Of a stretch of DNA of 64,000 nucleotides, positions 1 to 64,000 are shown one piece after another. How positions within the stretch are numbered: the first letter of the stretch is position 1; each line of letters starts with the position of its first letter. The DNA comes from Bryobacteraceae bacterium (GTDB lineage: Bacteria; Acidobacteriota; Terriglobia; Bryobacterales; Bryobacteraceae), in the NCBI GenBank assembly GCA_036272235.1, contig DATAZF010000327.1:16862-80861 (forward strand). Reading direction: 5' to 3'. Under the pieces are notes generated by a model that ran no database searches, was not told the DNA's origin, and saw nothing but the letters and a program-made list of their open reading frames with translations. The position numbers and the translations under genes were made by a program.

Positions 1-474
1 CTGTCCCTGTCAGACGAATTCCCGGAATTCAAGCTCCGTATTCTGGGTTACTTTCCGGACATCGAGCAGCTCAGGAGCCTTGCTCACGGCTCCACCCAGA
101 TTGAATTTCTGAAGGCGAGGCCAAATCCTGAAGCGATCGAGATCATTCGGCGCGCGACGGTTGTGGTGCTGCCGAGCCGGTGCGAAGGGATGGGCCGCGT
201 ACTGATTGAGGGAATGGCAGCGGGAATTCCCCTGATCGGATCAAACATAGGCGGCATTCCCTTTATGATTCGCGATCAGGACAATGGCTTCATCGTGCCT
301 GTGGGAAACGCGCCAGCTCTTGCCGATCGCCTGCGTCGATTGTTTACCGACAACGATATGCGACACCGCATGGGGGCACGGGGATACGCACGGGCGCACG
401 AGGAACTGAACGAAACGGTTTATGTTCGGGAGTTTGTCCGCATGGTTGAAGCTACCATGCAGAGAAGCGGCTAA
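1..474 (+). CDS. glycosyltransferase family 4 (GT-B), C-terminal fragment; 5' end lies upstream of the window
   Basis: Frame 1 is open from nt 1 to the stop at 472-474. The translation VVLPSRCEGMGRVLIEGMAAGIPLIGSNIGGIPFMIRDQDNGFIV is the GT4 E-x7-E nucleotide-sugar region. Confidence 0.8.
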   Translation: MSLSDEFPEFKLRILGYFPDIEQLRSLAHGSTQIEFLKARPNPEAIEIIRRATVVVLPSRCEGMGRVLIEGMAAGIPLIGSNIGGIPFMIRDQDNGFIVPVGNAPALADRLRRLFTDNDMRHRMGARGYARAHEELNETVYVREFVRMVEATMQRSG

Positions 475-496
475 CTATAACCAGGACAAGAAGCGA

Positions 497-1387
497 CTAA
501 GAAACACTACCGGCAGACGCGCGGCCAGTCCGATTGGCATCTGCAGTCTGGACCCGGTCCACAAGGTCGATATATTCTTCTCGCGGCAGTTCGAAGAAAC
601 GTTCCGCGTATCTGCATTCTCCGGCGCCCAGCATGCGAGAGTGGTACATGTTGAGCCCGATTGTACTTCGAACATAGTCAATCGCTTTGTTCGCAAAAGT
701 AAACGCCGAAATCATCGCGGATTTTCTTTCGATGACGTCGTCGATAACTACCAGGACGTTCGGGATGCAGAGCCCCCAAACTTCGTATCCAAGTACGCGC
801 ACCTGCCAGGGAATATCCTTAAGCGCACGCGCCAGGATATAGTTGGCGATCCGGTGATCCGGGTGCCCATCCAACACAAACGGAATGAAAACGGCGTCAG
901 CGCGGCGCTCATGGAGAATCGAGCGCAGTTTCCCAGCAGCCTCGGGGATACTGTCCTCCAGCCGGGGGTAGTTAAAGAAGACTGGAGGGTCGAGCCCGAG
1001 AGTATCCGCCGCTCGGCATGACTCCTTGTTCCGCATCTCACTCATTGCCTCGCGGGACATGCCCAGTTCTTCCCAGCCGTCCGCCCCATCCTGCAGAATC
1101 ACCACAGCGGCGCTCTTCCCGGTGGAAACCTGCAGCGCGAGGGCGCCCCCGCAGCCGATCGCCTCATCGTCCTGATGTGGAGCGATGACGAGCATCGATT
1201 TGCCAAATGGCGCGCGGACAGGAAGGGGCCGTACAAAAGTCGAAAAATAATCCGTCATGGAAGCCAGCGCCAGCATGCGGAGTTCGACGTCGCCGATGGA
1301 TGCGTTAAGGAATAGCTTGAACCGGCTGCGCCCGTAGAGCAAGGGAACCGCTACTCGGTAGAGGCGCCTCAGATAGTCGCGGATCAT
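497..1387 (-). CDS. PIG-L/LmbE family deacetylase
   Basis: ORF 497-1393 carries the motif LVIAPHQDDEAIGCGGAL (AHPDDE-type zinc site) and a downstream DGHPDH. TTG at 1393, first ATG at 1387. It lies 27 nt downstream of the preceding minus-strand gene. Confidence 0.8.
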   Translation of the reverse strand: MIRDYLRRLYRVAVPLLYGRSRFKLFLNASIGDVELRMLALASMTDYFSTFVRPLPVRAPFGKSMLVIAPHQDDEAIGCGGALALQVSTGKSAAVVILQDGADGWEELGMSREAMSEMRNKESCRAADTLGLDPPVFFNYPRLEDSIPEAAGKLRSILHERRADAVFIPFVLDGHPDHRIANYILARALKDIPWQVRVLGYEVWGLCIPNVLVVIDDVIERKSAMISAFTFANKAIDYVRSTIGLNMYHSRMLGAGECRYAERFFELPREEYIDLVDRVQTADANRTGRASAGSVS

Positions 1388-1414
1388 TGTCAACTCGCGA
1401 GCGGAAGATACAAG

Positions 1415-2542
1415 TCAGCCCCGCTCTCTTAGCTTCTGAAAGAAGGCCCTGGCCCGCATGTATTTGAGAGCCAGGCGGTCTTTCACATATGGTTTGCCGC
1501 GTGCGAACCAGAAATATGAGGGAGCCAGGGTGCTGAATCCAGCATGAAGACTCTTCACTTCAAGAGCATCGTTGGCCCAAAGATTCTTATAGCCCTCCTC
1601 TCCCAAAAGGAAATCGATGCCCTGCCAATTCCTGCAGCAGGCCTCTTCGACAACCATGCCGACGTGGATTTTGCTTGGCGAATAGACACCGAACTCCGCG
1701 CGATAGGTCGGACGATACCATTGCAGCCAGTCTCCGGCGAAAAAGCCGAACTGATAACTGACATCAATGTCGCCACAGCGTACCGTCGAAAAGTGAAGGC
1801 CCCGACCCCAAAGATGGCGAAGTATCGCACGGAAATGACGCTGCTGGCGGGGGCCCTGAAACATGCCGGGAAAGCCCTGAGCGAGCCATTTCTCGTCGTG
1901 GACGCGAAAGAATTCCGTGAGAACCGGTTCGGCTTCCGCTACAGTCGAAGGTTGCCACAGCGAAACCGGACCCCGCTCGGATGCGAGACGTTTGCGCTGT
2001 CGCTGGATATCCCGGCGATGGCTGGAAGGCCAGTCGCGCGATACCGATTCGTAGTCTCTGCCATCCAGACGCAGGCGAGGCGCGACCTCCGACGATTCGA
2101 CCCATGGCATTCCATGGGCTGTAAAGTAGCCGCGCAGCACGTCCAACGAAGGGTCGGTGACGGGGATATTCGGCCACCAGTAGACTCCATGGCGCCCGAA
2201 ATGCCGGATAGCCGCATCGAGCATCGCCGGCAAAGCCGTGTTCGTGTATTCCGGTGCTACTACGGGCGGCGTGTAATCCCCGCGCCCTATCGGCGCGACC
2301 TGGCGGAAATACAGTCCACGGGAATCCGTTCGGGTTCTGGACAGGGGGAGAACACCGACCAGGCGGCGTCCTTCGCGTGCGGTGATTACCGCGATATCCG
2401 CCGAAGGGAAAGCATCCAGCCATGCCAATTGCCACGCTGGCTGGGAAAATGCCGTGACGAAACAATCCCCGAGCAGGTGCTCCCATTCGCTGGCAACCGC
2501 TTCCAGCCCCGATCGGCCAGCGGAAACTTCGACAGTAATCAT
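1415..2542 (-). CDS. CelD/BcsL- or FemAB-like GNAT-fold acyltransferase (EPS-associated)
   Basis: 375-aa ORF with an ATG start. The N-terminal pattern LEAVASEWEHLL...AFSQPAWQLAWLDAF and the overall length match CelD-like acetyltransferases found in EPS loci. The family call is from recollection, not a catalytic motif. Confidence 0.6.
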   Translation of the reverse strand: MITVEVSAGRSGLEAVASEWEHLLGDCFVTAFSQPAWQLAWLDAFPSADIAVITAREGRRLVGVLPLSRTRTDSRGLYFRQVAPIGRGDYTPPVVAPEYTNTALPAMLDAAIRHFGRHGVYWWPNIPVTDPSLDVLRGYFTAHGMPWVESSEVAPRLRLDGRDYESVSRDWPSSHRRDIQRQRKRLASERGPVSLWQPSTVAEAEPVLTEFFRVHDEKWLAQGFPGMFQGPRQQRHFRAILRHLWGRGLHFSTVRCGDIDVSYQFGFFAGDWLQWYRPTYRAEFGVYSPSKIHVGMVVEEACCRNWQGIDFLLGEEGYKNLWANDALEVKSLHAGFSTLAPSYFWFARGKPYVKDRLALKYMRARAFFQKLRERG

Positions 2543-2753
2543 TATTCCGGGGAACCGGCCTCAGTTGCCGCGGAGCCATTGGACCGCTGACGCCGCGATT
2601 AACCCAGTCTAATACATGGTTTGCGACTAATGATCTCAGACTGGAAGGAGGTGGAGTCTTGGCGATGCACGCCTGTTATAGTCGGAAAAATTGAGCCAAC
2701 CGGGGCGACAAAAGTTCGGATCAGCCACTGCCACCCGGCTGCCGGAAACGGAG

Positions 2754-4013
2754 TCAGGCCGCATTCAGCAGGGAGAGCAGGTCTGCCGTCCGCGCCTGCC
2801 AGCTGAAACGCTGGCGGAGCAGCAGACGCGCTTCACTCAATTCCCGGCTTAACACGCCGGGGTTCTCAAGAAGACGGATCACGAGGCTTGCAAACTCCTC
2901 CGCATTTCGCGTAACGAGGACGACGTTACGGAATTCCGGCGGCAGGAACTCCGCGGCGAGCGAAGTTCCCACGACAGCGGTGCCCGCGGCGATGGATTCG
3001 AAGACCTTGTTCTTAAATCCGCTACCCGATACCAGCGGCGCCACGTAGAGAGTGGCCTGGGCAAGCTCGACTTTCATGTCTTCCACCATGCCCGTGATGA
3101 GAACCGACGAACTCTGACGCGCAACGAGCGCCGGTATTGGGTTCGCACCCACTACCACGAGGTGGACTGAAGAGCGCTGTCGCCGGATTGCAGGCAACAC
3201 GTGATCGATGAACCAGAGAGCGCCCTCATAATTCGGTGGAAAATCCATTCGTCCGCTGAAAACAAGCCGGTCGGGGATCTTGCAGATTGCTCCGGAATCT
3301 CCGCTGTCAACGCCGTTCAGGACGACACGAACGTCGGTCGCGCCCGGACAGACCCGGCGAAAAGCTTTCTGATCGACCGGGGAGACAACCAGGTTTACCT
3401 GAGGGAATCTGGCGTAGTAGTACTCCTCCAGAAAACGAATGACACCCTCATAGAGCTTGCCCGGGATTTCTCCAAACGACCGCGACCGGGCAGACTGGCA
3501 CAAAGCCCGCCAATAGAAAAGGGAATAAGAATCGCACCAATCGATGACTATGCGCGTTGTGAGAGTGAGGTGGGGGACGGTGAAAAGGTAGTTCCGATCA
3601 CTTATGATGCATGCATCGGCCCGTTCGCGCTCGATCAGGGAGAGCATCTCTTCAACGTGCGGCGCCTGTTGTCGAGCCATAACGCGGTTGCGCAGGCCAG
3701 GATGAATCAGAAAGCGGCTAAGTGTATTTCCAGTTCCTGTGGCGCGCCAGGTCTTTAGCTGGGAAAAGCTGTCGATGACTCCTGCCCGTTGAAGGCGGTT
3801 CAGTTCTTCCGGATTATAAGTAGAATCCGAAACCGCGAAATGGACGGACCAACCGTCTTCCCGAAGCCACCGGGAAAAATTCGTATAGCGCGGGATTGCA
3901 CCATTCGGCTCGGAAGAAAGACTCAAAACCCACAGTAGCGACCGACCGCGAGCCGGAAGTCTACCCGATGAATCCTGCACCTGAACCTCCCAGGCGATTA
4001 TCCCACGCACCAT
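2754..4013 (-). CDS. glycosyltransferase (GT-B fold, GT4-like)
   Basis: C-terminal LYVAPLVSGSGFKNKVFESIAAGTAVVGT is a GT-B donor-binding region. It heads the minus-strand operon GT -> acyltransferase -> deacetylase. The start is uncertain (TTG 4073, ATG 4043, ATG 4013). Confidence 0.7.
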   Translation of the reverse strand: MVRGIIAWEVQVQDSSGRLPARGRSLLWVLSLSSEPNGAIPRYTNFSRWLREDGWSVHFAVSDSTYNPEELNRLQRAGVIDSFSQLKTWRATGTGNTLSRFLIHPGLRNRVMARQQAPHVEEMLSLIERERADACIISDRNYLFTVPHLTLTTRIVIDWCDSYSLFYWRALCQSARSRSFGEIPGKLYEGVIRFLEEYYYARFPQVNLVVSPVDQKAFRRVCPGATDVRVVLNGVDSGDSGAICKIPDRLVFSGRMDFPPNYEGALWFIDHVLPAIRRQRSSVHLVVVGANPIPALVARQSSSVLITGMVEDMKVELAQATLYVAPLVSGSGFKNKVFESIAAGTAVVGTSLAAEFLPPEFRNVVLVTRNAEEFASLVIRLLENPGVLSRELSEARLLLRQRFSWQARTADLLSLLNAA

Positions 4014-4262
4014 TCTCCGACATCGCAATGTTGCGGCCGGCATCGATACCACGAACAAGCTGCCGGTTAACAAAATGAGATGAGTGCAGGACCTGTGTCT
4101 GACGACGATGTTTCGCCCCTCTTAAGCGCAGGGCCTTAAGCCGTTCACACATGGAAGCAGCTTTTTTTTCGGACTGCAACATACTGATTATCTTATGCTT
4201 CTTACTTAATAAGGGTAAAACTACCGCAGTGGTATTTTATCTCCAGGACGTAGAATGCGGGC

Positions 4263-5543
4263 ATGAAAAGCATCATGTCAAGCACAGTCGTGCTGGCCGC
4301 AGTGTTCGTCAGATTCGCTGCTGGCCAAACCCAGGTGGATCTGTCGAAGCAATCGAAATCCGTCGATTTCAGTTCGAGTCAGTCCACTAAACCATTTCAA
4401 ACCGGCAATACCCTTCCGGCAACCTGCAGCGTCGGTCAAATGTTTTTCGTTACTTCGGCTCCGGGCGGACAAAACTCGTATGGATGCGTCGCTGCGAACA
4501 CCTGGGCACTGGAATCCGGAACAGCGCCGCCGGCAACGACTGTCCGGAGCTCCGGGACGGAGGTCGGTACACGGTCCGCCGTGGACTTTCTAACCGGTCC
4601 GGGCGTGTTGGAGGCCATTAGCGATACAGGGCAGGAGATCGCCGTACAATCCACGCTGGACACCTCTTATGTGGAAACCCGTCCCGGCGAGCAATCGGGA
4701 GTGGCGCTACTTTGTCAGTCCGCGAGTGGAAGCGGCGCGGCGTACACATGTGGGGCGTCGCCGGCGTTGACCACATATACGAATGGAATGGTTCTCCACT
4801 GGACCCCGGATGTTGATGGGGCTGGCGGCCCCACCACGATCGATGTGGACCTGCTCGGGGCAAAGCCTCTTACCCTGGCCGATGGCGCGACCAATCCCGG
4901 AACCAGCGACATATTCGCGGGCCAACTTTATCTCATCTGGTATGACGGTGCTGAGTTCCGATTGATCAGCGGCAGTTCAAGCTCGGGATCCGGCGGAACC
5001 GGACCTCAGGGCCCCCGTGGAGCGACCGGACCCGCAGGTCCTGAAGGACCCGCTGGAGCCACAGGGCCATCCGGACCCGCCGGGGCCGGTAGTGGCGCGA
5101 CTCTCGATTTCCAGAGTGGCACGGCGGCTTTTACCATGAATGGGAGCGATGTGACGATCTTTTCAGGATCCACTCCTGTAACCCTTGAGGCGGGCGCTTG
5201 TTTGACATTCAGCGCCGGCGCCACCGCTACCGGAGCGGCGTCGGCGGCGACCACACTGAAGGTCTTCGCCGATTCAACCCTAATCCATACCTTTTATCCC
5301 AGTGGTGGCATGCCGGAATACCAAACCTGGGGGTATTGTAATCTACCCGGCTCGAGTACGAACCAGCTAAGATTTGAAATCACTCCGCTATTTTTTGGTG
5401 GCACTTCAACTTCGATAAACTCCATCGACGGATACTCAAACCTACCGACTCCTGTCACGTGGGGGAGTACCCCTCACACACTCTATTTGAAAGCGAATGC
5501 GGCATCTGGAACAGTAAGCGGCTCGTTTTGGTTCGTCAGGTAA
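4263..5543 (+). CDS. secreted collagen-like / phage-tail-fibre-like protein
   Basis: Signal peptide MKSIMSSTVVLAAVFVRFAAGQ. A central block YTNGMVLHWTPDVDGAGGPTTIDVDLLGAKPLTLADG...DIFAGQLYLIWYDGAEFRL resembles the conserved tail-fibre domain. It is followed by 11 uninterrupted G-X-Y triplets and a ~150-aa C-terminal globular part. Confidence 0.8.
   Translation: MKSIMSSTVVLAAVFVRFAAGQTQVDLSKQSKSVDFSSSQSTKPFQTGNTLPATCSVGQMFFVTSAPGGQNSYGCVAANTWALESGTAPPATTVRSSGTEVGTRSAVDFLTGPGVLEAISDTGQEIAVQSTLDTSYVETRPGEQSGVALLCQSASGSGAAYTCGASPALTTYTNGMVLHWTPDVDGAGGPTTIDVDLLGAKPLTLADGATNPGTSDIFAGQLYLIWYDGAEFRLISGSSSSGSGGTGPQGPRGATGPAGPEGPAGATGPSGPAGAGSGATLDFQSGTAAFTMNGSDVTIFSGSTPVTLEAGACLTFSAGATATGAASAATTLKVFADSTLIHTFYPSGGMPEYQTWGYCNLPGSSTNQLRFEITPLFFGGTSTSINSIDGYSNLPTPVTWGSTPHTLYLKANAASGTVSGSFWFVR
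4992..5090 (+). repeat. collagen-like G-X-Y triplet repeat (11 units) inside CDS 4263-5543
   Basis: Codons read GGT GPQ GPR GAT GPA GPE GPA GAT GPS GPA GAG without interruption. Confidence 0.9.
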
Positions 5544-5694
5544 CAACATGACAAATGACTATTTCTCCGTGCCAACAACGAGAGGGCAAGGGAGTACCGT
5601 CAAGCCGGTTTGCGGACCCCGTAACTCCGCTCGCCGATCTCAACAGGCTCCCGAAAGAGCGTCTCTCGACGGTTTGATATCCAAGGAGAACAGG

Positions 5695-8600
5695 ATGATG
5701 CGGACGGAGTTTGTTAACATCGAAGACACACAGAGTATGCAGGGCCGCATTGTCCCGGAGCGAACTCTGGTGCCTGTCCGGTGTGTTTCCAGGGAAGGAT
5801 CGATTAGAGTGAGAGCCCTTAAATCCCTCGATGCGTATGCCGCGAGGGCGATCCTGTTGTTGTTTTCATTATTGCTTTCCAACGGGGCTTTTGCCGGCCA
5901 GTCGGCGGTGTTTACAGCCACTACACCGGCTATCTCGGTGGCAGATCCGGTTGCTGCTCAGAATCAACCGTGGCGGGTAGAATTTCAGGTGCACAACTGG
6001 ACGCTTCCGCCCGCGGGAACTCAGTCGGAGACCTTCTTTTACTTCGCCGGGCTGGGCGCCGTGGCATATTTCTACCCGGATGGCTCAATGGCCACGGGAT
6101 CGTCGCGAGACACAGTGGTCGAGCAGCAACCCTGCTTCGTAAAGACCACCGGGCTCACCAACGTCCTGGTACGCCTGCAGCGCGACGTTGCGAATATGCA
6201 GATCACCTGCGAGCTGTGGAACTACGACGGAACCGCTTACACCAGCCAGGTAGATCACATAAAAACACTGGGAACCTCGTCGTTTGGCGGGGGAACCATT
6301 GGCGGAGCGGGACTCACCGCATCGATCGGGTTTCTGCGTGTGTTCTCCACTGCGGTTCCGCTTGGCAGTCGGCCCCCCGCGACCGCGGATGTGGGCGACT
6401 ATGTGAATTTCACGCTGGACGGCAATTTAAACGATACCGGCGCGCGAGCGCGCAACGGCTCGGGGACATTGACATACGTTGCGACACCCAATCAGGTTCC
6501 AATCGCGCTTCCGAAAACTCTCAATGCTCCTTCATGGAGCAACGCGGTATCCCTCAGGGCAGGTTTTCCCGCGCAACTTGACGGCTCCGCAAGTTACTCC
6601 ATGGCGGATGGGGATTCCTCTGTCACCTACCTTTGGCAACAACTCAGCGGACCGTCAACACTCATCTGGAAGAACAGAGACAAAGCGCAGCCAACCATCA
6701 CCGGACTTATTTTCGGCGACTATACCTTTCGCCTGCAGGTAACCGATGTCAAGGGTAATAAGGCAAACGCGACACTGGAGGCCGGGGCTGTCGCGACCGA
6801 CGCCAACGGAGTCGTCGTGAATGCCAATCCGGCGGCCGATGCTCTCTTCGGGCCGATGATAGCCTTCGGCAAGAATCCGTGGGGCTGGGCCGACGCAAGG
6901 AATCTCGCGATGGAGAATCTGCAGAAGAACACTTATGCGACTCCGCCTACGTGGTCGTCGCCTGCTGAAAACCATCCGGTAACTTATCGTTATTTCGGGA
7001 TAACGTCGCCGCTTACAACCTTGTCCGCCGATCTCTCTCCCACGGCGACGACGATTCCGGTTGTGAACGCCGCCACCATCGACCTGTCTGCTCTCCCGAC
7101 CGAGATTCTGGTCGGCAGCCTTCTCGGGCCGGAGATCGTGAGGATATGTTCCGCTGCGGGCAATGTTCTGAACGTTTGCTATGACGGGCGTGCTTTCCAT
7201 GCAGGGCATTCGCTGGACAAAGGGCCTTCCGCCTGGCCGGCAGGGGCCGGGATCTGGCAGGCCAGAGTTCATGGCGCAGGTACTCATTTTCTGACTACTA
7301 TTTGTCGCTTCGGTGCGGGCTATACTGTGGCTGCGAATAGCACGATTACCTCCGCGGGCTCGGTCGTTCTAACAGCGGGTTCCGCACTGGTGACCGGCAC
7401 CGGCGTAGTCTGGGACGGCACTCAGAACTCTTTGGTTATTGCTGTCAATGCAACCCACGGTGGCGGCGTTCCTTTCACGTTTTTGGCGAGTGTCGTCAGC
7501 GCTGCGGGGACTGCTCTTACCTTGTCGCGCCCCTACCCGGCGGATGCCGACGGCGGCGCCTTTTCCTACAATATTTTCAGCGATCAACGGAATATTGTTT
7601 TGAACTACACCAGGACCGACTCGGCCCCCGGCTCCATTTACTTCACGACCGCTGGCTGTGAATCCGACACAGATCTTTACCTGGATGGAGGCTGGGACAA
7701 CAGCTACACGGGACAGCTGGTAAGCGCATCGCCGTACTCCTACATGGATGGTTTCGGTTATGTTGGCGATTTCTCGCCCAACTACTACGATATGGGTCTC
7801 GCTCATTATGCGTTTTACTTCCGGTCGGGCTTGCGCCAGGCACTCACCTCCGCAAGGAGTATCGAAGACTACTGGATTCACTATCCCGAAATTGCGGAAG
7901 GGGAAGCCGGAGGCATCCCGCGCCGCGAGTCCATAACGGGAGTATATGCGGCTACTCTACTCGATGGAGACCGCGCATCAAACTGGCCCGGACTGCGTTC
8001 CTATGCGAAGGCCGGCGTTACAGTCGCGCAGGCGAACAACTGCGACGACGACCCTCGCGAGACCGCATATGAACTGAGCTGGCTTGCGCTCGCGGCGCAG
8101 TTCGATCCGGATCCGGCGCAGCGCCAGCAGTGGCAAACGGCTATGGCATCGGCATATTCGCGCGATAATGGCTGCAAAGGTACGGATAATTCTTATCCCT
8201 CGGGTTTCTACTGGAACCCAGGTCAATTTCCGCCCGTGATTGCAACCAGCGGATCACTTCAGCTAACCCCCGCGAGCGGAACTTTTCCTCCAAACATGTG
8301 CTACGGCGTGGCGTCTGGAACAGCTATAGCCACCAATGGTTCAGCGATGCTCACCGGCGTGACGGGCTCCTTCGTCCTGCCCGCCGGAAGCAATCAGCTG
8401 ATTGTGGGAGGCACGCGCATGGGCAACCGCTATGATCTGGCGGCTCAATTTGACTTCAATTCGCCAAACAGCGTGACAATGTCGGCGCTCTGGCCGGGCG
8501 ATAGTGGCGTTGTTTACTGGACCATCCAAAACAATAACGATACTCAACTGGTTACCACGATCGCGACTGGCCAGAGTGACTCCGCGAACTTCGGGCAGAT

Positions 8601-9465
8601 TTTCGGCTGCACCGAGACTGATTCCACCCATATCCTGCTGCACCGGCCCTGGCCAGGCAGCAGCGGCACTTACAATTTCTACTCGAGTAACCTTGTCGGT
8701 CGGGGCACCCAACCTTTTATGATGGGAATCAAGACCTTGCAGGAACGATTTGGTGCTCAGGCCTTCGCGCCCTACAAGAGTCTGGATGAGGGAGTCGCGA
8801 ACTGGGTTGGAACAGTAGGATTCGATGTCGCGCTCAAGGCGATCTCCTACGGACGCGGGTTCCCGCAATGCGAACCCCTGCTGACGGACAGCGGCATCAC
8901 CGATGTCGGCTATCGCAATGCGAATTGCGTCGAAAACAGTAACGATCCGATCGCGGTATCGGTGGCGCGCGCGCGAAACTCCGAAGCGCAAAACTCGATG
9001 ACCGTCAATTATCTGGCTCATCCGACGGCTGCGAACCAGCTGCTGGGGGATCAATTCTATGGAGGGACATTCGGTGCATCCGGATATACGGCCCCCGGCT
9101 ACTTCAGCGATGGCATTTCAGCGAGCAATCTGGATGACGTCAGTCTGGGCGCATACAAATGGCCGGGATTCTTCTTCGGAGTCGGTATGGCGCACCAATG
9201 GCCTGCCGCCCGCGTGGGAGGGGTTGCACCGCCGAAGAACCGGACGGTCTATGTTTCCTTTAACCCCGGAGCCGCCGCCTCTGCTCGTGTTGTGTTGACG
9301 GCGCCCTCGGGCGCTAATACGAGCTGGCAGTGCGGTTCGACCTCGCCCTGTGCGGTCACGGTTGATGACCGGCAGGGCAGTTACTGGTTTCGCATTCAGT
9401 ATCTTTCGGAAAGTGGCCGGGTGGTAGCTCAGTCGGACCCGGACCTGCTTGCGGCGGCCGAGTAG
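5695..9465 (+). CDS. large secreted protein, putative LamG-like + PKD-like + alpha-helical (polysaccharide-acting?) domains
   Basis: The ORF is open from 5548. ATG 5695 is preceded by AAGGAG with a 6-nt spacer, and GTG 5809 is an alternative start. Hydrophobic signal ARAILLLFSLLLSNGAFAG. PKD-like segment YLWQQLSGPSTLIWKNRDKAQPTITGLIFGDYTFRLQVTDVKGNKA. LDGNLNDTGARARNGSG resembles a LamG jelly-roll. The middle RETAYELSWLALAAQFDPDP region looks like an alpha/alpha repeat. Confidence 0.8.
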   Translation: MMRTEFVNIEDTQSMQGRIVPERTLVPVRCVSREGSIRVRALKSLDAYAARAILLLFSLLLSNGAFAGQSAVFTATTPAISVADPVAAQNQPWRVEFQVHNWTLPPAGTQSETFFYFAGLGAVAYFYPDGSMATGSSRDTVVEQQPCFVKTTGLTNVLVRLQRDVANMQITCELWNYDGTAYTSQVDHIKTLGTSSFGGGTIGGAGLTASIGFLRVFSTAVPLGSRPPATADVGDYVNFTLDGNLNDTGARARNGSGTLTYVATPNQVPIALPKTLNAPSWSNAVSLRAGFPAQLDGSASYSMADGDSSVTYLWQQLSGPSTLIWKNRDKAQPTITGLIFGDYTFRLQVTDVKGNKANATLEAGAVATDANGVVVNANPAADALFGPMIAFGKNPWGWADARNLAMENLQKNTYATPPTWSSPAENHPVTYRYFGITSPLTTLSADLSPTATTIPVVNAATIDLSALPTEILVGSLLGPEIVRICSAAGNVLNVCYDGRAFHAGHSLDKGPSAWPAGAGIWQARVHGAGTHFLTTICRFGAGYTVAANSTITSAGSVVLTAGSALVTGTGVVWDGTQNSLVIAVNATHGGGVPFTFLASVVSAAGTALTLSRPYPADADGGAFSYNIFSDQRNIVLNYTRTDSAPGSIYFTTAGCESDTDLYLDGGWDNSYTGQLVSASPYSYMDGFGYVGDFSPNYYDMGLAHYAFYFRSGLRQALTSARSIEDYWIHYPEIAEGEAGGIPRRESITGVYAATLLDGDRASNWPGLRSYAKAGVTVAQANNCDDDPRETAYELSWLALAAQFDPDPAQRQQWQTAMASAYSRDNGCKGTDNSYPSGFYWNPGQFPPVIATSGSLQLTPASGTFPPNMCYGVASGTAIATNGSAMLTGVTGSFVLPAGSNQLIVGGTRMGNRYDLAAQFDFNSPNSVTMSALWPGDSGVVYWTIQNNNDTQLVTTIATGQSDSANFGQIFGCTETDSTHILLHRPWPGSSGTYNFYSSNLVGRGTQPFMMGIKTLQERFGAQAFAPYKSLDEGVANWVGTVGFDVALKAISYGRGFPQCEPLLTDSGITDVGYRNANCVENSNDPIAVSVARARNSEAQNSMTVNYLAHPTAANQLLGDQFYGGTFGASGYTAPGYFSDGISASNLDDVSLGAYKWPGFFFGVGMAHQWPAARVGGVAPPKNRTVYVSFNPGAAASARVVLTAPSGANTSWQCGSTSPCAVTVDDRQGSYWFRIQYLSESGRVVAQSDPDLLAAAE

Positions 9466-9469
9466 CAGC

Positions 9470-10219
9470 CTAAGTCGCGCGAACGTATAGATGACCCTGC
9501 GCGGCTGTCGCGGAATTTGTCTCAGTGATCACGGCGCCGGTTTCCACATGGAGGATGTTCCGATAGCCGAGCGACAGAAGATGCTGTACGATGGCATCCA
9601 CGCGCTGTCGCTTGTCTTCCATGCCGGCCCCGTGCATCTCGAGAAACAAATCCGGACGGTTCGCCAGAGTCTTCGTCGCGCCGCGAAGCACTTCCAGTTC
9701 AAAACCTTCCACGTCAACTTTTATCAGATCAGGCGGCTCCAGCCCTTCTTCGGCGTCGAGGGTGCGGAGCTCGATCGTCTCGTGTTCCGCGCCTGAAGCA
9801 ATTTTCCCGTCGATGCTGGCTGTACCGGGCGCCAGTGGATCGAAGCTCATGTCGGCACGCATGGCCACGGACGACAAGCCCCAGGGCCTGACCGTGACGC
9901 TGGAAAATCCGTTGAGCCGCAGGTTCTCGCTGAGGCGTTGCCGGTTGCGGCTGTTTGGCTCCCATGCCGCCACCCGGCGGGCGTGGCGGGCAAAGTAAAT
10001 CGTCAGCAGACCGTGAAATGCGCCAATGTCGTACACCACTTTACCCTTCAACTCGAGCGCGCGCCAGAATCGGAATTCGGGCGTGTCGTTGGATTCGAAG
10101 GGCAGCCAGCCGAGGCCGCCGCGGCGGCGCAAGCCTTTGTTGAGGCCATTGCGCACCGTATACGTGACATGATCGAACAGATTTTTGCTGATCCACGCGA
10201 CGGCTCTCTGTTTTGTCAT
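9470..10219 (-). CDS. FkbM family methyltransferase
   Basis: The 249-aa ORF has YDIGAFHGLLTIYFA (SAM motif I-like) and DLIKVDVEGFELEVLRGA, the FkbM signature. It converges on the giant gene with only a 4-nt gap. Confidence 0.8.
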   Translation of the reverse strand: MTKQRAVAWISKNLFDHVTYTVRNGLNKGLRRRGGLGWLPFESNDTPEFRFWRALELKGKVVYDIGAFHGLLTIYFARHARRVAAWEPNSRNRQRLSENLRLNGFSSVTVRPWGLSSVAMRADMSFDPLAPGTASIDGKIASGAEHETIELRTLDAEEGLEPPDLIKVDVEGFELEVLRGATKTLANRPDLFLEMHGAGMEDKRQRVDAIVQHLLSLGYRNILHVETGAVITETNSATAAQGHLYVRAT

Positions 10220-10908
10220 GATTGCGCGAGTTTTCTACCCCAGGGTGGCAGTCGCATGCCGCGATTATACCGTCGTGGACATGAGGCCGATTCGCCCGAT
10301 AATCGACATCGATCTGGAACAATTATGTTTCCGAATATGTCCTCGAGCGCCCCGGCGAGTTTGTCCTCCGGCCACCATGACCATTCCGGCAACTGTGTAT
10401 CCAATAGAATCCAATATTCGACCCGACGTTAAGCACGGTCCGGTTCTCTTGAATCCCGGCGCCTGGAGTCCCGGTTTGTTGGTTTCGAAACCTCGGGAAG
10501 CCGGCCGATCAGGCCCGCCCTCCATTGACAAGATTCGGCTGCGCGCAAAACCAATCGCCGCAAAACGGTGACCGCTGCCTCGAATATCGATCTCGCAAAT
10601 CCGCTACCTTCCAAATCAGCGGGTTTCTCTGATTCAAGCGCAACCCAACCTCAAAAACAACGCGGGCCGTGAGAGGACCTCGTGAAAATTGATTGCGCCG
10701 ATCAAACCGGCTACCTATTGAGAAAATGGCATGGTGATTGGCGGCTCGGCGATTTTCATAAGACGGCGCTGAATCGCCCGCGGCTCGGTTCGGGGCATTT
10801 TTGTTCCGGGCGCCAGGAATCCCCGGCAAGAGGTTGCGGTATGAGGAACTCACTAGCCCAGCTAAGTCTGCGGGCGCCCAGGAATCGGCATCTGAAACAA
10901 TACTTCGT

Positions 10909-12762
10909 ATGTGCGGCATTGCCGGCATTGCCTTCACCACTGGATTGTCCACAGCCGAATCGGCCGTGTGCGCTATGCTCCCGTCCCTTCGCCGGCGCGG
11001 ACCAGACGGCGAGGGCATTCATTTATGGCCAAACGCGGGTTTCGGGCATTGTCGTCTCGCCATTATCGACCTTAGCCCCGCGGGAGCTCAGCCGATGCTG
11101 TCAGCCGACGGCGCTGTCGGAGTCGTTTTCAACGGGTGCATTTACAATTTCCAGGAAATCAGGCGCGAGCTCGAAACGCGCGGGCATACCTTTCGATCGC
11201 AATGCGACACTGAGGTACTGATCGAAGGCTACCGGGAGTGGGGCGCCGACGCTTTATTGTCCCGCCTGCGCGGCATGTTCGCCTTTGCAATCTGGGACGA
11301 GCCCCGCCGCACGCTCACTCTCGCGCGGGACAGGCTTGGAGTAAAGCCGCTCGTCTACAGCTTGTCGGACAGTCGCATAGCCTTCGCTTCCACCCTGGAT
11401 GCCCTGCGTGCCGCTGGCTTTACCGGAGAAATCGACCGCCAGTCGGCACTCGAATTTCTGGATCTCGGCTTTGTCACTGAAGAGCGCAGTATCTTTACCG
11501 GTACGCGGAAACTTCCTCCGGCAACACTCATGGAATGGCGCGACGGAAAGATTATCGAGCGCACGTACTGGACCTTGCCTGAGGCTGATGCGGCATCGCC
11601 TGTCCGCTTCGAGGAAGCTGTTGAAGAGACCGAGCGGCTCATTGTCGAGGCCGTCAGGCTGCGCCTCATTTCAGACGTGCCGATCGGCGCGCTTCTAAGC
11701 GGGGGGATCGACTCGACGCTGGTTTGCTGGGCGCTTTCGAAACTGCGGGCGAACGTCCGGGCTTTCACAGTTGGTACGCCTGGCGACAGCGAGGACGAAA
11801 GCCAGCAGGCGCGCGAGATAGCGCGTCAACTCGGCGTTCCGCACGAGGTCGTCAATCTCGGCGAGGATGCGCGTGCGCCGCTCGAAGAGCTTACAGCCGC
11901 ATTCAGCGAACCCTTCGCGAGCACCTCGGCGCTGGGCATGTTGCGTGTCTCCAAGACCGTACGGTCGAAGGCAACTGTGCTGCTTACCGGCGACGGGGGC
12001 GACGACGTCTTTCTGGGCTATCCGTTTTTTCAGAACGCATGGAAAGCGCAACAATTGGCCGGCAAGCTGCCGGCTGTTTCGGCCGCATTGTGGAAACTCG
12101 CGCGTCCGCTCACCAGAAGCATTCCTGCCATGCGACGCTTCTCGAATTTCATCGACTACTCAGTCGGAGGCATCGGCGCCTATGGACGCGTGCGCCTGGG
12201 TTTGCCGTACTTCAACCACCGTTCGCTGCTTGGTGCGCGGCTGCGCGGTCAAGGTGTAGCGTACCGGCAGGTTCCCGATTCATTTGTTTCTTCAAGGCGG
12301 CTGCTCAGGGATGTATCGCAGTTTCATCGTCGAATGCACTTCACCTCCGAGTTCATGACCAAGGTGGATGGCGGCACAATGTTCTATTCCCTGGAGGCTC
12401 GCGCCCCCTTCCTCGACCAGGCTTTATGGGAGTACGCCGCCACTTTACCTCCCGCAATTCATTTTCACGGGGGCATGCTGAAAGCGGTTCTGCGGGAAAT
12501 AGTGCGGCGGGACGTAGGTCCCGATGTCGCCTTTCGCCCGAAGCAGGGTTTCACAATTCCGGTTGAGAAATGGCTTGCGACAAAATGGAGCGGCCATCTG
12601 AAGGAACTGAAAGGTGACGACACACTTCTGGTTCGGGAGGGATGGATAGAGCCAGCGGCACTCACGGCGGCCGTGAATGAAGCGCTCAATCAGCGAGAGC
12701 TGCCGAAGCAACTCTTTCATACACTCGTGTTCGAACATTGGCTTCGCCGAAACAAGGCCTGA
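10909..12762 (+). CDS. asnB: asparagine synthase (glutamine-hydrolysing)-type amidotransferase, EPS-locus associated
   Basis: In-frame MCGIAGI at 10909 (Ntn Cys2 nucleophile). LLSGGIDSTLV is the PP-loop. The ORF-track start at 10801 is rejected because the nucleophile Cys must follow the initiator Met. Confidence 0.9.
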   Translation: MCGIAGIAFTTGLSTAESAVCAMLPSLRRRGPDGEGIHLWPNAGFGHCRLAIIDLSPAGAQPMLSADGAVGVVFNGCIYNFQEIRRELETRGHTFRSQCDTEVLIEGYREWGADALLSRLRGMFAFAIWDEPRRTLTLARDRLGVKPLVYSLSDSRIAFASTLDALRAAGFTGEIDRQSALEFLDLGFVTEERSIFTGTRKLPPATLMEWRDGKIIERTYWTLPEADAASPVRFEEAVEETERLIVEAVRLRLISDVPIGALLSGGIDSTLVCWALSKLRANVRAFTVGTPGDSEDESQQAREIARQLGVPHEVVNLGEDARAPLEELTAAFSEPFASTSALGMLRVSKTVRSKATVLLTGDGGDDVFLGYPFFQNAWKAQQLAGKLPAVSAALWKLARPLTRSIPAMRRFSNFIDYSVGGIGAYGRVRLGLPYFNHRSLLGARLRGQGVAYRQVPDSFVSSRRLLRDVSQFHRRMHFTSEFMTKVDGGTMFYSLEARAPFLDQALWEYAATLPPAIHFHGGMLKAVLREIVRRDVGPDVAFRPKQGFTIPVEKWLATKWSGHLKELKGDDTLLVREGWIEPAALTAAVNEALNQRELPKQLFHTLVFEHWLRRNKA

Positions 12763-12805
12763 TGGCGTGTTCCAGGCTTGTCGATAGATAGAATGAGAGA
12801 TTGTT

Positions 12806-12830
12806 GCTGAAAAGGCTCTTCAGCGGTTTT
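12806..12830 (+). terminator. possible weak intrinsic terminator after asnB-like gene
   Basis: GCTGAA-aaggctc-TTCAGC hairpin followed by GGTTTT. The stem is only 6 bp. Confidence 0.3.
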
Positions 12831-12875
12831 GCAGCACGAGGTTTCCTCTGTTCTTTAATGCCCGTCTCGTTAACG

Positions 12876-12905
12876 ACCGGCCCCGCGACAACCGGCCCCG
12901 CAACA
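12876..12905. repeat. 15-bp tandem direct repeat x2 (ACCGGCCCCGCGACA / ACCGGCCCCGCAACA)
   Basis: Read directly in the 213-bp spacer between the asnB-like gene and the next GT4 gene; one mismatch between units. Confidence 0.8.
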
Positions 12906-12975
12906 AGAAGCTGAATCGGGTCGCTGGGGCATCCGCCCGGCGGCCGCGGACAGAGCAACTGACAGGCCCCTGGGC

Positions 12976-14169
12976 ATGAGTACAGACTCCCTGGGAAGGC
13001 GTTTCAACATACTCCTGGTTTGCGACAGCTATCCGCCTGTTTTAGGTGGTTCCGAGATAGAAGCGCAGCGCGTAAGCCGCGCTCTCATCCTGCGCGGGCA
13101 TCGGGTTCGCGTGCTTTGCGCCGGTGGCCCGCCGATGCCCTCGCAACAGGAATGGGTGGACCCGTTTGGCGTGCCGGTCAGCATTCTGACGCGCCGCTCC
13201 AGTGGGCGCTGGAAAGATGTGATGTTCGCGATTCAAGTGGCTCGGATCATACGGCGGGAGCGGCAGAACTCCAACGTCATCTATTTCCTGATGCAGGGCC
13301 TGCACGTGGCGACGGGGTTTCCGGTTGCTCGCTTGCTTCGCAAGTCGATTGTAATGAAGATCAGCGGCAGTGGAGTCATCCCACTGATGCAACGGTCGCT
13401 GATCGGCCGCCTGGAACTGCGCTGGATTCGTAAATGGGCCGCGCGGCTACTGGTACTCAACAACGGCATGGTCGAAGAGGCCATATCTCACGGATTTTCG
13501 CGTGCACAGCTCACTTTAATGCCGAATCCCGTCGACATTGACGAATTCGAGCCAGGTCCACCAGGCGAAGCCGCGCAGTGGCGTGTTGATCACGGGGTCC
13601 CCGCAAATGCGGTCGTCGTCATCTATGTGGGGCGTCTTTCCGCCGAAAAGGGTCTGTACGAATTGCTCAGGGGTTTCACGCATGCCGCGCGGAGCGCGCC
13701 GGATTTGTTCCTTGTGCTGGTGGGCGATGGCCCATTGCGCGCCGAACTGGAGAGTTACGCAGGGGGACTAACGCCTGGCTCCCAATGTATCAGGTTCGCC
13801 GGAAGGGCGCCCCTGAGTGAAGTTGTTCGCTGGCTGCAAGCCAGCGACATTTTCGCGCTAACTTCGCCGAGTGAAGGCTTTTCCTGCGCATTGTTGGAGG
13901 CCATGGCTGTGGGCGTGGCGCCGGTTGTCAGTAATATTCCAGCGAATCTGCAACTGGTGAATCCGGATGAACAAGGCCTCGTTGTGCCATATGACGACGA
14001 TCGCTGCGTCGGTGAGGCGTTTCTGCGCTTGTCGCGTGATCCAGCACTGCGCCGACGGCTGGGCGAGTCAGCCCGACGCCGAGTCATGGAGAACTTTGCC
14101 ACCAACCGGGTGATAGAGTTATATGAAAAGCTTTTCGAGGATGTCGTTGACCGTAAGGATCTGCAATGA
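12976..14169 (+). CDS. glycosyltransferase family 4
   Basis: N-terminus FNILLVCDSYPPVLGGSEIEAQR. C-terminus SPSEGFSCALLEAMAVGVAPVVSNIP (E-x7-E). Confidence 0.85.
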   Translation: MSTDSLGRRFNILLVCDSYPPVLGGSEIEAQRVSRALILRGHRVRVLCAGGPPMPSQQEWVDPFGVPVSILTRRSSGRWKDVMFAIQVARIIRRERQNSNVIYFLMQGLHVATGFPVARLLRKSIVMKISGSGVIPLMQRSLIGRLELRWIRKWAARLLVLNNGMVEEAISHGFSRAQLTLMPNPVDIDEFEPGPPGEAAQWRVDHGVPANAVVVIYVGRLSAEKGLYELLRGFTHAARSAPDLFLVLVGDGPLRAELESYAGGLTPGSQCIRFAGRAPLSEVVRWLQASDIFALTSPSEGFSCALLEAMAVGVAPVVSNIPANLQLVNPDEQGLVVPYDDDRCVGEAFLRLSRDPALRRRLGESARRRVMENFATNRVIELYEKLFEDVVDRKDLQ

Positions 14170-14243
14170 AAAGCCCTTTCAATTGGCAAGTGATCCGCGT
14201 CGGCCGTCTCGCCGTGTGAACATGCCAGCATTTGAAAAGATAT

Positions 14244-15248
14244 ATGTCGCAAGTTGACTGGCCTGCCTGGCATTGCCCCCAGCATCTGGAAGTTCTGGAC
14301 ATCTCGGCGAAGCGCCTGGACTGCTCCCGAGAGCATCATTTCGATATCGTTCGCGGCGTGCCCCGATTCGTGTCCGGTTCAACCTATGCCGATCATTTCG
14401 GAGCCCAATGGAACAGGTTCCGCCGCACACAACTCGATTCGTATACCCACCTGCCGATCACCCGCGACCGCTTACGCAGATGTTTCGGTGAAGATCTCTG
14501 GAACAGCCTTCCTGGCAAGCATGTTCTTGAATGTGGCTGTGGTGCTGGGCGTTTTACCGAAATCCTGATCGCCCGCGGCGCCAGAGTAACATCCATTGAC
14601 CTCAGCGACGCAGTCGACGCAAACGCCGATCAATTCCCGCCCGGAGAATTTCACAGAATCGCACAAGCGGACATCGGACAACTGCCCTTTGCGCCCCGGT
14701 CTTTCGACGTTGTCCTTTGTTTGGGCGTGATCCAGCATACCCCGGACTCGGAGCGAACCATAGCTCAACTCTACAATCAGCTCGCTCCGGGGGGCAGCCT
14801 GATAATAGATCACTACGTTCTTACCCTCAACTGGTACTTGAAGACGGCGCCGCTCTTTCGTGCCTTCATGATTCATATGAATCCCGCCGCGGCACTAAGA
14901 CTTACGGAGGTACTGGTTCAGAGATTATTGCCGCTGCACAAAATGGTGAGGAATGTTCCAGGTATCCGATCCATCGTCCATCGAATTTCCCCGGTCATGT
15001 CTTATTACTCTGTTTACCCGGAGCTCAGCGATGAGCTGCAGCGTGAATGGGCCCTGCTGGACACCCACGATACCTTGACCGACCGGTTCAAGCATTCGCG
15101 GGACCGCGCGCAAATCAATGGAATCTTAAGGTCGCTCGGCATGGAAGACATTTGGTGTGCGCAAGGTGGTAATGGCGTTGAAGCAAGAGGGCGGCGGGTT
15201 CAAGGCGTCGCGTCTTCGCCCGAGGCCCCAGCCACCTCAATGCGATGA
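14244..15248 (+). CDS. class I SAM-dependent methyltransferase
   Basis: Motif I is VLECGCGAGRFTEILIARGARVTSIDLS. The N-terminus has a short Cys/His-containing segment. TTG at 14232, ATG at 14244. Confidence 0.8.
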   Translation: MSQVDWPAWHCPQHLEVLDISAKRLDCSREHHFDIVRGVPRFVSGSTYADHFGAQWNRFRRTQLDSYTHLPITRDRLRRCFGEDLWNSLPGKHVLECGCGAGRFTEILIARGARVTSIDLSDAVDANADQFPPGEFHRIAQADIGQLPFAPRSFDVVLCLGVIQHTPDSERTIAQLYNQLAPGGSLIIDHYVLTLNWYLKTAPLFRAFMIHMNPAAALRLTEVLVQRLLPLHKMVRNVPGIRSIVHRISPVMSYYSVYPELSDELQREWALLDTHDTLTDRFKHSRDRAQINGILRSLGMEDIWCAQGGNGVEARGRRVQGVASSPEAPATSMR

Positions 15249-15370
15249 GAGATGGATCGCGTCTGCAGTTTGGGGATGGGTCGGCCATGTTCCGGCGCAG
15301 TGAACCCTGAACAAACGGCGGCCATGCTCTTGTTACGCGTTTCCGATAGAGTGCTGACTTGAAGACGCTG

Positions 15371-15934
15371 ATGAAGGGCGTGCTGCGCACGGTTTTTTTG
15401 GCCATTGCCTTTCCTTGTGCTTTGACATCCGGCTTTGGGCGCATTGAAGCGATTTACCGTTTCTGGACGCACTTCAGCGCGATCCTTCCGGGGCTGCCGG
15501 GCGATTATTTTCGCAGCGGCTACTACCGCCTGACGCTTGAGAAATGTGCGCTCGAAAGCCGGATCGAGTTCGGCTCTTTCTTCGCGCATCCGCAAGCGTC
15601 CGTGGGTCGAGGCGTCTATATCGGCTGTTACTGCGTTCTGGGGAGAATCTCCATTGGGGACAGAACCCAGATTGCGACGGGCGTTCAAATCCTGAGCGGC
15701 AGCAGGCAGCATGCCCGCGATAGCGAAGGCCGCATTCTCGGCGCCGAGCTGAGCAGTTTTAAGACGGTGGTGATAGGCTCGGATTGTTGGATCGGCGCTG
15801 CGGCAATCGTAATGGCGGATGTTGGTAACGGGGCCACTATCGGGGCTGGTTCGGTGGTCACCCGGCCGATTCCGCCTGGGGTGGTGGCTGTCGGTAACCC
15901 GGCGCGTATTATCCGCAGTGCCGGGGAGGCGTGA
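15371..15934 (+). CDS. hexapeptide-repeat (LbH) acyl/acetyltransferase
   Basis: VVIGSDCWIGAAAIVMADVGNGATIGAGSVVTRPIPPGVVAVGNPARII are left-handed beta-helix hexapeptide repeats. Alternative TTG start at 15359. Confidence 0.8.
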   Translation: MKGVLRTVFLAIAFPCALTSGFGRIEAIYRFWTHFSAILPGLPGDYFRSGYYRLTLEKCALESRIEFGSFFAHPQASVGRGVYIGCYCVLGRISIGDRTQIATGVQILSGSRQHARDSEGRILGAELSSFKTVVIGSDCWIGAAAIVMADVGNGATIGAGSVVTRPIPPGVVAVGNPARIIRSAGEA

Positions 15935-15984
15935 GCCCCTCTACTGGTGAGCCTGCCCTTCAATTCGCTGCGTGACTTCGAGAC

Positions 15985-17148
15985 ATGACCCCCCTGCGGC
16001 TGCTCGCGATCATCGAAGCATATTCCATAACAGGCCCGGCCAAGAATCTTCTCGAGTTTGCCCGGTGTGCGACAGAGTTGGATGTTTCCACTACCATCGC
16101 GACGTTCACCCGTGGCGAGTTGAACAATCAATTCACAGAGGCCGTTCGCGAGGCCGCAAATAGTCGCACCGGTATTGCGATCGAGACAATCCACGAGCGA
16201 AGCCTTTTCGATCGCGGGGTGCTGCCTTCCCTGCGAGCACTTATCGAGCGGGTTCGCCCGGATGTTATCCAGACCCATGCGGTGAAATCGCATTTCCTTT
16301 CGCGCGTGGCGGGATTGCCCCGGTATTCCCCATGGGTTGCCTTCCATCACGGATATACCTGGCCTACACTTAAAGCCAGAACTTACAACCAACTGGACCG
16401 ATGGTCCCTGCGGTCAGCCGCCAAGGTCATTACCGTCAGCGCTCCGTTTCGCCGTGAGCTCACCCACCATGGCGTCCGCCCTGAAAGCATCGAGATCATC
16501 CACAACGCGATTCCCCCGGACTGGGGAGCGCGCGCCCGCAACGATGAAAACGTGGCGAGACTGCGCGCCGGTGCAGGTATTGCGCCGGGGACAAAAGTAA
16601 TTCTGATCGTCGGGCGCCTGTCGCGCGAGAAGGACCACCTAACGCTGCTCGAAGCCGTCAGCCGTCTGCTTCCCTCGATTGCACCCCACCTTGTGATTGT
16701 CGGCGACGGGCCGGAGAGGGCGAAAATCGAGTCCCGCGTGCATCGGCTTGGGCTTGAGGCGTGCGTTACGCTCGCTGGCCAGCAGTCTTCAGCCGAATCC
16801 TGGTATGGCATTGCCGACGTGGCAGTGCTTTCCTCATTGAGCGAAGGCTCGCCGAACGCGCTGTTGGAGGCCATGGCCACAAGCGTTCCCGTAGTGGCCA
16901 CTGCTGTCGGGGGCGTGCCCGAAATTGTGACGCATGAGGAGAGCGCATTGCTGATCCGTCCTGGCGATCCAATGGCGATGAGCGCGGCATTGATCCGCGT
17001 TTTGGCCGACCCGGAGCTTGCAAAACGTTTGACAACTCGTAGCCGGGAACTGATTCTGGAATGCCATCAGCCCGCGGCGCGAACGCGTAAGCTTGTCTCG
17101 ATTTATCGTGCGCTCGCTGAACTGTCGCCGCGCAGCCAGCCTTCATAA
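15985..17148 (+). CDS. glycosyltransferase family 4
   Basis: LRLLAIIEAYSITGPAKN at the N-terminus and SSLSEGSPNALLEAMATSVPVVATAVGGVPEIV (E-x7-E) at the C-terminus. The 3' end overlaps the convergent GT4 gene by 46 nt. Confidence 0.85.
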   Translation: MTPLRLLAIIEAYSITGPAKNLLEFARCATELDVSTTIATFTRGELNNQFTEAVREAANSRTGIAIETIHERSLFDRGVLPSLRALIERVRPDVIQTHAVKSHFLSRVAGLPRYSPWVAFHHGYTWPTLKARTYNQLDRWSLRSAAKVITVSAPFRRELTHHGVRPESIEIIHNAIPPDWGARARNDENVARLRAGAGIAPGTKVILIVGRLSREKDHLTLLEAVSRLLPSIAPHLVIVGDGPERAKIESRVHRLGLEACVTLAGQQSSAESWYGIADVAVLSSLSEGSPNALLEAMATSVPVVATAVGGVPEIVTHEESALLIRPGDPMAMSAALIRVLADPELAKRLTTRSRELILECHQPAARTRKLVSIYRALAELSPRSQPS

Positions 17149-18329
17149 ACAGCGCACAATTTGGCGCCGATGATGTCCCAGTCATAGCCGCTTTGCACCA
17201 GCCGCAATCCGGCCGCGATCAGTCGGGCGCGCAGTGCGGGGTTTTCCGCCAGGTCGACGAACCGGGAGGCCCACCCCTCCGCATCTTCCGCACCGACCAC
17301 CAATGCATTTTCGCCATCGACGACCTCCAGCCCCTCGGCTCCCAGCGGCGTCGATACGACTGGAACGCCCGCCGCCATGGCCTCCAGAATTTTCAGACGT
17401 GTCCCTCCGCCCGTGAGTAAAGGGACTACGGCCGCGAGCGCATCCCGGTAGAACGGCCGGACATCGGGAACCATTCCCGCCACGGTCACACCCGGTAGCT
17501 TGCCCAGCGCCAGGACCGGAGGCGAGGGATTGGAGCCGACAATCACGAATTCGGCTCCGTTCAATCTGTTTCGAACATGCGGCCAGATCCGGTTTGCGAA
17601 GAAAATGGCGGATTCCTTATTTGCCGGATAGTCCAACGCGCCGACGAAAACGATCTTCCGCCCGCCGGCCGGACCCTGACCGCAGGCAGCAAAGTAACCA
17701 GTATCGACTCCGTTTTCGATTACTTCAATGCGCGCCCGCGGCGCGATTGGCCCAAGCTGCAGGCACTCGCGCGCGCTGCAGACGACGTGACCGAATGCCG
17801 TGCGAAGAATTTCACTCTCGGCGTGCTTCAACCTGGAGGCGGTGAGTCGAGCATAACAGCCACGGGCATGAGAAGTGGTGGTGGAGGCATAGCGGCGCAT
17901 TGCCTCCGATTCGATATTGTGCCAGTTGTAAATCGCTCTGAGCGAAGGCTGGCGCTGCGCGGCTGCCGCCGCATACTGCATCATATGAATGCTGTCCAGG
18001 TGAATGATGTCGAACTTCCGGCCTTGCATTACTCCCGCAACCGCGGCATCCATATCCGCGGAGGCATAGTTCAGAATCGGCAGAGGCAAGCGCCCAAAGA
18101 TACCTCTGGCGGTCTTGGATAACCCATAAGCCGGAGGCTTCGGGACGGCGATCACCTCGCGGCAGAACGGAAGTTCGTTGACTGTCAAGGGCGTAGCTCC
18201 CGGATCGGCAAAATACAAGAAGGTAACTTCGGCCCTGGCGCCGAGGGCGCGCAGAAAGTGGGATTCGCGGAGTCTGGCTCCGCTGCGCGCCGGGAACGAT
18301 TGTCGTGGCGAGAGAAATAAGATTCGCAT
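17103..18329 (-). CDS. glycosyltransferase family 4
   Basis: MRILFLSPRQSFPARSGARLR at the N-terminus. C-terminal GGGTRLKILEAMAAGVPVVSTPLGAEGL is a GT-B donor site. Confidence 0.85.
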   Translation of the reverse strand: MRILFLSPRQSFPARSGARLRESHFLRALGARAEVTFLYFADPGATPLTVNELPFCREVIAVPKPPAYGLSKTARGIFGRLPLPILNYASADMDAAVAGVMQGRKFDIIHLDSIHMMQYAAAAAQRQPSLRAIYNWHNIESEAMRRYASTTTSHARGCYARLTASRLKHAESEILRTAFGHVVCSARECLQLGPIAPRARIEVIENGVDTGYFAACGQGPAGGRKIVFVGALDYPANKESAIFFANRIWPHVRNRLNGAEFVIVGSNPSPPVLALGKLPGVTVAGMVPDVRPFYRDALAAVVPLLTGGGTRLKILEAMAAGVPVVSTPLGAEGLEVVDGENALVVGAEDAEGWASRFVDLAENPALRARLIAAGLRLVQSGYDWDIIGAKLCAVYEGWLRGDSSASAR

Positions 18330-18415
18330 GTGCGCCTGAAAGATGGCGTCAATTTAAGCATAATGCAGTGTGAATTCAGTGCCAGGCCTGACGGATGTTA
18401 CACTAATGTAGAAAT

Positions 18416-18712
18416 ATGTCAGGCCAGCAGGATCAACAGGTTACGATACGTCTCCTGCCTGACGGAGCAAATCATCCTGCGGTCCTCGACAAGCTCAACG
18501 GCCAGCTTCTGTGGCTGGGTTTGTCTTCGCCCGCTGGCCCGGAGACTCCGGGGCCCGGCGACCTCGTGGAAGTGACGTGCCCGACAACTCTTTACCTCGG
18601 GACGGTCCGCACCCACCAGGGAGCGACCATGATGATTGCCGTGGAACATGCTCTCGACCGTGAGACGCTTGCCGTCATTCAGGAGGTCTGGAAGGGCCCT
18701 GCGGGCCGATAG
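18416..18712 (+). CDS. hypothetical small protein (98 aa)
   Basis: ATG ORF in the 470-bp divergent spacer upstream of the WecA-like gene. Codon usage looks GC3-rich like its neighbours, but there is no recognisable motif. Confidence 0.4.
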   Translation: MSGQQDQQVTIRLLPDGANHPAVLDKLNGQLLWLGLSSPAGPETPGPGDLVEVTCPTTLYLGTVRTHQGATMMIAVEHALDRETLAVIQEVWKGPAGR

Positions 18713-18800
18713 CACCAACTGCCCCGTTGGTTGACTTTAACCCTATCGAACAGGACAATCGCTTGTACTCGGCTTTGTCTGCCGTGGCTCTGTCTTCTCA

Positions 18801-20201
18801 ATGACGAACCTGACCCAACTGATGCTGGCCAGCGGCAACGCCTTCATCTTTTCGGTTGCGCTGACGCCCATCGCGAGAGACATCTTCCGGGCGTACAACG
18901 TAGTGGACCGGCCGGGCAGGCGAAAAGTCCATACCTATCCCATCCCGCGGATTGGTGGAATTCCGATTGCGATCGCCTATGTTATAGCGCTGAACTCTCT
19001 GCGTGGCCCCACATCGGGCTTTCCACTTCACTGGCTTCAGACAATCCTCTCGGGCACCGCCATCATCTTTGTCACTGGTCTGATCGATGATTTCCTGAAT
19101 CTCAAGCCGGTAGTTAAGCTGGTCGGGCAGATTCTTGCGGCAGTCGTCGCGTTTCTCAACGGTCTGAGCATCGACCATGTGGGCGGCGCCATGTTGCCGG
19201 CCTGGTTGAGTCTGCTGATCACGGTCTTCTGGCTCCTGTTGACGACGAACGCCTTGAACCTCATCGACGGACTCGATGGTCTTTGTGGAGGCATTGCTTT
19301 ATGGGCGACACTGACTTTCTTCGTTGTTGCCTTCACGCACGGAAACAACATGCTGGCGTTCACCGCCTTGCCCCTGGCCGCCATCCTGCTCGGTTTTCTC
19401 GCTTTCAATTTCAATCCCGCCACGGTCTTTCTCGGGGATTCCGGCGCCTTGACCATAGGATTCCTGCTCGGATGTTATGGCATTATCTGGACCGGGCACC
19501 AGATTACAGGCGGCGGGCTTGTTGTGCCGCTTCTGGCGTTGTCCGTTCCGATGCTGGATCTTGGTCTCTCGATCGTCCGGCGCACCCTGAAACACCAGCC
19601 CATCTTTTCGGCGGATCGCGGTCACATTCATCACATGCTGCGCGACCGCGGGCTCAGCGTTCGAGGAGCCGCCATGATCCTCTATGCTGTCAGCGTTGCC
19701 GGTGGGCTCACCGCTCTCCTTCTCAGTCATACGGGTGGCCACCCCTGGCTGCGAATCACGATCGTCGCCGCGGTTGCCGCCGCTACGCTGGCCGGTGTCC
19801 GGGAGTTAAGGTACCCTGAATTTGAGGTCGCCGGGCGTCTTCTGTTTCGCGGAGAATTTCAAAAAGTATTCGCCGGTAAATTGCGCATGAAGCAGCTGGC
19901 GCAGGCGCTGGAGCGCGCCGCGACCGCCGAGGACTGGTGGCGGCTGCTCGTCGCTGCCGCCGGCGAGTGGCACTGCGTCCGCGTGACATGGGTCGGTCCC
20001 GGCGTTTTTCGCGAAGAAGTCCTGAATGCGCGTAAACCCTCGTGGTCATTCGTCATCGCGTTGAGCGAGGCGGAGTCGATCCATTTGGAAGGCGATTCCC
20101 GAACGTCGAGTCTCCAGCCCGATCTTGCAGAACTCCCGGCGATTCTCGCCCGTACATTCCAGCCCGGCTTGCGCGACGTCCGGCAACCGGCCGTTTCCTG
20201 A
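18801..20201 (+). CDS. WecA/MraY-family polyprenyl-phosphate N-acetylhexosamine-1-phosphate transferase with ~130-aa C-terminal extension
   Basis: Motifs LIDDFLNL, NALNLIDGLDGL, VFLGDSGALTIGF and HIHH are all present. The stop TGA (20199-20201) overlaps the next ATG (TGATG). Confidence 0.85.
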   Translation: MTNLTQLMLASGNAFIFSVALTPIARDIFRAYNVVDRPGRRKVHTYPIPRIGGIPIAIAYVIALNSLRGPTSGFPLHWLQTILSGTAIIFVTGLIDDFLNLKPVVKLVGQILAAVVAFLNGLSIDHVGGAMLPAWLSLLITVFWLLLTTNALNLIDGLDGLCGGIALWATLTFFVVAFTHGNNMLAFTALPLAAILLGFLAFNFNPATVFLGDSGALTIGFLLGCYGIIWTGHQITGGGLVVPLLALSVPMLDLGLSIVRRTLKHQPIFSADRGHIHHMLRDRGLSVRGAAMILYAVSVAGGLTALLLSHTGGHPWLRITIVAAVAAATLAGVRELRYPEFEVAGRLLFRGEFQKVFAGKLRMKQLAQALERAATAEDWWRLLVAAAGEWHCVRVTWVGPGVFREEVLNARKPSWSFVIALSEAESIHLEGDSRTSSLQPDLAELPAILARTFQPGLRDVRQPAVS

Positions 20202-21499
20202 TGCGAGGGCTGGATAAAGCGATAGACCTGCTGCTCATCTCGGCCGGGTTCGCGGGAGCTGCTCTCGTCTATACAACATTTTTCCGAGGCGGAGTCAGCA
20301 CCTTCGAAATGGCCCTGGGATCCGGAGCATCCGTGCTTGTCTTCTGGACGGCGGTTGAGTTCAGGCGCGCGGATCTCGAAAAGGCCGGCTTATGGGTCGG
20401 ATTTGTGGAGCGGTTCTGTCTTGGGACCGGAATCAATCTTCTTTTGCACGCCATCCTCACGTATGCGTTTTACATCCGCCGCACACCTTTTCTGATTGCC
20501 GCCGGTGGGCTGTTCTCAGCCGCGCTGCTAACCCTCCGCGCGCGGTCGACGGGACAGCGCGAACAGGCGCGAAAGCGCTTCCTGCTGGTGGGTTACGATT
20601 CGATTGCGGAGAAGATAATCGACCTGCTCCGGGAGCCGCTCATTGGCGTCCTGACAACAAACGCCTCGCTCGCGCCAGCCGACATTCCCCGTCTCGGCGA
20701 GGTGAGCGATATCGAAAGCGTTCTGAAGCAATACCGCCCCACAAACATCGTTGTGAGCATGAAGGACTGGGCGCGCCGGATTTCCCCTTCCTTTCTGTTG
20801 AACTGCCGGCTTTCCGGCATCAGTGTCGAGGAGTCGCCGGTCGTCTACGAGAGATTCTTCAGCCGCGTTTGTTGCGAACGATTGCAGCCCGTCGATCTTC
20901 TGCTCTCTTCCGCGCTGCGGGGCGACAGCCGCACGATGGCGATCCAGGCCGTTTATACGAATCTGATCGGGCTCGCTCTGCTGGTGATCGCCTCCCCGGT
21001 AATGCTGATCGCGGGCCTCGCTGTCGCTTTCGCCTCGGGGCCTGGCCCGGTATTTGAAAGCTTTGAGTGCGCCGGTTTCCAGTACATTCCATTCCGCCTG
21101 CTTCGCTTTCGCACCGCCCGTCTGAATGACCCTGGTACTTTAACCGGTTCCGGCAAAATCATTTCGCGCCTTCGTCTCGCCAACCTCCCACAGTTGCTCA
21201 ATGTTGTTCGCGGCGACATGGCGCTGGTGGGTCCGCGGCCGGTTCGATCGGAATTTGCGCGTTATCTTACGGATCTGATGCCGTTCTATTCGCACCGGTT
21301 TTCCGTGAGGCCCGGCATCCTTGGATGGGCACAGATGCACGCGCCAAAGGGGGGACAGGTGGTGGATGAGTGCCGCCAGATTGAATACGATCTCTTCTAT
21401 GTCAAAGAAGGGTCTCTGTGGATGGACGCCGAGATCATGCTGGAGAGCCCGATATCCGGGCGGACAGAGCCGAAATCGGACCGAAGCGGCGGCGGTTGA
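20201..21499 (+). CDS. 'bacterial sugar transferase' (monotopic PGT, WbaP/EpsB-like) paralogue 1, catalytic dyad not conserved
   Basis: C-terminal core LRFRT...RLANLPQLLNVVRGDMALVGPRP...RPGILGWAQ. The N-terminal TM segments and FLLVGYDSIAEKIIDLL (Rossmann-like) fit the large-PGT architecture. ATG 20201 is preferred over the ORF-track 20042 because of the TGATG coupling. Confidence 0.85.
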   Translation: MRGLDKAIDLLLISAGFAGAALVYTTFFRGGVSTFEMALGSGASVLVFWTAVEFRRADLEKAGLWVGFVERFCLGTGINLLLHAILTYAFYIRRTPFLIAAGGLFSAALLTLRARSTGQREQARKRFLLVGYDSIAEKIIDLLREPLIGVLTTNASLAPADIPRLGEVSDIESVLKQYRPTNIVVSMKDWARRISPSFLLNCRLSGISVEESPVVYERFFSRVCCERLQPVDLLLSSALRGDSRTMAIQAVYTNLIGLALLVIASPVMLIAGLAVAFASGPGPVFESFECAGFQYIPFRLLRFRTARLNDPGTLTGSGKIISRLRLANLPQLLNVVRGDMALVGPRPVRSEFARYLTDLMPFYSHRFSVRPGILGWAQMHAPKGGQVVDECRQIEYDLFYVKEGSLWMDAEIMLESPISGRTEPKSDRSGGG

Positions 21500-22668
21500 T
21501 GCCGCTCGTGTATGTATCGCTGATTGTCTCGGCGCTGCTGATAATTCATATCATCGCCGGATATCCGCTGCTGCTCGCCGTACGCCCCCGCGCTCGCAGG
21601 CCACGCGTTGTCAAAGACCCAGCTTTCGAGACTACGGTGTCGGTTATTCTCGCGGTTCACAACGGCGAGGCCATGATCCGCAACAAACTGGAAACGCTTC
21701 TTGGGCTCGATTATCCCCGCCGCCTGATGGATATCATCGTCGTCTCCGACGGTTCGACCGACCGGACGGAGGCGATTGTTCGGGAATTCGGGAACCGCGG
21801 CGTAAACCTTGTAATCGCACCTCGCGGGGGCAAGGCAGCGGCGTTGAATTACGGACTCGCCGCGGCGGCGGGAGAGATTCTCTTTTTTACCGATGTGCGC
21901 CAGCCTCTCGAACCGATGTCCCTCCGGCACATGGTCTCCAACTTCGCCGACAACACCGTCGGCGCCGTGACCGGCGAGCTACACCTGTTGAAAGGCGACA
22001 CTGGCGAACAGGCCGATATGGACTTATATTGGCGCTATGAAATCTGGGCTCGCACGCGTCATTCTGAAATCGATTCGCTCTTCAACACAACCGGGTGCAT
22101 CTATACGATGCGCAGGGCACTGGCGGGCCCACTGCCCCCCGATACACTCACGGACGATGCCATTCTCCCTCTGCGCGCATTCTTCAAGGGATATCGTGTG
22201 ATCTTCGATCCGTCTGCGATCGCGTTCGATTATCCGGCTGTGGCGGGGACGGAGTTCCGCCGCCGTTTCCGCACGCTTGCAGGGCTTTGGCAGGTACATG
22301 CGCGTTTACCCGAATTATTCACCGGCCGCAACCGGATGAGATTCCATTTCCTGTCACACAAATTCGGCAGGCTCGTGCTGCCGTGGCTGATCCTTGCGTT
22401 TTTCATCTCCGCGGCCGCTTTACCGGGCTCGTGGTTCCGGGCCTCTCTGCTTATCGCCGGTTTCATCTGGCTGTTGCTGGCCGCTGGCAACGCGCTCGTG
22501 TCTCCGGCTTCGCCGCTGAAGCGCGCGACTTCTCCCGCGCGGACGTTTCTGGTCATGAATGCCGCCGCGCTGGCATCCGTGGCCGTCTTTTTTGTGCCGG
22601 CAACCCGGCTGTGGCGTCCCACGCGGGTCCAGCCGGCCGGCGATGCGGCTCAATCTTCGAACAGGTAA
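21499..22668 (+). CDS. glycosyltransferase family 2 with C-terminal TM segments
   Basis: VSVILAVHNGEAMIRNKLETLLGLDYPRRLMDIIVVSDGSTDRT is the GT-A N-terminal signature. ILFFTDV is DxD-like. ATG 21499 overlaps the upstream stop (TGATG). Confidence 0.85.
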   Translation: MPLVYVSLIVSALLIIHIIAGYPLLLAVRPRARRPRVVKDPAFETTVSVILAVHNGEAMIRNKLETLLGLDYPRRLMDIIVVSDGSTDRTEAIVREFGNRGVNLVIAPRGGKAAALNYGLAAAAGEILFFTDVRQPLEPMSLRHMVSNFADNTVGAVTGELHLLKGDTGEQADMDLYWRYEIWARTRHSEIDSLFNTTGCIYTMRRALAGPLPPDTLTDDAILPLRAFFKGYRVIFDPSAIAFDYPAVAGTEFRRRFRTLAGLWQVHARLPELFTGRNRMRFHFLSHKFGRLVLPWLILAFFISAAALPGSWFRASLLIAGFIWLLLAAGNALVSPASPLKRATSPARTFLVMNAAALASVAVFFVPATRLWRPTRVQPAGDAAQSSNR

Positions 22669-22679
22669 CGCCGTCGGGC

Positions 22680-24026
22680 TCACGCCTCCGCTTCGACCGA
22701 ACCCTCCACGCGCTTGAGCGACAGCAGCATGATGAACAAATCCATCAACGGGGAAAGATTCTCGAGGTAGTAGAGGTCATATTCGAAATCTTTTACTGAA
22801 TCCTGTTGATCGCCGGGTTTCCGGTGAATTCGGGCCCATCCGGTAACCCCCGGTTTGACCCTGTTGCGCAGCGGGTAGACGGGGATCAGATCGTTCATCC
22901 GGCGCGCGAAGAGAGGGCGTTCCGGGCGGGGACCGACCATTGCCATTTGTCCTTTAAGAACGTTGAGCATCTGGGGCAACCACACGAGTCTCCGGCGTTG
23001 GAGAAATCTGCCGATCCAGGTATATTCGCCATCGCGGCTGACGCAGCGAAATCTGTACGCGTCGAACAGCGCTCCATTAAGTCCAACGCGGGGTTCAGTC
23101 GTCAGAACGGGGCCCCGCGAACTGAGTTTGATCAGCGCCGCGGCCGCCAGTGTGAGCGGTAAAGTGATTGCCACGACGAACAACGCCGTCACCCAGGAAT
23201 AAGCCGACTGAAGGCCGGCGCTGAAAAAACCGGGCTCCGTCTCCGTGCTGAAGATCGCATGCGAAGGCCAGATGTCTGTGATGCACTTTCGCGCAAAGAT
23301 GCGCTCGTAGAGGGTACCCGCCTCCTGAACGCGAACTCCTCCAAAGCGAAGCGTTAGAAATTCATCGGTCCACCACGGCCGGATATCGTCGCGATTGCCG
23401 ATGATGATCGAATCCGGAATGGATTGATCGAGGAGGAAATCGAGATCCTCCATCGTCCCCAGCCGCGTAATCCCGTTCGCACCCCGCGAGTTGTCCCCTT
23501 CCAGATAGCCGATCGTCGTGAGGCCCAGTTCGGGATGGACCTCGAAATGGTCCGCGATCGTCGCCACCGTCGGCGACATTCCAAGAAAGAGTACTCGCCC
23601 CGCAGCGACCGCGTGTTTGGCGGCGGAATCAAAGAGAAGACGCCAACCGAAGAGGACGAGGCCCGCCAGAAGCGTTCCGACGAGCGTCATCTTGCGTGGA
23701 ATGATCCAGTCAGGTTTGAGATAACCCAGGACGCCTTGCCCGATGAAGACCATACCAAAGATCACGCACAGGCTTTGCAGCAAGGCCAAACGGCTGCGAA
23801 TACGAACGTCGGCGTAGAGATTCGCGAAGAACAAACCCAGAATGACGAAGCCAACCGCGACCCCGATACGGAAAAAGCCCGAATCGTAAACCAGAAAAAG
23901 GTTCACATCGCCGATGTCGGGATCCAGAAAGGCGGAACCGGCAAAACAGGCGAACAGAAGGATGATCTCCGAAACGAACAATGTGAAAACGCGCGCCGGA
24001 ATGACAATGCTGAATATGCGGATCAT
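22680..24026 (-). CDS. 'bacterial sugar transferase' (monotopic PGT, WbaP/EpsB-like) paralogue 2, catalytic dyad not conserved
   Basis: Core YRFRC...RLVWLPQMLNVLKGQMAMVGPRP...KPGVTGWARIH. It has the same domain order as paralogue 1. ATG at 24026 (MIRIFSIVIPARVF) is preferred to the longer ORF-track start at 24146. Confidence 0.85.
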   Translation of the reverse strand: MIRIFSIVIPARVFTLFVSEIILLFACFAGSAFLDPDIGDVNLFLVYDSGFFRIGVAVGFVILGLFFANLYADVRIRSRLALLQSLCVIFGMVFIGQGVLGYLKPDWIIPRKMTLVGTLLAGLVLFGWRLLFDSAAKHAVAAGRVLFLGMSPTVATIADHFEVHPELGLTTIGYLEGDNSRGANGITRLGTMEDLDFLLDQSIPDSIIIGNRDDIRPWWTDEFLTLRFGGVRVQEAGTLYERIFARKCITDIWPSHAIFSTETEPGFFSAGLQSAYSWVTALFVVAITLPLTLAAAALIKLSSRGPVLTTEPRVGLNGALFDAYRFRCVSRDGEYTWIGRFLQRRRLVWLPQMLNVLKGQMAMVGPRPERPLFARRMNDLIPVYPLRNRVKPGVTGWARIHRKPGDQQDSVKDFEYDLYYLENLSPLMDLFIMLLSLKRVEGSVEAEA

Positions 24027-24115
24027 TCCAGGGCAGGAACCTCTGTGCCGATTGCCGGCGGAGTCCGCATGAATAGAGTGTAGCTCCGCGCGCTGACGGC
24101 TATACTCGGTCCAGA

Positions 24116-24736
24116 TTGACATCGCGACCCACCAGAGCGGAGGCACTCTATCGCCTGGCAGTAAGAGTTCTGGCGACGATTGGCCTGCTCTTCGTGCTCG
24201 TCACCTTCTCGCCATTCGTCAACTGGTACGCTACCGCTCTCGCGCTCCCGTGGTCTGACTATCGCGGTGACGTGCTGGTGGTGCTGAGCGCAGCCGGTCC
24301 GAACCGGGGGATTATGGACGCGAGCACCTACTGGCGCTGTTTCATGGCGATACTCTACGATCGCGAGTATCCATACAGGGAGATTATCGTGAGCGGGAAG
24401 GATGCCGCTGCCGGCATGCGGGATTTCCTGGTCTTCAATGGCGTTGCTCCGGAGCGGATCCGGGTGGAAGACAAATCCACCAATACTCGCGAAAACGCCC
24501 TGTTCACCGCCCCCATGCTCGCCGGGATTCATGGGCGAATTGTGCTCCTGACAAGCGACAGCCACATGTTCCGGGCCAGTAGATGCTTCGCCAGGCTCGG
24601 CATCAGCGTCATCCCTTCGGCCGTGCCGGATATCATCAAGCGCGCCGGTGAATACCGCGCCCGGCCCGAGCTGTTCATCGCTGAAGTGCAGGAAACCGCC
24701 GGTATCTTTTATTACTGGCACCGCGGCTGGATCTAA
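24116..24736 (+). CDS. DUF218 (YdcF/SanA/ElyC-like) family protein
   Basis: N-terminal TM helix, GDVLVVLSAAG, TNTRENALFTAPML and RIVLLTSDSHMFRA match the DUF218 pattern. The start is TTG and uncertain. Confidence 0.7.
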   Translation: MTSRPTRAEALYRLAVRVLATIGLLFVLVTFSPFVNWYATALALPWSDYRGDVLVVLSAAGPNRGIMDASTYWRCFMAILYDREYPYREIIVSGKDAAAGMRDFLVFNGVAPERIRVEDKSTNTRENALFTAPMLAGIHGRIVLLTSDSHMFRASRCFARLGISVIPSAVPDIIKRAGEYRARPELFIAEVQETAGIFYYWHRGWI

Positions 24737-24751
24737 CGGAAGGCTGCCCGC

Positions 24752-24994
24752 TCACAGTCTGAGTTCCACCCGCAACTTTCCGACGTCGTAAGGGGCGTCT
24801 CCCTTCTGCCGCTTCCGATCCTCAGCGTTCTCCAGATCTTTCAAGACGCCGATCAGCTGTTTTCTACCGATATAGCCGTCCGGGTCGATTTCGAGCACTT
24901 TCTGAAATGCCTGTTCGGAGGAAATCTCGCCCGCCTCGTAACTGCTCCACAGTCTGGTGCATGCTTCGAAAGCAGATTGAGGGAGAAAGAGCAT
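24752..24994 (-). CDS. hypothetical small protein (80 aa), last gene of SNF2-SWIM operon
   Basis: ATG ORF 11 nt downstream of the SWIM gene stop on the same strand. No recognisable motif. Confidence 0.4.
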   Translation of the reverse strand: MLFLPQSAFEACTRLWSSYEAGEISSEQAFQKVLEIDPDGYIGRKQLIGVLKDLENAEDRKRQKGDAPYDVGKLRVELRL

Positions 24995-25005
24995 AACCCC
25001 GCGTT

Positions 25006-25878
25006 TTATTTTATTGCTCGAATTTTTTTGTTCGTCCGCGCGCTCGTCTTCGCCGGTTTCCGCGCGGCTTGAGTCGCGATGGACTTCTTTTTCACCGCCT
25101 TTTTCGCCACTGCCTTCACTGCTCTACCGCGACTCTTTGCCGGCGGCGCGTCAATCTCACCGCCTGGCGCCATGTCGAGCCCGAACATACCGGACAGGTC
25201 TTCCGCATCCAGAACCCTCCCGGCGACGGGCGCGGATTTTGAAAGCCGGAGCCCCTCGCCGGCATTCGCGATCAGCTCTTTCTCATCTACGCCCCGGAGC
25301 AGGAACAGAAGCTCCGGCTGCCGGTCGAGCCGGGCTCCGACGCCGTAGAGCGCCGCTGCCACATGCTTGCACATCCAGGCTCCATCGGGACAGCTGCACG
25401 ATAAATCGATTTCGGTCGGCGAGGGAAACAATCCCTGATCCTGCCGGCAGATTCTCTCCATGACACCTTTCGAAAATCGCCCCTGCAGAAGCTCGACGAG
25501 AGAATCGATGGCGCCCGCGCAGTCGGTGCATATGGACTTCCAGCGCTTCGGGCCCACCGCCGCAATTTTTAGTTTCACCTTGTAAAGCGCCGAGCCGCTC
25601 ACCAGCGCTTCGATCGAGCCCTGGTTTACCTCGAGATGAATCACCGAACCATTGCGAGCGTACGTGCGCCCTCGCGGCAGACGGTTGGCATAGTCGCTGT
25701 AGCGCTCCAGATTTTCGCACCACGATTTGCCCCAGAAAGTGTTCGCGATCTTGCGGCCTTCGATCACAATGGGCGTGATGCTCTCACCTCGCTTGCGGCG
25801 TTTTTCCACCTCGATCGCCGCCTTGCGCCGCCGCTCCGCGGCTGAGACGTGCGGCCCCCAGCCGTAATGGAAATCCAC
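25006..25878 (-). CDS. SWIM zinc-finger protein with Lys/Ala-rich basic C-terminal tail
   Basis: CSCPDGAWMCKHVAAALYGV is the CxC-x(n)-CxH SWIM signature. The tail is AKSRGRAVKAVAKKAVKKKSIATQAARKPAKTSARTNKK. It starts 3 nt after the SNF2 gene stop. Confidence 0.85.
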   Translation of the reverse strand: MDFHYGWGPHVSAAERRRKAAIEVEKRRKRGESITPIVIEGRKIANTFWGKSWCENLERYSDYANRLPRGRTYARNGSVIHLEVNQGSIEALVSGSALYKVKLKIAAVGPKRWKSICTDCAGAIDSLVELLQGRFSKGVMERICRQDQGLFPSPTEIDLSCSCPDGAWMCKHVAAALYGVGARLDRQPELLFLLRGVDEKELIANAGEGLRLSKSAPVAGRVLDAEDLSGMFGLDMAPGGEIDAPPAKSRGRAVKAVAKKAVKKKSIATQAARKPAKTSARTNKKIRAIK

Positions 25879-25881
25879 GGA

Positions 25882-28554
25882 TTACGCCTCCTTCAGGGCC
25901 TTGCTCAAGTCGAGCGAGACCATCTTCAGCAACTCCGAATCGCTCAGTTCCGTCAGCAGCAGGTCCGCGCCGCCCTCGAGCAATTCATGCGAAAGCTGGC
26001 GCTTGGCTTCGATCAACTCATCGATTTTCTCTTCCACGGTACCGCGGCAAACAAACTTGTGGACAAGCACATTTTTCGTCTGGCCGATTCGAAAAGCCCG
26101 GTCGGTCGCCTGGTTCTCAACCGCCGGATTCCACCAGCGGTCGAAGTGTACGACGTGCGCCGCGGCGGTTAAGTTCAGACCGACGCCCCCGGCTTTCAAC
26201 GAGAGCACGAAGAAGCCCACCGATTCGTCTTCCTGAAATCGCTTTACAAGTTGTCCCCGGCTCTTTACGTTCGTTTCGCCGTGCAGCACGAGACCTGGAC
26301 GTCCGAACACTGCGCCCAAAAAACCGGCGAGAGGACCCGTGATCTCGCGAAACTGCGTGAACACGAGCATTTTTTCCTGCCGGGATGCGACCACCTCGGC
26401 GATCTCGCGCAGCCGCGTCCATTTCCCGCTTTCGGTTTCGTTCCATGCTCCATCACTCAGCCATTGCGAGGGATGGTTGCAGATCTGTTTGAAGCGCATC
26501 AGATACGAGAGGACCAGCCCTTTACGCTGAATTCCTTCCGCAGTTTTGAGTTGCGCGGCGAGTTCCCCGACGGACTGTTCATACAGGGCAGCCTGCGAAC
26601 GAGTGAGCGGGCAGAATGCTTTGATCTCGGTCTTGTCCGGAAGATCCGGAATTACTGCCTTGTCGGTCTTGAGACGCCGGAGGATGTAAGGCCTTACCAA
26701 CTCGCGCAGCGGGCCCCAGGACGCATGCGGCCCGTCGGCGAGCCGTTTGGTGAAGGCTGTGAACTCCTTTGCGGATCCGAGCAGCCCCGGATTGATGAAA
26801 TCGAACAGCGACCACAGATCCCCCAGGCGGTTTTCCACTGGTGTGCCAGTCAGCGCCATCCGGGCTTCGGGCTTGAGATTCTTCACGGCACGCGTTTGTT
26901 TGGCGGCCGGGTTCTTGATGGCCTGCGCTTCGTCAAGAATCACGAGACGCCAGGAGACCTCACCGATCCATGACACTCGCAGCAGGGAGCCGTAAGTGGT
27001 AATCACCAGATCCACATCGCGCGCGCGATCTCCTTGCAACTTCCTGAACTCTCCTGGCGGCCAGGCCGAGGGATGCGCAATCAGCGCTTTCAGACCCGGC
27101 GCGAATCGCTCGATTTCCGACGCCCAGTTGGCCAGCAGCGAAGCGGGCGCAATCAACAGGCTGGGCTTCGTATGAACCGCCGATTCACCTTTGAGCACGA
27201 GTAGCAGCGCGAGCACCTGGATCGTCTTGCCAAGCCCCATGTCGTCGGCCAGACAGGCGCCGAGGCCGAGCCTGCTCAGCAGGTGGAGCCATCGAACGCC
27301 AGTCCGCTGATATGGCCGAAGCGTACCCTTCAGCGCATCGCCTGGATCGGGGCCGCCCAGACCCTCGGGGCTCCGCAGCGCACGCAGGGTTTCCGCCAGC
27401 CACGGGCCCGCAACCATCTCCGCCCAATCAGGACCATCGCCCGTTTCCGCATCCGCAAGGCCGGGGTCGGCTCCCGCGATCAGACGCGACGCTTCGCCGA
27501 AACTGAGGCCGTTCTCGCGAGCCGCTCGCTCAACTTCGCCAAAGCGATCGATCATCAGCTTCAGGCGTTCCCCGTCGAGTTCGATCCAACGCCCTCGTAT
27601 CAGAGCCAGCCCATCCGATTTGGCCAGCAACTCCCGGATCTCTGCGGCTGTGAGCGTTTCACCGTCGAGTGTGACCTCCATATGGAAATCGAGCAGCGCA
27701 TCGCTGCCGATTCCGGACGGAGGCTTCCTTCCCACTGTCCCCGTCACACGCGGACGAGCCGGACGATTTTGCCGCCAGGCCGCGGGCATACGAACGACGA
27801 CACCGGCTGCTTCGAGCGCGGGGACGTCTCGCAGGAGTTGGAGGGCTTCGCCCGGCGTCCAGCGCAACGGATGGAAGATTTCACCCGCATCCACCATAGT
27901 CTTCAACCACGCGCACGATTCCGCCGCCCGTTGCACAGGTAGAAGGAGCGAGAGGAGACGTTCTCTATTCGCTGCGCCCGCATATTCGCTGAGCGCCTTT
28001 CCCAGAGGCAGGTGCTGTGGTTTGGCCTGCTGCGAGAGGTGTGTTGTATACGTAGCGAGAAAGGCAAAGGGGGCTTCCGGATCTTTCCGGTTCTCGGCCA
28101 GATTGAAGTGGACGCGCCCGACGAGGTTCCATGCGGGGTTACGCCGCTTGAGGAATTCCTGCGCGCCGCAACCGGATTCGGATAATTCAGTTACGAGGGC
28201 GTTATCGAGATCCAGCCATAGAGATTGGAGGACATCCGAGGTCAAATATTCGGCGCCGTTAATCGGCGGGGCCGAGAGGACAATTTTTTCGAGGTCCTCT
28301 CGTGATGGTGCTGCGGTCTGCTGTGTGCAGAAAGCGGCTACATATCGGGCGCCGAATTCCCGCCACCAGGCGAGGACAGGAGGCAGGGCGGAACTGGCTT
28401 CATCGAGACCGAGGAGTAGAAGTCCGTGGCCTGATCCCCGTTCGAACGCCTTCCGCAGCCGTGCGGCAAGGTCTTCGTTAAGTGGCTGCTCGGCTTCTCC
28501 GCCGGAAAGAACCAGATGTCCATGTGGGGTGAGCTTGAGTGTAACGCCGTCCAT
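25882..28554 (-). CDS. SNF2-family helicase/ATPase with bacterial SNF2-associated N-terminal domain
   Basis: LADDMGLGKTIQ (motif I), ILDEAQAIKN (motif II), LTGTPVENRL and the C-terminal helicase motifs (LSLKAGGVGLNLT, QATDRAFRIGQ) are present. The ORF extends to ATG 28641, but that would overlap the divergent dnaE2 start. ATG 28554 has GAGG 6 nt upstream. Confidence 0.9.
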   Translation of the reverse strand: MDGVTLKLTPHGHLVLSGGEAEQPLNEDLAARLRKAFERGSGHGLLLLGLDEASSALPPVLAWWREFGARYVAAFCTQQTAAPSREDLEKIVLSAPPINGAEYLTSDVLQSLWLDLDNALVTELSESGCGAQEFLKRRNPAWNLVGRVHFNLAENRKDPEAPFAFLATYTTHLSQQAKPQHLPLGKALSEYAGAANRERLLSLLLPVQRAAESCAWLKTMVDAGEIFHPLRWTPGEALQLLRDVPALEAAGVVVRMPAAWRQNRPARPRVTGTVGRKPPSGIGSDALLDFHMEVTLDGETLTAAEIRELLAKSDGLALIRGRWIELDGERLKLMIDRFGEVERAARENGLSFGEASRLIAGADPGLADAETGDGPDWAEMVAGPWLAETLRALRSPEGLGGPDPGDALKGTLRPYQRTGVRWLHLLSRLGLGACLADDMGLGKTIQVLALLLVLKGESAVHTKPSLLIAPASLLANWASEIERFAPGLKALIAHPSAWPPGEFRKLQGDRARDVDLVITTYGSLLRVSWIGEVSWRLVILDEAQAIKNPAAKQTRAVKNLKPEARMALTGTPVENRLGDLWSLFDFINPGLLGSAKEFTAFTKRLADGPHASWGPLRELVRPYILRRLKTDKAVIPDLPDKTEIKAFCPLTRSQAALYEQSVGELAAQLKTAEGIQRKGLVLSYLMRFKQICNHPSQWLSDGAWNETESGKWTRLREIAEVVASRQEKMLVFTQFREITGPLAGFLGAVFGRPGLVLHGETNVKSRGQLVKRFQEDESVGFFVLSLKAGGVGLNLTAAAHVVHFDRWWNPAVENQATDRAFRIGQTKNVLVHKFVCRGTVEEKIDELIEAKRQLSHELLEGGADLLLTELSDSELLKMVSLDLSKALKEA

Positions 28555-28634
28555 TCTGGCCTCATCAGCGTAGCAGGCCGGGTTGAAACCTTCATTTTCG
28601 CTATTTATTCGCCTATACTGGTAGCGGGAATTCC

Positions 28635-31600
28635 ATGCCATCTGCTTACGTGGAACTACATGCTCGCTCCGCTTTCAGTTTTCTCTGCGGCGCCAGTGTT
28701 CCCGAGGATTACGCCACATGCTGCGCCAGTCTTGACCAGCCTGGAATGGCGCTGCTCGATGTCGACGGCGTCTACGGGGCGCCGCGCTTTCATCAGGCAA
28801 TGAAAAAAGCCGGCCTCGCGTCGTATGTCGGCGCCGAAGTCACCTGCACCGATGGCGCGCGCTATCCACTGCTGGCCACCAGTCAGCGCGGATATCAGAA
28901 TCTTTGCCGGATGATCTCGCGTATGAAGCTGCGGACCGCCAAATATCCGAAGCCGGGGCGGGAAGCCGCTGCCACCCGCGAAGAGTTAGCCGGGTTTTCC
29001 GAAGGATTGATTTGCCTGACCGGCGCCGAAGACGGACCGCTCGCACATGGTTTGAACAAAAAAGAAGGACGCCTGACCATAGAGCGCCTGCAGCAAACCT
29101 TCGGCGCGAAGAACGTTTATCTGGAACTGCAGCGTCACTTTCATCGCGACGAGGAGGCACGCAACCAGGCTGTCATCGAATTGGGTCGAAGCCTGCGTCT
29201 GCCCCTGGTTGCCACCAATGGAGTTTGTTACGCCCGGCCTTCCGACAGACAATTGCTCGATGTTTTCACCTGCCTGCGGCACCACACCACGCTGGCGTTG
29301 GCGGGCCGGCTGCTGGAATGGAACGCCGAGCAGTATCCGAAATCGACAACGGAGATGCTGCAACTCTTCGATGATGTGCCCGATGCGATCGCCAATACAA
29401 AAGAAATCGCTTCCCGATTGCAGTTTGCGCTTACCGATCTGGGTTACCAGTTTCCGCACTATCCGGTTCCCGAAGGTCAGACTGAAGCAAGCTTTCTGTG
29501 CAAGCTGACCGAAGAATTTGGCCGGCGGCGGTTCGGAGACGAATATGAATCCGCGCGGCCGCAACTCGAGCGCGAACTGGCGCTGATCGCCAGGCTGGGC
29601 TTTGATGGATATTTTCTGATCGTCTGGGACATCGTCGAATACTGCAGGAAACAAGGAATTCTAATTCAGGGACGCGGCTCTGCCGCCAATAGCGCCGTGT
29701 GTTATGCGCTCGGCATCACGGCTGTCGATTCCGTAAAAATGAAACTGTTGTTCGAGCGGTTTCTGTCGGAAAACCGCGGGGAGTGGCCCGATATCGACCT
29801 CGATCTTCCTTCCGGCGAGCAGCGCGAAAAAGCGATTCAGTACGTTTATGAGCGCTATGGAAAACTGGGCGCCGCCATGACCGCGAATGTGATCACCTAT
29901 CGCGGACGGTCCGCTGCGCGCGAAGCGGGCAAGGTAATGGGGTTCGACGCCGAGACGCTGGGCACTCTTTCGAAGCTGGTGCCGATGTGGGGCTGGAAAG
30001 ATTCCTCGGACACTCCCGAAAAACATTTTCGCGAGGCCGGCCTCGATGTCTCCAACAGAAAAGTACATAAGTTTCTGGAACTGGTGACAGGACTGCAGGA
30101 CCTGCCGCGCCATCTCGGCCAGCACTCCGGCGGCATGGTGATCTGCCAGGGCCAGCTCGATTCGGTGGTGCCGCTCGAACCCGCCAGCATGCCGGGCCGG
30201 GTGGTAGTGCAGTGGGACAAGGAAGACTGCGCCGACATGGGCATCGTCAAAGTCGATCTGCTGGGGCTGGGAATGATGGCTGTGCTCGAAGAATCCGTTG
30301 AGCTCATCGACCGGCATTACGGAGAGAAAGTCGATCTGGCGCATTTGCCGCCTGACGATCCCAAAGTGTACGAGGCGCTGCAGCGTGCGGACACGATCGG
30401 ACTTTTCCAGGTGGAGAGCCGCGCGCAACAGGCTTCTTTACCGCGCATGAAGCCCACGAAGTTTTACGATCTTGTGGTGCAGGTGGCCATTATCCGGCCG
30501 GGTCCGATTGAAGGCAAGATGGCGCATCCTTATCTGGCGCGGCGGCAAGGCCGGGAAGCGCCGGAGCCGTTGCATCCATTGCTCGATGAAATTCTGAAAC
30601 GCACGCTGGGAGTGCCGTTATTTCAGGAACAGCTTCTCCGAATGGCCATGGCCGCGGCCGATTTCACCGGCGGCGAAGCCGAAGAATTACGCCGCGCTTT
30701 CGGTTTCAAGCGCTCCGAAAAGCGCATGCATGAAATCGAAGGAAAACTGCGCGCCGGGATGGATCGAAAAGGCATCACGGGGCAATCGCAGGACAAGATC
30801 GTGAAAGCGATCACCTCGTTCGCCATGTTCGGTTTCCCCGAATCGCACGCCGCCAGTTTCGCTTTACTCGCCTACGCCAGCGCCTGGCTGCGGACGTATT
30901 ATCTGGCGGCATTCACCTGCGCGCTGCTCAACAACCAGCCGATGGGCTTCTATCATCCTTCGACCCTCGTGAAAGACGCGCAACGGCATGGGCTGCGAGT
31001 GCTGCCGGTGGATATCAATCGGTCCACGGACGTTTGCACCCTCGAAGATCTTCAACTTCGCCTGGGGCTGAATTACGTGCGGGGACTGAATCGAAGGACA
31101 GCCGCCGCCATTGCGGAGAGGCGGCCATTTTCGAGCATTGACGATCTGGCGCTGCGCGTCCCGGAACTCACTAAAGATGAGATGGAAAAGCTGGCTGCTG
31201 TTGGCTCCCTCAATTCCATCGGCGCAAAGCATCGGCGGGATGCGCTCTGGAAGGCATCCTGGGCGGCGCGGCCCGCGAACGACCTTTTGCGGCAGGTTCC
31301 TGAGCCTGCCCCCGAAGCGCCTCTCCGGCAAATGACGCTCGACGAGCGGCTGGTGGCCGATTGCATTGGTACCGGGATGACCGTTGGGAAACATCCCATG
31401 GCGCATCGACGCGCGGAGATGGAGAAACTACACGTCACCCCTGCCGCCGCACTGCCTTCTCTGGCTCATGGCCGTATCGTTCGCGTGGCCGGAAATGTGA
31501 TTGTGCGCCAGCGCCCGGGCACGGCTAAAGGGATCATGTTCATGAGCCTCGAAGACGAGACCGGCATCTCAAACGTTGTCTTCATGCCGGATACCTTCGA

Positions 31601-31751
31601 CGACCAGCGGCTTCAGATTCTGGCCCACCCGTGGGTGATGGTCGAAGGGAAGATGCAGAATGTCGACAGCGTGATCCACATTCTGGCGAAGCGTGTCGTG
31701 CCTTTACCCGACCCGCTGGAATTGGGCGCAAACTCGCACGATTTTCATTAA
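28635..31751 (+). CDS. dnaE2: error-prone DNA polymerase III alpha-like subunit DnaE2
   Basis: 1038 aa. The N-terminus YVELHARSAFSFLCGASVPED is the PHP domain, and both the length and the N-terminus are typical of DnaE2 rather than DnaE1. Polymerase core LGLGMMAVL...IGLFQVES. C-terminal OB-like region. Confidence 0.9.
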   Translation: MPSAYVELHARSAFSFLCGASVPEDYATCCASLDQPGMALLDVDGVYGAPRFHQAMKKAGLASYVGAEVTCTDGARYPLLATSQRGYQNLCRMISRMKLRTAKYPKPGREAAATREELAGFSEGLICLTGAEDGPLAHGLNKKEGRLTIERLQQTFGAKNVYLELQRHFHRDEEARNQAVIELGRSLRLPLVATNGVCYARPSDRQLLDVFTCLRHHTTLALAGRLLEWNAEQYPKSTTEMLQLFDDVPDAIANTKEIASRLQFALTDLGYQFPHYPVPEGQTEASFLCKLTEEFGRRRFGDEYESARPQLERELALIARLGFDGYFLIVWDIVEYCRKQGILIQGRGSAANSAVCYALGITAVDSVKMKLLFERFLSENRGEWPDIDLDLPSGEQREKAIQYVYERYGKLGAAMTANVITYRGRSAAREAGKVMGFDAETLGTLSKLVPMWGWKDSSDTPEKHFREAGLDVSNRKVHKFLELVTGLQDLPRHLGQHSGGMVICQGQLDSVVPLEPASMPGRVVVQWDKEDCADMGIVKVDLLGLGMMAVLEESVELIDRHYGEKVDLAHLPPDDPKVYEALQRADTIGLFQVESRAQQASLPRMKPTKFYDLVVQVAIIRPGPIEGKMAHPYLARRQGREAPEPLHPLLDEILKRTLGVPLFQEQLLRMAMAAADFTGGEAEELRRAFGFKRSEKRMHEIEGKLRAGMDRKGITGQSQDKIVKAITSFAMFGFPESHAASFALLAYASAWLRTYYLAAFTCALLNNQPMGFYHPSTLVKDAQRHGLRVLPVDINRSTDVCTLEDLQLRLGLNYVRGLNRRTAAAIAERRPFSSIDDLALRVPELTKDEMEKLAAVGSLNSIGAKHRRDALWKASWAARPANDLLRQVPEPAPEAPLRQMTLDERLVADCIGTGMTVGKHPMAHRRAEMEKLHVTPAAALPSLAHGRIVRVAGNVIVRQRPGTAKGIMFMSLEDETGISNVVFMPDTFDDQRLQILAHPWVMVEGKMQNVDSVIHILAKRVVPLPDPLELGANSHDFH

Positions 31752-31805
31752 ATGGAGCCCTGGCTGAGGTAGCGATCCATGGTGATCTCTATGGGCGGAG
31801 TCAGC

Positions 31806-32618
31806 TCAGCTCATGTGCCCTGGATCCACATCCAGCCGCACCGCGATCCCCTCCACCTCAGGGCTCACAGCCGGATAGTACTTCATGACAAGCGGATCAT
31901 GTCCCGGCACAATGTGGTCCGGAGAATCTGCGAGCCGGTAAAGCGTGTTGTAGCCTTCCAGCATTTCCGCAATGTTGTAAACGACCGGGAACGGACGGCG
32001 CTGTTGAAAATTCGCATAAAGATGCGAAGCGTCCGAAGCAACCACCACCCAGCCGCGCTTCGTCCAGACACGCGCGATCTGCAAACCGGCGGAATGCCCT
32101 CCAACCCGGTGCAGCGTCAAGCCCGGCACAAGCTCCGTATCGCCATCGTGGAAGACTGCTTTTTCGGTAAAAACGTGCCGGACCATCTGCAGAATATCCG
32201 CCAGATCGAACGGTGCGCGCAACGTCTGATGGCACATGCACCGCCCGGTCGCATAGGACATGTCGCGGTCCTGCAAATGAAAGCGGGCGTTCGGAAAGCG
32301 GTCGAGATTGCCGGCGTGATCGTAGTGGAGATGTGTGAGGATCACATCGGTGATCCCGCCCGCGTCCATGCCGATCAACGGCAGCGCGTCCGCCGGATTG
32401 CGCAGCAGATTGCGTCCGCGGCGTGTCGCCGCTTCCTGCGCGAAGCCGGTGTCGATCAGATAAGCACAGTCGGAGCGGCGTGCGATCCAGACAAAATAGT
32501 CAAGGTCGGAGGCGAACTCGTGCGGATCGGCCAGAATGAAATTTTCGCCCGGATGACGATTGCCAAGATGCGCGTACCGGATCGCGATGATCTCAAACGG
32601 TTCGATGTGAGCCGACAC
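31806..32618 (-). CDS. MBL-fold metallo-hydrolase (N-acyl-homoserine-lactonase-like)
   Basis: ILTHLHYDHAGN is the HxHxDH motif. The ORF-track start at 32747 would overlap thrS by 113 nt. In-frame GTG at 32618 (VSAHIEPFEIIAIRY) lies 14 nt after the thrS stop. Confidence 0.75.
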   Translation of the reverse strand: MSAHIEPFEIIAIRYAHLGNRHPGENFILADPHEFASDLDYFVWIARRSDCAYLIDTGFAQEAATRRGRNLLRNPADALPLIGMDAGGITDVILTHLHYDHAGNLDRFPNARFHLQDRDMSYATGRCMCHQTLRAPFDLADILQMVRHVFTEKAVFHDGDTELVPGLTLHRVGGHSAGLQIARVWTKRGWVVVASDASHLYANFQQRRPFPVVYNIAEMLEGYNTLYRLADSPDHIVPGHDPLVMKYYPAVSPEVEGIAVRLDVDPGHMS

Positions 32619-32634
32619 GGCAAACCCCAATCGC

Positions 32635-34572
32635 CTACTCGTTGGTCCTGGCGGCGATTTCCGCGGTGATGGTGCGGATGAACTCATCCACGCTGGTAGG
32701 GCCCAGGTCCGCGCGTTTCCGATGGCGGACGGCGACCTGCCCCGCATCCGCCTCCCGGCCGCCGATGACGAGCATATAAGGGACCTTTTGCATCTGCGCG
32801 TCGCGGATCTTCAGGTTCACCTTTTCGTTGCGATCATCCACAAACACCCGCACTCCCGCCGCTTTGAGCCTGTCAGCGACCTTGTTCGCATATGCAGATT
32901 GCTTGTCCGTAATCGGCAGCACAGCCGCCTGCACCGGCGCCAGCCAAACCGGGAACGCACCCGCGTAGTGCTCGATCAGAATTCCGAAGAAACGCTCCAC
33001 CGATCCGAACAACGCGCGGTGCACCATCACCGGACGATGCTTCTTCCCATCCTCGGCAATGTATTCAAGCTCGAAGCGCCGCGGCAGAGTGAAATCGAAC
33101 TGCACCGTCGAGAGCTGCCACAACCGGCCGATCGCGTCGACCAGTTTCACATCGATCTTCGGACCGTAAAACGCCGCTTCATCCGGAATCACGGTCGCGT
33201 GGATCCCCAGCCGGTCGCAGGCCTTGCGCAACGCGCCCTCGGCCAGCGCCCAATTTTCCGGCTCGCCGTCGTATTTGCCGCTGGCGCCGCCGTCCCACGT
33301 CGAGATCTCGGCTTTGTATTCCTTGAAGCCGAACGTGTTCAGCGTATCGGTCGCGAAGTCGAGGCAGTTCACGATCTCGTCTTCAACCTGCTCTGGTGTG
33401 CAGAAGATGTGCGCGTCATCCTGCGTGAAGCCGCGCACGCGCAGGAGCCCGTGCATGGTACCCGAACGTTCGTAGCGATAGACCGTGCCCAACTCGCCGA
33501 GTCGCACCGGAAGATCGCGATAACTGTGCTGCTTGTCGCGATAAATCAGAATGTGGCCAGGGCAGTTCATCGGTTTGAGCTGGTATTCCGCATCATCCAG
33601 CTCAATCGGCGTGAACATGTTATCCGAATAGAACCCGGCGTGGCCGGAAACCTTCCAGAGCTCGCGCCGCATGACGTGCGGTGTGTAGACGAGCGAATAC
33701 CCGCGCTTCAGATAGGCGTCGCGCATCCAGTCTTCGAGTTGTTTGCGGACCAGCCCGCCCTTCGGATGAAAGAAAATCAGGCCTGGTCCGGCAAGCTCCT
33801 GAATGCTGAAGAGATCGAGCTCCTGACCGAGCTTGCGGTGATCGCGCTTCTTCGCCTCTTCAAGTTTGTTCAGGTACTCGTCGAGTTCCTTCTTCGTGAA
33901 CCACGCGGTTCCATAAATTCGCTGGAGCTGCTTGTTCTTTTCATCGCCCTTCCAATAAGCGCCGGCGATGGAAAGCAGCTTGAACGCCTTGATCTTCGAC
34001 GTGTCCGGAAGATGTGGACCGCGGCAGAAATCGATGAAATCCGGCCCCAGCGTGTATTCGGAGAAGATATCGTCCGCACGCTCTTCGATGAGCTCGACCT
34101 TCATCGGCTCATTCATGGCGCGGTATTTCGCGAGACCCTCCGGCTTCGGAATCAGCTGGCGATCGTAAGTCAGATTCTTCGCCTGCAGCTCCCACATCTT
34201 CTTTTCGATCTTTTCCAGATCTTCCGGCGTGAAAGGCTCGGGGCGGTCGAAGTCGTAGTAGAAGCCGTTTTCGATCGGCGGACCGATGCCCAGCTTCGTC
34301 TCCGGAAAAAGCTCCAACACCGCGGCGGCGCACAAATGCGCGGTCGAGTGGCGATAGACGAACAGAGCTTCGGGATCTCTCGCCGTCAGGATCTGCACTT
34401 TCACGTCGCCTTCGAGCGGCCGCTTCAGATCGTAGAGATTGTCGTTGACCTTCGCGACGACCGCCGCATCAGCCAGGCGCGGGCTGATATTGCGGGCTAC
34501 ATCGAGCGCAGAGCTTCCCGACGGGACTTCCTGGACACTGCCATCCGGCAGGGTGACTTGAATGCTGCTCAT
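32635..34572 (-). CDS. thrS: threonine--tRNA ligase
   Basis: 645 aa. TGS N-terminus MSSIQVTLPDGSVQEV, editing-domain HSTAHL, class II core (FRGFTQDDAHIF-like RVRGFTQDDAHIFC) and anticodon-binding C-terminus. Confidence 0.97.
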   Translation of the reverse strand: MSSIQVTLPDGSVQEVPSGSSALDVARNISPRLADAAVVAKVNDNLYDLKRPLEGDVKVQILTARDPEALFVYRHSTAHLCAAAVLELFPETKLGIGPPIENGFYYDFDRPEPFTPEDLEKIEKKMWELQAKNLTYDRQLIPKPEGLAKYRAMNEPMKVELIEERADDIFSEYTLGPDFIDFCRGPHLPDTSKIKAFKLLSIAGAYWKGDEKNKQLQRIYGTAWFTKKELDEYLNKLEEAKKRDHRKLGQELDLFSIQELAGPGLIFFHPKGGLVRKQLEDWMRDAYLKRGYSLVYTPHVMRRELWKVSGHAGFYSDNMFTPIELDDAEYQLKPMNCPGHILIYRDKQHSYRDLPVRLGELGTVYRYERSGTMHGLLRVRGFTQDDAHIFCTPEQVEDEIVNCLDFATDTLNTFGFKEYKAEISTWDGGASGKYDGEPENWALAEGALRKACDRLGIHATVIPDEAAFYGPKIDVKLVDAIGRLWQLSTVQFDFTLPRRFELEYIAEDGKKHRPVMVHRALFGSVERFFGILIEHYAGAFPVWLAPVQAAVLPITDKQSAYANKVADRLKAAGVRVFVDDRNEKVNLKIRDAQMQKVPYMLVIGGREADAGQVAVRHRKRADLGPTSVDEFIRTITAEIAARTNE

Positions 34573-34663
34573 AGTTAGGAAACTACAAGGTTAACATCCG
34601 AAGACGGCAACGCCGCGCTTGAAGCCGGTCTTCGCGGTCCAGCCGGTCAACGCTGATTATTGC

Positions 34664-36196
34664 TTAACGGGCTGCAAGGAGCGCGCGAAGCCGGCGCGCC
34701 CGCTCCGGAGCTCGTAGCTGGCGCAAGGCCTTCGCTTCAATCTGACGGATCCGTTCGCGAGTGACGTCAAACTCCTGGCCAATCTCTTCGAGCGTGTGCT
34801 CACGTTCGCAGCCAATGCCGAAACGCAGACGGATGACCTTCTCCTCTTTGGGAGAAAGCGTCTTCAAAATGCCTGCCGTCTCATCCCGTACATTGGATTC
34901 AATGACGGCGTCGACCGGCGATCCCACCCAGCGGTCTTCGATCAGATCGCCAAGCGCGGATTCGCCATCGCGCCCCACGGGCGTCTCGAGCGACACAGGG
35001 TCACGCGAGATGGTCTTCAGCTTCTGAACCTTCTCGACCGGAATATCCATCCGGCGGCTGATTTCTTCGTTGGTCGGTGTGCGCCCGAGTTCCTTTTCCA
35101 GCTCGCGGGAAGCGCGCAGGAACTTGTTCATGCTCTCGTTCATGTGAACGGGAATACGAATGGTGCGGGATTGATCGGCGATCGCGCGGGTTATGGCCTG
35201 ACGGATCCACCACGTGGCATAGGTCGAAAACTTATATCCGCGGCGGTACTCGAACTTGTCGGCCGCGCGCATGAGGCCGATGTTGCCTTCCTGAATAAGA
35301 TCGAGCAGGTGCAGGCCGCGGTTGACGTACTTCTTGGCGACGGAAACGACGAGCCGAAGGTTGGCTTCGACAAGATCCTTTTTGGCGCGCTCGGCTTCCT
35401 GCTCTCCGTGGCGAATCACGGTGAGTGTGTGTTTGAGCTCTTCGAGTGAAGCGGCCGCGGACACTTCGCGCTTCTTGATCTCCCGCTTCAACTCGCGGAT
35501 GCGCGGCTGCTGAGCGGCGTTATTCTTGCCTTCGAGCTTCTTGAGCTCGCGGTCCAGGTGATTGAGCTCATCGACGGCGCGATCGATTTCGCGCGTGAAC
35601 TCGCGCCAGCGGCTGGAAATCCACGGTACATGACGGATGGCGAGCGAAGTTTCGACCAGCGCGCGAAAAAGCTTCATCACCAGCTTGCGGCGGGCGCGCT
35701 TGTTACCGGGAACGGCGGTCTCCAGTTTTTCCTGAAGCTGCGTCTGCTTCCGGTGGGCAGTCTGGATTTCGACGAAGATTGCCCGAATGTCGGCCCGCTT
35801 CTTGGCGTCCGCCGGCGTTCCTTCTTCGATGTCCCCGCCGATGTCGACCATGTTGTCAAGATCGTCCGGGTTCTTCTTAAGTTGTTCGGCCAGCTCAACG
35901 ACCGCCAACTGCACAAGGGCAGATCGGCTGATCGCCTTTTGCATCCGGAGCTTACCCCGTTCCATGCGCCGCGCCAGGTCGACTTCACCCTCACGCGTCA
36001 GAAGCGGAACCGCCCCCATTTCACGCAGATAGACGCGAACGGGGTCGTCAGTATAGATCGATTCCTCTACCGGCTGCTGGTGCGGGTGGAGAAAGTCTGC
36101 TTCGGCTTCCGGATCGAAGAATTTGGTGGCTTCTTCTTCAAAATTGATCCCTACAGGAGCTTCGCGGAGAAATTGATCGTCGTCGTCATGCGCCAT
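34664..36196 (-). CDS. rpoD: RNA polymerase primary sigma factor
   Basis: Region 2 is [27 protein letters not shown] and region 4 is [28 protein letters not shown]. 510 aa. Confidence 0.97.
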
Positions 36197-36533
36197 GGCG
36201 AATCACCTCCCCTGTCGAAAGGTTAACAGTTGGTCCAGATACGAAAATAAACACGCCGAAACCAGTCATCTCTTTTGCTTTATTGTTGTTAGGAAGGGTC
36301 AAGACCAGGATCGTAAACCCGAACGCTACGAAGCCACGGCAATCGCACACAACTCCCGAGGTTCAATCTTAACACAGCAACCGCGGAATCGACCTTCAGC
36401 ATTTGGATGCTGCGGATCCCGCCGGCGTTGCACTATCCTCACGATCGCCCCGAGTAGCTCTCCCGGAGTGGATCGTCCCACCGGAGGGGATGGTGGTGGT
36501 GATCCCTCGAATCGAGAGAGCTCGCGGGTGCCG

Positions 36534-38588
36534 TTATGGAGTCGGCTTTGACGGCGGCTTGTTTTCCGCAGTCGACAAGTTAACATCCTGCTCGTCATGC
36601 GGCAATATGAGTGCCCCTGGCAAGGTCATATTTTCCCCTGGGTAATTATTGAACACGATGATGGCCCCATAAGGATTTGCCGGGTCTACCGAAATCGACG
36701 CGGTCAGGAACCTCTCCTGGGTCGGCAGCGCGGCCTCGGTTGCCCCGACGACGTGATCTTTGCTCCAGGTACCGAATCCCGTAATAGCGATCTGGTCGTA
36801 ACTTCCTGGCGCAGCGGGCGAAACCTTGGAGTTTGTGCAACTCGCCGAAACAAGATGGCTCATTGTAAATGTTCCACCCGACGGCCCGCTGTCATTGTTG
36901 GTGTACACGAACGAGAAGGGCTTTCCAGCCGCACTACACGCAACCGAGAAGTTGTAGCTGAATGTATCGCCGAGCGAAGATGTAAACGTCCGATTGTCGG
37001 CAAGCACTGCTGTGCCCGGGTTCCCAGGGTCAGCCAGGTGCACCGCTTGAATCTTGCCGAAAATGTTCAAATTGGACCCTGAATTGGGCGGCCCGATATA
37101 GCACTGATTCGGCAGCAGGCTGGGCTGCGGATAACAGAAGGTTTCAAACGAACGATGATGAAACAGATTCAGCCGCAACATAGTTTGGCCGTTCGGTTCT
37201 TTTTCAAAGAAGGCGTAGTTCGGGTCGTCCGGCGCTTGTGGGGCGCGCATCGCAACAAGAAAGAACGGGTCGGTCGAGACCCTTCCGTTGTTATCGGGCA
37301 ACAACTGCTCGATGATGGACTGGTCGATATACATTGGATAAATGAACTCCCCGACCACCTGTCCGCTGGCCAGATCGATCATTCCTGTCGCGCGGTTGTA
37401 AACTTCATCCGCATAATAAAGTTTGTGCTGATTGTAGAGGGCAAGCGGGAAGTGGAGTTGCTGATTGGTGCCCATTAGAAATCCACGGAAGCCCGCACCG
37501 AGGATTTCGCTGTTGGGTGGTTCGGCAAAAAGACCTTCCGGTGGTAAAGCGGCAATCTGAAAAGGCACCGCATTTCCTTCGCGGGGCCCGAATTGGACCT
37601 GTATTCTGCCCTGCAGTTCAGACCTTCCGGGTCCCAACCCTCCCAACTGCGGAATGCGCAGGTCGAAATCGTCGCCATAGGCGCTGTATCTCGCATTGAC
37701 CGTGAAGACTTCGGTCGTGTTAGTTGGAATGTCGGGACAATTCGAGGCGCAAGGCGTATAGCCCAGGGAATCCCGCGTGTCCAGTTGGAGGTGGGGGTGC
37801 AGGCTGGTGCCTCGCGCCAGAACGCTGGCGCAATTTCCTGTTGGGTCGCAGTACGGCAGCGGGAAACGAACAGGATCACCGAGAACATCGTTATTCAGCC
37901 CAAGGAACGTGCTGCCGTGGAAGAAGAAGTCGAGAAGACCGTCTGGCCGCGGAGCGAAGTTAGCCCATGTAAAGCCGCGGATGCCTGGAAAGGCAATGAC
38001 AGGAACCACGAGCTTCGGATTGACGTTCCCCAGCCGAAGCAGGGCGGTGTTGGTGAAGTAGGAATACCATTTCAGGGTGTTTGGATCAGCATACCCTGTG
38101 GTTAAATCCACATCGCCGGATGACAACGTTAACGCGTCCGACACCTGGTTTCCCGTAACGGGCATACTGAAACCCATTGGCGCAGCCAGGGTAGCATCAT
38201 CCCCCACCAACACGTGCTGCTGCACTACGAAGTGCGCGGTAGTAGCGCTGGTAGGGAAGAACTGGATCGTGATATTTCCCTTCAGGTGGCTGTCAATCAT
38301 CGCGACGCCGCCAAAAAGCTGATTACCACAGGTTCCAAAGCGGACTTCGTCCACCGGCAGGTCGCCGGGAAACGCCGGAGTTACGTCAGGACTGCAGTCC
38401 ACTGCCCGCAACTGGTCGCCGAAATAGCTTCCATCATGGTTCAACGGCAGCGTCTCAACGTTACCGGGAGGCAGTTTCAACGGCCCCGTCGGCAGAGGGT
38501 CGAAAATATAGGTTGCGACGTCCGCGGAGGAAACGGATGGCAGCAGACACAACAATGAGAGTGTAAAAAATATGGCAGTGTATTTCAT
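36534..38588 (-). CDS. secreted protein of unknown function (684 aa)
   Basis: Signal peptide MKYTAIFFTLSLLCLLPSVSSA. It starts 6 nt after the SGNH-like gene. I recognise no family motif. There are several Cys pairs and a Pro/Lys tail (NKPPSKPTP). Confidence 0.8.
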   Translation of the reverse strand: MKYTAIFFTLSLLCLLPSVSSADVATYIFDPLPTGPLKLPPGNVETLPLNHDGSYFGDQLRAVDCSPDVTPAFPGDLPVDEVRFGTCGNQLFGGVAMIDSHLKGNITIQFFPTSATTAHFVVQQHVLVGDDATLAAPMGFSMPVTGNQVSDALTLSSGDVDLTTGYADPNTLKWYSYFTNTALLRLGNVNPKLVVPVIAFPGIRGFTWANFAPRPDGLLDFFFHGSTFLGLNNDVLGDPVRFPLPYCDPTGNCASVLARGTSLHPHLQLDTRDSLGYTPCASNCPDIPTNTTEVFTVNARYSAYGDDFDLRIPQLGGLGPGRSELQGRIQVQFGPREGNAVPFQIAALPPEGLFAEPPNSEILGAGFRGFLMGTNQQLHFPLALYNQHKLYYADEVYNRATGMIDLASGQVVGEFIYPMYIDQSIIEQLLPDNNGRVSTDPFFLVAMRAPQAPDDPNYAFFEKEPNGQTMLRLNLFHHRSFETFCYPQPSLLPNQCYIGPPNSGSNLNIFGKIQAVHLADPGNPGTAVLADNRTFTSSLGDTFSYNFSVACSAAGKPFSFVYTNNDSGPSGGTFTMSHLVSASCTNSKVSPAAPGSYDQIAITGFGTWSKDHVVGATEAALPTQERFLTASISVDPANPYGAIIVFNNYPGENMTLPGALILPHDEQDVNLSTAENKPPSKPTP

Positions 38589-38594
38589 TTTGGT

Positions 38595-39878
38595 CTATTC
38601 CTGACTACCTGATATGCCCAGCGCACTGGCCGTAAAAAGGTGGCCGGTGGGTTTCAAATACTGAATCGCGGGATCGGTTGTCGCGATCGATTTCACGTCA
38701 ACCGGTGGAAAGTTCTGATGATAAGTGGAATTCAGAAACGACAGAATGTCGTTGGCGATGAGAGCATGCCCTGTGCCTCCGGGGTAGATGCCATCCATGG
38801 AGTAGAACCCGCCGAAGTAATCGCCCGTGACGGTACCGGTGCCTGTGGATACACCCGACACCTTGACCTTATGCATGAAAGCGTTCAAATCGTAAACGAC
38901 CGCGCCGTTGGTCTTCGCGACGCTGATGATCTGCGCATTGAGAGCGTTGACGCGATTGGTGATATCCGCGGCGGTCGCCGCGCTCAAAGTCGAACCGGCT
39001 GGCAGGGCTCCAATGGCTCCGTTTGTGAACTGGGTTGAAATTTCAAGCAAGCCGTTGCGCGTCACATAATCCTGTGGCGTGAGGTGATACCCGGCGGTCA
39101 GAACGAATGGGACCGTTTGGACGATCGTTGACGCTGCCTGGACCGAATTGAAATATGCAGTATCGATCGGGTTCGGAATCGTCGTCGCGATGACTTGCGC
39201 CTGTAAGCCGCGCAGACCGGCGACAACGGTCCCGTACGTCGCGCCAAACGCCGCCGGATCCGGCATCCGGGTTGGATCGCCCGAGACGGCCGCATCAAGC
39301 GCTTCGTAATATCCGAGTTCGATCAGCGCCATTGTCGGGAACATGGACTTGGCATATTCAAACTGCGTCCAGAGCGGAACATTATTCAGGATCAGCTGCG
39401 GAAATCCGAGAAGCATGTTGAACACGGTCTGCTTCATATTCTTTTGCACCACAGGCGCTACCGGCCGCATGGAGATGCTGTCGTTCAAGGTGAGGCCCGG
39501 TACCGATGTGTTGAGCACGAAAAGGGGTGGAGTTTGAATTGGAGCCTTGGTTTTATCGGTAGGATAGTAAAATTGCCGAACGGAACCCTGGGGGTATTTT
39601 TGCATCTCGACTTCCTGACCCGGATAGCCGACCACATCGCCGATGCCTGGCGGCTCGATCAACGGCTGATTGAAGCCGGTGTTCATTGACGCTGCCATGC
39701 GCGACGGGAAACTCTGATTCTGCACCACACTGCTCAACCCGAAATTCGCCATTCCGGCGGCCAGCCCCTCGCCCATCACAACGAACGTCGTGGTGTCGAG
39801 CGTCTGGGCCTGGGCGCAATCCAGCCCGGCAACCGCTAAAGCCATTAAAGAGATATTGAAAACAATTTTCATTTTCAT
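38595..39878 (-). CDS. SGNH/GDSL-fold protein with substituted catalytic residues (probable pseudo-esterase)
   Basis: ATG 39878 (MKMKIVFNISLMALAVAG signal) lies 10 nt after the FadL-like stop. The four SGNH blocks are recognisable but altered: VVMGEGLAAG, NTSVPGLTLND, IELGYYEAL and MDGIYPGGTGHALIAN. Confidence 0.75.
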   Translation of the reverse strand: MKMKIVFNISLMALAVAGLDCAQAQTLDTTTFVVMGEGLAAGMANFGLSSVVQNQSFPSRMAASMNTGFNQPLIEPPGIGDVVGYPGQEVEMQKYPQGSVRQFYYPTDKTKAPIQTPPLFVLNTSVPGLTLNDSISMRPVAPVVQKNMKQTVFNMLLGFPQLILNNVPLWTQFEYAKSMFPTMALIELGYYEALDAAVSGDPTRMPDPAAFGATYGTVVAGLRGLQAQVIATTIPNPIDTAYFNSVQAASTIVQTVPFVLTAGYHLTPQDYVTRNGLLEISTQFTNGAIGALPAGSTLSAATAADITNRVNALNAQIISVAKTNGAVVYDLNAFMHKVKVSGVSTGTGTVTGDYFGGFYSMDGIYPGGTGHALIANDILSFLNSTYHQNFPPVDVKSIATTDPAIQYLKPTGHLFTASALGISGSQE

Positions 39879-39888
39879 GGTCGTGGTC

Positions 39889-41409
39889 CTAGTGCTTCTT
39901 TCCGATGAGGCCCGTGACGTCGAACCGCAGCGACAGCCCCGCGACGTGCGCGAAGTTGTGGTAGTCGCCGTTCGTCCACTGGTAATTATTGGCGGCGACA
40001 TTGGTCTGGCGATCCATGAACTTCATCGCTTCGTAGAAAAACGTCAGCTCTTTCTCGCCGACTTTTCTTGTCCCTCCCAGGGTGAAACTCTGGCGTGTGG
40101 AATCCGGGAACAACGGACCCACGCTCTTCTCGGGTACCGGCGATCCGTCGAAAAGATATCCCACGCGGACCGTCGTCTTGTCGTTGAGCGGGCGCTCGGC
40201 TCCCACCGCGATATCCCAGGATTCGCGGAAGTCAAACGTCAGTATTTTTTCGGCCGGCAAACCAATATTGGTCAGACCGACAGTATCTTCATTGATCGAG
40301 AAGTTCAGCGGCACGGTCTTGAACTTGCTATAGTCCTGCAGCCGTACGTCGACTGAGAAATTCGTCTTGAAGAATTTGGAATTCGAAAAGCCGATTCCGT
40401 AAGTAGCCGGGGTCGCGAACGAACCGGTGATCGCCTGATTTGGAAAGGCGTTCGGCAGAAAGTTTGGGCCGACGTATTGTTCGAGCGGGTAGGGCTGGTC
40501 ACCGAACGCGAACGACGCTCTCCCCGAAAGATGACTGACTACCGAACTGCGATACATCAAACCGATATTGGTCTTGGTCCGGTCATTCTTCCATAGCAGG
40601 CCAGCCGAGATTGCCGGCGCATTGGCGGTTCCTGCAATGCGGGAACGGCCTTCCGGCAGCAGCCTGGCGATAATCAAAGCCGCCTGGTTAACAGGCACTC
40701 CGGGAAATACCGTCGGCGCCGCCGTTCGTCCGAACTTCAAGCCGTCATCCTGCCCCAGCGGATTCAGAATGCTCTGTTCCAGCTCGAGGTGAGTATGAAC
40801 AAACGCCGGCCCTATAGCGATCGCAAGGTTGTCTTTAAGTTTGTACGCGAGCGTCGGCTGGAACCAGTATGATTCCAACCGCACCCGGGTTCCGGCGAAA
40901 CGCCCCACGAACTTCGTGAGATTGGGATCACCATCGTTGAAGTTCGTCGAGTTGGCGGAGAGTCCGAACGGAGTAAATGCCCCGAAGCCCACTGTCATTT
41001 TTTTGGATATTTGGGCCGTAGCATAAAGGCTGGCCAACGGAATGAAGTGCGGCTTGATGGATTGGGAATAACCGTTCGCAGGCACAACCTGCCCGGGCGG
41101 CGTCGACGAGGGTGTAAAACGGAACTCGCCGACGATCACGGTGCTATCCATCTGCATATGCATGCCGGGCTGGAAGGCGATGCCGGCGGGGTTGTAGAAG
41201 ATCGCCGACCCATCGTCGGCGGTGGCGATGAACGCCGTCCCCATTCCCGCCGCCCGCGCGCCCAACTCACTCACGGAAAAGGCCGAGCCGTAGCATAATC
41301 CCGCAGCCCCCAACAGGAGGCTCGCATACAGAAGGCAGGGCCGAAAAGGCCCTTTCAGAAACGGAAGATGAGAGCTGGATTGAAAATGATTGCTGGGTTG
41401 ATTCGTCAT
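39889..41409 (-). CDS. outer-membrane transport protein, OMPP1/FadL/TodX family
   Basis: The N-terminal hatch motif SVSELGARAAGMGTAFIATADDGSAIFYNPAGIA is typical of FadL. 506 aa with a beta-barrel-like alternating pattern. Confidence 0.85.
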   Translation of the reverse strand: MTNQPSNHFQSSSHLPFLKGPFRPCLLYASLLLGAAGLCYGSAFSVSELGARAAGMGTAFIATADDGSAIFYNPAGIAFQPGMHMQMDSTVIVGEFRFTPSSTPPGQVVPANGYSQSIKPHFIPLASLYATAQISKKMTVGFGAFTPFGLSANSTNFNDGDPNLTKFVGRFAGTRVRLESYWFQPTLAYKLKDNLAIAIGPAFVHTHLELEQSILNPLGQDDGLKFGRTAAPTVFPGVPVNQAALIIARLLPEGRSRIAGTANAPAISAGLLWKNDRTKTNIGLMYRSSVVSHLSGRASFAFGDQPYPLEQYVGPNFLPNAFPNQAITGSFATPATYGIGFSNSKFFKTNFSVDVRLQDYSKFKTVPLNFSINEDTVGLTNIGLPAEKILTFDFRESWDIAVGAERPLNDKTTVRVGYLFDGSPVPEKSVGPLFPDSTRQSFTLGGTRKVGEKELTFFYEAMKFMDRQTNVAANNYQWTNGDYHNFAHVAGLSLRFDVTGLIGKKH

Positions 41410-41660
41410 TCAACTTTCCCACTGCTTTTCGGCGTTTCGTGGGCCGCAGGCCGACTTACCTCTGCATTGTTGCCTGATGAGACCCGTCAACGATTGGTTC
41501 CACCGCATTACGAATGTCTCTGAATCCGTCGCCTGCCCGCAAACCGCAGGTGACTAATCAGCCGCACCAGACAAACCCCGGCAATCCCGAAAACCGGCCT
41601 GCAAGGTCGTCTGAAGCGGCTGCTGACTGATAAAACAACTGCCAGAACAACTGCCGCCTC

Positions 41661-41690
41661 AAAGCTACCGCGGAGTACTGCGCCGGTAGC
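41661..41690 (-). terminator. possible intrinsic terminator downstream of gene 41761-42348
   Basis: On the minus strand: GCTACCGGCG-cagtactc-CGCGGTAGC followed by TTTGAGG. The stem is ~9 bp with one bulge and the T-tract is short. Confidence 0.4.
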
Positions 41691-41760
41691 CTCGGAGAGA
41701 CGTCTCGAACCTCGGCTCGCGCGAGTAAGATCCTCGCGCACGCGTCCGGAGCCCGGAATC

Positions 41761-42348
41761 TTATTGCGGGGTACCGGCCTTGATCATGCTGGCAACAATG
41801 CCAACCTGGTCAGAATAGACCTCGCAATAAACCTGTCCAAGAACTCCGTTGGAATTCTGCACAGCGTTGACCGCCATCATCTTTGCGGGGAATTTGCGGC
41901 CCACGAGGAAAGCATATTTCCCGGTTCCGATCAAAACCGTGTACGTGGCGCGAAGCGGTCCGCCGAGCGCTATGAGGTTTCCAAGCGGGTTCGAGGGGTC
42001 GCTCGGAGGCGGCGCAAGAAATGATCCCGTTCCGTTCACATCAAAGATGATCGAGTCGCCGTCGACATCGGACACGACGCAGCGATTGTCGTATTTGATC
42101 GTCGTCTGTGAAGTCGGAATGAACTGGAAGTTGGTAATTGAAGTACCGGTAATTACGCCTTCGACCGTTCCCAACTGGTTCCCAAGGCCGTTATTGCCGT
42201 TGAAATTGATAACCGTATCGCGCATTGCAAAAAACAGCTCCAGGCCGCTGTTGAATACCGCTTCCTCGCGCGGCGGCGCGGCCTTCGCTACTGCGCGTAA
42301 ACCGCCCAAGCCCAGAAGTCCGGCGAGGACGCTGCGTCTGTTTGCCAT
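41761..42348 (-). CDS. Tat-signal secreted protein, dirigent/allene-oxide-cyclase-barrel-like
   Basis: MANRRSVLAGLLGLGGLRAVAKA carries a twin-arginine motif. C-terminal TYTVLIGTGKYAFLVGRKF resembles the GGTGxFxxAxG strand of dirigent/AOC barrels. Confidence 0.65.
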   Translation of the reverse strand: MANRRSVLAGLLGLGGLRAVAKAAPPREEAVFNSGLELFFAMRDTVINFNGNNGLGNQLGTVEGVITGTSITNFQFIPTSQTTIKYDNRCVVSDVDGDSIIFDVNGTGSFLAPPPSDPSNPLGNLIALGGPLRATYTVLIGTGKYAFLVGRKFPAKMMAVNAVQNSNGVLGQVYCEVYSDQVGIVASMIKAGTPQ

Positions 42349-42730
42349 TGTTCAACTCCCCTGTCAGTTGTGTTAATTTCCTGTTAACTTACAGCTATCC
42401 CAAACAACGTAAATGATTCCGAACCAAAGGCCCGGTACCAGGATGTCCAGAGTGCTGTGAACGGATTCTAGCATACGGTCCGCAGGCTTACCAGAACTTT
42501 CCTATGGGCTTTTTCGCTTGCGGGATTGGCCGCCGGAAACCGCCTTACCTGCTAAGGGGCACCAAGTGACTGACACTGGCGAATCGTTTCGCACCATTGA
42601 CAACATTTTGGAATTTGATCTGTGCGGCAGGACACATCGCCCTCCTCGTTGGGTCATTTCGTAGCTTTTCATTGACAGAGGAGCATTTCTGTGCGAAAGT
42701 TGCCTTGATTCGGCCCCTTCAAAAATACAA

Positions 42731-42749
42731 AACCGCACGCGCTGCGGTT
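42731..42749 (-). terminator. terminator-like hairpin in the divergent spacer (T-tract on the minus strand)
   Basis: AACCGCA-cgcgc-TGCGGTT. The minus-strand reading is followed by TTTGTATTTTTG and the plus-strand reading by ATTTCC. Confidence 0.35.
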
Positions 42750-42817
42750 ATTTCCATTGCGCCAGGGCACCGGGACGAGCCCTAATATCAGGTGCCTTCA
42801 GGAGGAAAAACAACGCG

Positions 42818-43393
42818 ATGATTGATGGAATTCGAAAAGCACTCGTTGCAGTAACTGTGGTGGTGTTCGGCGCCAATAGCCTGGCGCTGGCTCAGGACAC
42901 AAAATGCAAGACGATCAAAGGGCAGATGTCCGAAACGATCGTTCCCGCCTCCCAGGCACCCAATGATCCCTTTGGAAGAGTCCTCGGTCTTTTTACGGGA
43001 GATTTCGGCGGCGTTGCGACGGTCCCGCTGACCGCCTATCTCGTGACGCAACCCCAGTTCTCGAATCCTGGCGGCCCGTCTTCTGTCATGATGGTTCGCC
43101 ACGTATTTCTGCTGGCGCCCGGCGATACCGTGATCACTTTGGGCAAAACCATTTTTACGCCCGCTCCGGCGACTGAGCCCGGCCAGACAAACTATGTCAG
43201 CAGTGTTTGCCCGTTTGCTCCGTGTCTGGTGGAAAACCCGCAGGTGCTGACGATCATTGGTGGTACTGGCAGGTATGTTGGCGCGACAGGCGAATTGCGG
43301 AACCTCGGACTTGGGAATCTCGATCTCCTGAACAACATCGGCGTTTTCACTTTCGTCGCGAGCGGTGAGATCTGCCTTCCGAAGGCAAATTAA
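42818..43393 (+). CDS. Sec-signal secreted protein, dirigent/allene-oxide-cyclase-barrel-like
   Basis: Signal ALVAVTVVVFGANSLALAQ. LTIIGGTGRYVGATGELRNLG matches the GGTGxFxxAxG motif of dirigent/AOC-like barrels. Confidence 0.7.
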   Translation: MIDGIRKALVAVTVVVFGANSLALAQDTKCKTIKGQMSETIVPASQAPNDPFGRVLGLFTGDFGGVATVPLTAYLVTQPQFSNPGGPSSVMMVRHVFLLAPGDTVITLGKTIFTPAPATEPGQTNYVSSVCPFAPCLVENPQVLTIIGGTGRYVGATGELRNLGLGNLDLLNNIGVFTFVASGEICLPKAN

Positions 43394-43476
43394 GGCCAGA
43401 CGCCGGTCGAGTTGAAACAAGAATAAGTTCTGAACCAACAAGTTTATTGACGAATTTGACAGGGAGGATTTTGAAA

Positions 43477-44256
43477 ATGAACGTTCTAAAGAATTGCACT
43501 ATTTGGGCCGCCGCCATGCTTGTCGCGGGCCTGCCCGTTTTAGCAAGCGCGCAAGGAAGAGACGAAGCGTTTGCCAAGAAGGCTCCTGTAGCCGCGCCGT
43601 CCGCTGTGGGCGCCTGGTTTGGAATTGCCAGGCCGTGCCCCGGCGATGCCGCCACCGACTCGCCCACGCACCTTGCTCTTTGTCAGGCCGTTTGCGGACT
43701 GTGCTCGAGCATTCCGGGCACCCTGCCACCCGAAGTTCCAATGATGCCGACAATGCTGGCTGACGGAACAGTGCTCGCGGACGACGCCGGCGAAATCAGC
43801 CGCTACCATACAACTGCGCACGGTAACTGGGCGGTTTCGAGCGACGACGGGCTTCCGGACTGGCAGGGTATGGCGCGCTATAGAGCAACGTTCTTCTGGC
43901 TGGGCTCGGCATTCGGCCCAGCGCAAGGCGGTTTCCCGGGGAGTCCGGTTTCGAGCGAGACCTACGGAACCTGCTGCTTCTCAAACAGCGTGCGGCCGCG
44001 CTTCGTGGCCTATTTCGATCCGGCCGATCCGGATCGCATGATCGGCTACATTCAACCGTATTTCTTCCCGTTCGTCGATACCAAGACCGGAGCCGTAAGT
44101 GTGGCGCCTTTCAATCCGGCCGATCCAAAGGCTGGTAACCATATCCCCGCTGCCCCGACAGATCCGCTCGGTGGAGCTCTGCCGGCCGGTTGCGACAACA
44201 GCAAGGGCTGCCTCGGGACATATCACTTTGTAATTCGCCGCATCAAGAATCAGTAG
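43477..44256 (+). CDS. Cys-rich secreted protein of unknown function
   Basis: ATG 43477 is preceded by AGGGAGG. Signal MNVLKNCTIWAAAMLVAGLPVLASAQ. Cys clusters: RPCPGD, LCQAVCGLC, GTCCF, GCDNSKGC. Confidence 0.7.
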   Translation: MNVLKNCTIWAAAMLVAGLPVLASAQGRDEAFAKKAPVAAPSAVGAWFGIARPCPGDAATDSPTHLALCQAVCGLCSSIPGTLPPEVPMMPTMLADGTVLADDAGEISRYHTTAHGNWAVSSDDGLPDWQGMARYRATFFWLGSAFGPAQGGFPGSPVSSETYGTCCFSNSVRPRFVAYFDPADPDRMIGYIQPYFFPFVDTKTGAVSVAPFNPADPKAGNHIPAAPTDPLGGALPAGCDNSKGCLGTYHFVIRRIKNQ

Positions 44257-44297
44257 CAGCGTTGCCGCTGAATCTTGTCGCTTAATAAGGAGACCCC

Positions 44298-44777
44298 ATG
44301 ACTGAGAAGGATTTTTTTTCCAGCACACATGGTCGCGAATGCTCGACGACCTATAACTTGTTGAAGGCTTTTCCGGAAGACAAGCTGGATATCAGGCCGA
44401 ATCCCAAGTCCCGCAGCGCACGGGAACTGGCTTTCGTCCTCGCCAATCAGGAGCTGTTCTTCAAACAGGCGGTGGATGGCGCCATCGATTTCTCTTTGTT
44501 CGCCAACCAGCCGCCCGGGACCATGGCGGAAATTATCGCGGTTCTCCACCAGAACCACCAGGCCGTTGAGGCTTCGCTGGCGAAAGCTTCGATGGACGAT
44601 CTCAACAAGACGATCAACTTCGGCGGACACGATATGCGGAGGTTAGACGCGCTTTGGGCTAATCAGTTCGATATCGTGCACCATCGCGGGCAGTTCTCCG
44701 TGTATCTTCGGCTTGCGAATGCAACTGTGCCGTCGATCTACGGGCCGACTGCCGATACGCAGGCCGCTGGCGCTTAA
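44298..44777 (+). CDS. DinB-family (four-helix bundle, metal-binding) protein
   Basis: 159 aa. The C-terminal HHRGQFSVYLR motif and the N-terminal helix pattern are typical of DinB/YfiT-like proteins. Confidence 0.75.
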   Translation: MTEKDFFSSTHGRECSTTYNLLKAFPEDKLDIRPNPKSRSARELAFVLANQELFFKQAVDGAIDFSLFANQPPGTMAEIIAVLHQNHQAVEASLAKASMDDLNKTINFGGHDMRRLDALWANQFDIVHHRGQFSVYLRLANATVPSIYGPTADTQAAGA

Positions 44778-44903
44778 AGGCTGTCGCGGCGACGACGCCG
44801 CAGGAAATTTGCTTCAGAACCTGGTTCAAATTGAGGGAGGGCGCGAAAGCGGTCTCCCTCATTATTTTTGTGGGTTTGACCTGAACGTGGGAAACTACCC
44901 CTT

Positions 44904-45530
44904 ATGAGTCCTGCCCGGATGAAAGGCCCTGCGCTGCTTGCCCTTTTTGCGGCAGCTGCGTCAGCACAAAATCTACCCTGCTCTTTGAGCGCGGTCGGTG
45001 ACGACGTCCAGGTATTCGCCTGCTCCGGATTGAAAGCCCAAAGCGGCCAAATTCTTGAAATTTTGAACCGGATAGCCGCCGACAAGCTCGATCCGGCTTC
45101 TGTAATTGCGAAGCTGGCCGACTTGCCACGGGGCTCCGGCGCACGCTCGATCACGCTCACCGATACGCAGAAAACGAATCTCTTAACGCTGGCAAAAATG
45201 TACCCAGGTCAGAAAATCGCGATCGTGTATCCTCTAAACGATGCCGCGGCCGCGAAGACAGCGGTGGAGCTGACTTCCATTCTGTCGGAGGGCAAATGGT
45301 TGAACCCCGACGGTTCAGCAGTCGCTCACCCTTCCGAAGTTGCAGCTGAAAAGCCGTTCATCGGCATTGAGGTCTTGCTGAACAGCCATGATCTCGAAGA
45401 TCGGCAGCTTCCAAAAGCGGCGATTCCCCTCACTCTGACTCTTGAAGCGATGGGCTATGCCCGCCACCCCGCCTCTGCGGATGACATTCCACCCGGTACG
45501 ATCCGCCTCAAGGTCGGGACTCCGCCGTAG
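44904..45530 (+). CDS. secreted protein of unknown function
   Basis: Signal MKGPALLALFAAAASAQ. No recognisable motif. The 3' end overlaps the convergent gene by 23 nt. Confidence 0.6.
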   Translation: MSPARMKGPALLALFAAAASAQNLPCSLSAVGDDVQVFACSGLKAQSGQILEILNRIAADKLDPASVIAKLADLPRGSGARSITLTDTQKTNLLTLAKMYPGQKIAIVYPLNDAAAAKTAVELTSILSEGKWLNPDGSAVAHPSEVAAEKPFIGIEVLLNSHDLEDRQLPKAAIPLTLTLEAMGYARHPASADDIPPGTIRLKVGTPP

Positions 45531-45894
45531 ACGGCAGGTTCCGTTCCTTGAGGTAGTACGATCCGGTGATCACGATTCCCAGCCCCAGCACGCCGAGAAC
45601 GACGATGAAAAAGCTTTCTTTGGTGTAGAAGTAAAGACCAAGAATCAGGATCCACATGGGGATCCGCGCCATTAACGTCGTTCGATACAGCACCCGGTTC
45701 CCGTATTTGATGATGTTCATGACGATCACCGCGAGGCCAATCATCAGAATGCCTGAGAAGCGGACAAACGTCCCCGGATAATCGCGCGTCGCGAACGCCA
45801 GCCTGAGGAAAGTATGCGGCGCGAACATCAGTGCAAGGCCGGTAAGCGTGAGATACGAGGCAAGATAGAACAAGCTCCGCCGGGTTTTCGGCAT
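45508..45894 (-). CDS. small integral membrane protein (about 4 TM helices)
   Basis: ATG 45894 is preceded by AAGGAGG with a 5-nt spacer. Hydrophobic segments LFYLASYLTLTGLALMF, ILMIGLAVIVMNII, IPMWILILGLYFY and FFIVVLGVLGLGIVITG. Confidence 0.65.
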   Translation of the reverse strand: MPKTRRSLFYLASYLTLTGLALMFAPHTFLRLAFATRDYPGTFVRFSGILMIGLAVIVMNIIKYGNRVLYRTTLMARIPMWILILGLYFYTKESFFIVVLGVLGLGIVITGSYYLKERNLPSTAESRP

Positions 45895-45925
45895 TATTCC
45901 CTCCTTGAGTTTCGTCCAGTATAGG

Positions 45926-47740
45926 TTAACGGCTCGATAGCCGCCGCAGCAGCAACAGCATCCAGACCGTCCACACACCCAGAAAGATGGCTGTGACCGC
46001 CGCAAACCACGGCGCTGTCTTCCACGAAGGCGGCCCGCCTGCCAGCGTCAGGAACAGAATGGAGGAAGCCCATACCGACGCCACGGCGAGCGCCTTTGCG
46101 CGAAGACCGTCGTCCCTCTCCGGAGGCGTTCCATTCGCGGCCCGCAGGCGCAATTCCCGGCGTTCGAATAGATCGAGCGCGCGCAACATCGCCGAGGGCC
46201 CCGTTTTCATCCAGATGGTCATGTCTGTGAGCATCGAAAGCGCCCCGGCGCGCGAGAAAATTTTCCGGCTGGCCTCATCGATGAGGTATTCTTCCACCAC
46301 TTCACGCAGCGAACGCGCGATGTCGAAGCCCGGCGACAACCGGGTGATCAGGCCGTCTGCCAGAAACGTTCCGCGGATGTACTTGATCATCTCCCGGTCG
46401 ACCAGCACGCCGTAATTGCGTGCCACCGACAGCATATCCAGCATGGCCGCCGTGACGGAGATGCGGAAGCGAACCTCACCGCCGATCGCGGGCTCCTGAT
46501 ACCAGTTGCGGGTCATGGATGTCAGCTCGCGGCGCATGCCTTCCAGATCCGCGCTCGCGGTGGGTGTGCAGATGTTCAGGAACTCCTTGTAAATCTCCTC
46601 GGGGCTGCCCGTCGAGTATGCAAGCGTAAGCTCGATCTGTTTCCGGCGCGCTTCGCGAGTGAGTGTGGCGACGATACCGAAGTCGACGTATCCGACGACA
46701 TTGTTTGGAAGGATCAGCAGGTTTGCAGGATGCAGGTCCGCGTGGAACGCCCCGAACTGGAAGGCGTCGCGCAGAAAGTTCGAGATGATGTTGGCGCTGA
46801 AGACCGCGGGCTCGAATCCTTCGGCCCGTAGTTTTTCGAGCTCGAGCTCGTCGCCGCGATCCACCATCTTCAGGTAGGTCGAAACCGTCGGACCATTCAG
46901 AAACTCCATGGTCAAGACACGGGAACACGAGAGGTCCCAGTAAATTCGCGGGATCCGCTCCGTCGGCGAACCTTCCGCGTTTCGCCCCAGTAAATCGCAA
47001 TACGCCGCCTCACGCCTGTAATCGAGCTCGTCCTTCGTCCAGGTTGACAACTCGCGCACGGGGTCGCGCATGAAGTACATGCTGCGGATGCGAAGCGCGA
47101 ATACGACCCAGATGAACCAGCGCATCAGCAGCACATCGCGGTGGAAGTCGTAATGCACGCCTGGGCGCTGTACTTTGACGGCCGCCTGCCTCCCGTCCTT
47201 CAGTACAGCCTTGTGGACTTGCCCAATCGACGCGGACGCAATCGCCTCGTAGTCGAATCGGTCGTATAACTCTTCGGGCAGCTTGCCGAACTCATGCCGG
47301 AAAACTGTCTCGACTTGTTGGCGGCTGGCGGTCGGAACGCGGTCCAGCAGGCCCAGCAGGGCGTCGCAGTATTCAATCGGCAGGGTATCCACCTGGAGGG
47401 ATAGGATCTGGCCGAATTTAATGAAGCTGCCGCCGACCTTTTCGAAGCCCTCGCGCAAAAGTTCCGGTCCGCCCAGTGGCTGGCCCTTCCAGCGGCGTTT
47501 TGCGAGCCTCCCCAGCTGCACCAGCAGAACTCGCAGGATCTGGAACAGCCGCTGAAAGTAATCGAAAAGAGGGTGCCGGGCGGTCACATTACCGTCACAA
47601 TCGGGCAAGGCTGGCGCAAAACCATTCGGAAAACGTCGTTGTCCCTTCGGTGAATCGCCACCCGCCAGTTCCGCGCGAGGCGAAAAGTCATTTCGATGTC
47701 TGGAAACGCACCCGTGTAACGGGAGGCGGTCCGGTAGCAA
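45926..47740 (-). CDS. ABC1/UbiB-family atypical kinase
   Basis: ASASIGQVHKAVLKDGRQAAVKVQRPG (Lys-containing nucleotide site), HADLHPANLL (catalytic loop) and C-terminal TM helices. The start is uncertain (TTG 47740, GTG 47587). Confidence 0.85.
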   Translation of the reverse strand: MLPDRLPLHGCVSRHRNDFSPRAELAGGDSPKGQRRFPNGFAPALPDCDGNVTARHPLFDYFQRLFQILRVLLVQLGRLAKRRWKGQPLGGPELLREGFEKVGGSFIKFGQILSLQVDTLPIEYCDALLGLLDRVPTASRQQVETVFRHEFGKLPEELYDRFDYEAIASASIGQVHKAVLKDGRQAAVKVQRPGVHYDFHRDVLLMRWFIWVVFALRIRSMYFMRDPVRELSTWTKDELDYRREAAYCDLLGRNAEGSPTERIPRIYWDLSCSRVLTMEFLNGPTVSTYLKMVDRGDELELEKLRAEGFEPAVFSANIISNFLRDAFQFGAFHADLHPANLLILPNNVVGYVDFGIVATLTREARRKQIELTLAYSTGSPEEIYKEFLNICTPTASADLEGMRRELTSMTRNWYQEPAIGGEVRFRISVTAAMLDMLSVARNYGVLVDREMIKYIRGTFLADGLITRLSPGFDIARSLREVVEEYLIDEASRKIFSRAGALSMLTDMTIWMKTGPSAMLRALDLFERRELRLRAANGTPPERDDGLRAKALAVASVWASSILFLTLAGGPPSWKTAPWFAAVTAIFLGVWTVWMLLLLRRLSSR

Positions 47741-47911
47741 ATAGTATAGACGCGAGATCGAGCCGGGAGACTAGTGAAAAAGGATTATGGACAGATTCGA
47801 GGCAGGGCGGCTTATCCTTTAAGCTACCTGTTTTGGACCGGATTGGCTTCTGCGGCGCGAAGCGCAACCGCTGGGTGACCCGGAGAAGTTGACCCGGATA
47901 AGAGCACGGCA

Positions 47912-47927
47912 CGCGGCTATAGCCGCG
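47912..47927. promoter_or_regulatory. perfect 16-bp palindrome CGCGGCTATAGCCGCG in the divergent promoter region
   Basis: Read directly. It lies ~60 nt upstream of the thioredoxin-like gene start and ~170 nt upstream of the UbiB-like ORF start. Confidence 0.3.
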
Positions 47928-47986
47928 CTTACCCGGGTTAAAGTCCGGCCATTGGTAAGCGACGTCGATTGAGGAGGCGGAAACTC

Positions 47987-48538
47987 TTGCAGAACTTAAG
48001 CGAACAACAAAAATTTGGGGAGGCCTTGCCCGACTTCTCTCTGCGCACCCTTGATGGGGAAACGGCCAATATCGGCTGGGTGCTTGGAAAGAAAAAGGGA
48101 GCGGTGATCGTGGTTTGGTCGAGCACCTGTTCCCATTGCATCCGCTATGACAAGTACTTCAACGGTTTCGGCGAACAATACCCCGACATCGGGTTGTTGA
48201 TCGTGTCCTCGCGGAACGGCGAAGAACTGGATGCGGTCCGGCGCGCTGCCGCGCAACGAAAACTGAAATTCCCGATCGTGCATGACCCCGCCAGCATCGT
48301 CGCCGGTGAATGGTTCACGCGGCAGACACCGCGGGCATTTCTGATCGACGCGAACGGCGCACTGCTTTATCGAGGCGCTGTCGATAACTATAAATACAGC
48401 GACGATCCCGAGTACGTTGCCTATCTTGATCCCGCTCTGGCGCAATTTCTGCAGGGCAAGCCTGTCGAGAAACAGGAGACCGCCAGCTACGGTTGCGCGA
48501 TTCAGTCGGTTTACTACACCCTTCCCAAGGCCCTATGA
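47987..48538 (+). CDS. thioredoxin-fold protein (TlpA/redoxin-like, CxxC)
   Basis: AVIVVWSSTCSHCIRYDKYF is a CxxC active site in redoxin context. GAGGAGG lies 9 nt upstream of TTG 47987, and the ORF-track TTG 47969 lies inside the RBS. There is no obvious signal peptide. Confidence 0.8.
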   Translation: MQNLSEQQKFGEALPDFSLRTLDGETANIGWVLGKKKGAVIVVWSSTCSHCIRYDKYFNGFGEQYPDIGLLIVSSRNGEELDAVRRAAAQRKLKFPIVHDPASIVAGEWFTRQTPRAFLIDANGALLYRGAVDNYKYSDDPEYVAYLDPALAQFLQGKPVEKQETASYGCAIQSVYYTLPKAL

Positions 48539-50886
48539 GCGGTAATTCGAATTCCCTTTTCAGTATTCCGTCGTTTATCGAGACCGGTCTGGTCATGATG
48601 CAGTCCGCCATGAAGACTGCGCAGCGGACCCTCGACGACCTCACCGGCCACAATCACGACATTAAAGGCGCACCTGTTGACGGACCAGCCGACGTGGACC
48701 TGGCGGTTGCCGATTTCGCCAACCGGCTGACCCGCGTGGCGCGCTATTCGCCGATGGAACTTTCGCAACTGGGAACAGCCTCGGGCGAAGTATTGTCCGC
48801 CGCGAAAGCCTCTTTCCGGAATCTCAGCATGACCGATCCCCGGAATGTCGCGCTTCCCATGCAGCTGGCGTTATCGTTTGCGACCCTGATGACGGAATCG
48901 GCACTGCGCGGCCTCGTCACGCTTGACGTGGTCGGTCCGGCGCGGCTGCCGCGTTTGGTCTCAGACTTCTTCGAGATGTTCACCGAGACGCCGGTCTTCG
49001 CGGGACTCGAGTACGGCGAACTGATCGATAAATGTGAGAAGCGCCTCGAAACCCATCCTGAGGACTATCGGGTGCGTCTTGAGCTGGCGCGGGTCCTCTC
49101 CAAGTGCGGGCGATACGAAGATGCCGACATTGAATTCAAGAAAATTCCGGCAAGCGCCTCGCAGTATGCTGTTTCCCGGCATGAGGCAGGCGTTGCGCTT
49201 TTTCGGGCTGGCCGTTATCTGCAGGCCTCCCACGCGGAAGTCGATGCGCTGAACGCGGATTCGACAGATCAGCGCTCGCGCAACGTTCTGTTTCTTTCCG
49301 CGGACAAACTCGGGGGATATCCCGCTTTCGTTCCCGAAGCCTTCCGGATGACGATCAAAGCCGGTTTTGCCACACCGACGGTGAAATTCGAAGACATTGC
49401 CGCCAGAATCGGCCTCGACAAAACCAGCGGCGGCCGCGGCAGCGCGATCTTCGATTACGATAACGACGGTTATCTGGATATTCTTATCGGCGCCGCGTAT
49501 GGCGGCACAAACCTTTATCACAATAACGGCGACGGCACTTTCACCGACGTCTCGATCGATTCCGGCCTCGATATCTCCGTCAATACGTTCGGCACGGTAG
49601 CGGGCGATTACGATAACGACGGTTTCACCGATCTTTACCTGACCCGGCAGGGCTTCTATGTTGGGGAAGGGCAACTCTTCCGCAACAACGGCGACGGCAC
49701 CTTCACCGATGTCACCGAGGCGGCGGGCCTGAAGGATGTCTGGGGACCGGCGTTTACCGCCTCCTGGATCGACTACGACAACGACGGTTTCCTCGATCTG
49801 TTCGTCGCCAATAATCTCGGCGGCCTTTTCGAGCGCAAAACGCCAAATCGCCTGTTTCACAACAATGGCGACGGCACGTTTACCGACATCACGGGAAAGG
49901 CCGGCATCGATACAATCTGGCCCACCATCGGCGGCGCCTGGGGCGATTACGACAACGACGGCTTTATGGACCTGTTCCTGAGCAACGGGCTCGGCCGCTC
50001 GCAATTGTTCCACAACAACGGTGACGGCACATTTACCGATGTCAGCGAACGCGCCGGCGTCACCGCCATGGGCTTCGGCAGCCCGGCCTTCTGGTGGGAT
50101 TATGACAACGATGGCTGGATGGATATCGGCCAGTTCATCTGGTCGGACCACGACGATGTGATCCACACGTTGCGCACAGGCGATGGGCCTCCCAACGGCC
50201 AACCGATGCGCGTTTATCGGAACAACCGTGACGGCACGTTCACGCAGGTCAACCGCGAGATTGGATTGACCGGGTGCTGGGGCACCATGAGCGGCAGTTT
50301 CGGCGATTTCAATAACGACGGTTATATGGATCTGGTTCTGGGCAACGGCAGCCCCAAGCTGGACCGGCTCGATCCGCTGGTCCTGCTGGAGAGTGACGGC
50401 AGGAAGTTCCGCAACACTACTTTCGCCGCGGGACTGCCCTTTACCGGCAAGAGCCACGGCGCAAATCTGGGCGACCTGTTCGGCGACGGACGGCTTTCGG
50501 TGATCGTCGCGGCCGGCGGCGCCTATCCGGGCGACTTGCTCACAACCAGTGTCTACTGCCCGACCACGTTGCCCGGCAATTACCTGAATGTTCGGCTGGT
50601 GGGCGTGAAGAGTAACCGGTCGGCCATCGGCGCTCGCGTCGTGCTGAGCGCCGGGGGGCAGAAACAGACCCGCGAAGTAACCGGTGGATCCAATTTCGGC
50701 TGCATGCCGCTGGAGCAGCACTTCGGTCTGGGGACGCTGGACAAGATGGAAGCGTTGGAAGTTCGCTGGCCGAGTGGATTAAAGCAGCGCTTCACGGGAC
50801 TTCCGATCAACAAGACCTGCGAATTCACCGAGGGTTCTCCGGACTGGAAAGACGTCTACGGCAAGAAGGCCCACAAAGACGCCTGA
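48535..50886 (+). CDS. CRTAC1-family protein: TPR-like N-terminus, FG-GAP/VCBS repeats, ASPIC/UnbV C-terminal domain
   Basis: Five repeats of the type (Y/F)(H/R)NNGDGTFTDV...G plus DYDNDG(F/Y/W) calcium-loop motifs. The C-terminus SNRSAIGARVVLSAGGQKQTREVTGGSNFGCMPLEQHFGLG...LEVRWPSG is the ASPIC/UnbV signature. ATG 48535 overlaps the upstream stop (ATGA). Confidence 0.85.
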   Translation: MSGNSNSLFSIPSFIETGLVMMQSAMKTAQRTLDDLTGHNHDIKGAPVDGPADVDLAVADFANRLTRVARYSPMELSQLGTASGEVLSAAKASFRNLSMTDPRNVALPMQLALSFATLMTESALRGLVTLDVVGPARLPRLVSDFFEMFTETPVFAGLEYGELIDKCEKRLETHPEDYRVRLELARVLSKCGRYEDADIEFKKIPASASQYAVSRHEAGVALFRAGRYLQASHAEVDALNADSTDQRSRNVLFLSADKLGGYPAFVPEAFRMTIKAGFATPTVKFEDIAARIGLDKTSGGRGSAIFDYDNDGYLDILIGAAYGGTNLYHNNGDGTFTDVSIDSGLDISVNTFGTVAGDYDNDGFTDLYLTRQGFYVGEGQLFRNNGDGTFTDVTEAAGLKDVWGPAFTASWIDYDNDGFLDLFVANNLGGLFERKTPNRLFHNNGDGTFTDITGKAGIDTIWPTIGGAWGDYDNDGFMDLFLSNGLGRSQLFHNNGDGTFTDVSERAGVTAMGFGSPAFWWDYDNDGWMDIGQFIWSDHDDVIHTLRTGDGPPNGQPMRVYRNNRDGTFTQVNREIGLTGCWGTMSGSFGDFNNDGYMDLVLGNGSPKLDRLDPLVLLESDGRKFRNTTFAAGLPFTGKSHGANLGDLFGDGRLSVIVAAGGAYPGDLLTTSVYCPTTLPGNYLNVRLVGVKSNRSAIGARVVLSAGGQKQTREVTGGSNFGCMPLEQHFGLGTLDKMEALEVRWPSGLKQRFTGLPINKTCEFTEGSPDWKDVYGKKAHKDA

Positions 50887-51082
50887 AACAAGGCATGTAT
50901 TACACCGGCCGATTTCTTTGCAAGCTGCAAAGAACGTCGCATTAGATTGGCAATCCGCCTGGTCTGCCAGGCGAAATTGAAGAGATGACGGCAAAGGGTG
51001 CGGCTCAAGAGTGCCTTCGCTCTGATCCCGCCCGGCCCGCCCTCCGACGATATACTGGCTGGGGAATTGAGAGACGGCAATC

Positions 51083-52504
51083 ATGCGAAAATTCACGAGC
51101 ACACTTTTCAGTTTCGTTCTCGCATCCGTAATCTACACGGTGCAGCAGGTAGCAAAGAAAGCCGGCGCTCCAGGACCGATGGTGGATCCGAAGAATCCTC
51201 CCGCCCCCGGCCCCGAAGGGCTCCCGCCCGCCGGCGCTACCGCCTACCTTTACAGGAAGACCAAAAAAACCATGGAGCGCTTCGGCGACCCGGCGGCTGT
51301 TTTGTTCATCATCGGCGATGAGTATCAGTCGAAGGTCGTGGATCTGTTCTTCGACATTCTCACGCTCAATCCGCGCTACTGGGCGAAGCTTCCCCGCCAT
51401 ATCGCGCAGCAGGGTTCGCTTGCCTATGCGGCGGCCGGCCCGCAACGGGAACTCTATATGCAGCAGGCGAAGAATACCCGCTACATTTTCACTCTGGTCC
51501 GCAATAATCCCGAGAAGCTTGGCATCCCGAAGAACGGCGAATTCGACCTCGCCACATTCATGGGCCGCGCATATGGCGTGGGTGACTTCGAAAATATCTG
51601 GACTGTCGAAGGCCTCGGCCACGTTTATTCGCAGCGAATGTGGCATCTCAAATGGAATATGAGCGAGGATGCGCACGACATCCTGATCGAGGGCCAGGCG
51701 GCCTCCATGCCCGAGAAGTCGCTCACCATGATGCACGCCGGTCTCGGCCTCGCTGTCGCCGAATCGCTGATGAAGCAGTTGACACCCGACAGCCGCATCA
51801 AAGAGGTTGAGCGCGTCCTCAAAGTTTTCATCAAAATATGCAACAACAACTCGCGTCCAGGGTACGTCGGTTGCGCGCTCGAATCCCTCGGTCTCGTGAC
51901 ACGTTGCTTCAACTATCCGATGGTCGATCTGGTGCAAAGCGTTCTGGCTAATCTGGACCCGGTCGCATGGGAGTTCTTCTGGCGCGGCGCCGGCAGGGCG
52001 CTCTATTTTTCGCCCGCCCACATGGCCCAACCTTTATATTCCCCGTGGATTGCGGCGGAACAGGAAGCGCCAAACGCGCGCGCCCATAAGATCCTCAAAG
52101 CGGGTATTTCCTGGCCGACAAACATAGTTAATATGCGGTCACCGGAAATTTTCGAAGATTTAATTCGCCGCCGCGGCCTTGCCGAGGAGAGTGAGGGTAC
52201 GATAGCGCACGGTGTTGCGGCATCGACGACGATGGCGATTGACATCACACCTGACCATCCGGTAGTTAAGTCCTACCTTGAATACACGCCGAGAAGCTCC
52301 GACCCGACAGTGCACCGGTTGTGGGACAAACTTGTTCGGAGTCAGGTATATAACTCAGTTCATCGCTACCAGCCGGTGCTCCGCGCGCACGGCATGATGG
52401 ATCAGGTTTTCCGCCTGCAGGACCTCGAAGCCCTCGTCGACCGGCTCGATCCCCCAGCGCGCAAAACCGAACAAACCTTCGAAGGCGTGCAATCGGGACG
52501 ATAA
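51083..52504 (+). CDS. unknown-function protein, tandem paralogue 1 (possibly DUF1702-like repeat core)
   Basis: 473 aa. N-terminal hydrophobic helix, PKNPPAPGP linker, and a core with spaced motifs VEGLGHVYSQ, MMHAGLGLAVAE, GCALESLGLVTR, WRGAGRALYFSP and HGVAASTTMA. Confidence 0.8.
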   Translation: MRKFTSTLFSFVLASVIYTVQQVAKKAGAPGPMVDPKNPPAPGPEGLPPAGATAYLYRKTKKTMERFGDPAAVLFIIGDEYQSKVVDLFFDILTLNPRYWAKLPRHIAQQGSLAYAAAGPQRELYMQQAKNTRYIFTLVRNNPEKLGIPKNGEFDLATFMGRAYGVGDFENIWTVEGLGHVYSQRMWHLKWNMSEDAHDILIEGQAASMPEKSLTMMHAGLGLAVAESLMKQLTPDSRIKEVERVLKVFIKICNNNSRPGYVGCALESLGLVTRCFNYPMVDLVQSVLANLDPVAWEFFWRGAGRALYFSPAHMAQPLYSPWIAAEQEAPNARAHKILKAGISWPTNIVNMRSPEIFEDLIRRRGLAEESEGTIAHGVAASTTMAIDITPDHPVVKSYLEYTPRSSDPTVHRLWDKLVRSQVYNSVHRYQPVLRAHGMMDQVFRLQDLEALVDRLDPPARKTEQTFEGVQSGR

Positions 52505-52593
52505 CTGTTTCCCTCTTGAGTGGCGCTCAAAATCAGGCTAGACTGATGCCTCAAGGCAATTTAGCTCACGAAAGGTATTTGGAGGGGACAGCT

Positions 52594-54069
52594 ATGCGTG
52601 ATGTTGCAAGTTCTGTAATCAGTTACATGTTGGCGCAGGGACTTTACACGGGGCAGCAGATGGCAAAGATGTCGGGCGTCTCGAAGACCCTGGTCAACCC
52701 CAAGAATCCGCCCGCGCCCGGTCCGAACGGTGAAGACCCACGGACGTTTTCGGGATACCTGTACAAGAAGACCAAACAAACGGTCGAAAAATTCGGCGAC
52801 CCCGCGGCCGTGGTATTTATCGCCGGCGATGAATACCAGAACAAAGCCGTGGATTTCGTTTTCGATCTGCTGACCCCGACGAAGACCCTGAATCCCGGTT
52901 TCTGGTTGAAGTGGAGCGACCATGTCCTGACGCAGGGATTGCTCGCGGCCGACGCCACCATCGGCAAGCAGGAAGCTCTTTACTCGCAGCAGGCGAAGAA
53001 TACCCGCTATATCTTCACCCTGGTCCGCAACAACCCCGAGAAAATCGGTATTCCGAAGACGGGTCCGGTCGACCTTTCGATCTTCATGGATAAGGCGTAC
53101 GGCATCGGCGATTTCGAAAACATCTGGTCGGTGGAAGGTCTCGGGCACGTCTACTCGCAGCGCGTCTGGAAAGACAAGTGGAACTGCAGCGAAGATGCCC
53201 ACGACATCATGATGGAAGGGCAAGCCGGCGATATAAACCTCATGCCGGAGAAGTCGTACACGATGATGCACGCCGGGCTCGGGCTTGCTCTGGCGGAATC
53301 GCTGATGAAGCAGCTGAATCCGGACAGCAGCGTGCGCGAAGTGGAGCGCGTGCTCAAGGTCTTCATCAAACTCTGCAAAAACAATTCGCGGCCGGGGTAT
53401 GTGGGATGCGCGCTCGAGTCGCTCGGCCTTGTCACCCGCTGTTTCAATTTCCCGATGGTGCCGCTGGTGCAGAGCGTCCTTTCCGATCTCGATCCGATTT
53501 CGTGGGAGTTCTTCTATCGCGGCGCCGGCCGGGCGCTCTATTTCTCGCCGGGTCACATGGTGCAGCCGCTCTACTCGCCGTGGATCGCGGCCGAGCAGGA
53601 AGCACCCAATGATCGGGCCTGGAACATCCTGAAAGCCGGCATTGCGTGGCCGAGCAGCATTGTGAATATGCAGGAGCCGGAAATCTACGAAGATCTGATC
53701 CGCCGCCGTGGCGCCGAGGAAGAAAAGCACGGCACGATCAAACACGGCGTTGCCGCCTCCACCACCATGGCTTGCGACATTACTCCGGGTCATCCGCTGG
53801 TCAAGGAATACATCAAGTACGTTCCCAAGAGCAGCGATCCCAAAGTGCGTGAGCTCTGGACGAAACTGGTCCACGAGCCGGCGTACAAAGCGATGCATCG
53901 CTATCAGCCGCTCTTCAAAGCCCACGGCATGCTGGACCAGGTGTTCCGGTTCCAGGATCTCGACGCCCTGGCCGACAAGCTGGAAGCCTCATCGGGCGAG
54001 GAAGATGCCCGCGAAGTGGCGCATCCGGCAGGCAGGACGAGCCGGAAGCATCACGCAACCAAGAACTAA
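52594..54069 (+). CDS. unknown-function protein, tandem paralogue 2
   Basis: ATG 52594 is preceded by GGAGGGG with a 6-nt spacer. It is collinear with paralogue 1 from MR..S..L.....Y..QQ.AK through the C-terminus, and most core residues are identical by eye. Confidence 0.8.
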   Translation: MRDVASSVISYMLAQGLYTGQQMAKMSGVSKTLVNPKNPPAPGPNGEDPRTFSGYLYKKTKQTVEKFGDPAAVVFIAGDEYQNKAVDFVFDLLTPTKTLNPGFWLKWSDHVLTQGLLAADATIGKQEALYSQQAKNTRYIFTLVRNNPEKIGIPKTGPVDLSIFMDKAYGIGDFENIWSVEGLGHVYSQRVWKDKWNCSEDAHDIMMEGQAGDINLMPEKSYTMMHAGLGLALAESLMKQLNPDSSVREVERVLKVFIKLCKNNSRPGYVGCALESLGLVTRCFNFPMVPLVQSVLSDLDPISWEFFYRGAGRALYFSPGHMVQPLYSPWIAAEQEAPNDRAWNILKAGIAWPSSIVNMQEPEIYEDLIRRRGAEEEKHGTIKHGVAASTTMACDITPGHPLVKEYIKYVPKSSDPKVRELWTKLVHEPAYKAMHRYQPLFKAHGMLDQVFRFQDLDALADKLEASSGEEDAREVAHPAGRTSRKHHATKN

Positions 54070-54092
54070 ACGTCCTCAGTCGGATTCGAATC

Positions 54093-54127
54093 AGCGGCGT
54101 CTGCAATCGCGGACGCCGCTTTTCGTC
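54093..54127 (+). terminator. intrinsic terminator after tandem paralogue 2
   Basis: AGCGGCGTC-tgcaatcgcg-GACGCCGCT (9-bp GC-rich stem) followed by TTTCGTCG. Confidence 0.65.
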
Positions 54128-54144
54128 GTAATGGAGCGCTCTTC

Positions 54145-54537
54145 ATGAAAACCATCAAACAGACTGAATACTTTCCCTCGGCCACCCCGAAGCAGATATA
54201 CGATGCCTTTCTCGACGGCAAAAAGCACTCCGATATGACCGGCGGAAAGGCCACCGCCGAGGCCCATGTCGGCGGCAAATTTACGGCATGGGACGGCTAT
54301 ATTTCCGGAACCAATCTGGAACTCGACGAAGGCAAGCGAATCGTCCAGACCTGGACGACGAGCGAGTGGCCGGAGGGCGCCGAGCCGTCCCATCTTGAAT
54401 GGACCTTTATCGCCAGGGAACGCGGCACCGAGGTAACGATGGTGCACTCGCACGTGCCCGATTCCCAGACGGAATCCTATCGGACCGGGTGGGTCGACTA
54501 CTACTGGACCCCCATGAAAGCCTACTTCTCAAAGTAG
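54145..54537 (+). CDS. SRPBCC-superfamily (Aha1/AHSA1-like) protein
   Basis: 130 aa. The pattern PKQIYDAFLDGKKHSDMTGGKATAEAHVGGKFTAWDGYISG...LELDEGKRIVQTW is typical of Aha1-domain SRPBCC proteins. GGAG RBS. Confidence 0.8.
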   Translation: MKTIKQTEYFPSATPKQIYDAFLDGKKHSDMTGGKATAEAHVGGKFTAWDGYISGTNLELDEGKRIVQTWTTSEWPEGAEPSHLEWTFIARERGTEVTMVHSHVPDSQTESYRTGWVDYYWTPMKAYFSK

Positions 54538-54554
54538 CGCCCCGCGCCGGGCGC
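54537..54554. terminator. GC hairpin between convergent SRPBCC and nrdR genes (possible bidirectional terminator)
   Basis: GCGCCC-cgcgcc-GGGCGC. There is no clear U-tract on either strand. Confidence 0.25.
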
Positions 54555-54564
54555 CCGAACAAAT

Positions 54565-55029
54565 TCAGACGGGTGGAAGCTGGCGCGTCAAGCTGCGCAA
54601 TTCGTTGAGGAATGCCTGCTCATCCTGAAAATCCCGGTAAACGGAGGCGAACCGCACGTAGGCGATCTTGTCCACCCCGCGCAGGCTGTCCATCAGATAC
54701 TCGCCGATTTCGGTAGTAGTGATTTCCCGGTCGGGCGAATCGGTCACGCGCGCTTCTACCTGATTGACGAGATCCGAGAGTTTCCCCATGCTGATGGGGC
54801 GTTTTTCGCAGGCTTTCAGCAGTCCGTTCAACACCTTCTGGCGATCGAACTTCTCGCGGCGTCCGTCTTTCTTGACGACCATGTACGGTACTTCGTCGAT
54901 ACGCTCATATGTGGTGAACCGCTTCTCGCAGCCCAGGCACTGCCGCCGCCGGCGAATGGAATCGCCTTCCCGGCTTTCCCTGGAATCGATCACGCGGTCT
55001 TCGATATGCCCACAAAAGGGACAGGTCAT
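54565..55029 (-). CDS. nrdR: transcriptional repressor NrdR
   Basis: MTCPFCGHIEDRVIDSRESREGDSIRRRRQCLGCEKRFTTYE is the zinc ribbon. It is followed by an ATP-cone. Confidence 0.95.
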   Translation of the reverse strand: MTCPFCGHIEDRVIDSRESREGDSIRRRRQCLGCEKRFTTYERIDEVPYMVVKKDGRREKFDRQKVLNGLLKACEKRPISMGKLSDLVNQVEARVTDSPDREITTTEIGEYLMDSLRGVDKIAYVRFASVYRDFQDEQAFLNELRSLTRQLPPV

Positions 55030-55130
55030 AGTGGCGCCATCATCGGAAGTCCTTTAGAATGCAAGCATAACAGGTGGAGCGAGCATTTCGGCCGGGAAGA
55101 GTGGTTTTGCGCACGATTAGCTGAAAGATT

Positions 55131-55155
55131 GAACCTATCATAGGGAAGCCTCGTT
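55131..55155 (+). promoter_or_regulatory. candidate ECF-type autoregulated promoter (GAACC-N16-CGTT)
   Basis: GAACC at 55131-55135, a 16-nt spacer, then CGTT at 55152-55155, 27 nt upstream of the ECF sigma ATG. It resembles the generic ECF -35 GGAAC / -10 CGT pattern. Confidence 0.3.
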
Positions 55156-55181
55156 CCTTCTATCGGAAGGATCCACGAGCA

Positions 55182-55853
55182 ATGGCAACAGCAGTGGCCG
55201 GGACGATCTGGAATGCGGGTAACGCGGCATTATTAGGTTCGCAAAGCTGGTCCGGCAAAATCACGGGCACATTGGATCCTGATTTCACTATCGTGGAGCG
55301 GTGTCTGAGTGGCGACGCCGCCGCTTGGGAAGAACTCGTGCGCGCCCATACCCGGCGTGTCTACGGACTCTGCTATCGCTTTACAGGCAAAGAAGCCGAA
55401 GCACAGGACCTTACGCAGGATGTCTTCATGCGCGTCTTTCGCGCCCTTGCGAGCTTCCGCGCAACGGAAGGCGCGTTCACGACCTGGCTGGCGCGGCTGA
55501 CACGGAATCTCCTGATCGACCATTACCGCCGCACGCGGAACGAACGAGTCACGGATTCTATCGAGGAGCAGCTTCCGCGAATCGAGGGCGGCACGGCTGA
55601 GAGCATCTCCGCCGCTCCGATGCGTCCGGATAGCGCCGTGGCGGGCCGCGAGGCCAGCGAATTGCTGCAGTCGGCGCTGAGCAGGCTTTCGCCGGAGTTG
55701 CGCGAGACGATCATTCTGAGGGATCTGCAGGAAATGGAATACCGGGAAATCGCCGAAGTGCTGGCGATCCCCGAAGGCACCGTAAAGTCCCGCTTGAACC
55801 GCGGCCGCGCCGAACTGGCAAGGCTATTGAAGAAATACCGGGCGGCCGTTTGA
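55182..55853 (+). CDS. ECF-family RNA polymerase sigma factor
   Basis: Region 2 is AQDLTQDVFMRVFRAL...WLARLTRNLLIDHYR. Region 4 is YREIAEVLAIPEGTVKSRLNRGRAEL. Confidence 0.9.
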   Translation: MATAVAGTIWNAGNAALLGSQSWSGKITGTLDPDFTIVERCLSGDAAAWEELVRAHTRRVYGLCYRFTGKEAEAQDLTQDVFMRVFRALASFRATEGAFTTWLARLTRNLLIDHYRRTRNERVTDSIEEQLPRIEGGTAESISAAPMRPDSAVAGREASELLQSALSRLSPELRETIILRDLQEMEYREIAEVLAIPEGTVKSRLNRGRAELARLLKKYRAAV

Positions 55854-55900
55854 TGGGCGGGGTTATTGTGAAGTGCACGCCGTGAAGAGTTGAAGAACCG

Positions 55901-56575
55901 ATGGAACCGAATTTGAGTTGCGCTGAATTCGAGACGCTCCTCGCCGACTGGATCGACGAGGAACTCGCGGTTCCCGCCCGGGAAGCCGAGCGCGCCGCAT
56001 TCGCGCGCCACCTCGAATCCTGCGCGGCCTGCGCGGCGCTGCTTGAAGACGCCTCATCCGCCGTGGCTTTCATGGGGCGCGCGGCCGACGTCGAAATGCC
56101 GCCGGCGCTGGTCTCGAAAATCCTGCACGCCACCAACTCCGGCTGGGAATTCAAACTGCGCGGCCGCGGCGTGAGCGGCTGGATCAATCGCACTTTCGCC
56201 CCCGTACTCCGTCCCCGCTTCGTGATGGGCGCCGTGCTGACACTGCTTTCCGCAACCATGCTCACCCGGTGCGCTCCCAACAAGACTCTTACGCCGGCGG
56301 ATCTCGACCCGGTTCACCTCTGGGCTTCACTCGACATGCGGGCTCATCGCGTGTGGGATCGCGCGGTGAAGAGCTACGAAAGCATGCGGCTGGTCTATGA
56401 AGTCAAGAACCAGATCAACGACTGGACCGAGCAACAGCGCGAGGCGGACGAGGCAGCAGCCGACGCCAAGGCGAACCAGCGTCAATTGAAACCGCTGCCC
56501 GATCGATCCCAACCTGATCGGTCTCAGGCTGATCAGTCGTTCACCGGCCAACAGAAAAGCGAGGACAGGAAATAA
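55901..56575 (+). CDS. putative zinc-finger (zf-HC2) anti-sigma factor with one TM helix
   Basis: The N-terminus CAEFETLLADWIDEEL...HLESCAACAALLED is the H-x3-C-x2-C motif. TM segment FVMGAVLTLLSATML. It lies immediately downstream of the ECF sigma gene. Confidence 0.7.
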   Translation: MEPNLSCAEFETLLADWIDEELAVPAREAERAAFARHLESCAACAALLEDASSAVAFMGRAADVEMPPALVSKILHATNSGWEFKLRGRGVSGWINRTFAPVLRPRFVMGAVLTLLSATMLTRCAPNKTLTPADLDPVHLWASLDMRAHRVWDRAVKSYESMRLVYEVKNQINDWTEQQREADEAAADAKANQRQLKPLPDRSQPDRSQADQSFTGQQKSEDRK

Positions 56576-56577
56576 TC

Positions 56578-57393
56578 ATGAACTGCGCCAATCATCCCGA
56601 ACTGCCAGCCTCGGCCTTCTGCCGCCAGTGTGGAAAGCCTATGTGCGGGGAATGCCAGCGCCCGGCCCTCGGGTCGATCTATTGCGCGGAGCATTCGCCT
56701 GTCGCGGATCCTTCAACCGCCCCGCCTCCGCCCCGTTTTTCCGATGAAGCCGGCACCGCTTCCCCCGGTAGTGGTACACCGGGTAGCGGGTACACAGGCT
56801 CGGCTTATTCCGCTCCCGCTTCTCCTTATAGTTCCCCGGCGGCATCGCCCTATACTGCGCCGTCAAATCCATCTGGTGCGGCGCCCACTCCGGTTTACGA
56901 AAGTGGATCGCACCCGGTGCTTGCCCTGATTCTCGGCTTCATTCCCGGCGTCGGCGCAATCTACAACGGCCAGTATGCAAAGGGACTGATCCACGCCGTA
57001 GTCTTCGGGCTTCTGGTCAGCCTCGCCAGCAGCACACACAACGGTTCGCTCGAGCCCCTGATCGGGCTGCTGATCGCCGCGTGGGTTTTTTATATGGCGT
57101 TCGAAGCGTTCCATACAGCTCGCCAGCGCCGCTACGGCGTCTCAGTCGAGGAGTTTTCCAGTCTCTTCGACGTGCGGCCCACCCAGGGCAGATTTCCTGC
57201 CGGCGCGCTCCTGTTGATAGGCCTCGGCTTCATCCTGCTGCTCGACACCACCGATCTCATCAGCATCGATCAGCTGGAACGTTACTGGCCAGTCGTCTTG
57301 ATCGTCATTGGCCTTTACATGCTCTATGCCAGGTTGAGTTCCGCTGCTCACCATCCCGACGGCCCCGACCGCAAGGCTGAGGTGCCCAAGTGA
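56578..57393 (+). CDS. B-box zinc-finger membrane protein
   Basis: CANHPELPASAFCRQCGKPMCGECQ has B-box-like Cys/His spacing. A Pro/Ser/Tyr/Ala-rich linker follows, then TM helices. It starts 2 nt after the anti-sigma stop. Confidence 0.7.
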   Translation: MNCANHPELPASAFCRQCGKPMCGECQRPALGSIYCAEHSPVADPSTAPPPPRFSDEAGTASPGSGTPGSGYTGSAYSAPASPYSSPAASPYTAPSNPSGAAPTPVYESGSHPVLALILGFIPGVGAIYNGQYAKGLIHAVVFGLLVSLASSTHNGSLEPLIGLLIAAWVFYMAFEAFHTARQRRYGVSVEEFSSLFDVRPTQGRFPAGALLLIGLGFILLLDTTDLISIDQLERYWPVVLIVIGLYMLYARLSSAAHHPDGPDRKAEVPK

Positions 57394-57617
57394 ACGACCA
57401 GAGCGCTTATCTTGTGCAGGCCGTCAGGGGTCCGATCATTCTGATTACGATCGGCGTCCTCTTCGCCTTCGACCGCTTTACGGAATTTCATTTTTCGCAA
57501 ACCTGGCCCGTGCTGCTGATCGTGGCCGGCCTTCTCAAACTGGCCGGCGGCGGGCGCCGCGGCTACTTCAGAAACGGACCGCCGCCGCCCCGTCAGGACC
57601 CAGGGGCGCGTTCGTGA
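57390..57617 (+). CDS. small membrane protein (LiaF/PspC-like TM hairpin only)
   Basis: The GTG start overlaps the upstream stop (GTGA). The sequence RGPIILITIGVLFAF...QTWPVLLIVAGLLKL shares a TM-hairpin module with both flanking proteins. Confidence 0.6.
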   Translation: MNDQSAYLVQAVRGPIILITIGVLFAFDRFTEFHFSQTWPVLLIVAGLLKLAGGGRRGYFRNGPPPPRQDPGARS

Positions 57618-58951
57618 GGCCACGCTCCGTCACCGGGCCGTTCGTTCTTCTTGCGATTGGCGTTTTCTTCCTCATCAACAACATCCGGCCAGACCTGATT
57701 TCGCTTTCGAGAATCGCCGACTACTGGCCGTTTCTACTCATAGGCGCCGGAGTTATCGGCCTGGTCGAGGTCCTCTTTCACGCCAGCCGTGGCGCCGCTG
57801 TGCCCCCGCGTCCGATTGCCGGCGGCAGTATCTTCTGGATCCTCATTCTCGGCATCTTCATCATCACTGTGAGCCGCAATCACAATTTTCGTTTCGGCGG
57901 CTTCGATGCTCCTGGCGTCAGCGTGTTCGGCTCCGATTACGACTACGATGTCAGCGCCTCCGAGTCGCCGCGCGGGGTGACGCGCATCGTTCTCGATAAC
58001 CTGCGTGGGAATCTTTCTCTCAAAGGCGAAGACCAGGGCGATATTAAAGTGTCCGGCCGCAAGACCGTCCGCTCCTTCAACCGCGCCGATGCCGATCGCG
58101 CCAACCAGCAGTCGCAGGTCCATGTCGAAAGACACGGCGATGAGTTGTTTATCCGGACCGACGACTTCGGTGGACCCCGCCTGCTGCAGATCTCAATCGA
58201 TCTGGACATAACGGTTCCGCGAGGCATAAGCGTCGAATCGCGCGGACGCACTGGCGACCTGACCATTGACGACGTGGATGGCCCGGTCGATGTCTCGGCC
58301 GGGCGCGGCGATGTCCGGCTGAGCCACATCGGCAAGGATGTAAAGATCGAAGCCTCGCGCAGTGGTGAGATCCATGTGACCGACGTCATGGGCAGCGTCG
58401 ATCTGCAGGGGCGCGGCGGCGACATCCAGTTTGAAAACATCGCCGGACCTGTAACCATAAACGGCGAATATGCCGGTACTCTCGAGTTCCGCGCGCTGGC
58501 CAGCCCCATGCATTTTAATTCCTCGCGAACCGAGTTTCAGTTGCAGGCGGTGCCCGGCAGCGTCACCATGGATCTCGGAAATCTCAAGCTGGAGAACGCT
58601 TCCGGACCGGTGCGTTTTAAGACCGGCGTGCGGGACATTGAAGCCGCGGACGTGGCCGGCGCTCTCGATCTGACGATTGACCGCGGTGATATTCACGTTA
58701 CTGTCAACAAGACTCCGGTGCCGAAAATGGACATCCGCACACGCAATGGCGACATCAGCGTCGCGCTGCCTGAGAAAGCCGAGTTTCAGCTGGATGGATC
58801 CACCTCACGGGGCGATATCAGCAACGAATTCGGCGGAGGCCTGCACACCCAATCGGACGGCCACGCCGGCACGATTCAAGGCCATGTCGGCAATGGTCCC
58901 TCGGTGAACCTTTCCACGGACCGCGGCACGATATCGATTCGAAAAAGTTGA
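57614..58951 (+). CDS. DUF4097-family beta-helix repeat protein with N-terminal TM hairpin
   Basis: The GTG start overlaps the upstream stop (GTGA). Repeated strands end in GD(I/V)(H/R/Q/S)(V/L/F): GDIKVSG, GDLTIDD, GDVRLSH, GEIHVTD, GDIQFEN, GDIHVTV, GDISVAL, GDISNEF. Confidence 0.8.
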   Translation: MRPRSVTGPFVLLAIGVFFLINNIRPDLISLSRIADYWPFLLIGAGVIGLVEVLFHASRGAAVPPRPIAGGSIFWILILGIFIITVSRNHNFRFGGFDAPGVSVFGSDYDYDVSASESPRGVTRIVLDNLRGNLSLKGEDQGDIKVSGRKTVRSFNRADADRANQQSQVHVERHGDELFIRTDDFGGPRLLQISIDLDITVPRGISVESRGRTGDLTIDDVDGPVDVSAGRGDVRLSHIGKDVKIEASRSGEIHVTDVMGSVDLQGRGGDIQFENIAGPVTINGEYAGTLEFRALASPMHFNSSRTEFQLQAVPGSVTMDLGNLKLENASGPVRFKTGVRDIEAADVAGALDLTIDRGDIHVTVNKTPVPKMDIRTRNGDISVALPEKAEFQLDGSTSRGDISNEFGGGLHTQSDGHAGTIQGHVGNGPSVNLSTDRGTISIRKS

Positions 58952-59060
58952 CCCTGGTTCGTTTTACGCTGGGTGACCGATGATTATCAGGATGCCTGTG
59001 CCAGATGGCAAACTCTCCAGCCAATGGATATTGACGTGACGCATCGTCTGACGCGCGAGG

Positions 59061-59398
59061 ATGCTCATGCCGGGGCTCGACGTACTTCTCTATTCGTTCG
59101 ATACTCGAAATTCGGCTAAACGTGACCAAGCCACGCGATGGCTCGATTACCTCTGGCGCAGGGGCACCGGGCTCCCCTCACAAGCCCGGGATGCCGTCGC
59201 AGTATTCGCACAGTGGCGCCCGGGCGGCATGAACATTGATCTCATCACGCGAGGCTGGTTCTGGATGGATCAGGCGCAGCTTTCTCACTGGGACAGTCTT
59301 ATTCTTGCGTCCGCGGAACGTCGGCGTGTCCGATTCTGCCAAGTGAGGATTTCCAGACGAATCGCCGGTTCGAAGGCATTCGGGTAGTCAACCCGTAA
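59061..59398 (+). pseudogene. decayed PIN-domain (VapC-like) toxin gene, frameshifted
   Basis: The ORF 59061-59387 frame reads LDVLLYSFD...LSHWDSLILASAER. The expected continuation CPILPSEDFQTNRRFEGIRVVNP-stop (ending 59398) is in a different frame from about nt 59325. The middle of the domain also looks shortened. Confidence 0.4.
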
Positions 59399-59408
59399 GC
59401 GAAAAGAA

Positions 59409-59795
59409 TCATCCCTTTTTGGGGCTGTAAACCACGCAGTCGATTTCGATCCGGATATCCGACATGAACTTGCACACCACCGTCGTGCGTGCGGGCTTCG
59501 CCTCGCCGAAGAACTCCGTATAGACCTCGTTCATCTGCGCGAACTCGCTCGCATCGGCGAGAAAAACTCCGACTTTGACGACCTCGGCCAGCGTTGCTCC
59601 CGCGCCTTCGACCAGCCGTTTGACATTGTTCAATGTCAGCCGGGTCTCATGCTTGATGTCGCCCGTCGACATTTGATTCGTTGCCGGATCCACCGGCACC
59701 TGCCCTGCCAGAAAAATGAAATCGCCCGCCCGTACTGCCGGCGAATACGGACCGCGCGGCGCGGGAACTCCCGGCGGCGATAGCCTCTCGATCAT
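59409..59795 (-). CDS. ridA: RidA/YjgF-family reactive-intermediate deaminase
   Basis: The 128-aa product begins at MIERLSPPGVPAPRGPYSPAVRAGDFIFLAGQVPVD. Its ATG lies 1 nt after the trxB stop. The longer ORF-track version would overlap trxB. Confidence 0.9.
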   Translation of the reverse strand: MIERLSPPGVPAPRGPYSPAVRAGDFIFLAGQVPVDPATNQMSTGDIKHETRLTLNNVKRLVEGAGATLAEVVKVGVFLADASEFAQMNEVYTEFFGEAKPARTTVVCKFMSDIRIEIDCVVYSPKKG

Positions 59796-59796
59796 C

Positions 59797-60720
59797 TCAG
59801 TGGCCCTCCGCTTCCAGCATGCGCTCCGCTTCGATGGCGGCCATGCAACCGGCCCCGGCGGCCGTGATCGCCTGGCGGTAAACGCGATCCTGCACGTCGC
59901 CCGCGTGGAATACGCCGGGGATATTCGTCCGCGCGCCGCCATGCGAAAGCAGATAACCATCCGGATCGAGGTCGAGCTGTCCTTTGAAAACCTTCGTGTT
60001 CGGAATGTGACCGATCGCGACAAACAGCCCATCGACTTCGCGCTTCCAGGTCTCACCCGTCGCGAGGTTCTTGAGACGCACGCCGGTCACGATGTTTTGC
60101 TTGATGTCGAACACTTCTTCGACCGCCGTATTCATCACGAATTCGATTTTGGGGTTTGCCCGCGCCCGCTCGAGCATGATCTTCGACGCGCGGAACGAGT
60201 CGCGCCGATGCACCAGGGCGACCTCCCGGCCGAAGCGCGTGAGGAAGTTCGCTTCTTCCATTGCCGAATCGCCGCCGCCGACGACCATAATCTTCTTCTC
60301 GCGGTAAAAGAATCCGTCGCAGGTCGCGCACGAACTGACGCCGTGGCCGATCAGCTTCTGCTCCGACGGCAGATCGAGCCAGCGCGCCTTCGCGCCCGAC
60401 GCCACGATCAGCGTGCGCGTCTCGATCCATTCGCCATCGAGGTTCAATCGGAACGGGCGCTTCGAAAGATCGGCGTCCGAAATCTCGCCATCGCGATAGA
60501 AAGCCCCGAATCGCTCCGCTTGCCGGCGCATGTTCTCGATCAGGTCGGGACCGTTGATGCCTTCGGGAAATCCCGGAAAGTTCTCGACTTCGGTGGTGAG
60601 CGAAAGCTGGCCGCCCACCTCATGTCCCTTCACGACCAACGGATCCAGGCCGGCTCTAGCCGTGTAAATAGCGGCCGTATTACCGGCGCACCCGGAGCCA
60701 ATGATCACAACTTTATTCAT
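59797..60720 (-). CDS. trxB: thioredoxin-disulfide reductase
   Basis: VVIIGSGCAGNTAAIY (FAD GxGxxG), redox-active CATCDG, and VVGGGDSAMEEA (NADPH site). Confidence 0.95.
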   Translation of the reverse strand: MNKVVIIGSGCAGNTAAIYTARAGLDPLVVKGHEVGGQLSLTTEVENFPGFPEGINGPDLIENMRRQAERFGAFYRDGEISDADLSKRPFRLNLDGEWIETRTLIVASGAKARWLDLPSEQKLIGHGVSSCATCDGFFYREKKIMVVGGGDSAMEEANFLTRFGREVALVHRRDSFRASKIMLERARANPKIEFVMNTAVEEVFDIKQNIVTGVRLKNLATGETWKREVDGLFVAIGHIPNTKVFKGQLDLDPDGYLLSHGGARTNIPGVFHAGDVQDRVYRQAITAAGAGCMAAIEAERMLEAEGH

Positions 60721-60787
60721 TTGGATTAATTTCTGAGCCTATCAGATCGCAGTCGGACAGGCGGGTGGCCAATTCAAGCCCGGCGAA

Positions 60788-61537
60788 TCAAAGCTCCGCC
60801 AGGCCGCCATCCGCAAACAACTCGGCTCCGACAATGAGAGACGCATCGGATGAAGAAAGAAAGAGCGCCGCTTTTGCGATTTCTTCCGGCGTGCCCATGC
60901 GCTTCAGCGCCGTCGAGCCGGCCATGCGTTCCTGCATCTGTCCGATGGCATCCTCAGCCAGTCCCATTTTGTCGAAGAGCGGGGTCGTGATGGGTCCCGG
61001 GCTCAGCGTATTCACACGGATGCCGCGCGGCGCCAGTTCATTCGCCAGAGTGCGTCCGAATGAGCGGACCGCAGCCTTGGTCGCGGCGTAAACCGAGGAG
61101 CCGGGAAACCCTTTCTTGCTGACGACGGAAGCCGTAAGCAGGATCGAACCCCCCTGCGGGATCAGCGGAAGCGCCGACTGGACGGTGAAGAAGAGTCCTT
61201 TAACGTTGATGTTGAAATGCTCATCGAAAAAAGACTCCTCGATTTCGCCGAAGGGCTGAAAACGCGCAACGCCGGCGTTGGCGAAGATAATGTCGATACG
61301 GTCGTATTTCTCGCGGATCGCGGCCATCAGACTCGAAATGTCGGCGAGCTTGCTGGTGTCGGAAGCGAGCACCAGCGCTTTCGCGCCCAGTTCCTTTTGC
61401 GCCGAGCGAATACTCTCCGGATTCCGGCCGGTGAGAACGACCTGCGCGCCCTCCTGAATGAAGAGCTTCGCCGTGGCGAGTCCGATACCCGTCGAGCCGC
61501 CTGTGATCAGTGCGATTTTGCCGTCAAGTTTTCCCAT
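60788..61537 (-). CDS. SDR-family oxidoreductase
   Basis: The start at MGKLDGKIALITGGSTGIGLATAK carries TGxxxGIG. The catalytic motif YAATKAAV is YxxxK. Confidence 0.9.
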   Translation of the reverse strand: MGKLDGKIALITGGSTGIGLATAKLFIQEGAQVVLTGRNPESIRSAQKELGAKALVLASDTSKLADISSLMAAIREKYDRIDIIFANAGVARFQPFGEIEESFFDEHFNINVKGLFFTVQSALPLIPQGGSILLTASVVSKKGFPGSSVYAATKAAVRSFGRTLANELAPRGIRVNTLSPGPITTPLFDKMGLAEDAIGQMQERMAGSTALKRMGTPEEIAKAALFLSSSDASLIVGAELFADGGLAEL

Positions 61538-61666
61538 ACGTCGAAATGATGACTCGCGCCGCGTAATGGATGCAAACCGCCAGGATTCGCAACACGATAG
61601 ACTGAGTCTTTTCAGGTACTCGCGCAAAAGCCGCACTCGTTGCGCGCCTCAGGAACGGAGAGATCG

Positions 61667-63076
61667 ATGACGCCAGCAGAGGTTTTGCAGTTCGCGAAAG
61701 AAAATGGAGCCCGGCAGGTGGATGTCCGGTTCTCCGATATCCCCGGCCTGCAGCACCACATTTCGTATCCAATGAGCGAAGTCAGCGAGAGCTCGTTCAC
61801 GGATGGATTCGGTATCGACGGCTCGAGCATCCGCGGTTGGGCCGCGATCAATGAGAGCGACATGCTGTTGATTCCGGATTCCGCGACCGCCTTCATGGAT
61901 CCGTTCATGGAGACGCCGACGCTGGTGATGATCGGCGACGTACGGGATCCACTGACCAGGCAGAACTATGAGCGCGACCCGCGCTGGATCGCCCGCAAAG
62001 CCGAGCTCTATCTGAAGAATTCCGGCACCGGTGACACCGCGTTCTTCGGCGCCGAGGCCGAGTTTTTCATCTTCGATAACGTCCGGTTCGACCAGAACGC
62101 GCATTCGGGCTTCTACTTCATCGATGCCGAAGAAGGCCGCTGGAACTCCGGCCGCAAGAAGGATAATCTCGGTTACCGGCCGCGTTACAAAGAAGGCTAC
62201 TTCCCGGTTCCTCCCACCGATCACTATCAGGATCTGCGCTCCGAGATGGTGAACACTATGGAGCGGTGCGGTCTGGTGATCGAGTGTCATCACCATGAAG
62301 TCGCCAGCGGCGGTCAGTGCGAGATCGATCAGCGCTTCAACACGCTGGTCAAGTCCGCGGACAACATGACGCTGTACAAGTACATCGTCCGCAACGTCGC
62401 CAATCAGTACGGCAAGACGGTGACGTTCATGCCGAAGCCGATTTTCGGAGACAACGGCAGCGGGATGCACGTGCACCAGTCGATCTGGAAAGCGGGCAAA
62501 CCGCTGTTTTCGGGCGATGGCTATGCGGGGCTGAGCCAGATGGCGCTTCACTATATAGGCGGATTGCTGCGGCACGCGCGCGCACTTTCGGCGATCATCG
62601 CGCCGACGACGAACAGTTACAAGCGCCTGGTTCCGGGATATGAGGCGCCAGTGAATCTGGCCTACTCCCGGCGCAACCGTTCGGCGGCGTGCCGGATTCC
62701 CATGTATTCGGCGAGCCCCAAGGCCAAGCGCGTCGAGTTTAGGCCGCCGGATCCTTCCTGCAACCCCTACCTGGCGTTTTCGGCGATGCTGATGGCGGGG
62801 CTGGATGGCGTATTGAACCGCCTCGAGCCCGGCGAACCGCTCGATAAAGATATCTACGATCTTTCGCCCGAAGAAATGAAGTCGGTGCCGTCGATGCCGG
62901 GATCTCTTGAAGAAGCGCTGAGCTGCCTCGAAGAAGACCACCAGTTCCTGCTGAAAGGCGATGTGTTCACTGAAGAGCTGCTGGAAACCTTTATAGATTA
63001 CAAGCGGAAAGCGGAGGCGGAAGCGATCCGCTTGCGTCCGCATCCGTATGAGTTTTCACTCTACTACGACATTTAG
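61667..63076 (+). CDS. glnA: glutamine synthetase type I
   Basis: ATG 61667 has GGAG 6 nt upstream. Motifs [13 protein letters not shown] and [13 protein letters not shown] are present, and the length is ~470 aa. Confidence 0.97.
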
Positions 63077-63286
63077 GTAGCGCGCTCGCTCGGCGCCTCG
63101 CACGCCAGTCGTAACTTGTTGTTTCTGCAAGAACAATAAGGGGCGACTGGCATTTCTGCTATACGACCCATTCAAAGAATCTATTTCCACCGATTCCTGG
63201 CTGACACTTACACTGGATATTCCACCAGAACAAAAGTGAGACAGCATTAGTATCACTTTGTCTTATTTCGAGGAGAACACACAATA

Positions 63287-64000
63287 ATGCGACTACCGCT
63301 CTGTATGCTGGCATTAGCGATGTCTGCGTGGGCAGCAGACATTGATACCCCGCAGCCCATCGACACACCGACCGCCGCAGCAATCGATACGCCCGATCAG
63401 GCGGCTCAGGCCCCGGCGCCTGCGGATACGACAAAGCCAGCCGATGCCACACCTCCGGCCCCGCCGCCGAAGTTCAACGGATGGGTGTTCAGCGGATTAG
63501 CCGATGGTTATGTGACGGCGAACTGGAATCACCCGCAGCCGATCAACAACCAGTTGCAGAATTTCGATCTGAATTATGGCCAGGCGGAACTCAGTCTGAT
63601 CAAGTTCACGATTGACAAGTCAGACAAGATGATCGGTATCCACGTGGACACGGGCTTTGGCGAGACGATGCGCCAGATTCACGCGGCTGACGTCGCGGCC
63701 CAGGAGCATCAGGCCCTGCGCTATTTCGAGCAGATGTACCTGATATTCAAGCCCGCCAAACTGCATGGGACCGAGATCGACTTCGGGCAGTTCGTAACAT
63801 CCGCCGGTGCCGAAGTCATCGAGGCAAACGCAAACTGGAACTATACGCGTTCGCTGTTGTTCGCCCTGGCGATTCCGTATTACCACATGGGTTTCCGGGT
63901 AAATACGCCGATCACGAAGACATGGACGATGGGTGTCCAGATTGTGAACGCGTGGAACACGATGTGGGGCAACAACGACCTGAAAAACATCGGAATTACT
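63287..64000 (+). CDS. outer-membrane beta-barrel porin (OmpL-like/bbp2-type), 3' end beyond the window
   Basis: ATG 63287 follows AGGAGA. Signal MRLPLCMLALAMSAWA. GWVFSGLADGYVTANWNHP...NFDLNYGQAELSLIKF matches the N-terminal strands of this porin family. The frame is open to nt 64000. Confidence 0.7.
   Translation, partial: MRLPLCMLALAMSAWAADIDTPQPIDTPTAAAIDTPDQAAQAPAPADTTKPADATPPAPPPKFNGWVFSGLADGYVTANWNHPQPINNQLQNFDLNYGQAELSLIKFTIDKSDKMIGIHVDTGFGETMRQIHAADVAAQEHQALRYFEQMYLIFKPAKLHGTEIDFGQFVTSAGAEVIEANANWNYTRSLLFALAIPYYHMGFRVNTPITKTWTMGVQIVNAWNTMWGNNDLKNIGIT

Follow-up and report, generated by a model that had tools for sequence, protein, structure and literature searches.

Dyad-less homologues of Lg-PGTs beside an intact WecA/MraY-type gene in a Bryobacteraceae locus: a conserved family of probable non-catalytic partners

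The reaction that starts the assembly of a lipid-linked glycan is carried out by phosphoglycosyl transferases (PGTs) of two unrelated superfamilies, polytopic and monotopic. In a 64-kb stretch of DNA from a Bryobacteraceae bacterium, here called the window, a WecA/MraY-type polytopic PGT gene of a sugar-polymer cluster is accompanied by two genes for homologues of the large monotopic enzymes (Lg-PGTs), par1 and par2. A first-pass annotation had noticed that both lack the catalytic Asp-Glu dyad. If this is true, one working priming enzyme stands beside two dyad-less relatives of the other priming-enzyme superfamily, and the question arises what the latter do. The PGT active site is centred on Asp93-Glu94 (PglC numbering for canonical residues; PMC10186338), of which Asp93 is the nucleophile and a Mg2+ ligand; Lys59 is also catalytically essential (PMC10541605). 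Met63 and Arg79 constitute the uridine-binding motif (PMC12550135), and Arg88 and Arg145 bind UndP (PMC10519829).

The four open reading frames at the centre of the locus are present at the coordinates given in Table 1, together with a small upstream gene and a DUF218 gene. The description of par1 and par2 as paralogous bacterial sugar transferase proteins proved correct, as both match PF02397 and can be aligned from end to end with 31% identity (E 2e-45). The two reported TGATG overlaps of stop and start codons were likewise confirmed; they join the WecA-like gene to par1 (20199-20203) and par1 to the GT2 gene (21497-21501). No canonical monoPGT is encoded anywhere in the 64-kb window.

Table 1. 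Features of the locus (positions refer to the window)
Feature	Position	Strand	Remarks
Small PilZ-like protein, 98 aa	18416..18712	+	First gene of conserved module (fold predicted)
WecA/MraY-type polytopic phosphoglycosyl transferase, 466 aa	18801..20201	+	PF00953 E 1e-36
par1, dyad-less Lg-PGT homologue, "Cys type", 432 aa	20201..21499	+	PF02397 113 bits
par1 Cys290 codon	21068..21070	+	Codon checked; canonical Arg47 position
par1 codons Ala327-Asn328	21179..21184	+	At Asp93-Glu94 position; translation checked
Membrane-anchored GT2 glycosyltransferase, 389 aa	21499..22668	+	PF00535 E 6e-20
par2, second dyad-less Lg-PGT homologue, 448 aa	22680..24026	-	PF02397 126 bits
par2 codons Val348-Trp349	22980..22985	-	At Asp93-Glu94 position; translation checked
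DUF218 (ElyC/YdcF-like) membrane protein	24116..24736	+	PF02698 E 7e-22

Both proteins were aligned to PglC and WbaP by phmmer searches against the PDB, with E-values for PglC of 3.5e-18 (par1) and 5e-21 (par2). The alignments are gapless in the dyad region and of high posterior confidence across the motif, which reads RLANLPQLLNVVRGDMALVGPRP in par1 and RLVWLPQMLNVLKGQMAMVGPRP in par2. In these HMMER alignments the Asp93-Glu94 dyad is replaced by Ala-Asn in par1 and by Val-Trp in par2, in agreement with the earlier reading, and the codons were checked. From the conserved G84 up to the GxM motif, par1 and par2 contain no other acidic pair, and neither the HMM alignment nor the structure comparison placed one at the dyad. 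The canonical KFR[ST]M motif is altered as well, as had been stated; its counterpart is RFRTA in par1 and RFRCV in par2. LRFRT and YRFRC, as reported before, are the same stretch displaced by one residue. Lys59 is replaced by Arg in both proteins, Met63 by Ala in par1 and by Val in par2, and Arg79 is gone along with a loop of 12-15 residues, the Arg79 position of par1 lying inside the deleted loop. None of the residues to which catalysis or uridine binding has been assigned is thus kept in par1 or par2. Compared with Lg-PGTs, dyad-less proteins have also lost Arg88, Arg112 and Arg145 to varying degrees: in the par1 clade, Arg88 and Arg145 are drifting or deleted, and no more than 68% of the members still have the PRP-motif Arg.

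What is retained is the framework of an Lg-PGT. The architecture common to WbaP, WcaJ, CpsE and EpsZ (PF02397 and PF13727) is found in par1 and par2, as are P24, G49, F55, F60-R61, G84, LPQxxNVxxGxMxxVGP, PGxTGWA, EYD and D169; VGPRP and PG(I/V)xGWA are kept in both, as noted before. For par1, four transmembrane helices, a Rossmann-like domain and a PGT-like domain are predicted. The AF2 model has a pLDDT of 79.8, with values of only 40-63 in the C-terminal half of the PGT domain, and superposes on solved structures in Foldseek searches (WbaP 8t53, E 1e-13 over 437 columns; PglC 8e37, TMt 0.75, rmsd 3.2 A). Judged from this model, par1 is predicted to retain the fold and the Lg-PGT architecture despite the loss of the dyad, which bears out the earlier assumption of an intact fold.

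The absence of the dyad is not a peculiarity of this contig. All 36 canonical relatives carry Asp-Glu, as against none of 115 par1-clade sequences (none of the 120 par1 orthologues has DE) and none of 44 close par2 relatives, a distribution that chance does not explain; non-acidic residues are conserved at these positions among orthologues. Only 15 of the 150 best cluster representatives at 50% identity keep the dyad. Position 93 is A, V, T or S in the par1 clade, 86% of whose members have N at position 94, and in the wider family the two positions vary between V/T/A/D/E/I and N/G/R/H/A, respectively. The motif LPQLxNVVRGxMALxGP around the old dyad is nearly invariant, and variable dyad positions within such a motif are the usual signature of a pseudoenzyme. 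Full-length orthologues number more than 100, the most distant at 46% identity. In both par1 and par2, conservation is highest in the PGT-like domain (mean column conservation 0.7-0.88; the par1 N-terminus reaches about 0.5-0.6). Pro24 in the re-entrant helix shows 100% conservation, and the dyad-less domain is under purifying selection. The dyad-less proteins are a large, well-conserved family rather than a local oddity, for which we found no published description. A sequencing or assembly artefact or decaying pseudogenes can practically be dismissed as explanations, since nothing supports them, an identical protein (P0001) occurs on independent contigs, the non-acidic state recurs, in intact, full-length reading frames, in more than 160 orthologues of independent metagenomic origin, and the conservation profile is that of purifying selection.

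The origin of the two proteins can be traced to some extent. In par2, the dyad positions read [VAS]-W in close orthologues and D-x (D-A, D-G) in more distant positional orthologues; as the latter keep Asp93, the lineage may have kept weak activity until recently. At about 40% identity, par2 grades into PEP-CTERM-associated proteins of the TIGR03013 "EpsB_2" subfamily in which DE is present, and it clearly derives from this canonical lineage. With regard to the EpsB-type model named in the first-pass annotation, the relation is ancestral only, as par1 and par2 both score well under the TIGR03013 cut-off; par1 also stays below that of TIGR03025, and such scores set dyad-less proteins apart from Lg-PGTs.

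A further difference lies in the genes nearby. Canonical Lg-PGTs are the sole initiators of their own pathways, whereas par1-type proteins are paired with a polytopic PGT in the inspected loci. The gene order small ORF, WecA-like gene, par1-type gene and GT2 gene is shared by the window and seven related loci (L001-L005, L085 and L086), and L083 differs only in a Wzy gene where GT2 otherwise stands. The junctions are overlapping or very tight. The small gene precedes the WecA-like gene in 8 of 8 related par1-type loci and extends the core module beyond what had been described. A WecA-like gene occurs in 9 of 14 loci with a degenerate dyad compared to 0 of 69 DE-only loci (Fisher p = 6e-9, a significance overstated because the loci are not phylogenetically independent). 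In contrast, par2 adjoins the module in only five of nine par1-type loci (window, L001, L002, L083 and L085), and therefore a par1/par2 heterodimer cannot be obligatory unless the genomes of the other four have par2 at another place. Several of the related loci (L001, L083 and L086) also carry Wzx and Wzy genes.

The polytopic enzyme itself is intact. All four motifs attributed to the WecA-like protein (LIDDF, NALNLIDGLDGL, FLGDSG and HIHH) are found in its translation; it matches MraY structures (E 7e-9) and scores 120 bits with the TIGR02380 WecA model, which is under the cut-off. Its C-terminal extension of about 130 aa shows no Pfam match and no known domain. The GT2 protein, with one N-terminal and three C-terminal transmembrane helices, is closest to the membrane GT2 structure 6yv7 (E 2e-19, residues 12-323) and is the most conserved product of the module (56-67% identity across related loci).

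Taken together, the reading we slightly favour is that the WecA-like protein primes the pathway and that par1 and par2 are non-catalytic partners, acting as scaffolds or regulators. The polytopic enzyme would transfer the first sugar-phosphate onto undecaprenyl phosphate, and the membrane GT2 would then extend the lipid-linked primer. The known ping-pong reaction should be impossible for par1 and par2, in which the canonical residues for uridine binding are missing as well. With their four-helix membrane bundle, Rossmann-like nucleotide-binding/dimerisation domain, re-entrant helix and PGT fold apparently kept, they would most likely serve as membrane subunits with an organising or regulatory function in the WecA-initiated pathway, for example as a scaffold for WecA and GT2, in handling the lipid carrier or in sensing nucleotides via the Rossmann-like domain. 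We thus infer PGT inactivity, physical association with the neighbours and a scaffold or regulatory role. This proposal had been made before and is now much better supported by the WecA synteny and the loss of Lys59, Met63 and Arg79; it is still an inference. In Lg-PGTs, which form obligate domain-swapped dimers, the accessory domain is a binding site for UMP, UDP and UDP-sugar (PMC10942596), and a small partner protein can control the activity, as EpsW does by acting on EpsZ dimerisation (PMC12802240). Both provide a precedent for paralogue heterodimers, which are conceivable for par1 and par2 because Lg-PGTs are dimers, and for regulation at the protein level, in which the small PilZ-like protein might be an additional regulator.

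A pure scaffold role leaves the conservation of Cys290 and Glu286 unexplained, which could mark a new active site. Cys290 is invariant in 115 of 115 par1-clade members at the position of the canonical, universally conserved Arg47, 75 of the 113 cluster representatives without DE have Cys there too, and Glu286 is conserved in 61 of these 75. Par1-type proteins may accordingly be neofunctionalised enzymes that abandoned the drifting Asp-Glu site for one around Cys290 with Glu286, either for a transfer via a thio-intermediate or the modification or hydrolysis of the WecA-made Und-PP-sugar, or for phosphosugar transfer with Cys as nucleophile. The strong conservation of the PGT-like domain suits ligand binding or catalysis better than an inert spacer, and the tight operon position between WecA and GT2 suits an enzyme acting between both steps. 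We nevertheless consider this rather improbable. The site is unlikely to support a UDP-sugar-dependent reaction, since the residues for uridine (Met63, Arg79) and phosphate (Arg88, Arg112, Arg145) are not conserved; par2 has no equivalent invariant new residue, a Cys at the Ser62 position is found in only 89% of the par2 clade, and to our knowledge no enzyme of the PGT fold uses a Cys. For par1, however, the invariant Cys keeps alive the alternative of a different nucleophile. Retention of ordinary PGT activity, with other acidic residues compensating for the dyad, is very improbable. Conservation does extend to Glu155, Asp157, Asp169 and the acidic residue in GxM, and some D-x relatives keep Asp93, but canonical enzymes conserve the former just as well without using them in place of the dyad. 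Moreover, Lys59, Met63 and Arg79 are lost too, no acidic pair lies near the aligned dyad, and a catalytic site would not tolerate the free variation of these positions among orthologues.

Alternatively, par1 and par2 could act in a dominant-negative or titrating manner on a canonical Asp-Glu Lg-PGT from another part of the genome. Heterodimers formed through the conserved dimerisation domain would then shut down or modulate a competing pathway during expression of the WecA operon and so redirect scarce undecaprenyl phosphate. Canonical Lg-PGTs with DE and KFRSM-type motifs, about 40% identical to par2, are common in Bryobacteraceae and other Acidobacteriota (69 DE-only loci and 36 DE proteins of canonical type were found), par2 clearly descends from this lineage, and Lg-PGT dimers are held by the accessory domain (PMC10942596; PMC12802240). 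This explanation appears unlikely to us, as the window holds no canonical monoPGT, the strict linkage is to WecA and GT2 and not to canonical PGT loci, and the N-terminal/dimerisation regions of par1 are less conserved than its PGT-like domain.

The preferred reading, non-catalytic partners of a WecA-primed pathway, has parallels in known systems. A polytopic PGT and a membrane GT2 are combined in WecA pathways such as the synthase-dependent O-antigen of Salmonella O:54 and rhamnan/arabinogalactan priming. These pathways likewise have an intact WecA/MraY-family initiator followed directly by a membrane-embedded GT2, but we know of none with a monoPGT-like accessory protein or a PilZ-like small protein, and the WecA-like protein described here has its additional C-terminal domain. 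Pseudoenzyme partners are known in glycan assembly: when streptococcal adhesins are glycosylated, GtfA works with the non-catalytic GtfB, and Alg13 is recruited by Alg14; the control of EpsZ by EpsW is a related case. In these cases, too, a dead paralogue or small partner is kept by selection beside an active transferase and presumably works through protein-protein contact; the presumed dead and the live proteins of the present locus belong to two unrelated PGT superfamilies.

The small protein is annotated as hypothetical, has 30 homologues and shows neither a Pfam or NCBIfam match nor an RxxxR or DxSxxG motif. Its AF2 model (pLDDT 84) consists of six strands and a C-terminal helix and has its best Foldseek matches among PilZ domains (TM about 0.6, weak E-values), suggesting a PilZ-like beta-barrel fold, in contrast to the receiver domain of EpsW. 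A DUF218 gene beside the module is also found in L002, in a separate contig of 6.6 kb and in L086.

The four genes from which the first-pass annotation had argued are present in the window as it described them. They comprise a polytopic phosphoglycosyl transferase (PGT) gene of the WecA type (PF00953), two PF02397 genes, here called par1 and par2, and a gene for a GT2 membrane glycosyltransferase, and both TGATG stop/start overlaps reported between them are real. Compared from end to end, the products of par1 and par2 share 31% identity; they match PF02397 with 113.4 and 126.3 bits, respectively (gathering threshold 27). PglC was aligned to both proteins by phmmer (E-values of 3.5e-18 for par1 and 4.7e-21 for par2), and the structure of WbaP was aligned likewise. 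In the signature stretch, which is ungapped and of high posterior confidence, the '...(D/E)MS..GPRP' of PglC and WbaP is matched by RLANLPQLLNVVRGDMALVGPRP in par1 and by RLVWLPQMLNVLKGQMAMVGPRP in par2. The catalytic Asp-Glu dyad (DE; residues 93 and 94 in PglC numbering, used below for canonical positions) is replaced by Ala-Asn in par1 and by Val-Trp in par2, as had been read from the sequence alone, and this was checked at the level of the codons. A shifted acidic pair, which the same annotation had considered as a possible objection, was searched for in the alignments and none lies near the dyad of either protein. Compensation by other acidic residues was also considered and rejected, the conserved acids elsewhere being common to canonical enzymes.

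The losses are not restricted to the dyad. A total of 230 relatives were aligned with PglC, and those columns were judged which are at least 90% conserved in the canonical Asp-Glu relatives. Lys59, which is essential for catalysis and has been proposed to act as general acid on the departing UMP (PMC10541605), is replaced by Arg in both par1 and par2. Of the uridine-binding motif consisting of Met63 and Arg79 (PMC12550135), the former is changed to Ala in par1 and to Val in par2, and the latter is gone together with a deleted loop of 12-15 residues ('DAEA..GAVWA..DPR'). In the par1 clade only, the UndP-binding residues Arg88 and Arg145 (PMC10519829) differ as well, and only 68% of the members retain the Arg of the PRP motif. 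Judging from these residues, the known PGT chemistry would not be possible for par1 and par2.

The state of the dyad in orthologues had been named as a point to examine, and DE occurs in none of 115 par1-clade members and in none of the 44 close relatives of par2. The best 120 par1 relatives, which all lack DE too, share 46-100% identity and derive from many independent metagenomes; the pair reads VN, AN or TN in 98 of them. The close par2 relatives carry [V/A/S/I]-Trp with an invariant Trp. More distant relatives in the operon position of par2 show Asp-x (DA, DG, DR or DS), and many of them have lost the PRP Arg too; at about 40% identity to par2 there are canonical DE/KFRSM proteins, named 'sugar transferase (PEP-CTERM system associated)' in IMG. 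This series, graded with distance from [V/A/S/I]W through D-x to DE, indicates that par2 descends from a TIGR03013-like lineage by stepwise degeneration. Both proteins remain below the cut-offs of TIGR03013 itself (EpsB_2, XrtA/PEP-CTERM; par1 180.7 and par2 209.9, cut-off 393) and of TIGR03025 (EPS_sugtrans; 184.3 and 220.5, cut-off 295.6). No NCBIfam model captures them, and public annotation (PGAP, IMG) lists proteins of both types as 'sugar transferase'.

When 1.84 billion representative proteins were searched with a profile, 5370 relatives were obtained at E<=1e-30. Among the best 150 cluster representatives (50% identity clusters) only 15 have DE, and exactly these 15 have KFR[ST]M, so that the dyad-less state defines many diverse lineages; according to the named matches, the family is so far known only from Acidobacteriota. 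In a neighbour-joining tree of representatives, the DE sequences are placed between the par1-type and the par2-type clusters. When genome contigs were searched with this par1 profile, most matches were canonical DE paralogues of 30-37% identity, which served as a control set, and only three were true par1-type species representatives.

The fold had been said to look intact, and the AlphaFold2 model of par1, the Foldseek comparisons and the conserved motifs agree that both the fold and the architecture of the large monotopic PGTs (Lg-PGTs) are retained. Residues and motifs still present are the Pro that kinks the re-entrant helix (Pro24 equivalent, 100% conserved), G49, F55, F60-R61, G84, LPQxxNVxxGxMxxVGP, R129, PGxxGWA, E155-Y156-D157, Y160 and D169. 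In the model (mean pLDDT 79.8, low in the last ~90 residues), four long helices precede a domain in which beta-strands and alpha-helices alternate. It matches WbaP (8t53) over its whole length (E-value of 1e-13, 437 columns) and PglC (8e37) with a TMt of 0.75 and an rmsd of 3.2 A, the latter in a domain that is partly modelled at low pLDDT. PF13727 matches are present in relatives. The organization is that of WbaP-type proteins, with an N-terminal four-helix membrane bundle, a Rossmann-like accessory domain and a C-terminal PGT domain.

The WecA-like gene matches PF00953 with 126.6 bits, and its translation contains the motifs attributed to it, LIDDF (DDxxD-type), NxxNxxDGxDGL, FLGDSG and HIHH, which also occur in the orthologues. 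With a TIGR02380 score of 120 (cut-off 326), it does not qualify as an equivalog of the E. coli enzyme WecA. The protein carries a cytoplasmic C-terminal extension of about 130 aa (residues ~335-466, beginning with 'ELRYPEF') for which neither a Pfam nor an NCBIfam match was obtained; the extension is present in most orthologues (461-468 aa) and missing in that of locus L083 (352 aa).

Gene order was inspected in the window and in eight further par1-type loci (L001-L005, L083, L085 and L086), down to very divergent par1-type proteins. In the window and in all eight further loci, the WecA-like gene is preceded by a small ORF (61-98 aa) and followed by the par1-type gene. In six of the eight, a GT2 gene comes directly after the par1-type gene; in L083 a wzy gene is found there, and in L004 the GT2 gene is located a few kb upstream. 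The junctions within this module overlap or nearly so, and the flanking genes vary between loci. Five of the nine loci also have a par2-type gene next to the module: in the window, L001 and L002 it lies downstream in convergent orientation, and in L083 and L085 it lies upstream in the same direction. A WecA-like homologue was found in 9 of 14 loci with a degenerate dyad versus 0 of 69 canonical-DE-only loci (Fisher p = 6e-9, the loci not being phylogenetically independent). Judged by this context, the actual initiator is probably the WecA-like enzyme. As a side observation, locus L069 (DATGGM010000144.1, 9734-12464) contains a separate 'D-G' degenerate PGT homologue convergent to a WecA-like gene, which is 40% identical to that of the window; the pairing of a degenerate monotopic with a polytopic PGT may have originated, or persisted, in more than one arrangement.

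Features of the polysaccharide gene cluster and its 3' flank in the window
Feature	Position	Strand	Remarks
PIG-L deacetylase	within 497-~24736
GNAT/FemAB-like acetyltransferase	within 497-~24736
GT4 glycosyltransferases	within 497-~24736		n=4
FkbM methyltransferase and class-I methyltransferase	within 497-~24736
Hexapeptide acyltransferase	within 497-~24736
AsnB-type amidotransferase	within cluster		best match XrtA/PEP-CTERM amidotransferase model, score under cut-off
Secreted protein	4263-5543	+	426 aa; collagen-like Gly-x-y stretch; inside EPS cluster
K319L-like PKD-repeat protein	5548-9465	+	1305 aa; inside EPS cluster
Small conserved protein	18416-18712	+	98 aa; 30 homologues; precedes WecA-like gene in all loci inspected
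WecA-like PGT	18801-20201	+	PF00953
C-terminal extension of WecA-like PGT	19800-20201	+
par1	20201-21499	+	PF02397
Cys290 codon of par1	21068-21070	+
GT2 membrane glycosyltransferase	21499-22668	+
par2	22680-24026	-	PF02397
DUF218 (ElyC/YdcF-like) gene	24116-24736	+	beside module
SWIM zinc-finger protein and helicase-like ORF	25006-28641	-	helicase-like ORF 919 aa

The GT2 gene is the most conserved gene of the module (56-67% identity across loci). The closest solved relative of its product is the membrane GT2 6yv7, a crenarchaeal mannosyltransferase with a minimal cellulose-synthase-like fold, and there are weaker matches to the cellulose synthase BcsA. The protein may be a synthase-like membrane glycosyltransferase and not a simple soluble transferase. 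For the small protein encoded at the start of the module, no Pfam (including PilZ) or NCBIfam match was found. Its AlphaFold2 model (pLDDT 84) shows a six-stranded beta-barrel with a C-terminal helix, and the Foldseek matches are mostly PilZ domains (BcsA, YcgR-N, PA4608 and Alg44 among them) with TM values of ~0.5-0.62 and weak E-values of 4e-3 to 0.3. Neither of the c-di-GMP-binding motifs RxxxR and (D/N)xSxxG occurs in the 30-sequence alignment. The small protein may act as a regulatory partner; a precedent for this type of regulation is the small protein EpsW, which controls the large PGT EpsZ (PMC12802240).

The best supported reading of these data, and the one towards which we lean, is that the WecA-like enzyme would prime undecaprenyl phosphate, GT2 would extend the primer made in this way, and par1 and par2 would be non-catalytic membrane partners scaffolding or regulating this pathway. 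Proteins of the WbaP type form domain-swapped dimers, in which the accessory domain is a binding site for uridine nucleotides (PMC10942596), and because of this dimeric organization par1 and par2 may form a heterodimer. The data show that catalytic residues are lost, that the fold is kept, that selection is purifying and that the genes are linked; inactivity, the formation of a complex and the particular role are inferred. We classify par1 and par2 as a probable pseudoenzyme branch within the monotopic PGT superfamily, which is conserved as the putative partner of PGTs of the polytopic type.

Among the rival explanations, considered in the order of their plausibility, a new Cys-based activity of the par1-type proteins comes first. 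In this branch, the canonical invariant Arg47 ('QxRxG') is changed to Cys in the motif FESxEC[A/S]GF (Cys290 of par1). The Cys is present in 115 of 115 par1-clade members. Of 113 full-length representatives without DE, 75 have it, although positions 59, 88, 93, 94, 112 and 128 are all variable there. Glu286 is conserved together with the Cys. Cys290 may be structural or the mark of a new ligand-binding or catalytic site, and we consider an activity based on it unlikely. Rather unlikely, in our estimate, is a combined proposal in which this monotopic PGT-derived family of the Acidobacteriota gave up phosphosugar transfer and is now an obligate partner of WecA-type enzymes, with a new Cys-centred site of the par1-type proteins binding or processing the Und-PP-linked product before GT2. 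If true, this would be the first functional coupling between the two unrelated PGT superfamilies.

Dominant-negative regulation of a canonical Lg-PGT would place that enzyme elsewhere in the genome, and within the window the family HMM, run against all six-frame ORFs, matched par1 and par2 only and no canonical DE protein; the linkage to WecA-like genes favours a polytopic initiator, and we regard this explanation as quite improbable. Residual ordinary PGT activity of par1 or par2 would conflict with the lost catalytic residues, and is very improbable. An artefact or a pseudogene, last in order, is refuted. The closest orthologues have ~76-79% protein identity, at which synonymous sites would be saturated for dN/dS, and selection was therefore judged by column conservation. 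In either clade, no segment is better conserved than the PGT-like domain, and the former catalytic positions are among the most variable columns of this domain. When fold and surface are conserved and the catalytic residues are relaxed, a pseudoenzyme is to be expected rather than a gene in decay, and the conservation pattern shows purifying selection on both families.

Both the literature and genome annotation take the Asp-Glu dyad as the defining feature of the monotopic PGT enzymes. No description of dyad-less homologues or pseudo-PGTs was found in the openly accessible full-text literature, which was also searched for EPS priming in Acidobacteria or Bryobacter; the readable superfamily-wide surveys make no mention of dyad-less members. 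Automated pathway reconstruction would count the dyad-less proteins as initiating enzymes. Diverse PF02397 lineages in which all catalytic and uridine-binding residues are missing account for ~135 of the best 150 cluster representatives, which alters the reading of acidobacterial EPS loci: these would have to be re-read because the initiator would be the WecA-like enzyme instead of the 'sugar transferase'. Among soil bacteria the Acidobacteriota are dominant, and the exopolysaccharides they make are important for soil aggregation. Furthermore, a pseudoenzyme branch is added to a superfamily that is actively studied as an antibiotic target. This branch is also a natural setting in which to study the functions of those Lg-PGT parts that are not catalytic (membrane bundle, nucleotide-binding domain and re-entrant helix), whose roles in lipid-carrier handling, dimerisation and regulation are at issue even in WbaP.

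The WecA-like, par1, GT2 and par2 genes form the 3' end of a polysaccharide gene cluster which spans window positions 497 to about 24736. Neither Wzx, Wzy, Wza, Wzc nor an exosortase was detected among the window ORFs of at least 180 aa, so the export route is not visible within the window; wzx and/or wzy genes adjoin the module in the related loci L001, L083 and L086. The PKD-repeat protein of the window has no visible PEP-CTERM tail at its C-terminus. Two giant PKD proteins resembling it are encoded directly upstream of the module in the distant locus L085 (497-7891). The DUF218 gene recurs beside the module in L002 (7124-8224) and L086 (14153-14728). The DUF218 protein ElyC of E. coli is tied to undecaprenyl-phosphate economy and to WecA-initiated ECA synthesis, and a gene of this type near the module would fit a theme of pathway control; the association is not specific, since DUF218 genes are also located near some canonical DE loci (L023 and L041). 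The SWIM zinc-finger protein and the helicase-like ORF just past the cluster appear to be unrelated to the finding.

Follow-up and report, generated by a model that had tools for sequence, protein, structure and literature searches.

The four genes at positions 47987-54127 of the window (the whole 64,000-nucleotide stretch of Bryobacteraceae DNA that was analysed) may represent the Bryobacteraceae version of an undescribed gene neighbourhood that is centred on an ABC1/UbiB-family kinase and serves to process a hydrophobic metabolite, either a lipid or a compound resembling one. This reading, to which we assign a probability of roughly 45%, is an argument from guilt by association. The cassette encodes a CxxC redoxin, a CRTAC1-family protein and two tandem paralogues. 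The paralogues belong to a family, here called FAM, that is described in no database, and the most frequent partner of FAM genes is the ABC1/UbiB-family kinase and not CRTAC1 or the redoxin.

Organisation of the four-gene cassette

Reading the ORFs of the window yields the following layout, with all four genes on the plus strand:

47987..48538, plus strand: redoxin, a TlpA/ResA-like thioredoxin-fold CxxC protein of 183 amino acids (Pfam, CSHC motif, public gene call P0270)
48535..50886, plus strand: CRTAC1-family protein of 783 amino acids (Pfam, AlphaFold model of residues 1-300, match to PDB 9etn)
51083..52504, plus strand: FAM paralogue A, 473 amino acids (AlphaFold, U155-domain HMM E = 2e-11)
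52594..54069, plus strand: FAM paralogue B, 491 amino acids (BLASTP, GGAGG just upstream of its ATG, U155-domain HMM E = 2e-12)
54093..54127, plus strand: intrinsic terminator, its G+C-rich stem of 12 bp closed by a loop of 4 nt and followed by a U-tract (sequence and fold)

The redoxin ORF opens with a TTG at 47969 and contains an in-frame TTG at 47987 with AGGAGG upstream; the latter start is the one used by the public gene calls, and P0270 (183 amino acids) is 100% identical. The TGA stop codon of the redoxin gene (48536-48538) overlaps the ATG of the CRTAC1-like gene at 48535 in the sequence cTATGAg, which confirms the ATGA overlap of the original prediction, while 196 nt separate the CRTAC1-like gene from paralogue A. 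The strong terminator that had been proposed to close the run is also present: its hairpin (54093-54120) is followed by UUUUCG and folds with -31 kcal/mol (z = -4.2), a stability that none of 200 shuffled sequences reached. It was found by sequence reading and folding and was missed by a simple terminator scanner.

None of the four proteins contains a segment with a 19-residue Kyte-Doolittle mean of at least 1.6, in agreement with the predicted lack of classic signal peptides, and a borderline N-terminal helix (1.37) is found in paralogue A only. A cytoplasmic location of the cassette proteins is predicted from this hydropathy scan. None of the four matches a PADLOC defence model, and the neighbouring ABC1 protein gives only weak, generic kinase-domain matches there. 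The window sequence was found in soil-metagenome DNA runs only.

The redoxin is recognised by the Pfam models Redoxin (46.4 bits, cut-off 26.6) and AhpC-TSA (43.8 bits, cut-off 26), and the C-S-H-C of its motif WSSTCSHC is kept in homologues. With the TlpA/ResA/DsbE thiol-disulfide oxidoreductases it shares the thioredoxin fold, the CxxC motif and the genetic coupling to a single partner gene. Different from these proteins, it stays below all NCBIfam cut-offs (ResA 48.8 vs. 170, StoA 27.3 vs. 210, DsbE 20.6 vs. 359), its partner is a CRTAC1 propeller instead of a cytochrome-maturation or copper-chaperone protein, and hydropathy reveals no hydrophobic segment that could serve as an export signal or membrane anchor, whether the N-terminus is read as MRRRKLLQNLSEQQKF or from a start at LQNLSEQ.

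The CRTAC1-like protein has a low-confidence helical region (residues 1-158), a TPR-like region (approximately residues 160-270), an FG-GAP propeller and a C-terminal UnbV_ASPIC domain; the N-terminal structure is taken from an AlphaFold model of residues 1-300. Pfam detects five FG-GAP_3 stretches (160.5 bits), a weak TPR match and UnbV_ASPIC (59.2 bits, cut-off 23.4) at residues 711-776 of the 797-residue ORF, and the translation contains five DYDNDG motifs and one DFNNDG motif. Residues 283-490 match the solved human CRTAC1 (PDB 9etn, E = 1.3e-19), and the likeness to the vertebrate protein comprises the aligned propeller region and the C-terminal ASPIC/UnbV domain. In contrast to vertebrate CRTAC1, the bacterial protein carries an additional helical/TPR N-terminal region of approximately 290 residues and shows neither a signal or transmembrane segment by hydropathy nor an EGF-domain match.

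Vertebrate CRTAC1 is secreted, many bacterial CRTAC1-family proteins are exported, and propellers with calcium-type DYDNDG motifs are more usual outside the cell. The CRTAC1 genes of Pyrinomonadaceae-type loci encode an N-terminal membrane anchor, and the thioredoxin genes of more distant loci (Trx177) encode lipoprotein-type signals. These features of linked genes in other lineages, together with the five DYDNDG motifs, speak against a cytoplasmic placement.

The redoxin-CRTAC1 pair is present in every relative that was looked up, mostly with a 4-bp overlap, which recurs in at least eight other pairs; for more distant redoxin homologues, a CRTAC1 gene came next in all three cases looked up. 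The two proteins could act as a pair that is kept in fixed proportion by translational coupling; the role of the CxxC protein would be to maintain the CRTAC1 propeller, or the ligand of the propeller, in the reduced state.

The FAM paralogues and their conserved residues

Paralogues A and B are 69% identical over 464 residues (BLASTP), and the original description as two tandem same-strand paralogues thus holds. Both proteins are soluble and all-alpha, and their family is new: neither Pfam nor NCBIfam nor the PDB sequences contain a match, and a Foldseek search of the paralogue A model (pLDDT 86.7, pTM 0.88, 22 helices) against the PDB returned nothing with E < 0.1. The view that the paralogues cannot be placed in a characterised family is therefore upheld by both sequence and structure searches. 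FAM comprises 721 clusters at 50% identity, most of them in Acidobacteriota, and it is kept at approximately 70% identity across many Bryobacteraceae contigs.

FAM proteins consist of an N-terminal helical domain, U155 (approximately residues 1-120), and a core of approximately 330 residues. U155 is also found by itself, as a small protein, and other proteins encoded in FAM neighbourhoods carry it N-terminally; its HMM matches 81 FAM proteins, 37 stand-alone proteins, 12 members of a GDSL-like family of 923 residues (GDSL923) and six U431 proteins. It may be a shared docking module.

The family-wide invariant residues (W173, E176, H218, E267, R274, W300, H301, R305 and N350) lie in glycine-rich helices. 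In the subfamily of the window, Arg replaces H301, a change that counts against a simple, conserved site for catalysis or metal binding. Conserved Cys and His residues had been predicted for the paralogues, and this applies within the close subfamily but not to the whole family: over 117 members, H218 is kept in 91%, C253 in 63%, C264 in 10% and C275 in 11%. The cysteines are lineage-specific, and of this Cys/His set only H218 is conserved family-wide.

These numbers bear on the role originally proposed for the cassette, a self-contained redox-dependent modification or binding system in which the CxxC redoxin, the Ca-binding propeller and the Cys/His paralogues act on each other or on a common target. 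The translational coupling and constant pairing of redoxin and CRTAC1 agree with it, as do the closeness of the pair to FAM (no more than 10 kb apart in seven of ten close loci) and the position of Trx177, which occurs in 15 loci, is adjacent to ten FAM genes and directly follows FAM in more distant clusters. However, the redox argument for the paralogues fails because their cysteines are not conserved across the family, and most FAM loci contain neither partner: 55 of 80 have no CRTAC1 gene within 10 kb (25 have one), and a thioredoxin-fold gene is near FAM in only about 20 loci. Redoxin-CRTAC1 pairs also exist without a nearby FAM gene (L083, L085), and the proposal leaves out the ABC1 kinase, the stronger partner. 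We consider such a system improbable.

Conservation of the neighbourhood

The FAM cassette is surrounded by the following genes:

45926..47740, minus strand: ABC1/UbiB-family atypical kinase, divergent from the redoxin gene (Pfam ABC1 199.9 bits, cut-off 22.9)
45508..45894, minus strand: small four-helix membrane protein of approximately 128 amino acids, directly downstream of ABC1 (ORF, hydropathy peaks)
44298..44777, plus strand: DinB-superfamily protein (Pfam DinB_2 and DinB)
43447..44256, plus strand: secreted Cys-rich protein of cluster c28 (ORF, signal-like N-terminus)
39889..41409, minus strand: FadL/TodX-type outer-membrane channel for hydrophobic compounds (Pfam Toluene_X 134.3 bits)
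38595..39878, minus strand: secreted protein resembling the N-terminal half of GDSL923 (tblastn; signal-peptide-like N-terminus MKMKIVFNISLMALAVAGLDCAQA)
36534..38588, minus strand: secreted protein resembling the C-terminal half of GDSL923 (tblastn; signal-peptide-like N-terminus)
54145..54537, plus strand: small AHSA1/SRPBCC (START-like) protein just past the terminator (Pfam AHSA1 70.1 bits)

The kinase has two C-terminal transmembrane helices with hydropathy peaks at residues 550 and 580. The small membrane protein has no Pfam match, and a 125-residue gene occupies the same position after ABC1 in the closest relative, L080. The FadL gene is the first of a three-gene minus-strand run, and FadL together with the two-gene block adjoins redoxin-CRTAC1 in L080, L084 and L085. 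Searching the window by tblastn with GDSL923 members aligned up to 1076 residues at 36% identity; an in-frame TAG separates 36534..38588 from the upstream gene, and the same split is found in those three loci. The AHSA1 gene is syntenic in L080, with homologues near FAM in L026, L032, L040 and L042. The c28 protein matches no Pfam or NCBIfam model; its homologues (L020, L040, L073) recur near FAM and FadL genes, and DinB_2 genes recur in 16 related loci.

Neighbours were counted after we had called the ORFs ourselves and clustered them by BLAST. The genome scan started from the motif WHG[VA]GR..YF, and since this motif is absent from the window subfamily, the closest relatives are under-sampled. 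In 57 of 78 loci (73%) FAM has an ABC1 gene no more than 10 kb away, and in 42 loci the distance is at most 1 kb. Among the identified neighbours on the same strand ABC1 is the most common, adjoining 33 of the 120 FAM genes. Among the lipid-related neighbours are an SDR-acyltransferase fusion (33 loci) and patatins (19 loci, plus 12 with a cNMP-binding domain). GDSL923 (22 loci) and a CrtI-like FAD oxidase (21 loci) follow, and ketosynthase pairs with an ACP, an HMG-CoA-reductase-like protein, RPE65, FadL, acyl-AMP ligase and START-like genes recur as well.

The gene order of the window is found again in independent metagenome contigs, and ABC1 divergent from a redoxin-CRTAC1-...-FAM run is common to the window, L080, L086 and L087. 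The neighbourhood survey was thus positive for the predicted linkage, which recurs in related soil Acidobacteria. The claim of a four-gene cassette stands as far as this linkage is concerned, but the boundaries do not: ABC1, FadL, GDSL-like, DinB and AHSA1 genes recur too, and therefore the unit extends beyond the four genes and suggests a role in the handling of lipids, not a redox machine that is complete in itself.

Alternatively, two or three independent modules (ABC1 with the small membrane protein, redoxin with CRTAC1, and the FAM paralogues) could lie side by side and be held together by lineage-specific synteny. The 196-nt gap upstream of paralogue A would fit this arrangement, as would the separate occurrence of the parts: two of the ten close loci (L081, L088) contain FAM without ABC1, redoxin or CRTAC1, a third (L001) lacks the pair and retains ABC1, and the two pairs mentioned above have no FAM gene. 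Yet the association crosses classes and phyla and survives rearranged gene orders, which inherited synteny alone would not lead one to expect, and the 73% of FAM loci with ABC1 contrast with a few percent of random 20-kb stretches, a rough estimate. We regard independent modules without a shared pathway as rather unlikely.

Possible role in lipid handling

The reading we prefer, a kinase-centred lipid neighbourhood, has two known parallels. UbiB/Coq8 proteins function in prenyl-lipid handling, with UbiJ and Coq proteins as lipid-binding partners. As in the ubiE-ubiJ-ubiB operon, or for Coq8 with Coq9/Coq10, the gene for a membrane-anchored ABC1 kinase stands beside genes for small soluble helical or START-like proteins (FAM, AHSA1) in a neighbourhood dealing with hydrophobic molecules. 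In contrast to this system, the window kinase is not a UbiB equivalog (TIGR01982 253 vs. a cut-off of 487.55 bits; NF003404 190 vs. 667), no ubiquinone-pathway genes occur among the annotated neighbours, and FAM lacks any sequence or fold match to solved proteins and hence to a solved Coq or Ubi partner.

Plastoglobules and cyanoglobules, on which ABC1 kinases sit together with lipid and redox enzymes (PMC12923008, PMC8956952), provide the second parallel. Related loci likewise combine ABC1 with FAD oxidoreductases, SDRs, hydrolases, acyltransferase-type enzymes and an RPE65-type carotenoid-cleavage oxygenase, although the link here is known from gene neighbourhood and not from proteomics. We know of no plastoglobule-type droplets in Acidobacteria.

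[quoted passage not shown] The FadL channel, the secreted GDSL-like pair and the START-like AHSA1 protein would move or trim the same compound. Against a lipid reading, no lipid enzyme can be recognised among the four cassette genes, L081 and L088 contain FAM by itself, and the U431, U242, patatin and acyltransferase genes of fuller clusters are absent from the window.

The UnbV_ASPIC domain raises a further alternative. In enediyne gene clusters UnbV is accompanied by UnbL and UnbU, and the cassette could be an analogous module that tailors a secondary metabolite of the polyene or polyyne type, with FAM as UnbL and CRTAC1 as UnbV. The FG-GAP propeller is shared with that cassette, the FAM core is similar in size to UnbL, and related loci contain fatty-acid or polyketide-type genes (an ACP, two ketosynthases, an HMG-CoA-reductase-like gene, a CrtI-like desaturase, RPE65) and a halogenase/lycopene-cyclase-like flavoprotein. 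However, the two paralogues and 41 diverse FAM members gave no match to DUF1702 (PF08012), which we take to be the Pfam family of UnbL, or to any other Pfam model, even at E values up to 10. No ketosynthase occurs anywhere in the window and no PKS among the neighbours scanned, and the ketosynthases of related loci are discrete FabF-like proteins, not the iterative enediyne PKS. A PKSE or UnbU signal is likewise missing, the hosts are Acidobacteria instead of actinomycetes, and literature searches yielded nothing on UnbV function. A tailoring role of this kind thus appears doubtful. In line with the original assessment, no described pathway was found to match the combination of genes.

A broader and more speculative version of the lipid reading, which we regard as unlikely in its full extent, is that FAM, U155, one or two ABC1 kinases, U431, U242 and GDSL923 constitute an unrecognised lipid-body or lipid-trafficking machinery, mainly of Acidobacteriota and also represented in Planctomycetota, Latescibacterota, Zixibacteria, Nitrospinota and Verrucomicrobiota, and a non-photosynthetic counterpart of the plastoglobule ABC1-kinase networks. 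The window cassette would be its Bryobacteraceae derivative and FAM a new fold that binds or transforms a lipid. None of the three families U431, U242 and GDSL923 is represented by a model in a database.

ABC1/UbiB kinases are ancient and widespread, and to our knowledge the roles of the bacterial proteins are largely unknown outside ubiquinone synthesis and plastoglobules. With FAM they now gain a fixed partner at the genetic level, a large and strongly conserved family whose fold is predicted with confidence and which has no database entry, together with a defined set of co-located lipid genes. For bacterial CRTAC1 proteins, a CxxC partner of their own and a genomic setting can now be named, and the sources searched recorded less than this. 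The carriers are abundant soil Acidobacteria, and because the unusual membrane lipids of these bacteria serve as palaeoclimate proxies, a new lipid-handling locus in Acidobacteriota would also be of practical interest.

The redoxin-CRTAC1 pair and the surrounding genes

The four genes that the original prediction had grouped into a cassette are present as open reading frames on the + strand. They consist of a redoxin gene, a CRTAC1-like gene and two paralogues, A and B, whose all-alpha protein family is termed FAM here.

Genes and features at the locus (window positions)
Left border: sigma-70 gene and ThrRS
36534-41409: FadL gene and a GDSL-like protein in two secreted halves
43447-44777: c28 (a recurrent secreted protein) and DinB gene
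45508-45894, - strand: small membrane protein with four hydrophobic helices, next gene downstream of ABC1; no Pfam match
45926-47740, - strand: ABC1 gene, divergent from the redoxin gene; ABC1 199.9 bits, below the UbiB cut-off; two C-terminal membrane helices
47987-48538, + strand: redoxin
48535-50886, + strand: CRTAC1-like gene
51083-52504, + strand: paralogue A
52594-54069, + strand: paralogue B
54093-54127: terminator
After the terminator: AHSA1/START-like gene
Right border: NrdR and ECF-sigma/LiaF-like block

The redoxin is a thioredoxin-fold protein (Pfam Redoxin, 46.4 bits; AhpC-TSA, 43.8 bits) with the motif WSSTCSHC. Its reading frame contains a first TTG at 47969 and a second in-frame TTG at 47987; the latter is preceded by AGGAGG and is used by public gene calls, which yields a protein of 183 amino acids that is identical to the public gene call P0270. 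In Pfam, the CRTAC1-like protein has five FG-GAP_3 stretches and a weak TPR match, with a UnbV_ASPIC domain at its C-terminus, and its propeller matches the solved human CRTAC1 (9etn) with E = 1.3e-19. As predicted, the two genes share an ATGA overlap, in which the redoxin TGA (48536-48538) overlaps the CRTAC1 ATG at 48535. The same 4-bp overlap is found in the related loci L002, L004 (twice), L080, L082, L085 (first pair), L086 and L087 (twice), and twice on the P0116 contig. A CRTAC1 gene also follows each of three redoxin homologues (59-75% identity). Redoxin and CRTAC1 are a tight pair.

The linkage on which the cassette depends is conserved in relatives, because this pair lies within 10 kb of a close FAM homologue in seven of ten loci (L002/P0116, L003, L004, L080, L082, L086 and L087), the exceptions being L001, L081 and L088. 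The gene order of the window, including the divergent upstream ABC1 gene, is exactly reproduced in L087 and L080. That the genes are independent modules and mere neighbours is an unlikely reading; in its favor, the search for expression found the locus sequence only in DNA runs from soil metagenomes.

Pyrinomonadaceae-type loci combine a CRTAC1 protein that has an N-terminal membrane anchor with a thioredoxin that has a lipoprotein signal, while both proteins of the window type lack any signal. FAM-linked CRTAC1 proteins are of two kinds: the first (L006-L018, L033, L067, L071, L077 and L078) is membrane-anchored and partnered with the lipoprotein thioredoxin, and the second, found in the window, is partnered with the signal-less redoxin and begins with a conserved helical/TPR extension some 290 residues long. 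In an AlphaFold model of CRTAC1 residues 1-300, confidence was limited to the TPR-like part (160-270). A relationship of this N-terminus to the U155 domain of FAM was rejected (hhalign probability 0.2%), and CRTAC1 matches on annotated plasmids were uninformative. A simple hydropathy scan of the four cassette proteins revealed no transmembrane or signal-like segment, which agrees with the predicted lack of a classic signal peptide; the hydrophobic N-terminal helix ascribed to both paralogues is only borderline and limited to paralogue A.

FAM and the U155 domain

Both paralogous genes were found as predicted and their products are 69% identical. With E-values of up to 10 allowed, neither matched a model in Pfam or NCBIfam. 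In a 90%-clustered protein database, FAM has 317 relatives, all without a Pfam domain and many sharing about 70% identity with the window protein; every named one is called 'hypothetical', and the named ones are mostly from Bryobacteraceae. When 1.84 billion cluster representatives were searched with a profile, 721 clusters were retrieved at E up to 0.001, including 268 at E up to 1e-30. Screening one genome per species gave 198 relatives, from which 77 loci were kept. These belong chiefly to many classes of Acidobacteriota, with a minority in Planctomycetota, Latescibacterota, Zixibacteria, Nitrospinota and Chthoniobacterales. No FAM homologue was found among annotated plasmids. One homologue from the representative search (P0172, 570 aa) is fused C-terminally to Endoribonuclease L-PSP (RidA/YjgF; E = 4.9e-18).

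FAM is a protein family new to the databases searched. The redoxin, CRTAC1 and ABC1 genes add members to families that are already known. Neither Pfam nor NCBIfam has a model for FAM or for four neighbour protein families, U155, U431, U242 and a GDSL-like protein of some 923 aa (GDSL923). U431 and U242 had no significant match in either collection, and GDSL923 and U155 gave sub-threshold Pfam matches only.

The AlphaFold model of paralogue A is all-alpha (22 helices) and confident (pLDDT 86.7, pTM 0.88). Foldseek against the PDB gave no match with E below 0.1, the output being helical-repeat noise of TM-score 0.26 or less, and sequence profiles of the PDB likewise produced nothing at E below 0.1. 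Internal repeats, suspected from a periodic [E/H]-x-x-G motif, were rejected by profile self-comparison. A link to UnbL/DUF1702 of the enediyne cassette was rejected at the HMM level, as Pfam searches (E up to 10) with both paralogues and 41 diverse members returned scattered noise.

Comparison of 117 members showed these residues to be invariant or nearly so: W173, E176, G177, G179, H218, G220, G222, E267, G270, R274, W300, H301, G302, G304, R305, Y308, F309, G341, W344, N350, P354, G377, W414 and F443. The conserved cysteines claimed for the paralogues are not a family trait, since they reach only 63%, 10% and 11% across the family. This lack of conservation, together with a looser tie of FAM to CRTAC1, speaks against the original view that the cassette is a self-contained redox system, which we consider quite improbable. 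At H301, a position that is His in 93% of the family, the window subfamily has Arg (codon 301 at 51983-51985 in A and 53494-53496 in B), so that WHGxGR becomes WRGAGR, as also in L001-L004; the subfamily also has His at the position that is Asn376 in most members. A conserved site is remodelled in this subfamily.

FAM residues 1 to about 120 are a separate module, the U155 domain (51083-51440 and 52594-52960), which is helical and has the consensus MRELTKSMLSFSWAMSLFGAQQ...AFDAVTRAAEEQLGESLRSTFRAGDRLQRGMVD. Small stand-alone proteins from related loci were used to build an HMM, which matched the N-termini of 81 FAM proteins and also 37 stand-alone, 12 large GDSL-like and 6 U431 proteins. One of the U155 genes is L052:9335-9802. 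The domain may serve these proteins as a shared module for docking or targeting.

ABC1 kinases and other FAM partners

For a survey of FAM neighbours, ORFs were called in 79 fetched loci and the window, and the proteins were clustered and annotated with Pfam. The commonest FAM partner is an ABC1/UbiB-family kinase, a point overlooked in the original prediction. It was detected by tblastn in 55 of 79 loci and by clustering in 59 loci (57 of the 78 in which ORF calling also gave a FAM gene), and in 42 loci its distance from a FAM gene is at most 1 kb. Among identified same-strand neighbours it ranks first, located beside 33 of 120 FAM genes, and it often occurs in two copies. In L002 (9597-11144) and L086 (570-2138), ABC1 adjoins another protein, some 515-520 aa long, which clusters with it by BLAST and for which no Pfam match is recorded; this protein is perhaps an ABC1 paralogue that has degenerated.

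Other partners are U431 (51 loci), an SDR-acyltransferase fusion (33), stand-alone U155 (31), U242 (30), CRTAC1 (25), GDSL923 (22), a CrtI-like FAD oxidase (21), patatin (19), DinB_2 (16), a thioredoxin-fold lipoprotein (15) and a cNMP-binding patatin (12). Ketosynthase pairs with ACP, HMG-CoA-reductase-like proteins, a halogenase/lycopene-cyclase-like flavoprotein, RPE65, FadL, acyl-AMP ligase and GMC oxidoreductase also occur. A typical Pyrinomonadaceae-type order is FAD oxidase, CRTAC1, CRTAC1, SDR-acyltransferase, ABC1, U155, FAM, thioredoxin, ABC1, U242/U431, patatin and GDSL-like. A large conserved cluster (L006-L018, L048, L069, L071 and L075-L079) is present in Pyrinomonadaceae, Thermoanaerobaculia, Vicinamibacteria and other groups; it runs ACP, KS, KS, HMG-CoA-reductase-like, CrtI-like FAD oxidase, CRTAC1 (one or two copies), SDR-acyltransferase, ABC1, U155, FAM, thioredoxin lipoprotein, ABC1, U242, U431 (several copies), patatin and GDSL923, often followed by the halogenase-like flavoprotein, RPE65 and DinB_2. 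The KS, ACP and CrtI-like genes of related loci and the UnbV domain of CRTAC1 would suit an enediyne-like polyene-tailoring role, yet DUF1702, PKS and UnbU signals were looked for and not found, which makes this role rather doubtful.

In the window, GDSL923 of other phyla corresponds to two adjacent genes (36534-39878, - strand) with an in-frame TAG between them (38595-38597). The reading of this TAG as a pseudogene was rejected, because each half begins with a signal peptide and L080, L084 and L085 have the same split. Some fused GDSL-like versions in other phyla have U155 at the N-terminus and no signal peptide there, which raises the question of their final location. L080 also encodes a 125-aa protein at the position equivalent to the small four-helix protein of the window.

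The predicted terminator was confirmed as a 12-bp G+C-rich hairpin with a U-tract (-31 kcal/mol, z = -4.2). The right flank (54565-58951) contains NrdR (- strand), ECF sigma, a zf-HC2 anti-sigma, a LiaF-like membrane protein and LiaF-TM/toastrack (DUF4097), and looks like an envelope-stress module. A defence system was rejected, as PADLOC gave no matches; Rfam had no riboswitch or leader RNA match within 45000-55500, and the two intergenic regions of the locus contain no inverted repeats.

A possible role in lipid handling

A limited literature search found no description of this neighbourhood, and publications on UnbV, the enediyne cassette, bacterial CRTAC1 and elb clusters offered no functional lead for the cassette genes. 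UbiB/Coq8 proteins act with lipid-binding partners. ABC1 kinases are also found on plastoglobules and cyanoglobules (PMC12923008, PMC8956952). By analogy, we tentatively propose, with a probability of about 0.45, that the cassette is one lineage's form of a system centred on an ABC1 kinase and dealing with a hydrophobic lipid or lipid-like metabolite. In this scheme FAM, soluble or peripheral, would partner the membrane-bound kinase, a binding or catalytic pocket may be formed by the conserved polar residues that FAM has in glycine-rich helices, and U155 would serve as a docking module common to several proteins. Redoxin and CRTAC1 would be produced at a fixed ratio, with redoxin servicing CRTAC1 or its ligand, while FadL, the GDSL-like pair and AHSA1 might transport or trim the same hydrophobic compound. 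Against this proposal, FAM sometimes occurs alone, it is odd for a calcium-type propeller to lack an export signal, and H301R argues against a simple conserved active site. The function of the locus is a prediction, but the locus itself is real, conserved and testable.
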